From: Eukaryota sp. TZLM1-RC | Lineage: Eukaryota; Protista; Metamonada: BaSk clade | Assembly: GCA_040285825.1 (NCBI GenBank) | Contig: JAUPSS010000001.1 | Coordinates: forward strand, 3,224,001 to 3,288,000 | Length of the DNA stretch: 64,000 nucleotides | Direction: 5' to 3' | Shown: positions 1 through 64,000 of the stretch, piece by piece | How positions within the stretch are numbered: position 1 is the stretch's first letter | Layout of the letters: the number at the start of each line of letters is the position of its first letter | Translations under genes and position numbers: made by a program | The notes under the pieces: model-generated | Databases searched by the model: none | Told to the model about the DNA's origin: nothing | Seen by the model: the letters and a program-made list of their open reading frames with translations, nothing else

Positions 1-1350
1 ATGAGAATGGTGGTGATCCCAAATCATCAAAGCACGTTCGCCCATTGGTACTCCTGCAAGTTCAATCCCTTCCGTAAGTTCAGCTCTGACTCGTTTCAAA
101 TAATTCCCTACTACATATCTCAAATACTCGACAATACTATGTCCATTTTGCCACTTTGTAACAGCAGCTTTTGATACACCCTTATATTTTGGTGATAAAG
201 AGTGAATTACTTCACTGGGCCATTCATAATTTGGAACACTGACTTGTGTTTTACCTTCCCGAATCAATTGTAATGGCAGCAAATCTCCAGCTTTCGAAAT
301 TGTAAGTGTTGCTGTGTTGCATCCTTTATCACCTAATCCTTGAATACTGACTTTTTTCTGACCTTTTGGAGCATAAGTTTTTCCCTTTACTGGAATCCAG
401 GGTACCATGTTTCATCCATCATCAGTACTGGGCGCCGGTGATAGTCTTCTGCTGCATCCATGATTGCACTCATTTCTACGGCTGCATGTTTGGCTTCAAC
501 AGGAGTCAATTTTCTGGCAATGGTAGGCTTTTTATTACTCTATTGCATATGATTTTTCAAAAATGAATACGCCCAGTAGGGGCTAAATTCAATTGATCCG
601 CCATTACATTTCAATAAATTACCATATCCAGAGCTAATCATCAATTTTTTGGCTGTAGAGGCAACAATCAATGGGGTTATTAATGTACTGGCCTACTCCA
701 TAGCTGAAATTAAATTCACCAACTTTTTCTGCATGTTTGTACCAATTAAAGGGCATCTTCCTTTCTTTGGTCGATCGAAAAATTCTTTTTTAATTCTATT
801 AGACAACTTAGGCTCATCACATCCTTGAAGAACAAACTTAGCTTTCAAAGCAAGATACTCTTTTTTATATGGGCTGGCATTGGACTTGTTCATACCCTTG
901 AAGCGGGCCAACTTGCAACAATAGCTTGCTGTTCTTTGTTCTTTCACCATATACTCAGCAAGTTCAAAATGGCGTTCCATAGGCCAAGGATTATATGGAG
1001 ACTTGGCCCTGTCAATGTTGGTGAGGTTGCAGGGTGATTGTAGCACGTCTTTTGCCGTTAAACGATCCTCAGGTGGAAGATGTTCCAGCACTTTTTCAGC
1101 AGTGTCGACGTTCAAGACGTCCAAAGTGGTGGGTCGTTCAAAAAATACTCATATAGACGTCTTTGTTTTGAAACAGGTTCAAGAGCTTTGTCAGGACTGT
1201 TCATTGGGTGAGAGATGCCAAAGAGGGATGTTTCGTCTTCGTGGGCTATAGTGGTTTACTATCTTGACTGCCAGCCCTTGGCTTTTTTCTCTTCTTAACA
1301 GAACGTTTCGTTGATTCGTGAACTATCAAGCATATACATAGACGAAAACC
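1..1350 (-). mobile_element. Degenerate pogo/Tigger-type (DDE_1) DNA transposase; runs off the window start
   Basis: Minus-strand translation gives MMDETW (first catalytic D), a frameshift, then KTYAPKGQKKVSIQGLGDKGCNTATLTISKAGDLLPLQLIREGKT and ERALMIWDHHHSH (second D, LxxWD..SH). These are typical pogo-family motifs. ORF 693-1124 ends in GRCPLIG..QKKLVNLI, like the start of a CENP-B HTH. Several stops and frameshifts. The right boundary is approximate. Confidence 0.75.
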
Positions 1351-1416
1351 ATGTCTAACATTTCAATATAGAACAATAGTTGATACATTTAGTGTTTCTA
1401 TAAAATTCTGTTATCT

Positions 1417-3270
1417 GTGTTTACTCAGCTATCTGTGCCTTTTTTCAATTCATTTTATGGAAAATCATCAACATTGGTCTATGAAAACTTTGACCTGCTT
1501 TCTTCTTCAGGTGTTAAACAAGGCGATCCACTTGGTCCTTTTTTCTTTTGTCTGGCAATTCATCCATTAATGTGCGAATTAAAAGAAAAATTCCCAGAAA
1601 TAGATATTGTAGCATATATGGATGACATTTCTGTAATTGCTCTTATCACAATTCTCAAACAAATAGCAACTTTTAATCAACAGCGTTATGAAGATATTGG
1701 TCTCTCATTGAATATCTCCAAATGTTTGATTATTGGCCATGAACCAATTGATTTTTTCATTAATGATGTCAATGTCCCCTTTATCAATTATGATCAGTCT
1801 GGTTTTCGTTTTTTGGGTTGTTATCTCGGAAATATTGAAAAAGTCAAAGGCCAACTTTCGACTCTGTTGACTCAATTTGGGAATGAATTGGAATCAATAG
1901 AAAATTTAAATATTGAGAAACATTTGAAATTCTTTTTCCTAAAAATTTGTTATTCTGGAAAATTTACTGATATTTTGAGGTCAACATCACCATCAATTTC
2001 TTTGGAGTTTTGTCGCATTTTTAATGAACAAAGAACCAATTTTTTAGCAAAATTATTGGAAATTGATGCATCTCAGTTTCGAAGCCACATTTTTTGTGGT
2101 ACAAATTTTGGTGGTGTTGATTTTCATAAATCAAGCTACCTTTGTAAAGCTGCCTTTTTTGGCGGTGGGACAAATTTTATTTATGAATTTGTGAATCGTT
2201 TTCCTGAAAAAATTGATCTCATTGAAAATTGTGGCAGCTCTTGTCTTATTTCTTTGCAACAAGCAATTGAAACTCTTTCACCCAATATTTGGTCTAAATG
2301 TTTCCCCTATGATATTGTGGAACTTCCTCCAAGAAGCTTGCTCTCCCCACCTCTAACTTTTGCAAAATTGCAGAAAAAAGTCTTGAAAGTTTTAGAATAC
2401 TTGGATTATATTGTACGTCTTAGCTTGGCTAAAGAACAAAATCCCGTTTTTGCAAACTTTTTGATTGATCTTGAAGACAGTTACTCAAGTTGCCTAATCT
2501 CCCAAATTCCCAACAATTATGGCCTTCTACTTAATGATCACCAATGGACCACTGCAATGAGAATGAGATGTTGTCTATGGCCTTGTTCTTTACCAAATGA
2601 TTTAATTTGTCGCTGCAAGAGTGTTGTTACGCTTTCCCATATTTTAAACTGTAAGTATTTTATAACTTGTCGCTCAATTGTTCATGACTCAGTTCGTCAT
2701 CAATTAAATGCCATGTGCAAAAGTTTCAATATAGAGGCATTTATTGAGCCATTAGTACGTAAGCTGTCTTCAGATCAAACTGATGATTCAGATTTAGTAG
2801 CTCCAGGTATCGATGGTGTTCTCAATGTTGTAGATGTTGTCTCAGTTGATGTTTGCCAAAATTCTGCTGCTCGTTTAGTGTATTCCGCTGATTCGCCGTT
2901 ATCTAACGCCGAAAAAAAGAAGATAAAAAATATGAAGAACCTTTGGCACAGTTAGGTAGAGTGGAACATATGAAATATCAGTTTGTGCCGTTTGCAATTT
3001 CTCTTTTTGGCAATATTGGACCTTCAGGGTTGCACTTTTTTGAAATTTTCAAAAAGTGTTACTAAATAGGTCTGGTAAAACAATGAATTCCACTTTCTTG
3101 TTAAATAGAATTGTTTTTTGCATTTTCAAGTCTATTCCAACAATGATTTCAAAGGCACTTTTAGCTATTGGTGTAGAATATGAACGTAATGCTGTGAGTA
3201 GGTTTAGTAATAGTGACGCTTGTTTGGAGGATATAGAATTCTAGACAGAATTTTTTATCTCAATAAACAT
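1417..3270 (+). mobile_element. 5'-truncated CRE-like non-LTR retrotransposon (RT-CCHC-RLE), family C
   Basis: RT motifs SSSGVKQGDPLGP, AYMDD, FRFLG; knuckle CRCKSVVTLSHILNC; RLE RSIVHDSVR..EP..D. A frameshifted tail runs to 3244 (LLNRIVFCIFK), with AATAAA just after the stop. Confidence 0.9.
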
Positions 3271-3380
3271 TCCAGATAAAAAAAAGTTTTGAAACAACCA
3301 ACTTGATTCATCTCATCTGCATTCATCCTTCAATAATCTCCACAGCTTCCTACTTTTTGACATTTTGGTGCAGATAGCTG

Positions 3381-6300
3381 ATGTCTAAAAGACTAGCCTC
3401 CACTACACTTCCGTCTTCCAAGGTATCCAATGTTCAACCAATGGAAGAACTTGATGACCCAAACCCTGCTGTCCTTTCTACACATCCAGCTTTACCATCA
3501 CAACTTCCCAATGTTTCACTCAATCGTCCTCCTGAAATCATATCTTCTCGATGTTCTCTCCCAGTCATTCACGAAGAACAGCCAATTGTCGAAGCTATTC
3601 GCTATCACGATGTCTCCATCATTGTAGGTCCCACAGGTTCAGGAAAATCCACTCAACTCCCCCAGTTCCTCTATGAAGCTGGTTTTGGTCATTCAAATCT
3701 TGGTTTAGGTCGTATTATCGTGGTTCAGCCAAGACGAATTAGTGCAATTTCACTAGCCCAAAGAGTTGCCTTTGAAATGGGTTTTAAACTGGGTATGGAG
3801 GTTGGGTATCACGTGAGATTTGATCGTTGTTGTTCTGAAGACACAAGGATTTTGTTTGTTACGGATGGTATTTTGGTGCAATATTTGAAGAGTGACGTTT
3901 CTTTAGGTCAAAATCCCAAGTCATCAGGTCAAAATGACACGTCATTGGTGACGTCAGCAGTTATTGTAGATGAAGCACATGAAAGAAGTGTAAACACCGA
4001 TGTTTGTCTTGGCATGTTGTCAATCAGTTTAAAGCTCAGAAATAAAATGATGACGTCATCAGATCAAAATGCCGCATCTCCACCAGATCAAAAAGCACGT
4101 GTGTTTCCCCTGAGATTAGTTGTCATGTCTGCAACTATTTCCACTGAAACTTTTATTAATCCAATGCTGTGGGATACCCCCAAAATTTTAAATATTGCAC
4201 CAAAAATTTATCCAATTTGTACTCATTTTTCTAGGACAACGGATCATGATTATGTCAAGGCAGTTTGTTTGAAAATTTCGCAAATTCACCGAAAATTACC
4301 ATGTGGTGTAATTTTAGCTTTTGTTCCTGGAAGTGACGACTGTATAAGGATTTCTAAAATTTTGAATCAAAAGTTTGGCGATGGAGCAGAAGGGATCACG
4401 AGACGTGGCAGTGGGGATCTTGACAAGTTGTCACAAGATGGTGAAATTTTGGATGTTTTTGGTGCAGATTTTGATGATTATTTTGATGATGACAATATCA
4501 ATGATTCACAATATTTTGACGAAAATTTGGATGATCTCTGCTTGGAAGATGAACATGTCGAATTTAACCAACCGAATGATCCACAGACCCAAATTTTGGT
4601 CAATGACAACAATAGACTTTCCGACAACATGTCAGCTCAAGAAGAGATCATAAGGGGTCAAAATACACAACTCAAAATTAAAGCGTTTCCCCTCTATTCT
4701 TCATTACCCAAAGCTCAACAAGAAGCTTTACTAAATTTTCACAAATCAGAAAACTCTACAGTCGATGACGACTGTAAACCTCACTGTAGACTCGTCATTG
4801 TGGCCACAAATGTGGCAGAAACTTCCTTAACCATTCCAAATGTACGCTATGTCGTAGATTCAGGACGTGTCAAGCGCCGAATATTTCATCCCATTACGGG
4901 AGCTTCGACTTATCGAACTGGACTGATCTCCCAGGCTTCAGCCCAGCAGAGGGGAGGCAGAACAGGTAGAACTTGTCCAGGTCATGTGTTTCGATTGTAT
5001 TCCTCGGCAGTGTTCAATGATACAATGCCGAAAACGGAAACTCCAGAGGTTTTAAACTGTCAGATTGATGGATTAATTCTGCTGTTAAAGTCTATGGGAG
5101 TAGAGAAAGTCAATCAGTTTCCGTGGGTGACGTGTCCTGATGACGTGTCATTGAGATCCGCTGAAAATTTGCTTGAAATTTTGGGAGCAGTTGTCAATTC
5201 GAAGTTGACAAGTTTAGGTAAATTAATGTTGAAGTTTCCAGTTAGCCCAAGATTTGCGAAAATTTTGATTGCAGCTCACAAATTGAATATTTTGAGCCAC
5301 GTTTTGACTGCCGTTTCATTACTTTCTGTCGATAATTTATTACTCACTACAGGTCAACTTGTCGACAATAAGGATCAAGAAAATTCATCTGAAAATTTGG
5401 AATGGCGACATTCTTTTGGAGACGTACATTCTTTTATTAATCTTTTTCGAGTTTATTCTACCAACGATGCCAGCCACCAGTTGTTTTTAAAACAATTAGT
5501 CAACAAAAATTCATTTCACACAGCAGAAAAATTAAGGAAACAGCTGATCAGTATTGCTGGCATGGTTTTCTCTTGTGAAGTCTCTTCCCTCTACAATGAG
5601 GTCTACAGTGATCCTTTCTCGAGTGTCACTGCGACCAAAATTTCAAAAGCCTTTCTCACTGGGTTTGTTGATAATGTCGTTCGAAAAGAAGGTAGAGGCA
5701 ATAGCTTTTCAAGCAATTGTCTCCACATTCCAGGAATCAGCCATTCTGATACTGAGGTTGTTTTAAAAGTGTCATCAAGATCAACTCTATATTCATCAAA
5801 ATTTCCCCAAAATTTGGTTTTTTTGGACTTGACAACACGTGAAATTGGATCAGATGATCTAAATAAAATGGTTTTCAGGATGCCTTTGGTGTGTAAAGTG
5901 GATCTTTGTTGGATTTCTGAGTTGTTTTTACCACAGATGGTTAATCCCCGTGACAAATCATTCACAAAATCAATCAAAAAATTGATTGAAAAATCCAAAA
6001 GTCCTAAAATTTTCACTCTATCTGCACCCCAGGTAGCTCCTTCTCCTTTCTACTGTAGTCGGTACGATGACGTCATGTGCCACGTCATTCCTGAATTTGG
6101 ATTATATAATAAATGGAAACTGAGCCCAGTAACCATTCCTCTAAAGTTTTTTGATCAACAACAAGCTGTTCGTATTTTTGCAAATTCTTTGCTCAAGGGT
6201 GAGGTATTTTCCAAATTAAAACAATTCAGTTGTTCCTTGGTGATGCCCCCCAGCATTGTACTCAGACCAAGTTTAAACACAAAAGTAAATTCTTTTCTTA

Positions 6301-6446
6301 AAGTTTTGAAAGTACTGAACATTTCGTCCCAAGCAGAATTAATTTCTTTTTGGAAGGAAAAACCGGCATTACTTTTATCACAGTATTTGGATTTTGTAAA
6401 TCCTAATCAAAAAGCAACTGTTCGGAAATTCTGGCCGCCAATATAA
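3381..6446 (+). CDS. DHX37: DEAH-box RNA helicase DHX37/Dhr1 (SSU processome)
   Basis: 1021 aa. Motifs GPTGSGKST, DEAH, MSAT, ATNVAETSLTIP and QRGGRTGR. The N-terminal RPPEI..R..LPV..EEQ.IVEAI and PQFLYEAGF, plus an acidic insert in RecA2, match Dhr1/DHX37. Confidence 0.9.
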   Translation: MSKRLASTTLPSSKVSNVQPMEELDDPNPAVLSTHPALPSQLPNVSLNRPPEIISSRCSLPVIHEEQPIVEAIRYHDVSIIVGPTGSGKSTQLPQFLYEAGFGHSNLGLGRIIVVQPRRISAISLAQRVAFEMGFKLGMEVGYHVRFDRCCSEDTRILFVTDGILVQYLKSDVSLGQNPKSSGQNDTSLVTSAVIVDEAHERSVNTDVCLGMLSISLKLRNKMMTSSDQNAASPPDQKARVFPLRLVVMSATISTETFINPMLWDTPKILNIAPKIYPICTHFSRTTDHDYVKAVCLKISQIHRKLPCGVILAFVPGSDDCIRISKILNQKFGDGAEGITRRGSGDLDKLSQDGEILDVFGADFDDYFDDDNINDSQYFDENLDDLCLEDEHVEFNQPNDPQTQILVNDNNRLSDNMSAQEEIIRGQNTQLKIKAFPLYSSLPKAQQEALLNFHKSENSTVDDDCKPHCRLVIVATNVAETSLTIPNVRYVVDSGRVKRRIFHPITGASTYRTGLISQASAQQRGGRTGRTCPGHVFRLYSSAVFNDTMPKTETPEVLNCQIDGLILLLKSMGVEKVNQFPWVTCPDDVSLRSAENLLEILGAVVNSKLTSLGKLMLKFPVSPRFAKILIAAHKLNILSHVLTAVSLLSVDNLLLTTGQLVDNKDQENSSENLEWRHSFGDVHSFINLFRVYSTNDASHQLFLKQLVNKNSFHTAEKLRKQLISIAGMVFSCEVSSLYNEVYSDPFSSVTATKISKAFLTGFVDNVVRKEGRGNSFSSNCLHIPGISHSDTEVVLKVSSRSTLYSSKFPQNLVFLDLTTREIGSDDLNKMVFRMPLVCKVDLCWISELFLPQMVNPRDKSFTKSIKKLIEKSKSPKIFTLSAPQVAPSPFYCSRYDDVMCHVIPEFGLYNKWKLSPVTIPLKFFDQQQAVRIFANSLLKGEVFSKLKQFSCSLVMPPSIVLRPSLNTKVNSFLKVLKVLNISSQAELISFWKEKPALLLSQYLDFVNPNQKATVRKFWPPI

Positions 6447-6789
6447 ATCAATAGTGCTTTTTTTAGTTTTAGTTTTCTTTAGCCTGATGTTTATTGAATT
6501 AAATTTATTTAATTTTTGCCTTTTTATTGACATACTTATTCTGAAAAACAGAACATCTGCACGTAAGATATGCTGATTTCTTTACAATTTCTGAAGGAAT
6601 TAACTCTGAAGTCTAACTCAAAGTATGATGTATTTATTACTAATCATCTAATTGTTTCTCTTTGTTGACAACTCAATTCAATTGTTAATAGGAAATATTG
6701 TGATTTCTATTAGTTTCATGTACTTAACTGCATGTTTTGCACTCTTGTTGACAACAATTGGAGTTGTTTCAGTAAAAGATAAAAAAAAT

Positions 6790-7110
6790 TTAATTCATCT
6801 AATAGGAATATTAAATCATGAAATACACAACTAAATTTGATTTGATTTGTAAATGTGAATCAAAAATTTGCTTTTCCCTACATGGCACGCTTGGACCACT
6901 TGCTTTATCTTTCTTGTATGATTTTGTTAAAATTGTAAAACAACGTACAGGAAGAGTTTTTGACAAAACGTTTTGGCAGAACAGAATTGTATTTTCAATT
7001 GTTAAAGGTATTGTCCTGTTATTATCTTTTGCTTTGTTATCTCTTGGTCGTTTTTATGAAGGGAAAACTTCCAGTCACTTTTTATTGGCTGCTTTGGTAG
7101 CTTTGTATTT
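6790..7110 (+). mobile_element. 3' remnant of a CRE-like element, family E (internally deleted)
   Basis: LICKCE joined directly to FSLHGTLGPLALSFL..FWQNRIVFSI. Shares CATGGCACGCTTGGACC with the remnants at 35600-35870 and 45720-45810. Confidence 0.75.
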
Positions 7111-7114
7111 CTAG

Positions 7115-8270
7115 TGTATTAGTTTCGTCTATTAGTTTAAGAAAAGAGAATACATTCCTCTTCGTAATAAATAACACTACATCCATTGTAAGTCTAACAC
7201 TAACGAGCAAAGGCCATCAATACGTATTGGGTCGCCTTCGGCTCAGCGTAGGATCCCTGAAGAAGAGACTGGTCCCTCTTCTTCTCAACTAAACGCAGAT
7301 CAAGTTTCCTTGTCTTTTTCTGTCAAAGTTTTTACGCTTTCTGAAGCAACTCCGTTTTCGAGCGAAGTTCCCGCACTTCCCAAAGACCCCTTTTTTGAGG
7401 ACATTACTCCAACGAAAAGAAGCCCACCCCATGAGGATTCCATTCCTTTGGAAGGAGAAAATTCTCCTCAGGACTCCATTCCTTTGAAAGGAAGAAGTTC
7501 TTCGTTGGTTCCATACGACGAAGACGTTGAGGACTCTGGAGCTCCGTTTTCTACCTCGCTACAGAGGGAATCTGAAGGGCCACCTTCTCCCACCCCTCAA
7601 AGAAGTTCAAAAGTTCCACCGTCACCTTCTAGTCAAAGCAGAAAAATTGTTCAAATTTCTCCGGCTACAAAGGAAAAAACTGGAGTTTTAGCTCCTCCCT
7701 CTCTTCTAAAGGTCACATAAAGTACCATCTTCTTCCCTTTCCGCAGATTCTGAGGGATCACCCTCTCACTCTCAACAGCTTCCCTCAGTTCCAACTGTTG
7801 GACGGCCTGTACAACGTCCTGTAGTCCCAACTTCGGGATCTCCAATCACTACTGCCACAGTCAGCGGAGTGAATAATCTCACTGTTTCTCCTCCTCTCAC
7901 TAGTGATTCCATTCCTAGAGCTTGAAGACTTCCTTCTAATCTTTCCGTATAACAGAGGAAAACTTATGAGGAGTTGTTCGCTGGTTTAATAGACTACTTA
8001 GAAGAATCCTCCACTACTGATCACACTGAGGTACCTTCGACGGAACCGAGACCAGAGGTAGCTGAACCTATTCGAGAACAACGGAGTTGGGAACTAGATA
8101 GAGAGATTTAAGCCAGGAAAGGAACATCCTCTACACCGGCTCAACAATGAGTTCAATCTGCACCCTTCATTTCCCTCTACTCTGGCTCCTTCGCTAGTGT
8201 TTACTCCACATCCACAAAACCTGCCTCCCCTACATCAAAACAATTAATTGTTAAAGATTCAGAAAATTTC
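7115..8270 (+). pseudogene. Decayed Pro/Ser/Glu-rich coding region of unknown origin (possibly the gag-like 5' part of a mobile element)
   Basis: Higher-GC block with a 136-aa Pro/Ser-rich ORF (7310-7720) and broken continuation. No recognisable domain. Confidence 0.3.
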
Positions 8271-8289
8271 CCAAATGAAGAGAGTAAAT

Positions 8290-9890
8290 CAGAAATAATT
8301 TACCATTCCCTTAAAAAAGAAAATACAATCCTGTTTTGCCAGTATACACGATTGAAAATTCTTCCAGTTCTTTCCTTTACAACTACAACAAAATCTTCAA
8401 GTAATGCCATAGAAGTTTTACCTAGAAATGCAAGCAAAAAAGTTGTCAAAGAAAAAAAGTGACATAAATTATACTGGCTGTGAGAATTTTTATTTAAATA
8501 GGGCATGGTTTCGCGTATTTAGCAATTTTATATTTTTCGCCAGCATGAAGAAGATTATTTACTTCTGAGTTAATGAAATGTTCGTTAGAAGAATTGGCAA
8601 GGGTCAATGGACATAGCGCCTAAAATAGTAATACTACCACTTAAACCGAGAACATCCAAATCACCTCTTGTCAGACCCATAAAAGCTCTGTTGTAGCGCG
8701 TACTATCAATATTGGGGTCTTCAAGAACTAATTTCGATAGCAAAGGCTCTAAAAAGGATTCTACTCGATATGATTTACAAATTACATAAATTTAATCTCC
8801 GACATTATTATGCACTTTTTTTCTGAATATAATGAAATGTTTCTTGTTCAAAAGATGAGTAAACAAAAGAAGTTTATCACATTTACATGTTAAATAATTG
8901 GGCAAATTGTTTGGCCATAGAAAACAACGCAAACGCATGTTTAAAAGCCATTTATTGTTTTTTAACAAAAGTACATAAACAGAGGGAATTTGCGTTACTC
9001 AAGCAGCAGCAAAATTATCACGAATGTCCTTTAAAACATTTCCGAAAGCGGGATTTTTAGTTCTGGCCAAGCAAAATCTTACTTTATAATCGAAGCTTTC
9101 ATATAATTTAGCCAGATGGTGCCGAAGCTTTTTCAGGAAAAACGTCAATTCAGAAGTGATCGGTTGGGAATTTCTTGAACATTCTGAGGAAAACACAGAA
9201 TCCAGATATCACTGGGCAAATAATCTAATTCAAATTGAAGTTGATTTAGGTTAAATCTGGGTTCACCATTGATTAGATGAACATCATAAGGGAACCTTTG
9301 GAAAAATTCAAAAATAAGATTTTTTCCACCTAGCAATGCTGCTTCACACAAAATCGAAGATTTAGTGAAACCAATTCCACCCAAATCAGCAGAACAAAAT
9401 ACATAACTTCGAATTAAAGATTCATATACTTCTAATAAAGTAAACAAAAATTTGACCCGAAGTTTGTTGAAAGAACTGCAAAAATCAAGAGATACCGAAG
9501 GGAAAAGTTGACCTTAAAATATGAGTAAATATTCCAGAATAACAAATTTTTAAACTAAAAAATTTGAGCACCATCAATCAATAAAGATTGTTTTGTTCTA
9601 CCAATCAAAAGACATTTAGATGGATTCAAAGATAATCCAATTTCTTTGTATTTCGCGGCAATGCCTTCAGAAAACCTACAAATGCTTTCAAAAGAACCGA
9701 TAATAGAAATATCATCCATATAACCAACAATACGCAATTCATGGAATTCTTTTTGGGTCATTTCAATAGTATTATGGATAGTCAAACAAAAAAGCAATGG
9801 ACCAAGAGGGTCACCTTGTTTCAAACCAGAAGAAGATTCAAGGGTAAAGGTCTCAAAAATTAAGTCTGACTTTTTTCCATAAAATAAATA
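8290..9890 (-). mobile_element. Degenerate CRE-like non-LTR retrotransposon, family D
   Basis: Minus-strand fragments KQGDPLGPLLFC..GYMDD (9555-9824), LGGIGFTKSSILC (9145-9447), KNPAFGN (8999-9196) and YWQNRIVFS (8300-8506). Confidence 0.88.
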
Positions 9891-10197
9891 AAGATTTGCA
9901 CTCTTGTTAACAACAATTGGAGATTTTTCAGTAAAAGATAAATATCTGAAAATATCTGTAACAATCAGCTGGAGCTCAAACTTTCATAATCACTGACACT
10001 AACACCATCCATCACTACACAATTAAAGTAATGTTGGAAATTTTAAAGGTGACACATGGGACGCACAAAAAACAACATTTCAAATATTTAAACCCAATTT
10101 AAAATATTGCATGTTCTCTAACATCAAGAGATTAATGATGGAGTAAGATGCTTTCAAAAAAGTTCTAGTTTTGCTTGATGTAGAAATTGAGAAAAAC

Positions 10198-10279
10198 TGC
10201 AAGCGACGAGACTCGAACTCGCGCGGCTCACGCCATAGGGGCTTAAATCCTACACCTTAACCAACTCGGTCACGCTTGC
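10198..10279 (-). tRNA. tRNA-Leu (anticodon TAA), 82 nt
   Basis: Reverse complement is identical to 25317-25398: acceptor GCAAGCG/CGCTTGC, D-loop GG, long variable arm, TTCGA T-loop, discriminator A. Confidence 0.93.
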
Positions 10280-10419
10280 GGTCACCACTATAGAGTACAT
10301 GCTTTATCTAAATCAAAAGCCAACAATATGATAGGATTTTCTTGCACTTCTTTTTTTAGTATTTTGTCAAATAGCTGTATGTTGTGGTAGTTTTATTGAA
10401 AATGTTGTTTTTTAATTTA

Positions 10420-10645
10420 ATTTATTTATTAAAAAACTTATGATTCAACATCTAAATAATCCATCTCTCCCAAAACAAAACAACTACATGCAACTCTTTC
10501 ATAGTGAGATCCAAGAGAAAGCAAAGCATCAGAAACCATCTACAACATCCCCTTAAAAATAGAAAACACAATGCTATTTTGCCACAACAATCTGTTGAAA
10601 TCTCTGTTTGTTATCATTTTAACAATTAATTACAATTAGTTATTT
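10420..10645 (-). mobile_element. 3' end of a family-B CRE-like element
   Basis: Reverse complement aligns to 51270-51480 (WQN.IVFSIFKGML...VLGEMD.LDV, stop, AATAAA). Confidence 0.85.
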
Positions 10646-10654
10646 TTTCAGAAA

Positions 10655-12084
10655 TTAAATTCATCTTATCAAACGAAAAAATTAACCAAATGATGATATT
10701 TGATAAACAGAAACATATCAAATTTACCATTATCAGACTATGTTTTAGCTGCAATTTTAATCATATATTTCGTTCTACAAATCCTCTTGTCACTAGGCCT
10801 TTGGCCCAGAAGTTTAATGACCTTCGCGCTAAGGTCTTGTCACAATTACTAGGATGTAAAATGTTTTAAATTCCTGATCATGCTTATCTTAGTCCACATT
10901 ATGGCGGTTTAGGTTGGACAAAGGCTTCCATTCTTACTTCGTGTGTTTTTATCGGTGGATGTAGAAATGTAATTCTTGAGTTTTCTGAAAGATTTGGAGC
11001 TTGGGTTTGGAACGCAAAGTTTTACTATTTTTGCATTAGATGAAGAAATTTCAAAAATTGATGTAGAAGAATGGAATCGATGCTTTCCCCAATCATTCAA
11101 TGGTAATATTCCGTAAAAGAATTATTTAATTTTAAAATGCACTCTTCGAACATTACAGAAACGATTGACTGGAATGTATGAATATGATCTTTAAAAAAAA
11201 TATACAGCTCGTCTGTTTTAAATCAAGATCTTCACTCATTGCTATTGGAAAATGGTGTTTGTGAAAATCAGTCATCATTTTCTTCACTGTTTGTGACCAT
11301 TGTGCCACGAAGATTTGGACTGTATGCTACTAATGAAGCGCTTGTGACAAAAATGACATTATATTTGAATATTTTCATTAATCAAAAATTATTAAAAGAA
11401 AAATGTATTTGTTCGAATTCACCTCAACTCACTTTGCGTCATGCTTTGAGTCGTTCTAAATTGATAACATATCGTTCTTCATTACATGATGCTGTTAGAA
11501 ACACTGTTTTCAATATGGCACGAACTGCAACAATCTCGTATATTAACGAGCCTCTGCTGAACGAAACACTGTTATTGAATAATTTTGGTTCAAATGACAG
11601 AGGTGATATATACTGTGATTAGATTGAGAACTCTGAAACTGTTGTTGATTTTGTGTCCTGTAATGTTGCAAATGACAATTTGGTTCAAAGAAGAAAACTA
11701 AATCCTGTAGGTGCTCTTGAATTTGAGGCCAAAGAAAAACATAGAAAATATGACAAAGATATTGAAGAAGCTGATGTTGATAGAAATAGACCGCTTTTTT
11801 ATTGCTTTCCCATTTTCTATAAACGGAAGACTATCAGGCAGGAACTTTTTTGAATGATTTCCAAAAAATGGTTCAAGAAAAAACAATGAAAAGATTTGAT
11901 ACCTTTTATGGTGCTCTCGAATTCATTTTGCCATTGTGAATAGATTGCCTCGGTTTTTCAATAGAATTAGAGAAGCTTTAGCTAGACAACAAGCAGTTTA
12001 AGGTTTTGTAGAGGAAATTTTGGTTCCATGAATTTCGTCCCATTAGTTATGTGTTTATTCTTTTAAATGTGCAAATTCAACAAA
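10655..12084 (+). mobile_element. Family-A element, post-RT to 3' end (segment inverted relative to 12085-12945)
   Basis: Colinear with the reverse complement of 26083-27525 (KHIKFTIIRLCF, CICSNSPQLTLRHAL, DRGD, KEKHRKY), with several stops. Ends GTGCAAATTCAACAAATT. Confidence 0.9.
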
Positions 12085-12945
12085 TTACTTATCAAACCAT
12101 TCTTTGGTAACTTCATCATTATTTGCTAAAACCGGACCCAAATGACGAATAGCATCAGTTGAATATAATTTGGCTTGAATTTCAGTACCATCAACTATTG
12201 TAGAAATTGGAGAGTTTGAAAGTAAAACACATTTAAGTAAGTTGAGTCGAAGGCCAATATTGTTGAATAATTCTTTGAAACAAAAAGTTGCTTCTCTGAC
12301 AATCGTTAAGTCAGCTATAAGAACAACATCATCCATTTAAGCAATCATTTTCAAGGAAGGAAGCATTGCTGGAATTTGTAATAAAAAAGAATGAATGGCA
12401 ACACAAAACAACAGAGATTTATAAGAATCTCCTTGCTTAGCACCACATGGTGATTTCAAATTAGAACCAGCAAAATGCAAATCAGAATTTGTGCAATATG
12501 TTGTTTGAAAATAGGGTAACAATTGTGGCAAATAATTCAACAAAGCAAATAGAATACTACACTGATGAATTGAGTTAAATGCATTACGAAAATCCAACAA
12601 CATACAAACATTGGATTCATTTTGATGAAATAGAACAACTGTAGCAAAGACTGCTGAAGCAACGACATCAGTGGTATTTATTCCGTGTTGGAACGGCAAC
12701 AAAATTCTTTGTGCTATTTCGTTGAATCTGTTCAAAAAATAGGAAAAAAGTATTTAATAATCATCCAACATATTCAATCATTTAACATATCCAATTCATA
12801 TTTAATATTTAAGCAGCAAGCTGAAAAAAATTTTGTGCAAATTTTCAGAAACTGTAATTGGACGAACATCCATTTTATAGTTTTTGACAAGTGCAGTCAA
12901 ACGTGAACATCTCAATTTTTCATAATATTTGAGCTGGCCAGATCA
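12085..12945 (-). mobile_element. Family-A element, RT segment
   Basis: ORFs 12337-12735 (LDFRNAFNS, GAKQGD) and 12085-12336 (MDDVVL..RHLG..NDEVTKEWFDK), homologous to 27524-28280. Confidence 0.9.
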
Positions 12946-13004
12946 AATCAAGAAAACACAATATTTATGAATTTGCTTGTCCTGTCTGGGGCCAGCAAAC
13001 CTTA

Positions 13005-14575
13005 TTAAATAGGAGGCAAATTATTAGGCCAGATAGAGGAGTGAAGTCTCATATTCAAAGTCCAGGCAGAATCAGTGAAGAGAGTGCCATAAACCTGAGG
13101 AATGGTTGTTACTAAAGCAGAAGATGTACTAATCTTGTAAAAAATTTGCAAAACCGGGTTCTTTTTCTTGGCCAAGCTAAGTCTAACATCAAAATCTAAG
13201 CTTTCAAAAATCTTTGACAATTTTTGTTGAAATTTTTTATAGCAAAACTGCAAATTAAAATTAGATCGGTTTGGAATTTCTTGAATTGATTGAGGAAAAC
13301 ATTTGGTCCAAATTTGTGGTGGCAATCTATCAAGTTCACATGATAACTCATTCAAATATGGACTACAACTGGGAACTGAGAGATGAGAATCATCAGCAAA
13401 TCCACGACAAAATTCATAAATAAAATTCTTGCCTCCACCCAAAAAAGCTGATTGACACAAAATAGAAGATTTGGTAAATCCAATACCACCCAGATTTGCT
13501 GAAGAAAATGAGTGATTTTTCAACATTCCTGGTTCTACATCCAATAAATCAGCAAAAAATTCTGTTCTCAATGAATTAAAGGAACGACAAAAATCTATTG
13601 CTATGGAAGGAGTACAAGATCTCAAAATGTGGGTCATTCTCCCAGTGTAGCAAATTTTAAGCATGAAAAATTCAATATGTTTTTCTAGATCTAAAGAAGA
13701 AATTGAATCAAGTTCAATTTTCATTTTTTCCAAAATAACTTGTAATTCATTCTGAATTTGAGGCGCGTTTTCTAACAAACAACCAAAGAATTTAAAAGCA
13801 TCACTACTATAATTAGTAATAGGGACAACAGAATCGTTTATCACAAGATCTTGAGCAGAAGAGCCAATCAGAAGGCATTTGCTTGCATTAAGATGAAGCC
13901 CAATATTTTGATATGAATCGGCAATTTTTTGAGCAACCAATTGTAGTAAATCAAATGAAGCAACCAAGGATATATCATCCATATAAGCAACTATTTTTAT
14001 AGAAGGGTATTTTTGTTCAATGATATTTAAAGTTTTGTGAATAGCTAAACAAAACAATAATGGACCTAAAGGATCACCTTGTTTCACCTTGTTTTAGACA
14101 AGGAAATATATTTTTATAGAAGGGTATTTTTGCTCAATGATATTTAAAGTTTTGTGAATAGCTAAACAAAACAATAATGGACCTAAAGTATCACCTTGTT
14201 TTAGACCAAATGAATTAAATATTAAATCTGATTCTTGACCATAAGTTAGTAGAAAAAACTAGATTACTCAGGAAAATCAGATTTAATTACTTCAAAAATT
14301 GCTTTTCGCTTTACAGAATTAAAAGCATTTATAAGGTCAAGATTAAAAATAGAGTTATTTTCCTATCCATTAAAAAAAGTATCAGACGCAAGAGCAGCAA
14401 CAGAAGCGCCATCAATTGTTTTGATTCCAAATTGATGAGGATTCAAAAATTGAGAAGCTTTGTCTTTGACACGATCGAAGACAATCGATGCTAACAAACG
14501 AGATAAAGATTCACCATCGGCAATTAAAGGGGATTTTTGCTTAATGATATCTAAAGCTTTGTGAATAGCTAAAAA
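13005..14575 (-). mobile_element. Family-B CRE-like element, RT/thumb region with internal duplications
   Basis: The 360-aa ORF 13005-14087 closely matches the 49097-50752 protein. The QGDPLGP..KYP segment recurs at ~14110-14200 and partly at ~14525-14575. Confidence 0.9.
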
Positions 14576-15399
14576 TAAGTATTATTTATTGTTAAAAAAC
14601 TGCGCTAAGGAGCCGACGAACTTTGTCGCATATCTCCCACCAAATTCGTCCCCATTTTTCAACGTAGAATATTATACGTTTGTACAAACCTTAAATGAAA
14701 CTGTAACTGGGCTAAGAAAGATTCCTTTAACAACTTCAGTAGAGAAAAAGTTCTTTAACAACAAAAAACGCCACATTGTGATTTTTTAACTTAGTAATTT
14801 TGTTTAATGTTGTTTTAAGTCCAAAAGACCCGGTATATTCTTTAGCGAATCCATTCTTCGATTCCAGAATAACCTTACTAAACGACACTACTACGTCGCT
14901 CGTTTACGATAAAGGGAAAGAGCAGAAGGTTATCATGTAACGATTAAAACACACTCAATCAAGCTAATCAAATACAGATATTACAGAATGAGGCTTTTTC
15001 AGTCTTTGATAACTACTCTATTCTACATTATTGTGAAAGGGCCATAGTACATCCGTTGTCGATTTCAAAGCAGTAAAATCAGCTTTTTTGTGGACGCCAA
15101 CCAGTTCAGAGATAAAAGCAGACGAAAGGAAACATTAGAATTCAGTTATTAGTATTTTGTATAGTTATGGTATATTAATTATAGTTTTTAGTTTATTAGT
15201 TTAACTTAATTAATTTTGAATAAGAGAAGAACCAGTGGTGGCGCTTTTAGGCTTAAATAGAATAAGGGCAAATTAAATTAATTTAAATTAAATTAATTGA
15301 ATTTAATTAATTGTCATCTCTTTATCCTAACCCGCTTTACATCAAACATAGACTAACTCACAGCTAGTAATGCTATCGGCAACACAACTAATCCGATGG

Positions 15400-16142
15400 A
15401 GTAGTCAATATTGTTGATGTTGCGACTGTTGATCTTTGCCAAAAATCAGCAGTAGATTTTTCTAAAAAAGGTGAAACCCCACTGTGTTTTGCTGATAGAT
15501 ACAAAATCATACAATTCAACGTCCCTTTATTTCATTGTGGTTCTGTTGAGCAACATCATCTTTGTATTTTTGGTTCATTTTCTATTTTATTTCCTATTTT
15601 TCGTTTTTGTTTACATATCAGCATATCAGCTCCGATAAAATAATTTTCATTTAAAATTTCATTTTTGAAATAAGACACATACACGTCCCTTTATTTTTTC
15701 ATTTTGTTTAGCCAGTTCTGCTTCACTTTCGACAATTTAGCCAGAATTTTTAATTAGATGGTTTTCAATGAACAATCTACTCACCACTTCTCACTGAACT
15801 CTATTTGAATAATTGTCTTCTAATGCATATTCTGTGTCTGCTGGTATTTCTGGTTTAAATGTTAGATTGTTTCAGGGACTATTATTGATGTTAGGATGAA
15901 AAGATTCAAACAAATAGTTGAACAACGAAAATGTCAACAAAAACAGAGAGATATGGTGTTCTTCTTTCACGTTCTAAAAATCAGTTTGTCATTGGTAATA
16001 ATTTACCATGATTTGTTATCGTTTAAGAAAACTTACAATGAGACAGCAAGCAGTTCAAGATTTTTTAGAGGAAATCTTGGTTCAATGAATAATCATCCCA
16101 TTAGTGATGCCTTTGTTTGTTAACTGAGCAAGTTCAATAAAT
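15400..16142 (+). mobile_element. Composite decayed retroelement remnant ending in a family-A-type 3' tail
   Basis: 15400-15490 resembles the RLE region of family C (VNIVDVATVDLCQKSA). 15865-16142 ends GAGGAAATCTTGGTTCAATGAAT..GCAAGTTCAATAAAT, like family A, and is paralogous to 17930-18212. Confidence 0.65.
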
Positions 16143-16170
16143 ACAATTATAATTCAATACTCAATATCGT

Positions 16171-16495
16171 ATTTATTGAATTTGCACACTTGATTAAATT
16201 AAATCATAACTAATGGGACGACTATCATTAAACCAAGATTTCCTCTACAAAATCTTGATTTGCTTGCTGTCTAGCTAAAGCTTCTCTAATTCGATTGAAA
16301 AACCGCGGTAATCTATTAATAATGGCAAATTGAATCCGTGAACGCCATAAAAAAATATCAAATCTTTTCATTGTTTTTTCTTTCACCATTTTTTGGAAGT
16401 CATCCAAAAAAGTTTCTGCTTCAACTGATAATCTTCCATTTATCGAAAATGGGAAAGCAATAAAAACCAGCTGTGTATTTCTATCGACATTTGAC
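16171..16495 (-). mobile_element. Young, severely 5'-truncated family-A copy (~325 bp)
   Basis: Nearly identical to 26083-26405 and flanked by the direct repeat ATTCAATACTC at 16152-16162 and 16496-16506. Confidence 0.9.
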
Positions 16496-16539
16496 ATTCA
16501 ATACTCGAAACAAATTCGAATTATAGCCTTTCCCTCCCA

Positions 16540-17795
16540 ATGTCCCGATCAGTTGATCCTGCACCCGTTTGTGAAGGTGTATCACTTTCATCATACTGAT
16601 TTCAGACTGTAGAGAAGTCGACTCCTTCTTCTTTTGCAAGAATTGTGCATTTTCCTTATGTAAAGACTGTACTAAATCAATTCATTCTCACAGGCTTTTC
16701 TCTCGTCATGATATCATTACAGTTGATGAAGCGTCTCTTATCAAGCTTCAACACTGCAAGAAACATCCCAACTCAACAGCACCTGAGCTAGGTTACTTTT
16801 GCGACACTTGTGCTGAACCTGCTTGCGTTGACTGTCTGCAAATTGGCTCACACAGTGACCACAGAAAATCCGTCGTCTCTATCAACGATCGTGCTGATGA
16901 ATATGCCTCCTCTGCTGACAAAATGGTCGCGAAACTTGACGCAGCTCTTCTTTCTATCCCAGCTTCCAAAGTATTTGATTCAATCAAGGAGCAACAGACT
17001 AACCTCTTGAATCTCATCTACAATGAGTACCAGCGTCTTATTGAACAAGCCAAGGAAAGTAAGAAGCACAGAGTCCAACGCATCCAGGACGGTCAGTTCT
17101 TAATATTTGACAAGGTTGATGTAGCTGAATTGGAATGGCTCCTTGATCATGTTGAGTCTGAATTTGCTAACTTGAAAACACAGTTCAAGAAGGCTATAAC
17201 CACTATTGCTGAACTCTCTGATGAAAAGAATTCTTCAATGATCTCTGACAGAAAAAGCAAAGGTAATTTTATCGGAGGTGGCCTTTTCCCAAACTCATCA
17301 GTGCTTTCATTTGATTGTCCTGATATTACCTCTCTTCGTTTTCCTACTTTTAAAACCCCTAGCCTGTTATTCAGAGCTTCTAGAGATGGATTTAACGTAG
17401 ATAGTTTTCATTCTAGATGTGATGGCCAGCCTAATGTTGTGGTATTGGTTAGAGCAACCAATGGAGCTGTGTTTGGAGGTTTTTCTTCTACTGCTTTTGA
17501 TAGTAGTGGAAGTTGGTCTCAATCACCAGGAGCTTTTTTGTTTAGAATTAAGAACAAGAACTATCCTTCCCCTGAAAGATTTGAGTTGAGAGAGAATCAT
17601 AATCAGTATGCCATTTTTCGTCATGTAGGACTTGGACCCTGTTTTGGTGGTGGTCGAGACCTGTCTCTCTATGACAACTGCCATTCTAACAACAATTCTA
17701 CTAGTAGTTGTGGCGACACATACAATGGATCTACCGAACAACTTACCCAAGACTATAGCTTCACTGTCACGGACTATGAAGTTTGGTCAATCTAA
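16540..17795 (+). CDS. Tandem B-box + coiled-coil + TLDc domain protein (exons 16540-16576, 16606-17795)
   Basis: Removing the 29-nt intron GTGTAT..ACTGATTTCAG (16577-16605) gives MSRSVDPAPVCEDC..FCKNC..LCKDC..IH..H and CKKH..YFCDTC..ACVDC..H..H, in frame with ORF 16923-17795. That ORF carries the TLDc motifs LLFRASRDGF..FHSRCD, GAVFGGF, GPCFGGGRDL and DYEVW. Confidence 0.88.
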
Positions 17796-17929
17796 AGAGG
17801 AATTAATTAGGTTGTACAGTGGTGTATTTACGACAATAAAAGCAAAATCAATTATCTACACTTTTCATGGTTGACTTTTGTGGTTGAGATAAACCATGTT
17901 TCTAATTATATATCATCATATTAATATTA

Positions 17930-18212
17930 TTGAATCAGCAGTAAATTTTCCAAAACAGATGGAACCCTGCTGTGAAAGATGCCAAATCAAACAATACAGA
18001 GATTATTTCAGGGAGTGATATTATTGTGTATATGCAAAAATCAACAACGAAGAGGTCAACAAGAACAGAGCGAGATGGTGTTTTTCTTTCACCTTCTAGA
18101 AACCTGTTTGTCATTAGTAATAGTTTACCATGATTTGTTAGCGTTTAGAAAACTTACAATGAAACAGCAATAGATCAGTTTTTTGTAGAAGGAATCTTGG
18201 TTCAATGAATTC
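17930..18212 (+). repeat. Second copy of the composite retro-derived remnant at 15440-16090
   Basis: Shares AATCAGCAGTA..GAACCC..CTGTG, then ATGGTGTT.TTCTTTCAC..TTTACCATGATTTGTTA..AAACTTACAATGA..ATCTTGGTTCAATGAAT. Confidence 0.7.
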
Positions 18213-18249
18213 TATGTGTTAGACTGCAATTAATTACACCTTTTGATTG

Positions 18250-18883
18250 AATAGCTTACAGCAATTCGTTTTGGCAGATGTGTAGAATTTATCTCCATTG
18301 ATGTTTCATCCTTCTTCTTGTGAAAAAATCAAACTTGTTTCGGTGCAGGGCTCGACGATCGATCTCCATTTATCTGCAGTTGGTCTAGTATAGTTCTCGG
18401 ACGGAAGTCGGAATTCCTGATTTCTTCCTGTGTCGGTACCCATGCCATTGGCGTTACTATTCCATTAAGATATTTGTGTAAATTCTAGCAAAAAAGCAAT
18501 TTGGTTATGCATGGGTCAAAACCGGTGGTTGAATGATCTTCTTTTCCTTTGAGAACAAGGCACGAAAGTTGATGGTCAACATTGTTATTATCTATTCATG
18601 ATCCAATTGAATAACCACACAAATTTTTGTGGTTGAATTCAATTGCACAAAACGAGTATTCAATTGGATCAACGGGAGGAGGCTCGTAGGTGACATCAGT
18701 TCTTCGACGTTGCCCAGGGCGAATCTGTTGTTGAAGTCTGGAGTTTTGCTTTCGATTCTTGGCAGGCACATCGTGTTCTCCACTGGCTCGCTTGTTATAA
18801 AACTCAGTTGTGTTATTCAAAATCTAATTATTATGACATTAATTAGTAATTGTTTATCTCACTGCCACACATTTGGAATTCAT
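18250..18883 (-). CDS. Possible small multi-exon hypothetical gene divergent from TSC2; exon structure unresolved
   Basis: Higher-GC block with several short minus-strand frames that can be joined through 27-39 nt GT-AG segments. The frame choice is ambiguous and no domain is recognised. Confidence 0.3.
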
Positions 18884-18922
18884 TTTGTCAAAATATAGAG
18901 TAGATTCCGACTCAACGCTGCA

Positions 18923-21900
18923 ATGTCTTTGAGTGGATCAAACTCAACACTGTTCCCTTCCAATGACAATACTCGTCAAGCTAGTTTAGCTCTTTTACAA
19001 GAACATTCCTCTTTTTCATCCATTAGACATATGCTCTCTGACTTTTCCAATCTTCCAACTGAATGTCTACATGCGTTTTATGATGCATGTTTATCTGCTC
19101 TTTCACATTCTCAACCTCTCACCAATCGCATCTCCATTCTTCCTGCCATCTCTGTAGTTCTTGAACACATCGCTTCGATTTCCCCTGACACATGTTCTCT
19201 CTTCTATGACGTTCTTTCCGACTTGCTTCCTCCTAAATCTACTACATCCACTGTGGCTGCCTTAGACCTACTGATTTCATTGTTGTATCACCAAGTTGAT
19301 GTTGGAAGATGTGCGTCAGTGTTACTCAAAATAGTATCACATGCTGACGTGCCCGTTTTGACCAGGTTAAAACTAATAAAAGGACTAGGAAAGCATAATT
19401 ATTCGAGGTTTGGAACGTCTCTTGGGAAGTCTGTAGTTAAATTGCTTGAGGATACGATGACGTCATCGGATGACGTTACTTTGATTATGATTTTTGACCT
19501 GATTGCGTACTTCAATTACTCAGATTTACTACCAGTTTTTTTCAATTATTCATTGATTAAATCTATTTCTTCACATATAGAATCTTGTGTTTGGTCTTCA
19601 GTGGTTTGCCAATCCGACAATCAATCAGATAATGAATCTGATGACCAGTCAACTTCCGCGAAAAAAAAGGATGATAAAAAAAAGAAGGCAATGAAAGAAA
19701 TTGATTTATATTTGGTCCGGGCACAAAGTTTTTTCAATTCCAAAAGATTTTCCGAGTATTATGAACCATCTGAAACTTCCTCTAAAAATGCATTTTCTGG
19801 GATTATTGGAATTAAAAATTTTATTAGGTCTGAATTAAAAAACACTTATACTGCTTTTTTATTCAAATTACAGCATTATTTATTTGTTTCTGGACAAATA
19901 TTGAGTAATCAATCAAATTTGATTGACATCAATTCAATCAAACCCCTTGTAAACGTGATTAGTCTGTTAATTTCCTTTTATCCACTGGCATCACACCCAG
20001 TCAATTACTCTGCTTTGAAATGTTTCAGAATTCTAAATTCTAATTCGGTTTTGAAATCATCTATTTGCCCTTATTTATTAAAGGTTATTGGTAAATTTAA
20101 TGACATTCCTAATGATGAAGAATTAAGTATCAAAGTAGTTAATGTTCTCAGGGGAAGTATTTACCTGGCATCAGAACTATGTTTTAAAAACGAAAATATA
20201 AAGAATTCGCCCAGAAGATCGTCAAAGAGCAGTCTAATACCGCTCAACAAGACCAAATTTTCAGATCAGAGCTCACCACGATCCCTTCTACCCTGTCTCG
20301 TCGATCTCTTAGACGTACAAGATTCACGTGTTTATGCGGAAATTCTCTGCTGTATTAGCCAGTGCATTTCCAAATGTGGGCATTTATTAGAAGACGAGTG
20401 GTGGTTTATCGTTCAAATATTAGTCACAATAGAAGATTTAATTTTTAGAAAATCCTATAATCCAGCTCATAATTACGTCATCAAACTCACCAATAGGGAA
20501 AACAACCCTTGCCTTTTTCAAAACTATGCGGTGTTGACTCCTTTAGTAATTGACGTTATAAGAAAAACTATATTTCTTTCTTCATCAAATGGTTTCAACG
20601 GAGCTTTGCATTATTTACATTTATTAATGCTCATAGGGTTTCCAATTGTGGAGCCTCTCTTGGCTGTGCAACAAATTGAACAGGTGATTGAGTATTTGGG
20701 ACCAGATGTTCTTGAATGGACAACTCTGTTGAGCAGTCTCTTCAATAGTATTTTAAGAAGGGAAGTTCGAGTTGTTGTTAGTGTCAATGGCATTCGAATA
20801 ACTTGCGAATTTTTGGCAGGTTTGCCTTTACAATTTCGAAAATCTGTTTGTGAGCTGGTCAGTTTTCAATATTTGAGTACGAGATCACCACTTTTAGTTT
20901 GTTCCTTATCTTGTCTGAATTGCATCTCCACCTTTTTGCTCTCAGACTCTTCGTCTTTGAAACAACGGAATTTGCTAATAATGAATCTTTTTGAACAGCT
21001 TTCTGCTGTTTTAATAAAATATTCAGTCAAAAATTTAAAAAATTCGGGAAGTGACGAGATCAGATCAGTTGAGCTCTGCCACTCTTTTGTCTCAATTATT
21101 CAAATTTTACTCATCAGAAGTTTTTGGAATCGTGGTCAGGATGATTTTGTCTTGTCATTGTTCAATTACTTGCTAACTAATTTGAAATATTATCCCGATA
21201 TTGCACGTAAAAATATTTTATATTTCATCTCTAAAATCAGTTGTAATCATACTAATCACATGATAATCAATCAATTTGATTGTCAAAACTGTGGCAGTCA
21301 ACGTGATTCTTGCTACACGTGTCAAAATTGTCTCTTTTTTGAGCTATTACGATTTGAATCGATGTCTGGGGACCCTCCTTTCACAGATGATCGTTACCTA
21401 CAACAATCGACCACAAAGTTTTTTGAAATCTTTGATAAACTTGTCAATCATTTCAGTGACAAGCCGATTAGCTCATTGTACATAAAGTCTGGAAAACCAA
21501 CTAATTCTGCAATCAAATCGCTCAAATCTATGGGAATTTCTTTTTATTTTGTAGAATTTCCAATTCAGCTGCTTTCATCAATGTTTAACATTCTATTTAA
21601 CCAAGACAAGTGCAATATTTCATCTTTGATCCTTATATTTGATTGTTTGAGCTCTTGGATCGTCAAACGGGAGTTTTCCAAGCATTTGAAAATCACAGAT
21701 TTTATTGAACTTGTGCTGTCACACATTCTAGAATTCAAACCTGTTTTAAATTTAAATTTTTCAACAGATTTACCTGAATTACATTTATTTTTCCTAACAA
21801 AATTAATTCAGTTCTTATCCATTTTACCCCAATTCATTTCCCATTCATCACTATTATTTATTAATTTTATAAAAATTGTGAAAATGTTATTTACCAAGAT

Positions 21901-24394
21901 AATTCCTGTACTGCCACGTCATAATGCGTCAGAGGTCAAGGAAAGTCAGGCAATTACTTTAATATTGAGCTTAATACGTGTCATATCAATAGCAGCTACT
22001 GAAGATCCCAAAACTGTTGTAAACGTGCTCGATCACGTGTTTATTGATCTTTTGAACTTTAGATTTGACCCAATGGCGTCATCGTTATTGTTCTTTATTC
22101 ATACTTTAATTTCAGTAGCTAGAAGACCACCTCCAGCAATCGTAACTGCAGATCAACAGGCGGTTGACGAAAATTTCCAATTGTCAAATATTTTGACAAT
22201 TTCCCAGTGTGAAAAAGTTGCATTTTTCCTACTGTCACTCACCAATAGTGTGATTTATCGACCCAGAATTTACTATTACGCCGCACACGTGTCCATTTAC
22301 CTTTTCGTGAGACTTCCATTGACTCATCGCGTGACTCTAGCCAGAACGTACCACGAGTATCTCTCAAATTCAGTAAAATCGAACTTATTCTCAATTGAAA
22401 ACACTATTATTGATTTTATTTTACGTTTTTCTGTATCAGATCCCATTTTTCCACATCGATTATTTAAACCAATGTCACCCCCCACGGCTTCCTACTCATC
22501 CAATCATTTTGCAATCGGCACGTCCTTGCTGACGTTTACAACATGGTGTGGCGGTTGTGACGTCATCATACGACGACCTTCTGGAAGTTGCTGTTTCAGA
22601 CTTGGAGCTTTGCCTTTTGTACCCAATTTAGAAGTCGCCAGCATGGATAAGAAAGAGGTCAATAATTTAGATACAAGCCAAGAAACTGATTTGTATTCAG
22701 AATCACCAGTTTTTTCTGATTTTAGACCTGTTTTTTCCAAACTTTCCCAAAACGATGAATCACGTGATGGGAGTCAACTATCACCATTTTCGAGCGACGA
22801 TGATTCTGATAGCCCTGATCAATTTCAGAATTGTTTTGGTTCCGGAATCCACACCGATAGTGACAAAGAAAGAGACCACAAAAGTGATTCTATTTTGAAT
22901 ACTTCAGGCATTTTTAGTGCTTCCTCAGTCCCCACTACTATTCCATTTCTCTGTCCTTTGGATGATCAACTTCTATGTTCAACCCACTTGAAACCCAAAC
23001 CATTGGAGAGTTACTCGAGCTCAAAGAAAACTGAAACTTCTTCATTTCAGAGAATTGATTCTATTGATATGTCACCAAGAAATTTGTCAAGAATTAATGA
23101 TAATTATGTTAATTCAGATTCATTTTCAGTTGAACCTCTGCTTTCTGAACAAATGATTGAAGATCGTGGCTCAAATAGGGAAGCTGTTGCTCATGAACAA
23201 CGAAGAAGATCCCGTGCAGGTTCGATTCTGGGGCCAATCCCCATTGACGAATTCCATCACCATCCCTCAATTCCACCTGTTGATCATCCCACTCCCAAAA
23301 TAGACTCTTCTGTTGCCAAAGCCACTGGTACAATGGGGGCCTTGGGCCATCAAAGTGATCCCGACAGTGATGATGAGGTTAATCTTGCAATCAAAAACGG
23401 TGTGGTTTTTCCTCCTTTTTCCTATTTCCCTGATGATGCTCCTACGTTCCAGAATCCCATTCTCACGGCCACCACATCTGCTCTCCTCTCTTCCCAGGTC
23501 ACTGATGATAGGATTTTAAAGTCTTTGTTGCCATACGATGCTCATTGGAATGTACCAATGAGCCCTACTTCTGTTTTTTCTGAAATTTTTGGTCAACTTT
23601 TAAGTAACAATACCAGTGTTTACATGTTGAAAAATGATCCAAAATTAGAAAGATTTATTCAAGATTTGGACCGGGTTCCTGCTTTTGAAGTTCATAAAGT
23701 TGGAATTGTTTATCTAAAACAGAATCAATCAAAAGCCATTGATATTCTCTCGAATTCTGAACCTTTCATTCCCACATATTCTCAGTTTTTGAGCTGTTTG
23801 GGTCGTATCGTCTACCTCAAACACTGTGCCGGCGTCTATAATGCTGGTTTGGACTGTGAAAATGGTACTGATGGCGAATATTCTCTGATAAGAATGACTC
23901 CTTTGTCTTGTGTACATTTCCATGTTGCTAGTTTTATGCCAAATATTGATTCTGACCCCTCTCGTGATCGAAAACGTCGACATTTGGGTAATGATTATGT
24001 TTTGATCATTTTTTGCGAACCTGGTGCGAAATTTTCCAAAACAGATATGAGCATTGGTGATTTCAATACAGTTTTTATCGTAATAGAGCCAATAGGTTCA
24101 GGGTTTTTCAATGTTTCGCTAGATTGTTCGCGACATGCCGATCCAGAATTGATTCTATTTGTAAATAACATTGGAAAAGGTTTTGTCTTGCGGACTTCTT
24201 CGCTCGTACCTTTTGTCTCCCAAATTTCTACATGCTGTAGCAGATTGTGTACCGTAAAACATCACTTGTCAGCTGCATGTAGAGCTCAATTGAGATCAGA
24301 AAAGATTGGAAGTATTTTCAAAAATTTCAGTTCTTCTCCTCTTGATAAAGAGAACTTTTTTGAAATTTTAGCTGGTGTCACTAATGACAAGTGA
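18923..24394 (+). CDS. TSC2: Tuberin-like Rap/Rheb-GAP protein
   Basis: 1823 aa, with a helical N-terminus, the tuberin-type VIIRRPSG motif and a Ser/Asp-rich linker. C-terminal Rap-GAP domain: HKVGIVY, HFHVASFMP, RKRRHLGNDYVLIIF (Asn thumb). RalGAP-alpha is the alternative assignment. Confidence 0.8.
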   Translation: MSLSGSNSTLFPSNDNTRQASLALLQEHSSFSSIRHMLSDFSNLPTECLHAFYDACLSALSHSQPLTNRISILPAISVVLEHIASISPDTCSLFYDVLSDLLPPKSTTSTVAALDLLISLLYHQVDVGRCASVLLKIVSHADVPVLTRLKLIKGLGKHNYSRFGTSLGKSVVKLLEDTMTSSDDVTLIMIFDLIAYFNYSDLLPVFFNYSLIKSISSHIESCVWSSVVCQSDNQSDNESDDQSTSAKKKDDKKKKAMKEIDLYLVRAQSFFNSKRFSEYYEPSETSSKNAFSGIIGIKNFIRSELKNTYTAFLFKLQHYLFVSGQILSNQSNLIDINSIKPLVNVISLLISFYPLASHPVNYSALKCFRILNSNSVLKSSICPYLLKVIGKFNDIPNDEELSIKVVNVLRGSIYLASELCFKNENIKNSPRRSSKSSLIPLNKTKFSDQSSPRSLLPCLVDLLDVQDSRVYAEILCCISQCISKCGHLLEDEWWFIVQILVTIEDLIFRKSYNPAHNYVIKLTNRENNPCLFQNYAVLTPLVIDVIRKTIFLSSSNGFNGALHYLHLLMLIGFPIVEPLLAVQQIEQVIEYLGPDVLEWTTLLSSLFNSILRREVRVVVSVNGIRITCEFLAGLPLQFRKSVCELVSFQYLSTRSPLLVCSLSCLNCISTFLLSDSSSLKQRNLLIMNLFEQLSAVLIKYSVKNLKNSGSDEIRSVELCHSFVSIIQILLIRSFWNRGQDDFVLSLFNYLLTNLKYYPDIARKNILYFISKISCNHTNHMIINQFDCQNCGSQRDSCYTCQNCLFFELLRFESMSGDPPFTDDRYLQQSTTKFFEIFDKLVNHFSDKPISSLYIKSGKPTNSAIKSLKSMGISFYFVEFPIQLLSSMFNILFNQDKCNISSLILIFDCLSSWIVKREFSKHLKITDFIELVLSHILEFKPVLNLNFSTDLPELHLFFLTKLIQFLSILPQFISHSSLLFINFIKIVKMLFTKIIPVLPRHNASEVKESQAITLILSLIRVISIAATEDPKTVVNVLDHVFIDLLNFRFDPMASSLLFFIHTLISVARRPPPAIVTADQQAVDENFQLSNILTISQCEKVAFFLLSLTNSVIYRPRIYYYAAHVSIYLFVRLPLTHRVTLARTYHEYLSNSVKSNLFSIENTIIDFILRFSVSDPIFPHRLFKPMSPPTASYSSNHFAIGTSLLTFTTWCGGCDVIIRRPSGSCCFRLGALPFVPNLEVASMDKKEVNNLDTSQETDLYSESPVFSDFRPVFSKLSQNDESRDGSQLSPFSSDDDSDSPDQFQNCFGSGIHTDSDKERDHKSDSILNTSGIFSASSVPTTIPFLCPLDDQLLCSTHLKPKPLESYSSSKKTETSSFQRIDSIDMSPRNLSRINDNYVNSDSFSVEPLLSEQMIEDRGSNREAVAHEQRRRSRAGSILGPIPIDEFHHHPSIPPVDHPTPKIDSSVAKATGTMGALGHQSDPDSDDEVNLAIKNGVVFPPFSYFPDDAPTFQNPILTATTSALLSSQVTDDRILKSLLPYDAHWNVPMSPTSVFSEIFGQLLSNNTSVYMLKNDPKLERFIQDLDRVPAFEVHKVGIVYLKQNQSKAIDILSNSEPFIPTYSQFLSCLGRIVYLKHCAGVYNAGLDCENGTDGEYSLIRMTPLSCVHFHVASFMPNIDSDPSRDRKRRHLGNDYVLIIFCEPGAKFSKTDMSIGDFNTVFIVIEPIGSGFFNVSLDCSRHADPELILFVNNIGKGFVLRTSSLVPFVSQISTCCSRLCTVKHHLSAACRAQLRSEKIGSIFKNFSSSPLDKENFFEILAGVTNDK

Positions 24395-24959
24395 AAGTTT
24401 GAACACCAATCAATCAATCAATCAACTTTCATCGTTTTTCTTTATTTTTATTTCTTGTTCATTTTTTCCCATTTTTTCCTTCTTTAAATACAATTTTTTT
24501 CTCGTTCTTTTTCTGAAAAAGGCTTTCTATTTTAGTTTCTAACCTGAATCACTAACATCACTTACTGTACCCTTCACGTTCAACACTAGTCCCATGTGGA
24601 ATTCTGTTATTCACCACAGGTATAACTTTCGTGTTGGGTAACTAAAATTTATCAAATATTTAGTAGTTATATATAATCTCAGCAAGCATTTTCAACAAAA
24701 ATACAATTCAATATGAGATGATTTATTAAAAGCTCCCCAAAAAATCTAAAATGGCTTTCTTCCAGTTTCATTCAGTTAGATGAGTGAAGGAATTTGATTG
24801 AGGTTTACTTGTATTACAAGAACTTATCATTCTCTGTAAAGAAGAAGAAAAGATCAAGTCCATGGGAAATTAATGAGACCATAGAGAGTCAGTGTGGAGG
24901 ATTTACATGGATGCTAAAACATTTGATCCACTGAAAACACATTCTAATCATTTAGAGAA

Positions 24960-25078
24960 TACTGAAGAAGCAATGGCGAGAAAACAAGCAGATCAGGATT
25001 TTGTAGAGGAAGTCTTGGTTTATTGAATTGTCACGTTAGTAATGATTTTATTTTATTAGGTGCTGTAGTTCAATGAAG
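24960..25078 (+). mobile_element. Decayed family-A 3' tail
   Basis: EEAMARKQADQDFVEEVLV matches the family-A C-terminus REALARQQANQDFVEEILV and is followed by a similar 3' UTR. Confidence 0.7.
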
Positions 25079-25316
25079 AATTTTATCTAATTTGTACAAG
25101 TGTTTTTTGTTAACACTGAAAGGAAAAAATCTCCAATAAAACCACTACAACATACATCTATTTGACAAATGTTACTATCAAAGAACAAAATGCTTTTAAC
25201 AATGCATTTCGAATTTGTAGTTGTCCTTAATTGTTTTGTTTTAACTTGTATATTAATAACTTATTGCGTATTGGGAAAACGAAAGCTTGCTTAACGAAAC
25301 CCTAACAAAATTTAAC

Positions 25317-25398
25317 GCAAGCGTGACCGAGTTGGTTAAGGTGTAGGATTTAAGCCCCTATGGCGTGAGCCGCGCGAGTTCGAGTCTCGTCGCTTGCA
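25317..25398 (+). tRNA. tRNA-Leu (anticodon TAA), 82 nt
   Basis: GCAAGCG-TG-ACCGAGTTGGTTAAGGT-G-TAGGA-TTTAAGC-CCCTA-TGGCGTGAGCCG-CGCGAG-TTCGAGT-CTCGT-CGCTTGC-A. Type II cloverleaf, G37, A73. Confidence 0.93.
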
Positions 25399-26082
25399 TT
25401 TTATCAAATGATTTTCTAGGTAAATTCAAAACTATATCATCATTTCGCACCATGATCTTAAAGAGTCTTCAGATGATTGTCAAGAGCATTTAGACAACAA
25501 AACTACTCCTGCTGTTGTTTTTTTTCTTCTGGTACATGAATTACTTCGTCAACACTTTCTTTTTCTTTTCTCTTTTTTTCCTTTTTCTTTTGATACTTTT
25601 TTTACTTTTATGTATATTTTTACAGTATTGTTTAATAATGAACCAGCTTCAACCAATGAAGCTGTAAATTGTAAATAGTACTATTTTCGGAACCCCTAAA
25701 TTGAATTATTTGCTATTGATTTGAAATTTAGAAATAATGTCCTTGGCAAGACAATATTCACTAACATAAACCAAATTAAATTAAATTATTTAAGGAGTTG
25801 CAAGAAATTTCCATTAATTTTGGAAGTAGAAGATCCAAGATTTGCTGAAAACGATACTGAATTCCATACATCTACTAGAAGAATTGGGCTTTTTGAGAGC
25901 AAGGGGTAAATGACAAAAACTGAAATGGAATCAACTTTTGATATTGTATTTATTTGTATTTTGCCAAGGTACTATGAATTTCTATCAAAACTCATTCTTC
26001 CGCAGTAGTGCTGTACCCATCGGTCACCTGTTCTTTGATGAATTAGAAGGTATCTTGAAATTCTTTGTGATCTATTTGCTCA

Positions 26083-29000
26083 ATTTATTGAATTTGCACA
26101 CTTGATTAAATTAAATCATAACTAATGGGACGACTATCATTAAACCAAGATTTCCTCTACAAAATCTTGATTTGCTTGCTGTCTAGCTAAAGCTTCTCTA
26201 ATTCGATTGAAAAACCGCGGTAATCTATTAATAATGGCAAATTGAATCCGTGAACGCCATAAAAAATATCAAATCTTTTCATTGTTTTTTCTTTCACCAT
26301 TTTTTGGAAGTCATCCAAAAAAGTTTCTGCTTCAGCTGATAATCTTCCATTTATCGAAAATGGGAAAGCAATAAAAACCAGCTGTGTATTTCTATCGACA
26401 TTTGCATCTTCAATTTCTTTATCATATTTTCTATGTTTTTCTTTTGCTTTAAAATCCAGAGCAGCCACAGGATTAAGTTTTCTTCTGTGAACCAAAGTAT
26501 CGTTTGCAACATTACATGAGACAAAGTCAACAATAGCTTCAGAATTATCAATCCAATCACAGTATACATCACCTCTATCATCAGAACCAAAATTATTCAG
26601 AGAAAGTGTTTCTTTCAGCAGGGGCTCTTTGATACACGATATCCTTGCAGTTTGTGCCATATTGAAAACAGTGTCTCTAACAGCATCATGTAATGAAGAA
26701 CGATAAGTTATCAATTTAGAGCAATTTAGAGCATGGCGCAAAGTGAGTTGAGGTGAATTCGAACAAATACATTTTTCTTTTGATAATAATTGGTTAATGG
26801 GGATGTTCAAATATAATCTCATTTTTGTTACAAATGCTTCATTAGTGGCACACAATCCAAATCTTCGTGGTACAATGGTTACAAAAAGTGAAGAATCTGA
26901 CGCCTTGTTTTCACAAACACCCTTTTCCAATAACAATGAGTGAAGATCTTGATTTAAAACAGCCGAGCTGCAAATATTATTATAAAGATCTTTTTCATAC
27001 ATTCCAGTCAATCTTTTCTGTAATGTTCGAAGAGTGTACTTCAAATTTAAAACATTTTTTTCTGGAATATTGCCATTGAATGATTGGGGAAAACATCGAC
27101 CCCATTTTTCTACATCAATTCTTGAAATTTCTTCATTTAATGCAAAAACAGTGGAACTTTGCGTTGTCATCAATAAATCTTCCCAATCTGCAAATCTTTC
27201 GGAAAACTCAAAGATTGCATTTCTGCATCCACCAACAAAAGCACACGAGGTAAGAATAGAAGCCTTCGTCCACCCTAAACCACCATAATGTGGACTAAGG
27301 TAAGCATGATCTGGAATTTGAAACATTTTACATCCCAGTAATTGAGACAGAACTTTTGCACGTAACTCATTAAACTTTTGAGCCAAAGGTCTAGTGACGA
27401 GAGGATTTGTAGATCGAAATATATGATTAAAATTGGAACTAAAACACAGTCTTATAATGGTAAATTTGATGTGTTTTTTTATATCTAAATTCATCATTCG
27501 GTCAATTTTGTCAGAAATTGAGTTCACCTTTTCAAACAATTTTTGGTAATTTCATCATTATTTCCTAAAAACGAACCCAAATGACGAATAGCATCAATTG
27601 AATATAATTTGGCTTGAATTTCAATATCATCAATTATTGTGGAAACTGGAGAATTCGATAACAAAACACATTTAAGTAAATTAAGTCGGAGACCAATTTT
27701 GGTAAATAATTCTTTAAAACATACAGTTGCTTTTTTCACAATATTTAAATCACCAATAAGCACAACATCATCCATATATGCAATCATTTTTAGTGAAGGA
27801 AACATCTCTTGAATTTGCAGTAGAATAGGATGGATGGCCAAACAAAACAAAAGAGGTCCTAACGGATCTCCTTGCTTTACGCCACTTGATGAACTCAAAA
27901 TGTTGTTACCAAAATGTAAATTAGAATATGTGCAATAAGTTGATTGAAAATATGGTATTAATTCCGGCATATATTGCAATAGAGCACCATGGATACTGCG
28001 ACGACTTAGTGAATTGAAAGCATTACTAAAATCCAATGACATGCAAACATTGAATTCATTTTGACGAAATAAGACATCAGTAGCAAAAATCGCTGAAGAG
28101 ACTCCATCTGTAGTATTTATACCATATTGAAAGGGTAATAAAATCTTTTTAGCTTTTTCATTGAACCTGCTTAAGCAACACGCAGAAAAAATATTGTGTA
28201 AGCTCTCAGAGACTGCAATAGGACGAACATCCATTTTTGAATTTTTGACAAGTGCAGTCAAACGAGAACTACTTAATTCTTCTGGGTATTTGCGTTGACC
28301 AGATAATATTTGGTTGAAAAATTTAGTCAATAAACCAAGGCAATCTTCTGAAGAAATAATCGCGGCTTTTACATGATCAATAGTAATACCAGAAAGTCCG
28401 GCAGACTTACCACGAGGTCTCTTTTTGATAACCGAAAAAACTTCTGATGGCATCAATGGATAATTTTCCCAATATGTGCCGTAAAAATTTTGATCCATTA
28501 TAGGGTCTTCATAAGGATGAAGAATTTTCAGTTTTTCTATGGTATTTTCATTGTTCGGTGCTTTAACTCCGGGACTTAAAGCTGACAAAGCCTTGGACCA
28601 TTTGTTGTCAAAGCATTTGTCTTCAAAAATTTTACTTAATTTCTCGGATGTCTGATTTCTCGGTGCTATATTAGTTAAATCTTCGGAAATATTAACGAAA
28701 TTTTGTTCAAAAGGAGGACAAAAAGAACCAAAAAATTCCCAAATAATATTGATAGCATACTTTCCTTTACATAATTGATCCAAAAATCTTTGAAAAACGA
28801 AAGCAAATTCATTGCATTTGGTCGGATGAATTTCTTGAGGTATTCTTATAGGAGGATGGTAGTTATCAACTATGCGGCATTTCAAGCAGCGGTCAGAAGT
28901 TTTTCCTTTTGCATTTTTTCTAAAAGAAATACCACAAGTGTTGCAAGTTTTGTGCTTTAATCGGTTGCAAACTGGTTTTGCAACAATTTGTGGAGCATTA

Positions 29001-29338
29001 TTTATGGGTTCTACCTTAGACTCTTTCCTTCTAATAAATTTTCTTTTACATTTTGTTTCAGAATTTGCCACATTATTTTTTCCAACATTGGGGCATGTTC
29101 GAGCATTATGTCCCTGTTGTCGACACTTTGAGCATCTGTAGGAGCGTGGCTTTGTTTTTGAACAAACTTTGTTTTCATCGTGATTGTCTAAAAATTCTGG
29201 ATCAGAAATTTTTTTGTCCAAAAATGAAGAGAGAAGAGGTTGAGGAGGAGAGGTGGAAAGGACGTCTTGAGCATCTTGTTGTCTATCGTTCTTTCTTTTG
29301 ACTCCATTAGAATCAGAAATTGATTCAGGCATCAACAA
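26083..29338 (-). mobile_element. Near-intact family-A CRE-like non-LTR retrotransposon; single ORF of ~1064 aa (ATG 29332, stop 26140) after correcting two 1-nt homopolymer deletions
   Basis: N-terminal CSKCRQQGHNARTC and CNTC..CLKC. RT: KSAGLSG, RPIAVSE, LDFSNAFNS, GVKQGDPLGP, YMDD, RHLG. Knuckle CICSNSPQLTLRHALNC. RLE: HDAVRD..EP..RGD..D..KHRKY. The breaks at 27540-27544 (T5; 6 in the 47 kb copy) and 26261-26266 (A6; 7 in the 16 kb copy) lie in homopolymers. The 5' end is not defined. Confidence 0.93.
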
Positions 29339-30449
29339 GAAAGAATAGAAGCAATGATCTCGGTTCAGCCAGGTTTTAAGTTAAACGGTTATATGTAGAG
29401 GAAGAAAAAAAATTAATTCTTTGTTGAGATGCACTAAAAAACAGATAGTTGTAAACTGCTCTAGTCCTTCTGTCTTCGAAAGCGTGACTGTGTAACTGAC
29501 GAATATTCCAGCCAAATAGAAGAAAATTGAACATCAGAGTCATTGGGTAGAAAGTGGTTTGGATGAAAAAGTAAAACTACCCAATCTGGGAAAACAGTAT
29601 CATCGTTCCAAAGAGTTCTATTCTTCAGCAAAAACAGCGGTAGCTCCAACCTATTTCTTTGCTCAAAGAATTGTTTGATAATTAGGTTAACTAATAGATA
29701 CAACGTAATATCCTTTCCAGGGAGGGATGTAGTTTTTCTAGTTTTTTATTGGAGATGTAAATGGTTGCTGTTTCTTTGGTATTATCCTTCGGTTTATCTA
29801 GATTTCTTTTTCTCTTTGATTTTTTAGCAAATCTTGATCGATAAATTATCGTTGTATATCATTCTTGCAATTCTGGATTATTTAAGGGTAGATTATCTCA
29901 AATAAGCAAAACAATTGACATATGATTCACAAAGGATGAACGAGAAAACAAAGGCTGTAAGCTGTGGTATGACTATAAGCTTATATAGCAAAAGAGTTCA
30001 ATTATTTCAATTAATTTGATCAATGATGACGCCTATTTATTGTAATGTTGTACAAGGAAAAGAGATAATTAGAAACAATTGACACATTAGAATTAGAAAC
30101 TGAATGGTTTCTATAGAAATAGAGCTGGAACTGGAAATACTCATACAGCATACTCAGTACCAACTGAACATATATAAATGATGGCAACACTCTTTTCGCT
30201 GTAGAGGAAAATGCCTACTGTTTGCAAGGAGATAGATTTTTTTCCAAAATAAAAAGGAAAACTGAAATGGAGCAAGAATGTGGAATGAATTCCACTCTGC
30301 CAAGGTAGGACTGGTTGTTTCACTAGAATATTCGACAATCAACAATTAACAAGCCATCAAAAACGAACTCATTATTGAAGGATTTCATTCACTAATACAA
30401 TTTAAAACATCCAAAAAACCAAAATAAACAAACCAAAATTTATTTAAAC

Positions 30450-33400
30450 CTAAACGCTACAAAAACATCTATTCATGGATTTACACATATAACGATGGCA
30501 ACTAACATCAGTATGGGGAGGATCAACTATTACTGGTTTCGGGCTTGGCTTTCTGCAAAAATAGACAGCTAGAGCTACAAGAACAATCAATACGCCAAAA
30601 CCAAATACCACAAACAAAGAAAAACTGATGCTATCATCAACTACATTTACATCTAAAACCGCAGCTTGCCATAAATCATTTTGAACCAAAGCAACACTGG
30701 AATTAGAAAGTGGAGACTCCAAGTTAGCAGTTACTTCATTTCCTTCTACAAAACATTGACCTTTTACACCTTCAAAAACTAATCCACAATCAATACTAAT
30801 TCTCCTGGATATAATTGAATCCGAGAAAACAACCACAAGTTGATTTCTTCTTTGACTGAATGAGGCGCTAGCTATTGACAGAGCATTCCTGCAATGATGA
30901 GATGGAATTCTTGAGGGACATTTGGTTCTATCAAAGTTTCTAAAGCTTGAATCAAAAGAAATTCCCTTGTTATTTGAAGGAATTGATATAGATAATGGGA
31001 AAACTGAATGAAGAATTCTTAAAGAAGTACTTGTTCTAATTCTTTCAAATAATAAAGCATGATTACCCCATTTCCAAAGTACATCAATTCCATTTGAATT
31101 ACTTGGAATTACCACATTTGTTAGATTTAATTCAAAAACAGCATTATTTTCTAAAGAAAAGGTCCAAGTGCAGTCATCATCACCAGTGACGCCTTTAAAT
31201 TTTCCAGAATTACCAGCTAAATCAACTTTACCACTGCAAATAGAATTTTCTTTTTCTGAATCATTTAAATAATTTCTACAATATTGAGAACTAATTCTTT
31301 TTGGACACAAATCTCTATGAATATTGTTAAAACTTGCTGAAAAAGTTGAGTCATTATTCGAAGAGACAAAGTGCACAGAAAGAGGGTACAAAGAATGGAA
31401 AACTCGACGTTCTGTTGATGAAGAGATTCTGGCAAGTCTTAACTTATGATTGTTCCATTTCCAATTAACATCAATTAAATCACCACTTTTAAGGAAAACA
31501 TTTGTTAAATTTAATTCAACTAAATTGTTTTCTAATAAAGGTAATTCCCAAGTGCAATCAGCTTTTCCCTCTACACCAAAAGAATCCTTTTCCTTCTCAA
31601 AAATGGTTTTTTCCTTACAATTAGTAGGTTTCGGTTGGGGTTTAGGGGAATTTCCAAGGAACAAATCAAAACCCTTGGAAAAACCTTGAGAATTTGCAGT
31701 AAAAACAACTCTAATATTGGTGGAAATAGTGAAAATTTGGTCATTTCCATCTTTAATTGTGCTAATTAAAGTTCTTGTAGAGCCAGATTCGGAATAAATA
31801 GAAAGATAATGCCCTTCTGCAAGATTTATATTGGCAACATTCAGTTTTAAATCAAGTCCTGAAGGATTCAAAACCCTCCAAACCACATCTATTCCTGGCT
31901 TATAATGAGAAATTCCCTTAATTAATGGTAATTCGTGGTAATCAAGATCTCTAACAGTAACCGCATTATCCCCAATAGCGTGGTATAAGGAGCAATCATG
32001 ACCAAAAAAGGGAAATTCACAAGAACAAAAACCATTAATACATTTGCCTTGATTAGAACAAGAATTAGGACAAGATTCACCACAATTAAGTAAATTTCCT
32101 GAATTACATTTACAAATTCCGTTTAAACATTGGCCATTATTATTACAATTATCAGGACAAGAATCGCAATCAATCAAATCCACGTCACCAATCACTGATA
32201 AGGAATAAGTTTGACTCGAAGATAAGCCATTTCCCTTAATTAAAATTTGATAATTACCAGCTGCTGAAGGAATAATTAATCTATCAGAAGTGGAATGTCT
32301 AAATGGCTTATTCAAATTAGAAATTTCTTTTCCTGAAGAATCCAAAATAATTAATTCTAAGGGATTAATTATACAATCCTGACAACCTGCAAAAGCTTGG
32401 GGGTCTGTCCAAGCTAAGGTAACAATAACTTTACCATTAGAATTAGTTTTAAAACAATGTGATTTAATAGGATTTGAATTAGAAATTTCATAATCTTCAT
32501 TAGAAACCACAACAGATTCGAATAAAGGTTTTAAATTAACCCTGCCATAACCATAAACAGAGGAGGGAGCTTCATCCAAGTCTACCCACTTGTTATTACC
32601 CCAATTAACTTTACCATTATTATCATTTAAAGGGACAGCGGAACCTATAATTAAACTTCTTAATAAAGAAGCAGTGGGTTTGATATCATTATTATTTAAA
32701 TATTCCCTTAATAAAGCCGCAGCTCCAGCAACTGTGGGTGCTGCCATTGAAGTACCAGCTTTCATTATTACCCCACAATTAGTTCCTGGATTGGCAGAAG
32801 TCAAGGGAAGTCCCGTGGAAACCACATCAGGTTTAATACCCCCATAATCAGTAAATCCCCTTGAAGAGAAAGATGCAACTACATTTTCATTTGCTCTTTC
32901 TTCTGGACTATTCCAAATACCAAAAGATCTGCAAATGCTGCTAGAAACAGCACAAGTTCCAGAAACCCCATTTCTAGAGGTAATACTAGCTCCAACTGTT
33001 AAAACGTTTTTAGCAGTAGCAGCAGCACCAATCGTCCTAGTTCCACTACCACCAGAATTACCAGCAGCAAAGACAACCAAAGCTTCTCTATTATTGTACA
33101 CAAATCGATCCCAAAGCGCAGAGTCACTAGTGTAAGGAGAAGTAGCTAATCTAGATCCCCAAGAATTAGAAATAATACGAGAGCCGACAGAATAGGCAGG
33201 TTCTAGCCATCTACCAATCAAATCACGTGGGATTGATAACCCATTTGATGGGGGTCGATTGGTATCAATAATGATTACTTTGGAATCGGGAGCTACACCG
33301 TGAGCAGAATTCCACAAGTTATTACCAATAGATTTCCCTGCAACCGTACCAGTCACGTGAGTTCCATGATTGATGACGTCAGCACCATCCCCCAACTCGT

Positions 33401-34247
33401 CATCATAAAAAACCACTTTCCGATGTTTTGAACCCCTAGCACGTGATATTGATGACCGAAGGTTTCCCTTTTCAATTATATTATTTTCATCTTTAAAAAA
33501 ACAATGATTTGTATCAACTCCACTATCAATTACTGTTACAATTTCATTATTGCCAGTAATTCCTTTTGCTGCAAACGGAAAATATTGGGGTTGTGAAGAG
33601 CGCTCTTCATTAGGACAAATGGAACCAGAAACAGGGGAGGGACCATTTGAATTACCTTCAATTAAAGCAGAAGCATGGCAGTTTGAAGGTTCATATTCTA
33701 CATGTGGGTCTATCCATGTAACATTAGAATGAGAAGCTATACCATTAAGTATATCAGAAAAAGATGAACAAAAGCTGAAAACTAAAGAATTTTCAGAATG
33801 GTCAAGTAAAGTCAACTCAGAGGTTCCAGTGAGTAAATAGAGTTGAGAAAGAGTGCCATTAAGGTTGGAAATTGGAGAGATAAGTTCCACGTTAATAGAA
33901 AGACAGTCTTCATTAAAGTCTAAAAGTTGAGGGTCGAGTTTGAGGTTAGGGGTAAGGAAAGCAGAGACAAGGTGGTTACGGGAGAGGTAAGAGTAGAACT
34001 CTTCAGCAGAAAGGACCTTCACGAGCTGTTTTCCGGCAGATATAAAGTCACCAAGGAGAGCAGAACCTTTGGGAGGAGGGTCTATGTCCTTAGTTGAAGA
34101 CTTCCAGTCAATAACAAGCAGTTCTCCGTTAGAGGAGGAAGAACCAAAGGGTGTAGAGACGGAAGAGTCAAATTCAAGGTTTCCGGACCTCAAGTGGGCT
34201 GAAACGTATAAACAGAGTAGGAGAGAGACACAGAGTAAACGTTGCAT
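30450..34247 (-). CDS. Membrane-anchored subtilisin-like (S8, KP-43/Tag-type) serine protease with EGF and CUB-like domains, copy 1
   Basis: 1265 aa. Signal peptide; triad VIDSG, HGTHVTG, GTSMAAP; FAAGN oxyanion residue; FSSRG..IKPD; VTLAWTD jelly-roll; two CP..C...G.C..G.C.C EGF repeats; repeated DCTW CUB-like units; C-terminal TM helix and Cys-rich tail. Confidence 0.93.
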   Translation of the reverse strand: MQRLLCVSLLLCLYVSAHLRSGNLEFDSSVSTPFGSSSSNGELLVIDWKSSTKDIDPPPKGSALLGDFISAGKQLVKVLSAEEFYSYLSRNHLVSAFLTPNLKLDPQLLDFNEDCLSINVELISPISNLNGTLSQLYLLTGTSELTLLDHSENSLVFSFCSSFSDILNGIASHSNVTWIDPHVEYEPSNCHASALIEGNSNGPSPVSGSICPNEERSSQPQYFPFAAKGITGNNEIVTVIDSGVDTNHCFFKDENNIIEKGNLRSSISRARGSKHRKVVFYDDELGDGADVINHGTHVTGTVAGKSIGNNLWNSAHGVAPDSKVIIIDTNRPPSNGLSIPRDLIGRWLEPAYSVGSRIISNSWGSRLATSPYTSDSALWDRFVYNNREALVVFAAGNSGGSGTRTIGAAATAKNVLTVGASITSRNGVSGTCAVSSSICRSFGIWNSPEERANENVVASFSSRGFTDYGGIKPDVVSTGLPLTSANPGTNCGVIMKAGTSMAAPTVAGAAALLREYLNNNDIKPTASLLRSLIIGSAVPLNDNNGKVNWGNNKWVDLDEAPSSVYGYGRVNLKPLFESVVVSNEDYEISNSNPIKSHCFKTNSNGKVIVTLAWTDPQAFAGCQDCIINPLELIILDSSGKEISNLNKPFRHSTSDRLIIPSAAGNYQILIKGNGLSSSQTYSLSVIGDVDLIDCDSCPDNCNNNGQCLNGICKCNSGNLLNCGESCPNSCSNQGKCINGFCSCEFPFFGHDCSLYHAIGDNAVTVRDLDYHELPLIKGISHYKPGIDVVWRVLNPSGLDLKLNVANINLAEGHYLSIYSESGSTRTLISTIKDGNDQIFTISTNIRVVFTANSQGFSKGFDLFLGNSPKPQPKPTNCKEKTIFEKEKDSFGVEGKADCTWELPLLENNLVELNLTNVFLKSGDLIDVNWKWNNHKLRLARISSSTERRVFHSLYPLSVHFVSSNNDSTFSASFNNIHRDLCPKRISSQYCRNYLNDSEKENSICSGKVDLAGNSGKFKGVTGDDDCTWTFSLENNAVFELNLTNVVIPSNSNGIDVLWKWGNHALLFERIRTSTSLRILHSVFPLSISIPSNNKGISFDSSFRNFDRTKCPSRIPSHHCRNALSIASASFSQRRNQLVVVFSDSIISRRISIDCGLVFEGVKGQCFVEGNEVTANLESPLSNSSVALVQNDLWQAAVLDVNVVDDSISFSLFVVFGFGVLIVLVALAVYFCRKPSPKPVIVDPPHTDVSCHRYMCKSMNRCFCSV

Positions 34248-34624
34248 TAGGGAAAAATGAACAATACTGAATACGCAGAAAATTTAAACATCATGAACCA
34301 GTGAAAACTAACTAAGAACAGGCGCAAACAAGGCGATGTTGGAGAAGGAAGTCAAGTTTCTCACATGATGTTGTCGTTGAGCAAGAGAGGGGAAGATCGA
34401 TTGATAAAGGTTTGTAAATCATTTCGATCAATGAATCATTGTTGGACCGATATTCTACGGACAACAACTCTGTCCACTTACTCCTTCACTTATGCCTCGT
34501 TCCCGCTCCGCTAGGAGGTCTCGACGATAACTATACTGATGAGATTCGCCTAAATTGTTTTTAAAACTAGTTTGTACAGGTGTTTATTGATCTTTTTTGT
34601 GTATTAATACAACGTTTGTCTCAT

Positions 34625-35515
34625 CTAGAACAAATAACGCCATTCACTGACCCTGTTCACTTTGAATCTCCATCTCCAGTAATTTATACTCATGGTGGTT
34701 TCATGAAGTCCAATAGAGTCTAGATATTGAGCTACACAGAAACTTTTTGAAAAAAGTTTCGTTCTCTCAAAACTGTAATCATAATCACATACAGCAGGAA
34801 GGAACCATGCTTTCAAGTCGTTTCTGGATATAAAGAACACCTGGAGAAAAACCGTGAGGATCAGCAATCGTGTCACCAAAGACAATGAAACTCTTAGAAC
34901 ATCAAAACAGAGGAACAACAGGGTCCACAAGAATCCCATTAACAAACTTATAAGTGGAAACATCAATACTGAGATTGAGAGAACAGTGAACAGGACGTAT
35001 TTCGCAAGTGTAATAATAATATTGATTGGAATGAACAAACAGCGGGGAACAGGTTTGTGAGGAAACACTAGAGCCCAACCATGGTTATAGTCTCTGAAAA
35101 ACTCCAGCTTGTGGGCAAAATGAGAAGTAATAACCTTAAATGGTGCCAGTAGGGCAATCTTCACTCCAAAGATACGATATCCCTTTGAGATTCCTGATGG
35201 GTTACTACCACAGTGGTGAAGAGTAGCTCGGAACAACACCATCCAAATCAGAATAAAGGGAGCGATCAGGGCATATTTAAGCGAATTGTTGCAATGTATG
35301 CTGAATTCAGCATGATCAGGAGCAAAGAGGTGCTCTAAACAGTGATAAATAGATGATGAGTGTGGGTTCACTGTGTTCACTGTGTTAGAGTTGGGACGGC
35401 TTTGTGTTTCTATGGGAGTAATGATGATTTCTGTCATGGTGAGGTTCCAAGAAACACCTCCTTTGTCTTGCAAGAACCAAATTAAAACAGTGATCATAAT
35501 CCCCAGAAGCACTGT
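34625..35515 (-). CDS. Hypothetical multi-pass membrane protein; 5' end uncertain (probable upstream exon)
   Basis: 295-codon frame with several hydrophobic segments, preceded directly by an acceptor-like CATACTGTAG. A retro remnant lies just upstream. Confidence 0.6.
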   Translation of the reverse strand, partial: TVLLGIMITVLIWFLQDKGGVSWNLTMTEIIITPIETQSRPNSNTVNTVNPHSSSIYHCLEHLFAPDHAEFSIHCNNSLKYALIAPFILIWMVLFRATLHHCGSNPSGISKGYRIFGVKIALLAPFKVITSHFAHKLEFFRDYNHGWALVFPHKPVPRCLFIPINIIITLAKYVLFTVLSISVLMFPLISLLMGFLWTLLFLCFDVLRVSLSLVTRLLILTVFLQVFFISRNDLKAWFLPAVCDYDYSFERTKLFSKSFCVAQYLDSIGLHETTMSINYWRWRFKVNRVSEWRYLF

Positions 35516-35599
35516 CTACAGTATGATTTTTGAAAAACTGAAAAAAAAGGAATATTCTCACTTAAATATTTTTTTATTTTTTTTTAATTTGTTCCAATG

Positions 35600-35870
35600 A
35601 GAAACTGAACAACAAAATTAAAACTCTAAATCTTCATATCCCAAATCAGCCAAGAAGAATTGACTGGAAGTTTTTCTTTCATAAAAACGAACAAGAGATA
35701 ATAAAGCATAAGACAATAACGGGACAACGTCTTTAAAAATTGAAAATACAATTCTGTTCTGCCAAAACATTTTGTCAAAAATTCTTCCTGTATGTCAATT
35801 TCAACAAAATCATCTAAGAAAGATAAAGCAATTGGTCCAAGCGTGCCATGTGGGAAGAACGCACATGGAC
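35600..35870 (-). mobile_element. Family-E 3' remnant
   Basis: CPCAFFPHGTLGPIALSFLDDF and a frameshifted FWQNRIVFSI-type tail; similar to 6870-7090. Confidence 0.75.
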
Positions 35871-36239
35871 AAATCACCTCTTGACTAACTTCTGTCCTCG
35901 AATTGGGGTGTTTTCATCTAGATTTTGAAAAAACTATAACTTATGTTACTGTTGTTGTTCATTGCTCTTTGTTTCATGCTACTAATCAATTCTCTTCAAC
36001 AACTATTTTGCTCTTCTGAAACTTTTTCTAAACCAGAAGACATCTAGTAGATTAAATTTGTTTTAGTTAATAAGCTCAATTTTATTACTCAACAACATTA
36101 AAACAATACAGTGATTCATGAAGATATTTTTTATAATCTCACCGTACACGTTATTCGTCATTTATCGGGCGCTCTACTTGGGAGAATACAGTGATTGAAT
36201 GATAAATAAAATAATAAACTGAATTAATAAATTTACAGG

Positions 36240-37217
36240 TCAAATTGAGTTAGAACGCTGGCAACAAGTCTTAATCAAAAAGAAGAAAGCTACCAAAGGC
36301 ATGCACAAGAAAATTATAATAGCCCAATTCAATAGCCGAAATCCCCAATCACGTAACGAATCATCACTGAAATAAGAAACAGAAGGACAAAACAAACTCT
36401 GAGCGGGAAAATGAAACAAACCAATCTGTCCCAATACTTGGTTCATTACCACCTTGCAGTATCCACGTGGCCTGGTCATATTCGTCACGTGAGATGGCAC
36501 AATTTTGATCCAGAGAATTACAGAAAAAAGTACACTGTTCCAAATCATGAACAAACAACTCGAATATCATGCACAGAGTGGATTCCTGAACAACACCTTG
36601 TCTAGAGTGAGAATGAATTCAAAGTAGCGGATCACTTACCGTGCATTGTGGAGAACCATGTTAAAGTGTGGCATGGACTCATGAAGCGTAAATGATAGAG
36701 GAACCTCACAGTCTGTTTCCCTGCAATGGTAGAGTGGTTCAAAACTTTCTTGATCTTTCCAATTGTTATACTCTCTTAAGTTTGGGAATAAAATGAGGTT
36801 GCTGAAAACAGGATCAAAGGTGGCGTTTATTTGACTGCCTTCGTTAAGGTAAAACCGATAGCGAGACTCTGCTCCTGAACCCAGGTACACATAATGACAA
36901 GCCTGGAAGCTGGGCCATTGAACAAGATGTGGAGTTGAGGGACAAGACCAGAGAGTTGCATTAGTGGTAGTGGATTGTTGCATTTCCAAATTTTCTTCAA
37001 AGCTAATGTCCAAAACTTGAGTTGTGTAATCAAAAGCAACTAGAGTAACGCCTGAATGATTGTAAGCATGAAGAAACAACAAAACACCTCCAGCAAGAAA
37101 CATGAGAAAAGGAATGACAGGTACAAGTTTAAGAGGACCTGGTAAATCGCCTCCCCCACCAAACTCCCCTAAAGAGAAAGATCGTCGAGACCTCCTAGCG
37201 GAGCGGGAACGAGGCAT
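36240..37217 (-). CDS. Two-TM membrane protein with 3 exons (introns 36602-36639 and 36367-36397); lumenal region resembles the APD1-4-type middle domain, no RING
   Basis: The 38-nt GTAAGT..TCTCACTCTAG and 31-nt GTTTGT..TCTTATTTCAG introns join ORFs 36636-37217, 36364-36570 and 36240-36554 in frame. TM helices near both termini. FYLNEGSQINATF resembles the YLNxGSQINI motif of APD-type proteins (tentative). Confidence 0.75.
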
Positions 37218-37462
37218 AAGTGAAGGAGTAAGTGGACAGAGTTGTTGTCCGTAGAATATCGGTCCAACAATGATTCATTGATCGAAATGATTTACAAACC
37301 TTTATCAATCGATCTTCCCCTCTCTTGCTCAACGACAACATCATGTGAGAAACTTGACTTCCTTCTCCAACATCGCCTTGTTTGCGCCTGTTCTTAGTTA
37401 GTTTTCACTGGTTCATGATGTTTAAATTTTCTGCGTATTCAGTATTGTTCATTTTTTCCCTA

Positions 37463-40400
37463 ATGCAACGTTTACTCTGTGTCTCTCTCCTACTCTGTTT
37501 ATACGTTTCAGCCCACTTGAGGTCCGGAAACCTTGAATTTGACTCTTCTGTCTCTACACCCTTTGGTTCTTCCTCTTCTAACGGAGAACTTCTTGTTATT
37601 GACTGGAAGTCTTCAACTAAGGACATAGACCCTCCTCCCAAAGGTTCTGCTCTCCTTGGTGACTTTATATCTGCCGGAAAACAGCTCGTAAAGGTCCTTT
37701 CTGCTGAAGAGTTCTACTCTTACCTCTCCCGTAACCACCTTGTCTCTGCTTTCCTTACCCCTAACCTCAAACTCGACCCTCAACTTTTAGACTTTAATGA
37801 AGACTGTCTTTCTATTAACGTGGAACTTATCTCTCCAATTTCCAACCTTAATGGCACTCTTTCTCAACTCTATTTACTCACTGGAACCTCTGAGTTGACT
37901 TTACTTGACCATTCTGAAAATTCTTTAGTTTTCAGTTTTTGTTCATCTTTTTCTGATATACTTAATGGTATAGCTTCTCATTCTAATGTTACATGGATAG
38001 ACCCACATGTAGAATATGAACCTTCAAACTGCCATGCTTCTGCTTTAATTGAAGGTAATTCAAATGGTCCCTCCCCTGTTTCTGGTTCCAATTGTCCTAA
38101 TGAAGAGCGCTCTTCACAACCCCAATATTTTCCGTTTGCAGCAAAAGGAATTACTGGCAATAATGAAATTGTAACAGTAATTGATAGTGGAGTTGATACA
38201 AATCATTGTTTTTTTAAAGATGAAAATAATATAATTGAAAAGGGAAACCTTCGGTCATCAATATCACGTGCTAGGGGTTCAAAACATCGGAAAGTGGTTT
38301 TTTATGATGACGAGTTAGGGGATGGTGCTGACGTCATCAATCATGGAACTCACGTGACTGGTACGGTTGCAGGGAAATCTATTGGTAATAACTTGTGGAA
38401 TTCTGCTCACGGTGTAGCTCCCGATTCCAAAGTAATCATTATTGATACCAATCGACCCCCATCAAATGGGTTATCAATCCCACGTGATTTGATTGGTAGA
38501 TGGCTAGAACCTGCCTATTCTGTCGGCTCTCGTATTATTTCTAATTCTTGGGGATCTAGATTAGCTACTTCTCCTTACACTAGTGACTCTGCGCTTTGGG
38601 ATCGATTTGTGTACAATAATAGAGAAGCTTTGGTTGTCTTTGCTGCTGGTAATTCTGGTGGTAGTGGAACTAGGACGATTGGTGCTGCTGCTACTGCTAA
38701 AAACGTTTTAACAGTTGGAGCTAGTATTACCTCTAGAAATGGGGTTTCTGGAACTTGTGCTGTTTCTAGTAGCATTTGCAGATCTTTTGGTATTTGGAAT
38801 AGTCCAGAAGAAAGAGCAAATGAAAATGTAGTTGCATCTTTCTCTTCAAGGGGATTCACTGATTATGGGGGTATTAAACCTGATGTGGTTTCCACGGGAC
38901 TTCCCTTGACTTCTGCCAATCCAGGAACTAATTGTGGGGTAATAATGAAAGCTGGTACTTCAATGGCAGCACCCACAGTTGCTGGAGCTGCGGCTTTATT
39001 AAGGGAATATTTAAATAATAATGATATCAAACCCACTGCTTCTTTATTAAGAAGTCTAATTATAGGTTCTGCTGTCCCTTTAAATGATAATAGTGGTAAA
39101 GTTAATTGGGGTAATAACAAGTGGGTAGACTTGGATGAAGCTCCCTCCTCTGTTTATGGTTATGGCAGGGTTAATTTAAAACCTTTATTCGAATCTGTTG
39201 TGGTTTCTAATGAAGATCATGAAATTTCTAATTCAAATCCTATTAAATCACATTGTTTTAAAACTAATTCTAATGGTAAAGTTATTGTTACCTTAGCTTG
39301 GACAGACCCCCAAGCTTTTGCAGGTTGTCAGGATTGTATAATTAATCCCTTAGAATTAATTATTTTGGATTCTTCAGGAAAAGAAATTTCTAATTTGAAT
39401 AAGCCATTTAGACATTCCACTTCTGATAGATTAATTATTCCTTCAGCAGCTGGTAATTATCAAATTTTAATTAAGGGAAATGGCTTATCTTCGAGTCAAA
39501 CTTATTCCTTATCAGTGATTGGTGACGTGGATTTGATTGATTGCGATTCTTGTCCTGATAATTGTAATAATAATGGCCAATGTTTAAACGGAATTTGTAA
39601 ATGTAATTCAGGAAATTTACTTAATTGTGGTGAATCTTGTCCTAATTCTTGTTCTAATCAAGGTAAATGTATTAATGGTTTTTGTTCTTGTGAATTTCCC
39701 TTTTTTGGTCATGATTGCTCCTTATACCACGCTATTGGGGATAATGCGGTTACTATTAGAGATCTTGATTACCACGAATTACCATTAATTAAGGGAATTT
39801 CTAATTATAAGCCAGGAATAGATGTGGTTTGGAGGGTTTTGAATCCTTCAGGACTTGATTTAAAACTAAATATTGCCAATATAAATCTTGCAGAAGGGCA
39901 TTATCTTTCTATTTATTCCGAATCTGGCTCTACAAGAACTTTAATTAGCACAATTAAAGATGGAAATGACCAAATTTTCACTATTTCCACCAATATTAGA
40001 GTTGTTTTTACTGCAAATTCTCAAGGTTTTTCTAAGGGTTTTGATTTGTTCCTTGGAAATTCCCCTAAACCCCAACCGAAACCTACTTATTGTAAGGAAA
40101 AAACCATTATTGAGAAGGAAAAGGATTCTTTTGGTGTAGAGGGAAAAGCTGATTGTACTTGGCAATTACCTTTATTAGAAAACAATTTAGTTGAATTAAA
40201 TTTAACAAATGTTTTCCTTAAAAGTGGTGATTTAATTGATGTTAATTGGAAATGGAACAATCACAAGTTAAGACTTGCCAGAATCTCTTCATCAACAGAA
40301 CGTCGAGTCTTCCATTCTTTGTACCCTCTTTCTGTGCACTTTGTCTCTTCGAATAATGACTCAACTTTTTCAGCAAGTTTTAACAATATTCATAGAGATT

Positions 40401-41260
40401 TGTGTCCAAAAAGAATTAGTTCTCAATATTGTAGAAATTATTTAAATGATTCAGAAAAAGAAAATTCTATTTGCAGTGGTAAAGTTGATTTAGCTGGTAA
40501 TTCTGGAAAATTTAAAGGCGTCACTGGTGATGATGACTGCACTTGGACCTTACCTTTAGAAATTAATGCTGTTTTTGAATTAAATCTAACAAATGTGGTA
40601 ATTCCAAGTAATTCAAATGGAATTGATGTACTTTGGAAATGGGGTAATCATGCTTTATTATTTGAAAGAATTAGAACAAGTACTTCTTTAAGAATTCTTC
40701 ATTCAGTTTTCCCATTATCTATATCAATTCCTTCAAATAACAAGGGAATTTCTTTTGATTCAAGCTTTAGAAACTTTGATAGAACCAAATGTCCCTCAAG
40801 AATTCCATCTCATCATTGCAGGAATGCCTTGTCAATAGCTAGCGCCTCATTCAACCAAAGAAGAAATCAACTTGTGGTTGTTTTCTCGGATTCAATTATA
40901 TCCAGGAAAATTAGTATTGACTGTGGATTAGTTTTTGAAGGTGTAAAAGGTCAATGTTTTGTAGAAGGAAATGAAGTAACTGCTAACTTGGAGTCTCCAC
41001 TTTCTAATTCCAGTGTTGCTTTGGTTCAAAATGATTTATGGCAAGCTGCGGTTTTAGATGTAAATGTAGTTGACGATAGCATCAGTTTTTCTTTGTTTGT
41101 GGTATTTGGTTTTGGCGTATTGATTGTTCTTGTAGCTCTAGCTGTCTATTTTTGCAGAAAGCCAAGCCCGAAACCAGTAATAGTTGATCCTCCCCATGGT
41201 GATGTTAGTTGCCATCGTTTTATGTGTAAATCCATGAATAGATGTTTTTGTAGCGTTTAG
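37463..41260 (+). CDS. Membrane-anchored subtilisin-like S8 protease with EGF and CUB-like domains, copy 2
   Basis: From MQRLLCV (37463), 1265 aa, with about 16 substitutions relative to copy 1 and an intact catalytic triad. Confidence 0.93.
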   Translation: MQRLLCVSLLLCLYVSAHLRSGNLEFDSSVSTPFGSSSSNGELLVIDWKSSTKDIDPPPKGSALLGDFISAGKQLVKVLSAEEFYSYLSRNHLVSAFLTPNLKLDPQLLDFNEDCLSINVELISPISNLNGTLSQLYLLTGTSELTLLDHSENSLVFSFCSSFSDILNGIASHSNVTWIDPHVEYEPSNCHASALIEGNSNGPSPVSGSNCPNEERSSQPQYFPFAAKGITGNNEIVTVIDSGVDTNHCFFKDENNIIEKGNLRSSISRARGSKHRKVVFYDDELGDGADVINHGTHVTGTVAGKSIGNNLWNSAHGVAPDSKVIIIDTNRPPSNGLSIPRDLIGRWLEPAYSVGSRIISNSWGSRLATSPYTSDSALWDRFVYNNREALVVFAAGNSGGSGTRTIGAAATAKNVLTVGASITSRNGVSGTCAVSSSICRSFGIWNSPEERANENVVASFSSRGFTDYGGIKPDVVSTGLPLTSANPGTNCGVIMKAGTSMAAPTVAGAAALLREYLNNNDIKPTASLLRSLIIGSAVPLNDNSGKVNWGNNKWVDLDEAPSSVYGYGRVNLKPLFESVVVSNEDHEISNSNPIKSHCFKTNSNGKVIVTLAWTDPQAFAGCQDCIINPLELIILDSSGKEISNLNKPFRHSTSDRLIIPSAAGNYQILIKGNGLSSSQTYSLSVIGDVDLIDCDSCPDNCNNNGQCLNGICKCNSGNLLNCGESCPNSCSNQGKCINGFCSCEFPFFGHDCSLYHAIGDNAVTIRDLDYHELPLIKGISNYKPGIDVVWRVLNPSGLDLKLNIANINLAEGHYLSIYSESGSTRTLISTIKDGNDQIFTISTNIRVVFTANSQGFSKGFDLFLGNSPKPQPKPTYCKEKTIIEKEKDSFGVEGKADCTWQLPLLENNLVELNLTNVFLKSGDLIDVNWKWNNHKLRLARISSSTERRVFHSLYPLSVHFVSSNNDSTFSASFNNIHRDLCPKRISSQYCRNYLNDSEKENSICSGKVDLAGNSGKFKGVTGDDDCTWTLPLEINAVFELNLTNVVIPSNSNGIDVLWKWGNHALLFERIRTSTSLRILHSVFPLSISIPSNNKGISFDSSFRNFDRTKCPSRIPSHHCRNALSIASASFNQRRNQLVVVFSDSIISRKISIDCGLVFEGVKGQCFVEGNEVTANLESPLSNSSVALVQNDLWQAAVLDVNVVDDSISFSLFVVFGFGVLIVLVALAVYFCRKPSPKPVIVDPPHGDVSCHRFMCKSMNRCFCSV

Positions 41261-41722
41261 GTGTAAATAAATTTTGGTTTGTTTTTTTTGGTTTTTTGGA
41301 TGTTTTAAATTGTATTAATGAATGAAATCCTTTAATAATGAGTTCATTTTTGATGACGTGTTAATTGTTGATTGTCGGTTATTCTGGTGGAAAACCACCA
41401 GTCCTAACCTTGGCAGAGTGGAATTCATTCCACATTCTTGTTCCATTTCAGTTTCCACTTTGATTTTGGAAAAAAAATCTATCTCCTTCCAACTTCCTCT
41501 GGGGCGAAAAGAGAGTTGCCATCATTCATATATGTTCAGTTGGTACTGAGTATACTGCTGACAAGGTGTTTCCATTTCGAGTCCTATTTCTATAGAAATC
41601 ATTCCATTTCTGGTATGAGATGAAAAGGAATGAAATTGCGAAAATCCAAATCTTAATAAATATGAGTTTTGTGTATTAATTGGCATTATTTCAAACACCA
41701 AAATTGCATCTTCCCTGCACCA

Positions 41723-42406
41723 ATGGCCAATGAATGGCATGACTATGATTCAGTTTCTTCTGCACTTGCTGAGAACCTAACGGCAACCGATCTTTCTAAA
41801 AGACCAGGTCCGGGCGGGAGCACCTTAACCTACCTTGAAGGGTGGAAAGTTGTACGCAAAGCCAATGAAATATTTGGCTTTGATGGATGGACTACTGAAG
41901 TTCGCAATATCGAAGTTGATTACATTGACGAAAATAATGGCCGCTTCTCTTGTGGTGTTTCTGCCCTTCTGCGTGTAGCCCTGAAAACTGGTTCATATCA
42001 CGAGGACATTGGTTACGGTACTGCTGAATCCCAGAGAAGCCGTGGAAGTGCTCTGAGTCTCGCCAAGAAGGAAGCCATTACTGACGGAGTAAAGAGGGCA
42101 CTCCGTTATTTTGGCAGTGCACTGGGAAACTCTGTTTATGATAAAGATCATATTAAAGATGTGTGGAGGGCTCCTCAGGCCATGACTTTCTCTAAATGTG
42201 AACCAAGTACAAATACAAATGGGAATACAGATGCCAATATCACTTCAAACCCCAATAGCAATTTAAATGTAAATTCAAATATTCATAAGAGTTTAGCAAA
42301 GGTAAAACCACAAGATTTAGATAGCAATACTGAAAGACTTCGCTTGGATCGAGCTTTGAGACCAAAACCAAGCCTAAATGCACCGTTAATGAAACTTCCA
42401 AGGTAA
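41723..42406 (+). CDS. RAD52: Rad52/Rad22 family DNA annealing protein
   Basis: SKRPGPGG..LTYLEGWKV..ANEIFGFDGW, HEDIGYG and AKKEAITDGVKRALRYFGSALGN..YDK. Likely start MANEW at 41723. A possible 40-nt terminal intron (42403-42442) would change the end to PSVF. Confidence 0.93.
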   Translation: MANEWHDYDSVSSALAENLTATDLSKRPGPGGSTLTYLEGWKVVRKANEIFGFDGWTTEVRNIEVDYIDENNGRFSCGVSALLRVALKTGSYHEDIGYGTAESQRSRGSALSLAKKEAITDGVKRALRYFGSALGNSVYDKDHIKDVWRAPQAMTFSKCEPSTNTNGNTDANITSNPNSNLNVNSNIHKSLAKVKPQDLDSNTERLRLDRALRPKPSLNAPLMKLPR

Positions 42407-42789
42407 TTTCTGTGTTTCGAGTTAACTCAAATGTTGACTCAGCGTGTTTTGATTTTTCTGTTGTTGTTGTTGTTGTTATTGACATTTTTTGGTTTTGTTT
42501 CCAACAGAGCATCATCATCAATTTTTGTTATTGTTAATTTATCTAAATTGTACACTTAACTAATTAATTTAGGGTTACTCTTTTTGCAGTTATTTTTGGT
42601 GTTTTTGTTGGATGTTACGTGGCATGTTGTTCTAATTTTTCTTAATCAATTTACTTAATTTTGGTTATCCCGACATTCACAGATTGTTAAACTTGTTGCT
42701 TTTTTCAATAAACATGTATTTCAAGTTACCAACTAAATACTTCAAATTTATTAAACAAAAACAATAAAATACATGAATTAGAACCTAAA

Positions 42790-44766
42790 TTAGAGCTTCA
42801 ACAAGGCCAAACCTCCGTCCAAACCAGAAGCGATTAAGTGGCTCTTGTTATGAGTGAAAGACAACCCACTTACTGCTTTGCTCAAACAATCAAACTCTCC
42901 TTCAACTTCACTTGTGTCATAATCCAACACACAAACATGACCAGATCGATGTCCAATAGCCAGGGTGGAATCATCACTGCTAATGGCGAGGCAAGTTAAT
43001 TCACCATCCATCTCTACTTGCCTCAACTCTTCAAAAGTAACTGCATCCCAATACCTAACCAAACAGTCAAAGGAAACGGTAACAATTTGCGTTGCGTCTG
43101 AGGTCACTGCGAGATCAGAAAATGCTGTGGGTGCGGTGAGAGAACCCATTCGCTTCATTTCATCAAGGTCAATTAAAACTATTGATCCATCTTCAGAAGC
43201 TGAGCACAGTATATTTTGTTCGAGTTTAAGGGAATTTACGACAGATCTGTGCTCTTTAAAAGAATGAATTAATTGTGGAGAATTAGAAAACTTCCAAATT
43301 CTGATGAGCGAGTCCACGCCTGCTGTAATGATATAATCATCAGTAACTAACAACGAAGTAACACCTCCAGGCTTTGAATGTTTACCAACCATAATCTCAG
43401 CCTTATGGGCATTTTGAATACTAAACAAGAGCTTGCCGCTTTCAGGTGCAAAGCCTCTCACATTACCATCAGACCAACCGGAAACGATGACGTCACCGTT
43501 TGGACTTATTGCAGCAGAAAGGACATCTACACCTGGGCAACAAATGCGTAAACGTTCTTTTAACAAGGGGGTAACAACCTGAGCTTTTCTCGTCACCTCA
43601 CGTGACCCTTGACGATTTTTGACCGTTCTTGACTTTCCTTGACCATGATTTGCTGGTTTTTCTAGTATATTAGTCCACAAACGTACATCTGGCCCTCCTG
43701 CTGATAGAAAAACTAGCCCATAATCAGGAAGAATTGAAGGAAAAGAGCATGTGGTGATAGGGACGGGATGTGCCGTTGAGATCAGAGTAGATTCAATTTG
43801 ATCATTTAATGAGATTAAGTAAAAATTTGATTCACAGGTAGTTACCAAAAAGTCTTGGTCGGTCAAGCCAGTCTTGCATATTCCAAACACACCACCTACA
43901 ATTTTGACCTGCTTCTCTACCACAAAACTAGAAACGGTATTTCTACCTACTTTCTTCTCTACCTTCTTTAAAACGGCAACGGTACCTTCCCCTGTTCCTA
44001 CCACTACTTCATCTCTGTTAAGAGCAACACATGACGTCACACCACCTTGAAGAAGTGACTTGACTGGACCAGAGGCCTTAAGACGCATGGAAGAGAGAGA
44101 AATTTCTAACAAATCACCAGAAGATGTACCAGCAAACGCCACGTCACCAGTGTCGTCTCCGAGAATATCAAGAGAAATGATACTGCGGCGAATAGACCCC
44201 ATAGAGACTGGTTCTGATGTAAATCTTCGGGCTTCATTGTTGAACGTCCACACCAAAGCTTGTTCTACTCCAACTGTGAGAAATTCAATCTTGTCAGTTG
44301 ATGAGAGAGGTTTGACGATTGTTTGGGTAAAGCGGCCAAGGGAAGAAGAGGCAACGGCGGATATGTCACTAGACGTGAATTCCCACAATGCGATCAGGTT
44401 GTCATCTGGGCCACCAAGGGAAGCAATGTAGTTTCCGTCGTGAGAGAAGACAACCGATTCTACGCGTACTTTGTGGAGAGAGAGGCGTTGGACGATTGAG
44501 AAATCTTCGAGGTCCCATACGATGATGTCGGCAACAAAACCTGCATGGGTTTGTTGTCCAGATACAAGGTATCGGCCAGAAGGAGATAAAGAGAAGCAGG
44601 TGATGTCACCGGAATGGCCTCTTAAAACTTGTTTGAAATTGCGATCTGATGTGGAACGACATATCAGGTGAGCAGAAATTGTATAAATGTAATGATCGGA
44701 GTTAGGAATACATAGTATACCAGAAGGAACCTTGCCAGAGAGGCCAACTAGCTCTTCAAGTTGCAT
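42790..44766 (-). CDS. CFAP52: Cilia- and flagella-associated WD40 protein 52 (WDR16/FAP52)
   Basis: LRGHSGDITC..SPSGRYLVSGQQTHAGFVADIIVWD, LSLHKVRVE, ASLGGPDD, IVSGWSDG.VRGFAPESGKL and KEH..V match the CFAP52 pattern. Confidence 0.9.
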   Translation of the reverse strand: MQLEELVGLSGKVPSGILCIPNSDHYIYTISAHLICRSTSDRNFKQVLRGHSGDITCFSLSPSGRYLVSGQQTHAGFVADIIVWDLEDFSIVQRLSLHKVRVESVVFSHDGNYIASLGGPDDNLIALWEFTSSDISAVASSSLGRFTQTIVKPLSSTDKIEFLTVGVEQALVWTFNNEARRFTSEPVSMGSIRRSIISLDILGDDTGDVAFAGTSSGDLLEISLSSMRLKASGPVKSLLQGGVTSCVALNRDEVVVGTGEGTVAVLKKVEKKVGRNTVSSFVVEKQVKIVGGVFGICKTGLTDQDFLVTTCESNFYLISLNDQIESTLISTAHPVPITTCSFPSILPDYGLVFLSAGGPDVRLWTNILEKPANHGQGKSRTVKNRQGSREVTRKAQVVTPLLKERLRICCPGVDVLSAAISPNGDVIVSGWSDGNVRGFAPESGKLLFSIQNAHKAEIMVGKHSKPGGVTSLLVTDDYIITAGVDSLIRIWKFSNSPQLIHSFKEHRSVVNSLKLEQNILCSASEDGSIVLIDLDEMKRMGSLTAPTAFSDLAVTSDATQIVTVSFDCLVRYWDAVTFEELRQVEMDGELTCLAISSDDSTLAIGHRSGHVCVLDYDTSEVEGEFDCLSKAVSGLSFTHNKSHLIASGLDGGLALLKL

Positions 44767-45719
44767 GATGTAGTGTCTTAAAAATGGAATTAAAATGCTT
44801 TGAAAGAAATTAGCGGTTCAAGCACTCAATTACACGTATCTCATCTTTTCTCCTAGAGAATCTCGTTTATGGTTGTCTGATGGAGTAGAATGATAGGTAC
44901 ACCATGAGTGGTGGCATAAATGTGTTGCAAGCTGAGTATTTCACGTTGATTGTTAATTGATAAAATTGGTAATTAATAAAACCAATTTTATATATTTGGT
45001 TTTGGTTTTGGTGTAACTCTTTGTGCAACTCTAGTTAAACGTTTTGTAGGAATAACGAATCAATACACAACCAAAACACACACTCTCTAAGCCTTCTTTG
45101 TGACATCAGTGTCACACTAGTGCATTCTCGTGTAACAAAAATCATTCGTTGACTTCATGTCACAAAATAGCATTCAACCAGACTCCATTTTCTCAACAAG
45201 TAGTGATTTTGACGTGCTGTTGATTCAGAGATTTGTTGACACTTGTTTGTGTTAGCAGTGCACTAGTTTCAACAATGGGTGCATACATTCTACTAATTAG
45301 TGATCAAACAGGCCAAGTTATTTTAAAACACTATAAACATGAAGTAACACCGATTAAGTTTCAGTATTGATCAATATTTTGAACTATTCTTATGTTCCTC
45401 AACTTCAATTATCGCTGCTGTGATGAAGATAATTTAAGATATTTGGAGGCACTCCGCTCGTGGGACCAATCAAAACACCTGTACCTACGTCAGCACCATG
45501 CTTGACACATAGTGTTTCTTGACCAAAAACCATTCCATTTTACGTCATTTGTACCTTTCATAGAAGTTTTTAGAAGTCTCTGTAGGTACCTCACTACTGA
45601 CCTTCGAGCAACATTTCAAACAAAATAACAAACATCATAATAAAATTCTTTGCCACAAGAATAAATGCAAGAATAGACAAAATTAGTATATCGTACAAAA
45701 AATAAATTTTGCTCTTTGA

Positions 45720-45815
45720 AACATCCAGAAAAGATAAAGCAAGAGGTCCAAGCGTGCCATGAAGGGAAACTGCAAATGGACAGAGGACATAATGAGTATG
45801 CGATTCTGCATTCAA
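45720..45815 (-). mobile_element. Short family-E remnant
   Basis: YVLCPFAVSLHGTLGPLALSFLD. Confidence 0.65.
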
Positions 45816-45955
45816 GGATATTTGTCAATTTTGGCTTTTTCGGAAAAACAAAATTGTGCTCTTTGAAATAACAGAAAGTTTTCCTTCAAAACAAGAAAAA
45901 TCAAATTGTAAAAATCTCTTCATCAAGATAAGATTGAATCAGATATACATGTTTA

Positions 45956-46351
45956 TTACTGCAACTTAGACCTAATGTCTTCGCCAATCTTGTTGAGATC
46001 TTCCTTAGAGATTTCTTGAGAATTCCAAACAACTCCTAAACCTTGCTCACCTGACTTTGGAATCAGATGGAAATGAACATGAGGAACAAATTGATGTGCG
46101 CTCCGTCCATTGTTCTGAAGAATGTTGTATGAATCAAGGGCCATCGCTTTTGCGATTTTGTTAAGCAGGGTCATACAGTCTGATGCCTCATCGGGGGAAA
46201 GTTGATGGAAGAACTCGTGATGCTGTTTAGGGACAACCAGTAAATGTCCTTTTGATAGAGGAGAAACGTCAAGAAAGGCTATAGAAGAGGCACTTTCGTC
46301 GATCTTTACACATGGGATCTCCCCAGAGACAATTTTGCAGAAGATACACAT
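45956..46351 (-). CDS. HIT-family nucleotide hydrolase (HINT/Hnt1-like)
   Basis: MCIFCKIVSGEIP, AFLDVSPLSKGHLLVVPK.H and NNGRSAHQFVPHVHFHLIP (histidine triad). ATG at 46351. Confidence 0.93.
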   Translation of the reverse strand: MCIFCKIVSGEIPCVKIDESASSIAFLDVSPLSKGHLLVVPKQHHEFFHQLSPDEASDCMTLLNKIAKAMALDSYNILQNNGRSAHQFVPHVHFHLIPKSGEQGLGVVWNSQEISKEDLNKIGEDIRSKLQ

Positions 46352-46463
46352 TAGAACTGAGAGAGTTTGAAATTTTCTCAAACAAGAAACATCATATTTG
46401 TACCAGTTGCAATTTCAATTTTTGGAGTTAAAGGCAGTTGGTAATACTTCGTAAAGTCAGTAA

Positions 46464-46805
46464 TATAATTCTCTTTCAAATGCAGAAAGTTCCAAAATCA
46501 AAAAAAATATTGAAGCTTTGTTCAAATCGTCTACCCAACAGCACGCAAATCACAATTTGTATCCATTTGTATTTTTCCTATTGATTCACTGGCTCCCATT
46601 GTCTTACAATTTTTGGCAAATTGTAACTAATTGTTAAAATAACAACAAACAGAGATTGTAACATATTGTTCTGGCAGTGTAGAATTGCTTTCCATTTGTG
46701 GGGGATCTTGAAAAAGGTTTCTGATGTTTTTTATTGCTGGGATCTCACAATGAGGGAGTTGCATCTAGTTGTTTTGTTTTGGGAGAGATGAATTAATAGA
46801 TGTTG
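46464..46805 (+). mobile_element. Decayed family-B 3' segment, interrupted by a family-A insertion and resuming at 48581-48616
   Basis: Aligns to 51112-51460. The remainder (TTAGATGTTGAGTTATAAG..GAATAAA) follows the family-A copy. Confidence 0.8.
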
Positions 46806-48580
46806 TTCTTATCTTTAAGGTGACTTAAAGATTGTGAAAAGAGCAACTGTTTGTTTTAAAGAATTATTTACCAAAATTGGCATCCGACTTAATTTACTTA
46901 AATGTGTTTTGTTATTGAATTCTGCAGTTTCTACAACAGTAGATGGTATTGAAATTCAAGCCAAATTATATTCAATTGATGCTATTCGTCATTTGGGTTC
47001 GTTTTTAGGAAATAATGATGAAATTACCAAAAAATTGTTTGCAAAGTTTAACTCAATTTCCGAAAAATTGACCTAATGATGAAATTTTTTTACTGTACTG
47101 TATTGTTATTGAAATAAAATTCTATCTAGTATTCAATGTGCTCCAAACAAACATCAATATTCCATGATGAAATTGGACATACAGAAACATATCAAACTTT
47201 TATTATAAGACTTTGTTTTAGCTCCAACTTTAATCATATATTTCGATCTACAAATCCTCTCGTCACTAGGCCTTTGGCTCAAAAGTTTAATGAGTTACGT
47301 CCAAAATTCTTGTTACAATTACTAGGATGTGAAATGTTCCAAATTCCAGATCATGCTTACCTTAGTCCACATTATGGCGGTTTAGGTTGGACAAAGGCTT
47401 CTATTCTTATTTCATGTGCTTTTATCGGTGGATGCAGAAATGCAATCTTTGAGTTTTCCGAAAGATTTGTAGATTGGGAAGATATATTATTGACAACGCA
47501 AAGTTCTACTGATTTTGCATTGAATGAAGAAAATTCAAAAATTGATGTAGAAAAATGGAGTCGATGCTTTCCCCAATCATTCAATGGCAATATATCAGAA
47601 AGGAGAATTATTTATTTTTAAAATACACTCTTCGAACATTACAGAAACGATTGACTGAAATGTATGAAAATGATCTTTATAATAATATATGCAGCTCGGC
47701 TGTCTTAAATCAAGATCATCACTCATTGCTGTTGGAAAAAGGTGTTTGTGAAAATCAGTCGTCAGATTCTTCACTGTTTATAACCATTGTACCACCAAAT
47801 TTTGGATTGTGTTCAACTAATGAAGCATTTGTAACAAAAATGAGATTATATTTGAATATCCCCATTAATCAATTATTATCAAAAGAAAAATGTATTTGTT
47901 CGAATTAACCTCAACTCACTGTGCATCATGCTCTGAGTCGTTCTAAATTGATAGCTTATCGTTCTTCAATACATGATGCTGTTAGAGATACTGTTTTCAA
48001 TATGGCACGAACTGCAAGAATCTCGTGTATCAAAGAGCCTCTGCTGAAGGAAACATCGTCATTGAATAATTTTGGCTTTGATGACAGAGGTGATGTATAC
48101 TGTGATCGGATTAAGAACTCTGAAGCTATTGTTGACTTTGTCTCATGTAATGTTGCAAATGATACTTTGGTTCACAGAAGAAAACTTAATCCTGTGGCTG
48201 CTCTTGAATTTAAAGCACAAGAAAAACATAGAAAATATGACAAAGATATTGAAGAGGCTAATGCTGATAGAAATAGACCACTTGTTTTTACTGTTTTCCC
48301 ATTTTCAATAAACGGAACACTATCAGTAGAAGCAGGAACTTTTTTGAATGATTTTCAAAAAATGGTTCAAGAAAAAACAATGAAAAGATTTGATACTTTT
48401 TATGGCGCTCTCGAAATCAATTTGCCATTACTAAAAGATTGCCTCGGTTTTTCAATCGAATAAGAGAAGTTTTAGCTAGAAATAGAGCAGATCAAAATTT
48501 TGTAGAAGAAATCTTGGTTCAATGAATTTCGTCCCTTCATTAGTTTTGGGGTTTTTTTGTCAACTGTGCAAGTTCAATAA
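46799..48580 (+). mobile_element. 5'-truncated family-A element (from just after YMDD to the 3' end)
   Basis: ORFs 46834-47076, 47136-47621, 47555-47908 and 47921-48463 are homologous to 26187-27770. Ends GTGCAAGTTCAATAA. Confidence 0.92.
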
Positions 48581-49089
48581 ATTAGTTAGATGTTGAGTTA
48601 TAAGTTGTTGAATAAAGAAATATAATTAAAAATCATGAAACCAGTTACCATGTATTTGATTTTTTTATTTGATTTATTTGTTTTATTTGATTTATTTTAT
48701 TTGATTTTTTGCTTTAGAAAAAGAGAATTGTTTTCAATGATGGAAGCAAATTTTCGTTAACTCTATTCATTTGGTTCTATTCCAAATCCCCATTATTCAG
48801 AACATGTTCACTGTGTTTTTCTCAACGTCCAAAAAATGACTAATATAGTACCTAAAAACATTCCGGAATTACAATTAATTATTTCTAAAATTGATTCTTA
48901 TCCTGAATATTTGCTTAAGTGACTTTTTAGCTTTCATACATTTACTCAAAGTTGTCCAAAAGAGTAAGACTCATTCTGTTATACTTTTTGTTTTCTAATA
49001 GAAGGGACACTGCAATAACACTCTGTAGCCTTTGACATTTCGTGTTGGTTCACTATCCAACAATTTACAAACGACTCATTACGATTATA

Positions 49090-51490
49090 GATTTTTTTGT
49101 TGCCTTTCATGCACAAGAATAAACTTCCTATCACTGCAATTGAAGTTCTTAAAGCTATTCAAAAATTACCAAAGGGGAAAGCAGCAGGCCCATCTGGAAT
49201 TTCTTTTGATCTCTTAAAAATAGCGTGTTCCAGTGCTCCCGAAATTGCGGATGATCTAGCCCATTATTTTCAACAATTAATTGTTTTGAAAATTAATCCT
49301 CCATTTGAATTACTCGCTGCACGTCTGATTGCTTTAGTAAAGCCTGGAAACGGAAGCAAACCTGATGGAATACGCCCAATTGCTGTTGGTGAATCTCTTT
49401 CTCGTTTGCTGGCATCAATTGTCTTCGATCGTGTCAAAGACAAAGCTTCTACATTTTTGAATCCTCATCAATTTGGAATCAAAACAATTGATGGTGCTTC
49501 TGTTGCTGCTATTGCCTCTGATACCTTTTTTAATGCAGAGGAAAATAATTTTATTTTTAATCTCGACTTTAAAAATGCTTTTAATTCTGTAAAGCGAGAA
49601 GCACTTTTTGAAGTTATTAAATCTGATTTTCCTGAGCTATCGAGTTTTTTCTACCATTTTTATGGGAAAGAATCAGATTTAATTTTTAATTCATTTGGTC
49701 TTAAATCATCTTCTGGTGTGAAGCAAGGTGATCCTTTAGGCCCATTATTGTTTTGTTTAGCTATTCACAAAACTTTAAATATCATTAAGCAAAAATACCC
49801 TTCTATAAAAATAGTTGCTTATATGGATGATATATCCTTGATTGGTTCATTTGATTTACTAGAATTGGTTGCTCAAGAAATTGCTGATTCATATGAAAAT
49901 ATTGGGCTTCATCTTAATGCGAGCAAATGCCTTCTGATTGGCTCTTCTGCTCAAGATCTCGTGATAAACGATTCTATTGTCCCTTTTACTAATTATAGTA
50001 GTGATGCTTTTAAGTTCCTTGGTTGTTGGTTAGGAAACGTGCCTCAAATTCAGAATGAATTGCAAGTTATTTTGGAGAAAATGAAAATTGAACTTGATTC
50101 AATTTCTTCTTTAGATATAGAAAAGCAAATTGAATTTTTCATGCTTAAAATTTGCTACACTGGGAGAATAACCCACATTTTGAGATCTTGTGCTCCATCC
50201 ATAGCATTAGATTTTTGTCGTTCATTTAATTCAATGGGAACAGAATTTTTTGCTGATTTATTGGATGTAGAACCAGGAATGTTGAAAAGCCATTTATTTT
50301 CTTCAGCAAATTTGGGTGGTATTGGATTAACTAAGTCTTCAATTTTGTGTCAATCAGCATTCTTGGGTGGTGGCAAAAATTATATTTATGAATTTTCTCG
50401 TAGATTTCCTGATGATTCTCATCTGTTAGTTCCCAATTGCAGTCCCTATTTGTATGAGTTATCTTGTGAACTTGAAAAATTGCCGCCACAAATTTGGACC
50501 AAATGTTTTCCTCAATCAATTCAAGAAATTCCAAACCGATCTCTTTTTAATTTACAGTTTTGCTGTAAAAAGCTTCAACAAAAATTGTCAAAGATTTTTG
50601 AAAGCTTGGATTTTGATGTTAGACTTGGCTTGGCCAAGAAAAAGAATCCCGCTTTTGCAAATCTTTTACAAGATATGTGTGATAGTACTTCTTCTGCCTT
50701 AGTAACAACAATTCCACAAGTTTATGGTACTCTCTTAACCGATTCTGCTTGACTCTGAATATGAGATTTCGTTCCTTTATCTGGCCTGATAATTTACCTC
50801 ATAATTTAATTTGTAAATGTTCTCGAGAAATTACAACTACTCATTTGTTAAATTGTAAACATTTTATTACTTTTAGAAGCAAGATTCATGATGCTGTAAG
50901 AGACCAGTTATATTGTATGTGTAAATCTCATAGAATTGAATCCTTCTTGGAACCTCTGTTGTCAAATCTGTTTGATGCTGAAGATGATTTTCATAAGAAT
51001 AATAGAGGTGATGTTATATTACCTGGATTAGATGGAAGTTTCATTTTATTGGATGTAATGTCTGTTGATCCTTGTAATGCCTCAAATGAAAGGCTTGTTA
51101 ATTCTGAAATTCATAATCCTCTTTCAAATGCTGAAAATTTCAAACTCAAAAAATACAATGAACCTTTGTCCAAATTGGCCAATCTACAGCATGCAAAATA
51201 CAATTTGTATCCATTTGTATTTTCCCTTTTTGGTTCTCTTGCACCAACTGCTTTACGTTTTTTGGATGATTTTGAATTGATTGTCAAGAGAAGAACTGGG
51301 AGAAATTTCAACATATTGTTTTGGCAAAATAGAATTGTGTTTTCTATTTTTAAGGGGATGTTGAAGAAGGTTTCTGATGCTTTGCTGTCTCTTGGTTCTC
51401 ACTATGAGAGAGTTGCATCTAGTGTTTTTGTTTTGGGAGAGATGGATTTTTTAGATGTTGATTTATAGGCTTTGAATAAAATTAAAATAC
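49090..51490 (+). mobile_element. Family-B CRE-like element with RT, CCHC and RLE essentially intact; N-terminus missing
   Basis: KAAGPSG, RPIAVGE, LDFKNAFNS, GVKQGDPLGP, YMDD, KFLG; CKCSREITTTHLLNC; IHDAVRD..EP..RGDV..DV..KLKKY. One 1-nt break at ~50750 (TG where the 13 kb copy has TGG, Trp). AATAAA follows the stop. Confidence 0.93.
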
Positions 51491-51710
51491 TTGAAAAAAA
51501 AGAAATAAACTAAATAAAACAATTACAAGATGACGTGATCCAATTTCCTAATAGGGAAAGTCTCGTTTTGATTTTTTTGATTTATAGAGAGCAAGACCTC
51601 AAGATTTTGAATGTGCTTGAATTTGTATAGGAGTGGAATGTTTTGAACGTATTTACTAAGAAAAAACTATAAATCATTAATCACTCATTTTATTCAAACT
51701 TTTGCTCACA

Positions 51711-52444
51711 CTACATTTCATGGTCACTAATGGGATGTTTGGGTTTTTCAAAGCAGGGTTGATCAGTACCGTGGCAAACCATGGGATCTTGCCAGAACTT
51801 GCAGTAGCTGCAGGGAGGACAGAAGTGCTTGGGAGTCCATTTGAGACACCAGTCGGGAAGCTTGATGACCATTTTTTGATCAGTGTGAACAGGAGGTTTA
51901 CCATCTTCAAGATCGAGCTTCATTTCAAGATATCCAGTGTTCTTTGGATCAATTCTAATAATGCCCTTCCAATGACGTTGGAATCCAGGTCTAGAAAGCC
52001 ACATATGAACTTCATCCTTTTCAGAAATGGTGCCGGTAACTTTCCACCAGAAGCCCTGGGCCCACATGGTTCCATGGAAGGATCCCTTACCATCGGCAAA
52101 GATTTGAGCAGTAACAGGCCATTTACGAATTAATTGTCCCTTAGGTCCAAATTCGTACTTATCACCAGACCATCCCCCATGACCAGTAAGAACATCAAAG
52201 CGACGATCAGACCAGGGGTATCTAGGGCAAATGGGTCTTCCATCACAAGGGATATCGAGGTGTTGGCATACAGGGGGATCTTGCCAGACTTTGCAGTAGG
52301 AATCTTCCCTAAAGAATTGGCAAAGTTCATCACCCTTCATTGGTCTTTCATGACCAGAATGAAGTTCAACTGCTAGAACAGCAACAGTAATTGCAAGGCT
52401 ATGGTTAAATCAAATTCCATGGCATACAAGACAAGTAGCTTCAT
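51711..52444 (-). CDS. Secreted Cys/Trp-rich protein, 234 aa, copy 1 (exons 52428-52444, 51711-52398)
   Basis: Splicing GTATGCCATGGAATTTGATTTAACCATAG (52399-52427) gives MKLLVFLAITVAVLAVELHSGHERP in frame with the 209-aa ORF. Confidence 0.88.
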
Positions 52445-53313
52445 CGTGATCCAGAGGAGTGGGATTTTTTGGTTAATGGCGTTTTTGTACTGTGCTGTAG
52501 TCTTACTGTAGTCTCTGTTTACAGTAGGATCGACTTTACAGTTGAGCTCTACTACGAGCATTTGATTGGGCATAATGTCTGCATTGTTTAAATTGTTTTA
52601 CATGTTTTAACAGTTGTTTTCGGCTGTATTTGAGTTTTTGTGATTCACCACTCATTAAGAATTCAACTTTAGTATTTTTAACTAAAATTGTTGTTGTTTC
52701 CTTTAGAATGGTCATTATTTGGTAGAATTGATCACGACTTGGTAATTTTTAGCAAGAATCTTTTGGTGTGTTTCAAAAGTTTTTTTTTCTTGCCCCATCC
52801 AGTGTTTCAATGTTTTCTATTTCCAGGAAAAAGTAAACCTAATTTCGTGGAGAATGGTAACTGTATTACAGAAATGGTCAAGATCGACCAATAAGCGTGA
52901 TTGAACTGCAAGTTAAATGACATTTGTTTGAAACAGGAAATCAAAACACCAAACATTAAGGACCCTTGCCGATGGAACTTTGTTGAAAACTGGGTTGGCG
53001 ATCAAACTACCCACAGCTACGTGACTCAATAATACATACCCTCAACTCTTTGATTAAGCTTATTAAAACCTCCATTTGCAACCAAGAGCTACACTTTCAA
53101 GAAATGATTGGATGCACTAACCTCCACAAACGTGAAGCACAGGAACCAACTTGAATCAGAGTTGTGCCTCAACATCAAGGAGCACTCATTGCTACATATA
53201 GTTTCTCAAAAGTTCCCTCATCATTAAAGCACTTTAGTACTTTTGTTCCCATTCACCCACTATCATACATAAAAAATCATTATTCACTCTATTTATTCAA
53301 AATCATGCTCAGA

Positions 53314-54047
53314 CTACATTTCATGGTCACTTATGGGATGTTTGGGTTTTTCAAAGCAGGGTTGATCAGTACCGTGGCAAACCATGGGATCTTGCCAGAA
53401 CTTACAGTAGCTGCAGGGAGGACAGAAGTGCTTAGGAGTCCACTTGAGACACCAATCAGGAAGCTTGATGACCATTTTTTGATCAGTGTGAACAGGAGGT
53501 TTGCCATCTTCAAGATTGAGCTTCATTTCAAGACATTCAGTGTTCTTTGGATCAATTCTGATAATGCCCTTCCAATGACGTTGGAATCCAGGTCTAGAAA
53601 GCCACATATGAACTTCATCCTTTTCAGAAATGGTGCCGGTAACTTTCCACCAGAAGCCCTGGGCCCACATGGTTCCATGGAAGGATCCCTTACCATCGGC
53701 AAAGATTTGAGCAGTAACAGGCCATTTACGAATTAATTGTCCCTTAGGTCCAAATTCGTACTTATCACCAGACCATCCCCCATGACCAGTAAGAACATCA
53801 AAGCGACGATCAGACCAGGGGTATCTAGGGCAAATGGGTCTTCCATCACAAGGGATATCGAGGTGTTGGCATACAGGGGGATCTTGCCAGACTTTGCAGT
53901 AGGAATCTTCCCTAAAAAATTGGCAAAGTTCATCACCTTTCATTGGTCTTTCATGACCAGAATGAAGTTCAACTGCTAGAACAGCAACAGTAATTGTAAG
54001 GCTATGGTTAAATCAAATTCCATGGCATACAAGACAAGTAGCTTCAT
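53314..54047 (-). CDS. Secreted Cys/Trp-rich protein, copy 2
   Basis: Same exon/intron structure; variable patch TECLEMKLNL. Confidence 0.88.
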
Positions 54048-54916
54048 CGTGATCCAGAGAAGTGGAGCTTTTGGTTAATGGCGTTTTTGTACTGTGCTGT
54101 AGTCTTACTGTAGTCTCTGTTTACAGTAGGATCGACTTTACAGTTGAGCTCTACTACGAGCTTTTGATTGGGCAAATTGTATGCTAGGTTTAAATTGTTT
54201 TACATGTTTTTAACAGTTGTTTTTCGGCTTTATTTGAGTTTTTTTGTGATTAACCACTCATTATGAATTCAACTTTAGTATTTTTAACTAAAATTGTTGT
54301 TGTTTTCTTTAGAATGGTCATTATTTGGTAGAATTGATCACGACTTGGTAATTTTTAGCAAGAATCTCTTGGTGTGTTTCAAAAGTTTTTTCTTGCCCCA
54401 TCCAGTGTTTCAATGTTTTCTATTTCCAGGAAAAAGTAAACCTAATTTCGTGGAGAATGGTAACTATATTAAAGAAATGGTCAAGATCGACCAATAAGCG
54501 TGATTTTACTGCAAGTTAAATGACATTTGTTTGAAACAGGAAATAAAAAAACCAAACATTAAGGACCCTTGCCAATGGAACTTTGTTGAAAACTGGGTTG
54601 GCGATCAAACTACCCACAGCTACGTGACTCAATAATACATACCCTCAACTCTTTGATTAAGCTAATTACAACGTCCATTTGCAACCAAGAGCTACACTTT
54701 CAAGAAATGAGTGGATGCACTAACCTCCATAAACGTGAAGCACATGAATCAACTTTAATCACAGTCGTGCTTCAACAGCAAGGAGCACTTATTGCTACAT
54801 ATAGTTTCTCAAAAGTTCCCTCATCATTGAAGCACTTTAGTACTTTTGTTCCCATTCACCCACTTTCATACATAAACAATCATTATTCACTCTTTTTATT
54901 CAAAATCATGCTCAGA

Positions 54917-55650
54917 CTACATTTCATGGTCACTAATGAGATGTTTGGGTTTTTCAAAGCAGGGTTGATCAGTACCGTGGCAAACCATGGGATCTTGCCA
55001 GAACTTACAGTAGCTGCAGGGAGGACAGAAGTGCTTAGGAGTCCACTTGAGACACCAATCAGGAAGCTTGATGACCATTTTTTGATCAGTGTGAACAGGA
55101 GGTTTGCCATCTTCAAGATTGAACTTCATTTCAAGATATTCAGTGTTCTTTGGATCAATTCTGATAATGCCCTTCCAATGACGTTGGAATCCAGGTCTAG
55201 AAAGCCACATATGAACTTCATCCTTTTCAGAAATGGTGCCGGTAACTTTCCACCAGAAGCCCTGGGCCCACATGGTTCCATGGAAGGATCCCTTACCATC
55301 AGCAAAGATTTGAGCAGTAACAGGCCATTTACGAATTAATTGTCCCTTAGGTCCAAATTCGTACTTATCACCAGACCATCCCCCATGACCAGTAAGAACA
55401 TCAAAGCGACGATCAGACCAGGGGTATCTAGGGCAAATGGGTCTTCCATCACAAGGGATATCGAGGTGTTGGCATACAGGGGGATCTTGCCAGACTTTGC
55501 AGTAGGAATCTTCCCTAAAAAATTGGCAAAGTTCATCACCTTTCATTGGTCTTTCATGACCAGAATGAAGTTTAACTGCTAGAACAGCAACAGTAATTGT
55601 AAGGCTATGGTTAAATCAAATTCCATGGCATACAAGACAAGTAGCTTCAT
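54917..55650 (-). CDS. Secreted Cys/Trp-rich protein, copy 3
   Basis: Same structure; patch TEYLEMKFNL, C-terminus KHLISD. Confidence 0.88.
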
Positions 55651-56517
55651 CGTGATCCAGAGAAGTGGGGCTTTTTTGGTTAATGGCGTTTTTGTACTGT
55701 GCTGTAGTCTTACTGTAGTCTCTGTTTACAGTAGGATCGACTTTACAGTTGAGCTCTACTACGAGCTTTTGATTGGGCATAATGTCTGCATTGTTTAAAT
55801 TGTTTTACATGTTTTAACAGTTGTTTTCGGCTTTATTCGAGTGTTTGTGATAAACCACTCATTAATAATTCAACTTTACTATTTTTAACTAAAATTGTTG
55901 TTGTTTTCTTTAGAATGGTCATTATTTGGGAGAATTGATCAAGAGTTGGTAATTATTAGCAAGAATCTTTTGGTGTGTTTCAAAAGTTTTTTTTCTTGCC
56001 CCCTCCAGTGTTTCAATGTCTTTTATTTTTAGGAAAAAGTAAACCTAATTTCGTGGAAAATGGTAACTGTATTAAAGAAATCTTCAAGATCGACCAATAA
56101 GTGTGATTTAACTGCAAGTTAAATGACATTTGTTTGAAACAGGAAATAAATAAACCAAACATTAAGGACCCTTGCCAATGGAACTGTGTTGAATACTGGG
56201 TTGGTGATCAAACCACCCAAAGCTACGTGACTTAATAATACATACACAAACTTTTTGATTAAGCTTATTACAACCTCCATTTGCAACCAAGAGCTGCACT
56301 TTCAAGAAATGATTGGATGCAGTAACCTCCACAAACGTGAATACATGAACCAGCTTGAATCACAGTCGTGTTTCAACAGCAAAGACCACTTATTGCTAAA
56401 AATAGTTTCTCAAAAGTTCCCTCATCATTGAAGCACTTTAGTATTTTTGTTCCCATTCACACACTATCATACATAAAAAATTATTATTCACTCTATTTAT
56501 TCAAACTCTTGCTCACA

Positions 56518-57251
56518 CTACATTTCGTGGTCACTAATGGGATGTTTGGGTTTTTCAAAGCAAGGTTGATCAGTACCGTGGCAAACCATTGGATCTTGCC
56601 AGAACTTGCAGTAGCTGCAGGGAGGACAGAAGTGCTTAGGAGTCCACTTGAGACACCAATCGGGAAGCTTGATGACCATTTTTTGATCAGTGTGAACAGG
56701 AGGTTTGCCATCTTCAAGATTGAGGTTCATTTCAAGATATTCAGTGTTCTTTGGATCAATTCTGATAATACCCTTCCAATGACGTTGGAATCCAGGTCTA
56801 GAAAGCCACATATGAACTTCATCCTTTTCAGAAATGGTGCCGGTAACTTTCCACCAGAAGCCCTGGGCCCACATGGTTCCATGGAAGGATCCCTTACCAT
56901 CGGCAAAGATTTGAGCAGTAACAGGCCATTTACGAATTAATTGTCCTTTTGGTCCAAATTCGTACTTATCACCAGACCATCCCCCATGACCAGTAAGAAC
57001 ATCAAAACGACGATCAGACCAGGGGTATCTAGGGCAGATGGGTCTTCCATCACAAGGGATATCGAGGTGTTGGCATACAGGGGGATCTTGCCAGACCTTG
57101 CAGTAGGAATCTTCCCTAAAAAATTGGCAAATTTCATCACCCTTCATTGGTCTTTCATGACCAGAATGAAGTTCAACTGCTAGAACAGCAACAGTAATTG
57201 TAAGGCTATGGTTAAATCAAATTCCATGGCATACAAGACAAGTAGCTTCAT
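56518..57251 (-). CDS. Secreted Cys/Trp-rich protein, copy 4
   Basis: Same structure; patch TEYLEMNLNL. Confidence 0.88.
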
Positions 57252-58112
57252 CGTGATCCAGAGAAGTGGAGATTTTTTGGTTTATGGCGTTTTTGTACTG
57301 TGCTGTAGTCTTACTGTAGTTTCTGTTTACAGTAGGATCGACTTTACAGTTGAGCTCTTCTACAAGCTTTTGATTGGGCAAATTGTCTGCATTGTTTCAA
57401 TTGTTTTACATGTTTTAACAGTTGTTTTCGGCTTTATTTGAGTTTTTGTGATTAACCACTCGTTATTAATTCAACTTTAGTCTTTTTAACTAAAATTGTT
57501 GTTTTTTTGAATGGTCATTATTTGGTAGAATTGATCACGAGTTGGTAATTTTTAGCAAGATTCTCTTGGTGTGCTTCAAAAGTATTTTCCTTGCCCCCTC
57601 CAGTGTTTCAATGTCTTTTATTTTTAGGAAAAAGTAAACCTAATTTCGTGGAAAATGGTAACTGTATTAAAGAAATCTTCAAGATCGACCAATAAGTGTG
57701 ATTTAACTGCAAGTTAAATGACATTTGTTTGAAGCAGGAAATAAATAAACCAAACATTAAGGACCCTTGCCAATGGAACTGTGTTGAATACTGGGTTGGT
57801 GATCAAACCACCCAAAGCTACGTGACTTAATAATACATACACAAACTTTTTGATTAAGCTTATTACAACCTCCATTTGCAACCAAGAGCTGCACTTTCAA
57901 GAAATGATTGGATGCAGTAACCTCCACAAACGTGAATACATGAACCAGCTTGAATCACAGTCGTGTTTCAACAGCAAAGACCACTTATTGCTAAAAATAG
58001 TTTCTCAAAAGTTCCCTCATCATTGAAGCACTTTAGTATTTTTGTTCCCATTCACACACTATCATACATAAAAAATCATTATTCACTCTATTTATTCAAA
58101 CTCTTGCTCACA

Positions 58113-58845
58113 CTACATTTCGTGGTCACTAATGGGATGTTTGGGTTTTTCAAAGCAAGGTTGATCAGTACCGTGGCAAACCATTGGATCTTGCCAGAAC
58201 TTGCAGTAGCTGCAGGGAGGACAGAAGTGCTTAGGAGTCCACTTGAGACACCAATCGGGAAGCTTGATGACCATTTTTTGATCAGTGTGAACAGGAGGTT
58301 TGCCATCTTCAAGATTGAGGTTCATTTCAAGATATTCAGTGTTCTTTGGATCAATTCTGATAATACCCTTCCAATGACGTTGGAATCCAGGTCTAGAAAG
58401 CCACATATGAACTTCATCCTTTTCAGAAATGGTGCCGGTAACTTTCCACCAGAAGCCCTGGGCCCACATGGTTCCATGGAAGGATCCCTTACCATCGGCA
58501 AAGATTTGAGCAGTAACAGGCCATTTACGAATTAATTGTCCTTTTGGTCCAAATTCGTACTTATCACCAGACCATCCCCCATGACCAGTAAGAACATCAA
58601 AACGACGATCAGACCAGGGGTATCTAGGGCAGATGGGTCTTCCATCACAAGGGATATCGAGGTGTTGGCATACAGGGGATCTTGCCAGACCTTGCAGTAG
58701 GAATCTTCCCTAAAAAATTGGCAAAGTTCATCACCCTTCATTGGTCTTTCATGACCAGAATGAAGTTCAACTGCTAGAACAGCAACAGTAATTGTAAGGC
58801 TATGGTTAAATCAAATTCCATGGCATACAAGACAAGTAGCTTCAT
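58113..58845 (-). CDS. Secreted Cys/Trp-rich protein, copy 5 (1-nt deletion in a G5 run at ~58675; sequencing error or pseudogene)
   Basis: ACAGGGGATC where other copies have ACAGGGGGATC; otherwise nearly identical to copy 4. Confidence 0.75.
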
Positions 58846-59710
58846 CGTGATCCAGAGAAGTGGAGATTTTTTTGGTTTATGGCGTTTTTTGTACTGTGCT
58901 GTAGTCTTACTGTAGTTTCTGTTTACAGTAGGATCGACTTTACAGTTGAGCTCTTCTACAAGCTTTTGATTGGGCAAATTGTCTGCATTGTTTCAATTGT
59001 TTTACATGTTTTAACAGTTGTTTTCGGCTTTATTTGAGTTTTTGTGATTAACCACTCGTTATTAATTCAACTTTAGTCTTTTTTTAACTAAAATTGTTGT
59101 TTTTTTGAATGGTCATTATTTGGTAGAATTGATCACGAGTTGGTAATTTTTAGCAAGATTCTCTTGGTGTGCTTCAAAAGTATTTTCCTTGCCCCCTCCA
59201 GTGTTTCAATGTCTTTTATTTTTAGGAAAAAGTAAACCTAATTTCGTGGAAAATGGTAACTGTATTAAAGAAATCTTCAAGATCGACCAATAAGTGTGAT
59301 TTAACTGCAAGTTAAATGACATTTGTTTGAAACAGGAAATAAATAAACCAAACATTAAGGACCCTTGCCAATGGAACTGTGTTGAATACTGGGTTGGTGA
59401 TCAAACCACCCAAAGCTACGTGACTTAATAATACATACACAAACTTTTTGATTAAGCTTATTACAACCTCCATTTGCAACCAAGAGCTGCACTTTCAAGA
59501 AATGATTGGATGCAGTAACCTCCACAAACGTGAATACATGAACCAACTTGAATCACAGTCGTGTTTCAACAGCAAAGACCACTTATTGCTAAAAATAGTT
59601 TCTCAAAAGTTCCCTCATCATTGAAGCACTTTAGTATTTTTGTTCCCATTCACACACTATCATACATAAAAAATCATTATTCACTCTATTTATTCAAACT
59701 CTTGCTCACA

Positions 59711-60447
59711 CTACATTTCATGGTCACTAATGGGATGTTTGGGTTTTTCAAAGCAAGGTTGATCAGTACCGTGGCAAACCATTGGATCTTGCCAGAACTT
59801 GCAGTAGCTGCAGGGAGGACAGAAGTGCTTAGGAGTCCACTTGAGACACCAATCAGGAAGCTTGATGACCATTTTTTGATCAGTGTGAACAGGAGGTTTG
59901 CCATCTTCAAGATTGAGCTTCATTTCAAGATATTCAGTGTTCTTTGGATCAATTCTGATAATGCCCTTCCAATGACGTTGGAATCCAGGTCTAGAAAGCC
60001 ACATATGAACTTCATCCTTTTCAGAAATGGTGCCGGTAACTTTCCACCAGAAGCCCTGGGCCCACATGGTTCCATGGAAGGATCCCTTACCATCGGCAAA
60101 GATTTGAGCAGTAACAGGCCATTTACGAATTAATTGTCCCTTTTTAGGTCCAAATTCGTACTTATCACCAGACCATCCCCCATGACCAGTAAGAACATCA
60201 AAGCGACGATCAGACCAGGGGTATCTAGGGCAAATGGGTCTTCCATCACAAGGGATATCGAGGTGTTGGCATACAGGGGATCTTGCCAGACCTTTGCAGT
60301 AGGAATCTTCCCTAAAAAATTGGCAAAGTTCATCACCTTTCATTGGTCTTTCATGACCAGAATGAAGTTCAACTGCTAGAACAGCAACAGTAATTGTAAG
60401 GCTATGGTTAAATCAAATTCCATGGCATACAAGACAAGTAGCTTCAT
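59711..60447 (-). CDS. Secreted Cys/Trp-rich protein, copy 6 (small compensating indels near 60140 and 60275-60295)
   Basis: 210-aa frame with local changes (CKGLARSP, GPKKG) at homopolymers; patch TEYLEMKLNL. Confidence 0.78.
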
Positions 60448-61314
60448 CGTGATCCAGAGAAGTGGAGCTTTTGGTTAATGGCGTTTTTGTACTGTGCTGT
60501 AGTCTTACTGTAGTCTCTGTTTACAGTAGGATCGACTTTACAGTTGAGCTCTACTACGAGCTTTTGATTGGGCAAATTGTATGCTAGGTTTAAATTGTTT
60601 TACATGTTTTAACAGTTGTTTTCGGCTTTATTTGAGTTTTTGTGATTAACCACTCATTATGAATTCAACTTTAGTATTTTTAACTAAAATTGTTGTTGTT
60701 TTCTTTAGAATGGTCATTATTTGGTAGAATTGATCACGACTTGGTAATTTTTAGCAAGAATCTCTTGGTGTGTTTCAAAAGTTTTTTCTTGCCCCATCCA
60801 GTGTTTCAATGTTTTCTATTTCCAGGAAAAAGTAAACCTAATTTCGTGGAGAATGGTAACTATATTAAAGAAATGGTCAAGATCGACCAATAAGCGTGAT
60901 TTTACTGCAAGTTAAATGACATTTGTTTGAAACAGGAAATAAAAAAACCAAACATTAAGGACCCTTGCCAATGGAACTTTGTTGAAAACTGGGTTGGCGA
61001 TCAAACTACCCACAGCTACGTGACTCAATAATACATACCCTCAAACTCTTTTGATTAAGCTAATTACAACGTCCATTTGCAACCAAGAGCTACACTTTCA
61101 AGAAATGAGTGGATGCACTAACCTCCACAAACGTGAAGCACATGAATCAACTTTAATCACAGTCGTGCTTCAACAGCAAGGAGCACTTATTGCTACATAT
61201 AGTTTCTCAAAAGTTCCCTCATCATTGAAGCACTTTAGTACTTTTGTTCCCATTCACCCACTTTCATACATAAACAATCATTATTCACTCTTTTTATTCA
61301 AAATCATGCTCAGA

Positions 61315-62048
61315 CTACATTTCATGGTCACTAATGAGATGTTTGGGTTTTTCAAAGCAGGGTTGATCAGTACCGTGGCAAACCATGGGATCTTGCCAGA
61401 ACTTACAGTAGCTGCAGGGAGGACAGAAGTGCTTAGGAGTCCACTTGAGACACCAATCAGGAAGCTTGATGACCATTTTTTGATCAGTGTGAACAGGAGG
61501 TTTGCCATCTTCAAGATTGAGGTTCATTTCAAGATATTCAGTGTTCTTTGGATCAATTCTGATAATACCCTTCCAATGACGTTGGAATCCAGGTCTAGAA
61601 AGCCACATATGAACTTCATCCTTTTCAGAAATGGTGCCGGTAACTTTCCACCAGAAGCCCTGGGCCCACATGGTTCCATGGAAGGATCCCTTACCATCGG
61701 CAAAGATTTGAGCAGTAACAGGCCATTTACGAATTAATTGTCCTTTTGGTCCAAATTCGTACTTATCACCAGACCATCCCCCATGACCAGTAAGAACATC
61801 AAAACGACGATCAGACCAGGGGTATCTAGGGCAGATGGGTCTTCCATCACAAGGGATATCGAGGTGTTGGCATACAGGGGGATCTTGCCAGACCTTGCAG
61901 TAGGAATCTTCCCTAAAAAATTGGCAAAGTTCATCACCCTTCATTGGTCTTTCATGACCAGAATGAAGTTCAACTGCTAGAACAGCAACAGTAATTGTAA
62001 GGCTATGGTTAAATCAAATTCCATGGCATACAAGACAAGTAGCTTCAT
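61315..62048 (-). CDS. Secreted Cys/Trp-rich protein, copy 7
   Basis: Same structure; mosaic of a copy-3-type 3' part and a copy-4-type 5' part. Confidence 0.88.
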
Positions 62049-62910
62049 CGTGATCCAGAGAAGTGGAGATTTTTTGGTTTATGGCGTTTTTGTACTGTGC
62101 TGTAGTCTTACTGTAGTTTCTGTTTACAGTAGGATCGACTTTACAGTTGAGCTCTTCTACAAGCTTTTGATTGGGCAAATTGTCTGCATTGTTTCAATTG
62201 TTTTACATGTTTTAACAGTTGTTTTCGGCTTTATTTGAGTTTTTGTGATTGACCACTCGTTATTAATTCAACTTTAGTATTTTTAACTAAAATTGTTGTT
62301 TTTTTTGAATGGTCATTATTTGGTAGAATTGATCAAGAGTTGGTAATTATTAGCAAGATTCTCTTGGTGTGTTTCAAAAGTATTTTCCTTGCCTCATCCA
62401 GTGTTTCAATGTCTTTTATTTTTAGGAAAAAGTAAACCTAATTTCGTGGAAACTGGTAACTGTATTAAAGAAATCTTCAAGATCGACCAATAAGTGTGAT
62501 TTAACTGCAAGTTAAATGACATTTGTTTGAAACAGGAAATAAATAAACCAAACATTAAGGAGCCTTGCCAATGGAACTGTGTTGAATACTGGGTTGGTGA
62601 TCAAACCACCCAAAGCTACGTGATTTAATAATACATACACAAACTATTTGATTAAGCTTATTACAACCTCCATTTGCAACCAAGAGCTGCACTTTCAAGA
62701 AATGATTGGATGCAGTAACCTCCACAAACGTGAATACATGAACCAACTTGAATCACAGTCGTGTTTCAACAGCAAAGACCACTCTTTGCTAAAAATAGTT
62801 TCTCAAAAGTTCCCACATCATTGAAGCACTTTAGTATTTTTGTTCCCATTCACACACTATCATACATAAAAAATCATTATTCACTCTATTTATTCAAACT
62901 CTTGCTCACA

Positions 62911-63644
62911 CTACATTTCATGGTCACTAATGGGATGTTTGGGTTTTTCAAAGCAAGGTTGATCAGTACCGTGGCAAACCATTGGATCTTGCCAGAACTT
63001 GCAGTAGCTGCAGGGAGGACAGAAGTGCTTAGGAGTCCACTTGAGACACCAATCGGGAAGCTTGATGACCATTTTTTGATCAGTGTGAACAGGAGGTTTG
63101 CCATCTTCAAGATTGAGGTTCATTTCAAGATATTCAGTGTTCTTTGGATCAATTCTGATAATACCCTTCCAATGACGTTGGAATCCAGGTCTAGAAAGCC
63201 ACATATGAACTTCATCCTTTTCAGAAATGGTGCCGGTAACTTTCCACCAGAAGCCCTGGGCCCACATGGTTCCATGGAAGGATCCCTTACCATCGGCAAA
63301 GATTTGAGTAGTAACAGGCCATTTACGAATTAATTGTCCTTTTGGTCCAAATTCGTACTTATCACCAGACCATCCCCCATGACCAGTAAGAACATCAAAA
63401 CGACGATCAGACCAGGGGTATCTAGGGCAGATGGGTCTTCCATCACAAGGGATATCGAGGTGTTGGCATACAGGGGGATCTTGCCAGACCTTGCAGTAGG
63501 AATCTTCCCTAAAAAATTGGCAAAGTTCATCACCCTTCATTGGTCTTTCATGACCAGAATGAAGTTCAACTGCTAGAACAGCAACAGTAATTGTAAGGCT
63601 ATGGTTAAATCAAATTCCATGGCATACAAGACAAGTAGCTTCAT
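62911..63644 (-). CDS. Secreted Cys/Trp-rich protein, copy 8
   Basis: Same structure; A78T (ORF numbering). The upstream spacer diverges after ~63778. Confidence 0.88.
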
Positions 63645-63916
63645 CGTGATCCAGAGAAGTGGGGTTTTTTTGGTTAATGGCGTTTTTGTACTGTGCTGTA
63701 GTCTTACTGTAGTCTCTGTTTACAGTAGGATCGACTTTACAGTTGAGCTCTACTACGAGCTTTTGATTGGGCAAATTGTGGTGTATTTTCAATATGTCAA
63801 AAAGATTTTGCTGCTTTATTGGATTTTTTGTGATACACCACTCATTATGAAATGAATTTCAGTACTTTGAACAAAAATTGATGATTTCTTTTGTTGTTTT
63901 GTGACGTTCTTTATCG

Positions 63917-64000
63917 GTGAACAGGACGTATTTCGCAAGTGTAATAATAATATTGATTGGAATGAACAAACAGCGGGGAACAGGTTTGTGAGGAAACACT
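63917..64000. repeat. Duplicate of an internal part of the membrane-protein gene at 34625-35515; runs off the window end
   Basis: GTGAACAGGACGTATTTCGC...GAGGAAACACT is identical to 34986-35069 in the same orientation. Confidence 0.9.

What the first reader, a model, noticed from the sequence alone, without database searches (positions are those of the whole stretch)
51675..63870. Eight-copy tandem array of an unrecognised secreted protein whose signal peptide is hidden behind a 29-nt intron
Seen: the ORF track shows a 209-aa protein with no leader. A 17-nt exon plus a 29-nt GT-AG intron, which reads identically in all eight units, adds MKLLVFLAITVAVLA, a textbook signal peptide. The mature protein has two copies of a small Cys module (CQFFREDSYCKVWQDPPVCQHLDIPC and CPPCSYCKFWQDPMVCHGTDQPC). 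They bracket a Cys-free ~110-aa core rich in Trp/Gly with alternating-pattern strands, and there is no TM helix or obvious GPI signal. Inference: a disulfide-stabilised secreted protein, perhaps a small ligand-binding beta-barrel with two binding modules, amplified for dosage. Candidate roles are cyst wall or extrusome component, lectin-like prey capture, or effector. I recognise no named family. I recall similar SYCKxWQxPxVC modules in Perkinsus secreted proteins, but that recollection is unverified.
Basis: partly seen in the sequence, partly recalled or inferred. Interest (0 to 1): 0.8.

Follow-up and report, generated by a model that had tools for sequence, protein, structure and literature searches.

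The report
Amplified candidate cyst-wall protein of Skoliomonas
A free-living soda-lake relative of Giardia carries eight tandem copies of a gene for an undescribed small secretory-pathway protein (two cysteine knots around a beta-barrel). Its promoter has the DNA boxes that switch on Giardia's cyst-wall genes, so it is a good but untested candidate for building this group's unusual plugged cysts.

Summary
Observation confirmed. The window is from Skoliomonas litria (TZLM1-RC). Eight 1.6-kb units each hold a 17-nt exon, an identical 29-nt GT-AG intron and a second exon. The intron is conserved in paralogues and two other skoliomonads, and NCBI models already splice it (7 of 8). The array is real (pN/pS 0.12; other arrays in this genome and GEM-RC). 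The 30-aa four-Cys module has no Pfam family and is shared with Perkinsus and unnamed protists. The core is an 8-stranded avidin-like barrel with no family match.

(1) Clustered CTACAG boxes, Giardia's Myb2 encystation site, at -50 to -100 in 8 of 10 module-bearing promoters from three species, against 0 of 51 other genes. (2) A KDEL-like tail (DHEM, DAEL, DEEL, HKEL), so 'secreted' is not assured.

Best reading (0.45): an encystment-induced, disulfide-linked cyst wall or plug protein held in the ER until release. No expression, binding or location is shown. Earlier first-stage notes saw the module and the boxes on paralogous DNA.

The parts
51671..63880 (-). Tandem array of eight ~1.6-kb units (gene plus spacer)
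51711..52444 (-). Unit 1 gene (234 aa spliced; the NCBI model P9112_014343 has a longer, probably wrong start)
52428..52444 (-). Unit 1 exon 1 (17 nt, start of signal peptide)
52399..52427 (-). Unit 1 intron, 29 nt GT..AG, phase 2; intron of 28-31 nt at the same place in paralogues and RCL, one codon later in GEM-RC
52245..52334 (-). Cys module 1 (residues 28-57): GD-x-x-C-x8-SYCK-x-W-x4-VC-x6-C
51858..52205 (-). Eight-stranded antiparallel beta-barrel (residues 71-186), probably clamped by Cys63-Cys190
   Evidence: disulfide inferred from co-occurrence
51753..51821 (-). Cys module 2 (short form, residues 199-221) with an extra invariant Cys202 in CPPC
51714..51725 (-). KDEL-like C-terminal tetrapeptide DHEM (relatives DAEL, EHEL, DEEL, HKEL)
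52495..52541 (-). Unit 1 promoter cluster: two CTACAG boxes (-56, -67) and two further TACAG cores; same in every unit
53314..54047 (-). Unit 2 gene, intact; intron 54002-54030; boxes 54097-54143
54917..55650 (-). Unit 3 gene, intact; intron 55605-55633; boxes 55702-55748
56518..57251 (-). Unit 4 gene, intact; intron 57206-57234; boxes 57303-57349
58113..58845 (-). Unit 5 gene, frameshifted at ~58679 in a C run (pseudogene or sequencing error); intron 58800-58828
59711..60447 (-). Unit 6 gene, open but with compensating indels in module 1 and one extra codon; intron 60402-60430
61315..62048 (-). Unit 7 gene, intact, mosaic of unit 4/5/8-type 5' half and a different 3' half; intron 62003-62031
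62911..63644 (-). Unit 8 gene, intact (P9112_014350); intron 63599-63627; boxes 63696-63742

Best explanation
A bulk protein of encystment in Skoliomonas. SHOWN: a spliced gene, amplified to 12 near-identical and 3 diverged copies in S. litria and multicopy in two other species. It encodes signal peptide + Cys module + 8-stranded barrel + Cys module + KDEL-like tail, behind a conserved CTACAG cluster. INFERRED: a Myb2-like factor switches the whole array on at encystment, and the copies give a short burst of high output. The protein enters the ER and is held and concentrated in the ER or ER-derived vesicles by its weak retrieval tail. It is then released into the double wall or plug. There the two small disulfide knots (conserved SYCKxW aromatic face) bind wall polysaccharide, the barrel acts as spacer or oligomerising core, and the odd eleventh cysteine cross-links molecules.
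For: Promoter: two or more TACAG cores including a CTACAG within -125..-35 in 8 of 9 non-redundant module-bearing genes vs 0 of 41 other genes (Fisher p 1.7e-8), background 0.4% of tiles. A tenth gene has two cores but no full box, and 10 more control genes are negative. CTACAG (23x) and ACTGTAG (44x) have the highest fold enrichment among the top words de novo. CTACAG is the Giardia Myb2 site (PMC3656124), functional in cwp1 at -45, -59, -66 (PMC9547401), found in all 13 core early encystation genes (PMC4807828) and kept in G. muris (PMC7641422). Ours lie at -56, -67, with cores near -80 and -97. A skoliomonad (RCL) makes double-walled plugged cysts (PMC11603281) and has at least 7 copies. 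Outside Skoliomonas the module is repeated on Ser/Thr/Pro-rich linkers (35% S/T/P) and attached to ML, FAD-oxidase and DUF3586 domains, the layout of accessory binding modules. 11 Cys in all three species. pN/pS 0.12.
Against: No expression data. I could not fetch Skoliomonas cyst-wall-protein or GalNAc-pathway promoters, nor a Myb2 orthologue, so the meaning of the box in this lineage is borrowed from Giardia. The cut-off was set after seeing six family promoters; of four later genes two passed, one passed partly, one failed. The promoters share ancestry, so the p-value overstates independence. Cysts were reported only for RCL, not S. litria. A retrieval tail is not expected on a wall protein. 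No sugar binding is shown and the module matches no known carbohydrate-binding family.
Confidence: 0.45

Rival explanations
1. ER-resident helper of encystment (or of secretory load generally): a lumenal lectin-like carrier, chaperone or thiol partner that binds wall precursors inside the ER and is recycled by the KDEL receptor, never reaching the wall.
For: All eight distinct full-length tails of the barrel family end x-x-E-[LMIV] with invariant Glu after a variable linker; three module-only paralogues end MNDL or HDEI. 11 of 18 skoliomonad module proteins vs 4 of 84 others end in [DE][LMIV]. Unchecked notes say this genome's BiP, GRP94 and calreticulin end YEDL, EEEL, FDEL, the same loose dialect. 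Invariant CPPC motif.
Against: The most amplified copies carry the weakest tail (DHEM, DHEI), one GEM copy has lost it and several boxed paralogues lack it. Fifteen gene copies suggest bulk material. Relatives of the module elsewhere look like extracellular mucin-type proteins.
Confidence: 0.27
2. Secretory protein unrelated to cysts (surface coat, extrusome, food-vacuole or prey-binding lectin), with CTACAG serving another regulon in Skoliomonas, such as starvation or stress.
For: Bacterivorous lifestyle; cysts not reported in S. litria; module fused to an ML lipid-recognition domain in an unnamed protist; no positive control for the box.
Against: Box sequence, number and position match the Giardia cyst-wall promoters. 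Ordinary secretory genes tested (two subtilisins, an alpha-mannosidase) lack the cluster.
Confidence: 0.22
3. Avidin- or lipocalin-like small-molecule scavenger: the barrel binds biotin or a hydrophobic ligand.
For: Barrel superposes on agroavidin (Z 10.6, rmsd 2.3 over 101 residues) and other avidins at Z 9-9.6.
Against: De novo barrels, OmpA-type barrels and an amine-dehydrogenase domain score as high or higher (Z 11.3-12.0); no Pfam Avidin hit; no PDB sequence hit; invariant core columns are D, W, G, G, G, V, G, L, L with no polar pocket set.
Confidence: 0.05
4. Assembly artefact: the array is an expansion of one or two genes, or the intron is not used.
For: Nanopore assembly; units 4 and 5 differ by 0.1% and two units of the second array are identical; read depth not testable.
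Against: Units differ by up to 3.3% in genes and 8.6% in spacers, mostly at synonymous sites; independent GEM-RC assembly has a five-copy array; intron position conserved while its sequence diverged.
Confidence: 0.01

Closest known systems
Giardia Myb2 encystation regulon (cwp1-3 and GalNAc-pathway genes)
   Same: Several CTACAG-type boxes 45-100 nt upstream of the start codon of a signal-peptide, Cys-containing protein.
   Different: The protein is not a leucine-rich-repeat CWP; no sequence or fold link; regulation not shown in Skoliomonas.
Perkinsus uncharacterised Cys-repeat proteins (e.g. KAF4670284.1, Pmar_PMAR012010, Pmar_PMAR028680); possibly the 'cysteine-rich modular proteins' mentioned in PMC8062965
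   Same: Homologous 30-aa four-Cys module, up to 11 copies; a profile built without skoliomonad rows finds both modules of the window protein.
   Different: Perkinsus proteins use S/T/P-rich linkers, have no barrel and no KDEL-like tail. Identity with the published family could not be checked (source papers not held).
Protist cyst-wall lectins with small Cys knots (Entamoeba Jacob/Jessie, Acanthamoeba Leo/Luke; from own knowledge)
   Same: Signal peptide plus repeated small disulfide modules with conserved aromatics, separated by spacers; multicopy.
   Different: Different Cys spacing (C-x8/9-C-x8-C-x6-C); no Pfam chitin-binding hit; folded barrel as spacer; binding untested.
Avidin/streptavidin-type eight-stranded barrels
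   Same: Same topology and size (Z 9-10.6).
   Different: No sequence match; biotin-binding residues not recognisable; fold match not specific.
KDEL-tailed cargo stored in ER-derived bodies (plant KDEL cysteine proteases, ER-body glucosidases; from own knowledge)
   Same: Bulk lumenal protein with retrieval tail, possibly released later.
   Different: Analogy only; no homology.

Membership tests
Avidin family (PF01382) | Eight-stranded up-and-down barrel | tested here: met
   AF2 pLDDT ~90 over barrel; Z 10.6 to agroavidin
Avidin family (PF01382) | Sequence match to the family profile | tested here: not met
   No Pfam or PDB sequence hit for exon 2, paralogues or core profile
Avidin family (PF01382) | Conserved polar biotin-binding residues (Asn/Ser/Tyr set) | tested here: inconclusive
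   No such conserved residues in the core alignment; register to avidin judged by eye only
Giardia-type cyst wall proteins (CWP1-3) | Leucine-rich repeats plus Cys-rich C-terminal region | tested here: not met
   No LRR by Pfam or in the model
Myb2-type encystation regulon | Clustered CTACAG-type boxes at about -45 to -100 | tested here: met
   vs PMC9547401
Myb2-type encystation regulon | Induction at encystment and binding by a Myb2 orthologue | not testable with these tools
   No RNA run; orthologue not retrieved
Myb2-type encystation regulon | Same boxes upstream of this organism's CWP-like and GalNAc-pathway genes | not tested
   Those loci could not be fetched; only an unchecked note (s1-671372) hints at it
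Known Cys-rich carbohydrate-binding modules (hevein/CBM18, CBM14, CBM1) | Family Cys spacing and profile match | tested here: not met
   54 module proteins, no such Pfam family at E 0.05; no PDB hit for module profile
Perkinsus-type SYCKxW four-Cys module (unnamed) | Profile match and C-x8/9-C-x8-C-x6-C spacing | tested here: met
   (module 1: 51 bits; module 2: 30 bits, short form)
ER-resident proteins with KDEL-type retrieval signal | Signal peptide and C-terminal x-x-[ED]-L | tested here: inconclusive
   Met in paralogues and orthologues (DAEL, EHEL, DEEL, HKEL); window copies end DHEM; retention itself untested

The most novel reading that the evidence does not exclude
The Myb2/CTACAG encystation switch is older than Fornicata and in skoliomonads drives a different set of wall proteins: an ER-stored, disulfide-cross-linked family built from a new polysaccharide-binding four-Cys module shared with Perkinsus wall proteins and a new barrel domain. 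These form the double wall or plug unique to skoliomonad cysts.
Probability: 0.3. Interest if true: 0.78.

Novelty: new variant of a known kind. Interest (0 to 1): 0.6.

Why it matters
Skoliomonad plugged, double-walled cysts are described as unique among metamonads and none of their components is known. This gives a concrete candidate and, through the promoter box, a way to list the whole putative encystment regulon by a simple genome scan. It would extend the Giardia Myb2 element to the sister group of Fornicata, and it predicts cysts in S. litria and GEM-RC, where none were reported. The 30-aa module is an unnamed domain with over 150 instances found here, greatly repeated in the shellfish parasite Perkinsus; assigning it a ligand would annotate a large uncharacterised family there.

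Tried and rejected
Pfam, PDB sequence and ESM Atlas feature searches of the mature protein, core profile and module: nothing significant; the OAA-lectin Atlas row (0.79) is below the level of a lead. Single-sequence fold was poor (pLDDT 42). Foldseek and Atlas shape searches gave only generic barrels (NHBA-C, nitrobindin, avidins). A membrane beta-barrel (OmpA-like Z 11.6) was rejected: outward positions are polar and there is no hydrophobic belt (by inspection). Ig-like hits P0080 and P0082 in the big search are repeats scoring by accumulation and were discarded. Metagenome scan found no relatives. Read mapping found only shallow DNA contigs, no joint and no copy number. The opposite-strand ORFs (80-228 aa) are shadows of the real gene and were not pursued. 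The Perkinsus cell-wall papers and Morf 2010 are not held. A small tree was mostly unresolved and is not used. As the operators asked, the joined spliced model was not searched: exon 2 was searched by reference, exon 1 (5 codons) is too short, and full-length versions used were NCBI proteins returned by the tools. SignalP was not available; hydropathy was used.
Full report
Source and observation. Exon 2 matches NCBI hypothetical proteins of Eukaryota sp. TZLM1-RC, GEM-RC1 and TZLM3-RCL, that is Skoliomonas litria and two sister isolates, anaerobic soda-lake flagellates (PMC11603281). The window holds eight minus-strand units 1594-1603 nt apart, each with a 17-nt exon, an identical 29-nt GT-AG intron and an exon-2 frame of 228 codons in six units. 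Unit 5 is frameshifted and unit 6 has compensating indels, all in homopolymer runs of a nanopore-based assembly. The units correspond to the eight consecutive tags P9112_014343-014350; seven NCBI models already use the intron. Beyond unit 8 lies an LTR-type pol gene, so eight is the whole array.

The intron is real by comparison. Paralogues and the RCL orthologue have a 28-31 nt intron after nucleotide 17, GEM-RC after nucleotide 20, each with different internal sequence, and each completes a signal peptide. No RNA run was available, so no junction read was seen. The joined model was not searched; exon 2 was searched by reference.

The amplification is real. Genes differ by 0.1-3.3% and spacers by up to 8.6% within the array. 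pN/pS among intact copies is 0.12, and unit 7 looks mosaic, as expected from unequal crossover. A second four-copy array lies about 160 kb away, three diverged paralogues lie elsewhere, GEM-RC has a five-copy tandem and at least ten genes, RCL at least seven. The exact number could be off by one or two, since some neighbours are almost identical.

Anatomy. Signal peptide (about 15 aa), module 1 (28-57), barrel (71-186), module 2 (199-221), short linker and tail. No TM segment or GPI tail. With a 47-row alignment AlphaFold gives an eight-stranded antiparallel barrel at pLDDT about 90 and modules made of a short helix and a small hairpin at 60-76. The barrel matches de novo barrels (Z 12), OmpA-type barrels (11.6), an amine-dehydrogenase domain (11.3) and avidins (9-10.6) about equally, so the fold is generic. 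No Pfam or PDB sequence match exists. Conserved core positions are Gly and hydrophobic, which suggests a structural barrel more than a pocket (inference). The barrel was found only in skoliomonads, also in three other architectures: P0032, P0039, P0042. The modules were not tested by the fold search, which the barrel dominated.

The module. The full HMMER search found 58 proteins, nearly all through the module. The consensus of 154 distinct instances is (C/G)D-x-(Y/F)-C-x8/9-C-x8-C-x6-C with S-Y-C-K-x-W almost invariant. Others are unnamed transcript-sized contigs. There the modules sit on S/T/P-rich linkers or next to ML, FAD-binding and DUF3586 domains, the usual layout of accessory binding modules. 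[quoted passage not shown] The family has 11 mature cysteines in all three species. By co-occurrence eight belong to the modules and two clamp the barrel, leaving Cys202 free for intermolecular bonds (inference).

First new feature: the promoter. Every unit has CTACAG at about -56 and -67 and TACAG cores near -80 and -97. The cluster is kept in paralogues, in module-only genes and in GEM-RC and RCL, while the rest of the upstream DNA is unalignable. Eight of nine non-redundant module-bearing genes pass a simple test against none of 41 other genes (p 1.7e-8; background 0.4%). A tenth has two cores only, and ten more controls are negative. The criterion was set after seeing six promoters, and these share ancestry, so the p-value is generous; two of four later genes passed fully. 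CTACAG is the Giardia Myb2 site (PMC3656124). Functional sites in the cwp1 promoter lie at -45, -59 and -66 (PMC9547401). All 13 core early encystation genes carry Myb sites (PMC4807828), G. muris keeps a similar motif (PMC7641422), and Spironucleus has a conserved motif upstream of its encystation genes (PMC3916229). RCL forms double-walled plugged cysts, said to be unique among metamonads. The missing control is the promoters of Skoliomonas's own CWP-like and GalNAc genes, which I could not fetch.

Second new feature: the tail. Full-length family members end DHEM, DHEI, DAEL, EHEL, DEEL, DEEM, HKEL or HEEV, with the Glu invariant after a variable linker; module-only paralogues end MNDL or HDEI. 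11 of 18 skoliomonad module proteins, but 4 of 84 others, end in acid plus hydrophobic residue. Unchecked notes give YEDL, EEEL and FDEL for this genome's BiP, GRP94 and calreticulin. So the protein may be retained in the ER, and 'secreted' is an assumption.

Mechanism. Most likely (0.45): encystment-induced bulk protein, concentrated in the ER or ER-derived vesicles by a weak retrieval tail, then laid into the wall or plug, where two knots bind polysaccharide and a free cysteine cross-links. Rivals: ER-resident helper that never leaves (0.27); non-cyst secretory or prey-binding protein (0.22); avidin-like scavenger (0.05); artefact (0.01). Gene structure, conservation, fold class, module homology, boxes and tail are shown; timing, location and ligand are inferred.

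Verdict. A real, undescribed, genus-wide amplified family that probably works like protist cyst-wall Cys-knot proteins but belongs to no named family: new variant of a known kind, interest 0.6. Earlier first-stage notes in this scan saw the module and the boxes on paralogous DNA of the same genome; none showed a follow-up.

Noticed in passing
L004:4724-6736 (S. litria P9112_005987-005989): A barrel-family paralogue and a two-module protein are divergently transcribed from a 140-nt gap holding shared TACAG boxes; a second two-module gene follows with five CTACAG boxes.
   Followed up: partly
L010:8001-9426 (RCL1_008911, P0039): Module + barrel fused to a C-terminal region hit by Pfam BfoA_N/BfoA_C; promoter has the CTACAG cluster. 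Possibly an enzyme of the same regulon.
   Followed up: partly
L009:8001-9122 (P9112_006061, P0032) and L011:10001-11185 (P9112_000757, P0042): Other barrel architectures: two barrel+module repeats without boxes or tail; and one with long Asn/Glu/Gln low-complexity insertions in barrel loops, with boxes.
   Followed up: partly
P0034, P0074, P0077, P0040, P0071 (other organisms): The four-Cys module is attached to an ML domain (5 copies), a FAD-binding-4 oxidase, DUF3586, a weak DUF7492 domain and a propeller-like domain with Thr-rich linker.
   Followed up: partly
window 30450-34247 (-) and 37382-41260 (+): Inverted, near-identical pair of subtilisin (S8) genes with EGF repeats and a C-terminal membrane anchor; no CTACAG cluster upstream.
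   Followed up: no
window 1417-2955, 13005-14087, 26187-29338, 47136-48463, 49097-51468: Several broken non-LTR retrotransposon copies (RVT_1 confirmed for two); one ends about 200 nt from the array's left edge, and an LTR-type pol lies beyond the right edge (L006:1-6600).
   Followed up: no
window 3381-6446, 16923-17795, 18923-24394, 41669-42406, 42790-44766: Housekeeping genes: DHX37-like helicase, TLDc protein, large Rap-GAP (tuberin-like), Rad52, WD40/EML-type propeller protein.
   Followed up: no
window 51711-52573 region (NCBI P9112_014343, 277 aa): The NCBI model of unit 1 starts upstream in the promoter and lacks the signal peptide at its start; probably mis-annotated.
   Followed up: partly
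P0023 and P0030 (GEM-RC): One GEM copy ends before the tail; another stops after module 1 and the first barrel strand.
   Followed up: no
L012:10001-10312 (P0096): Two-module protein with an extra cysteine just before SYCK, as in module 2 of the array protein, giving an odd number of cysteines.
   Followed up: no
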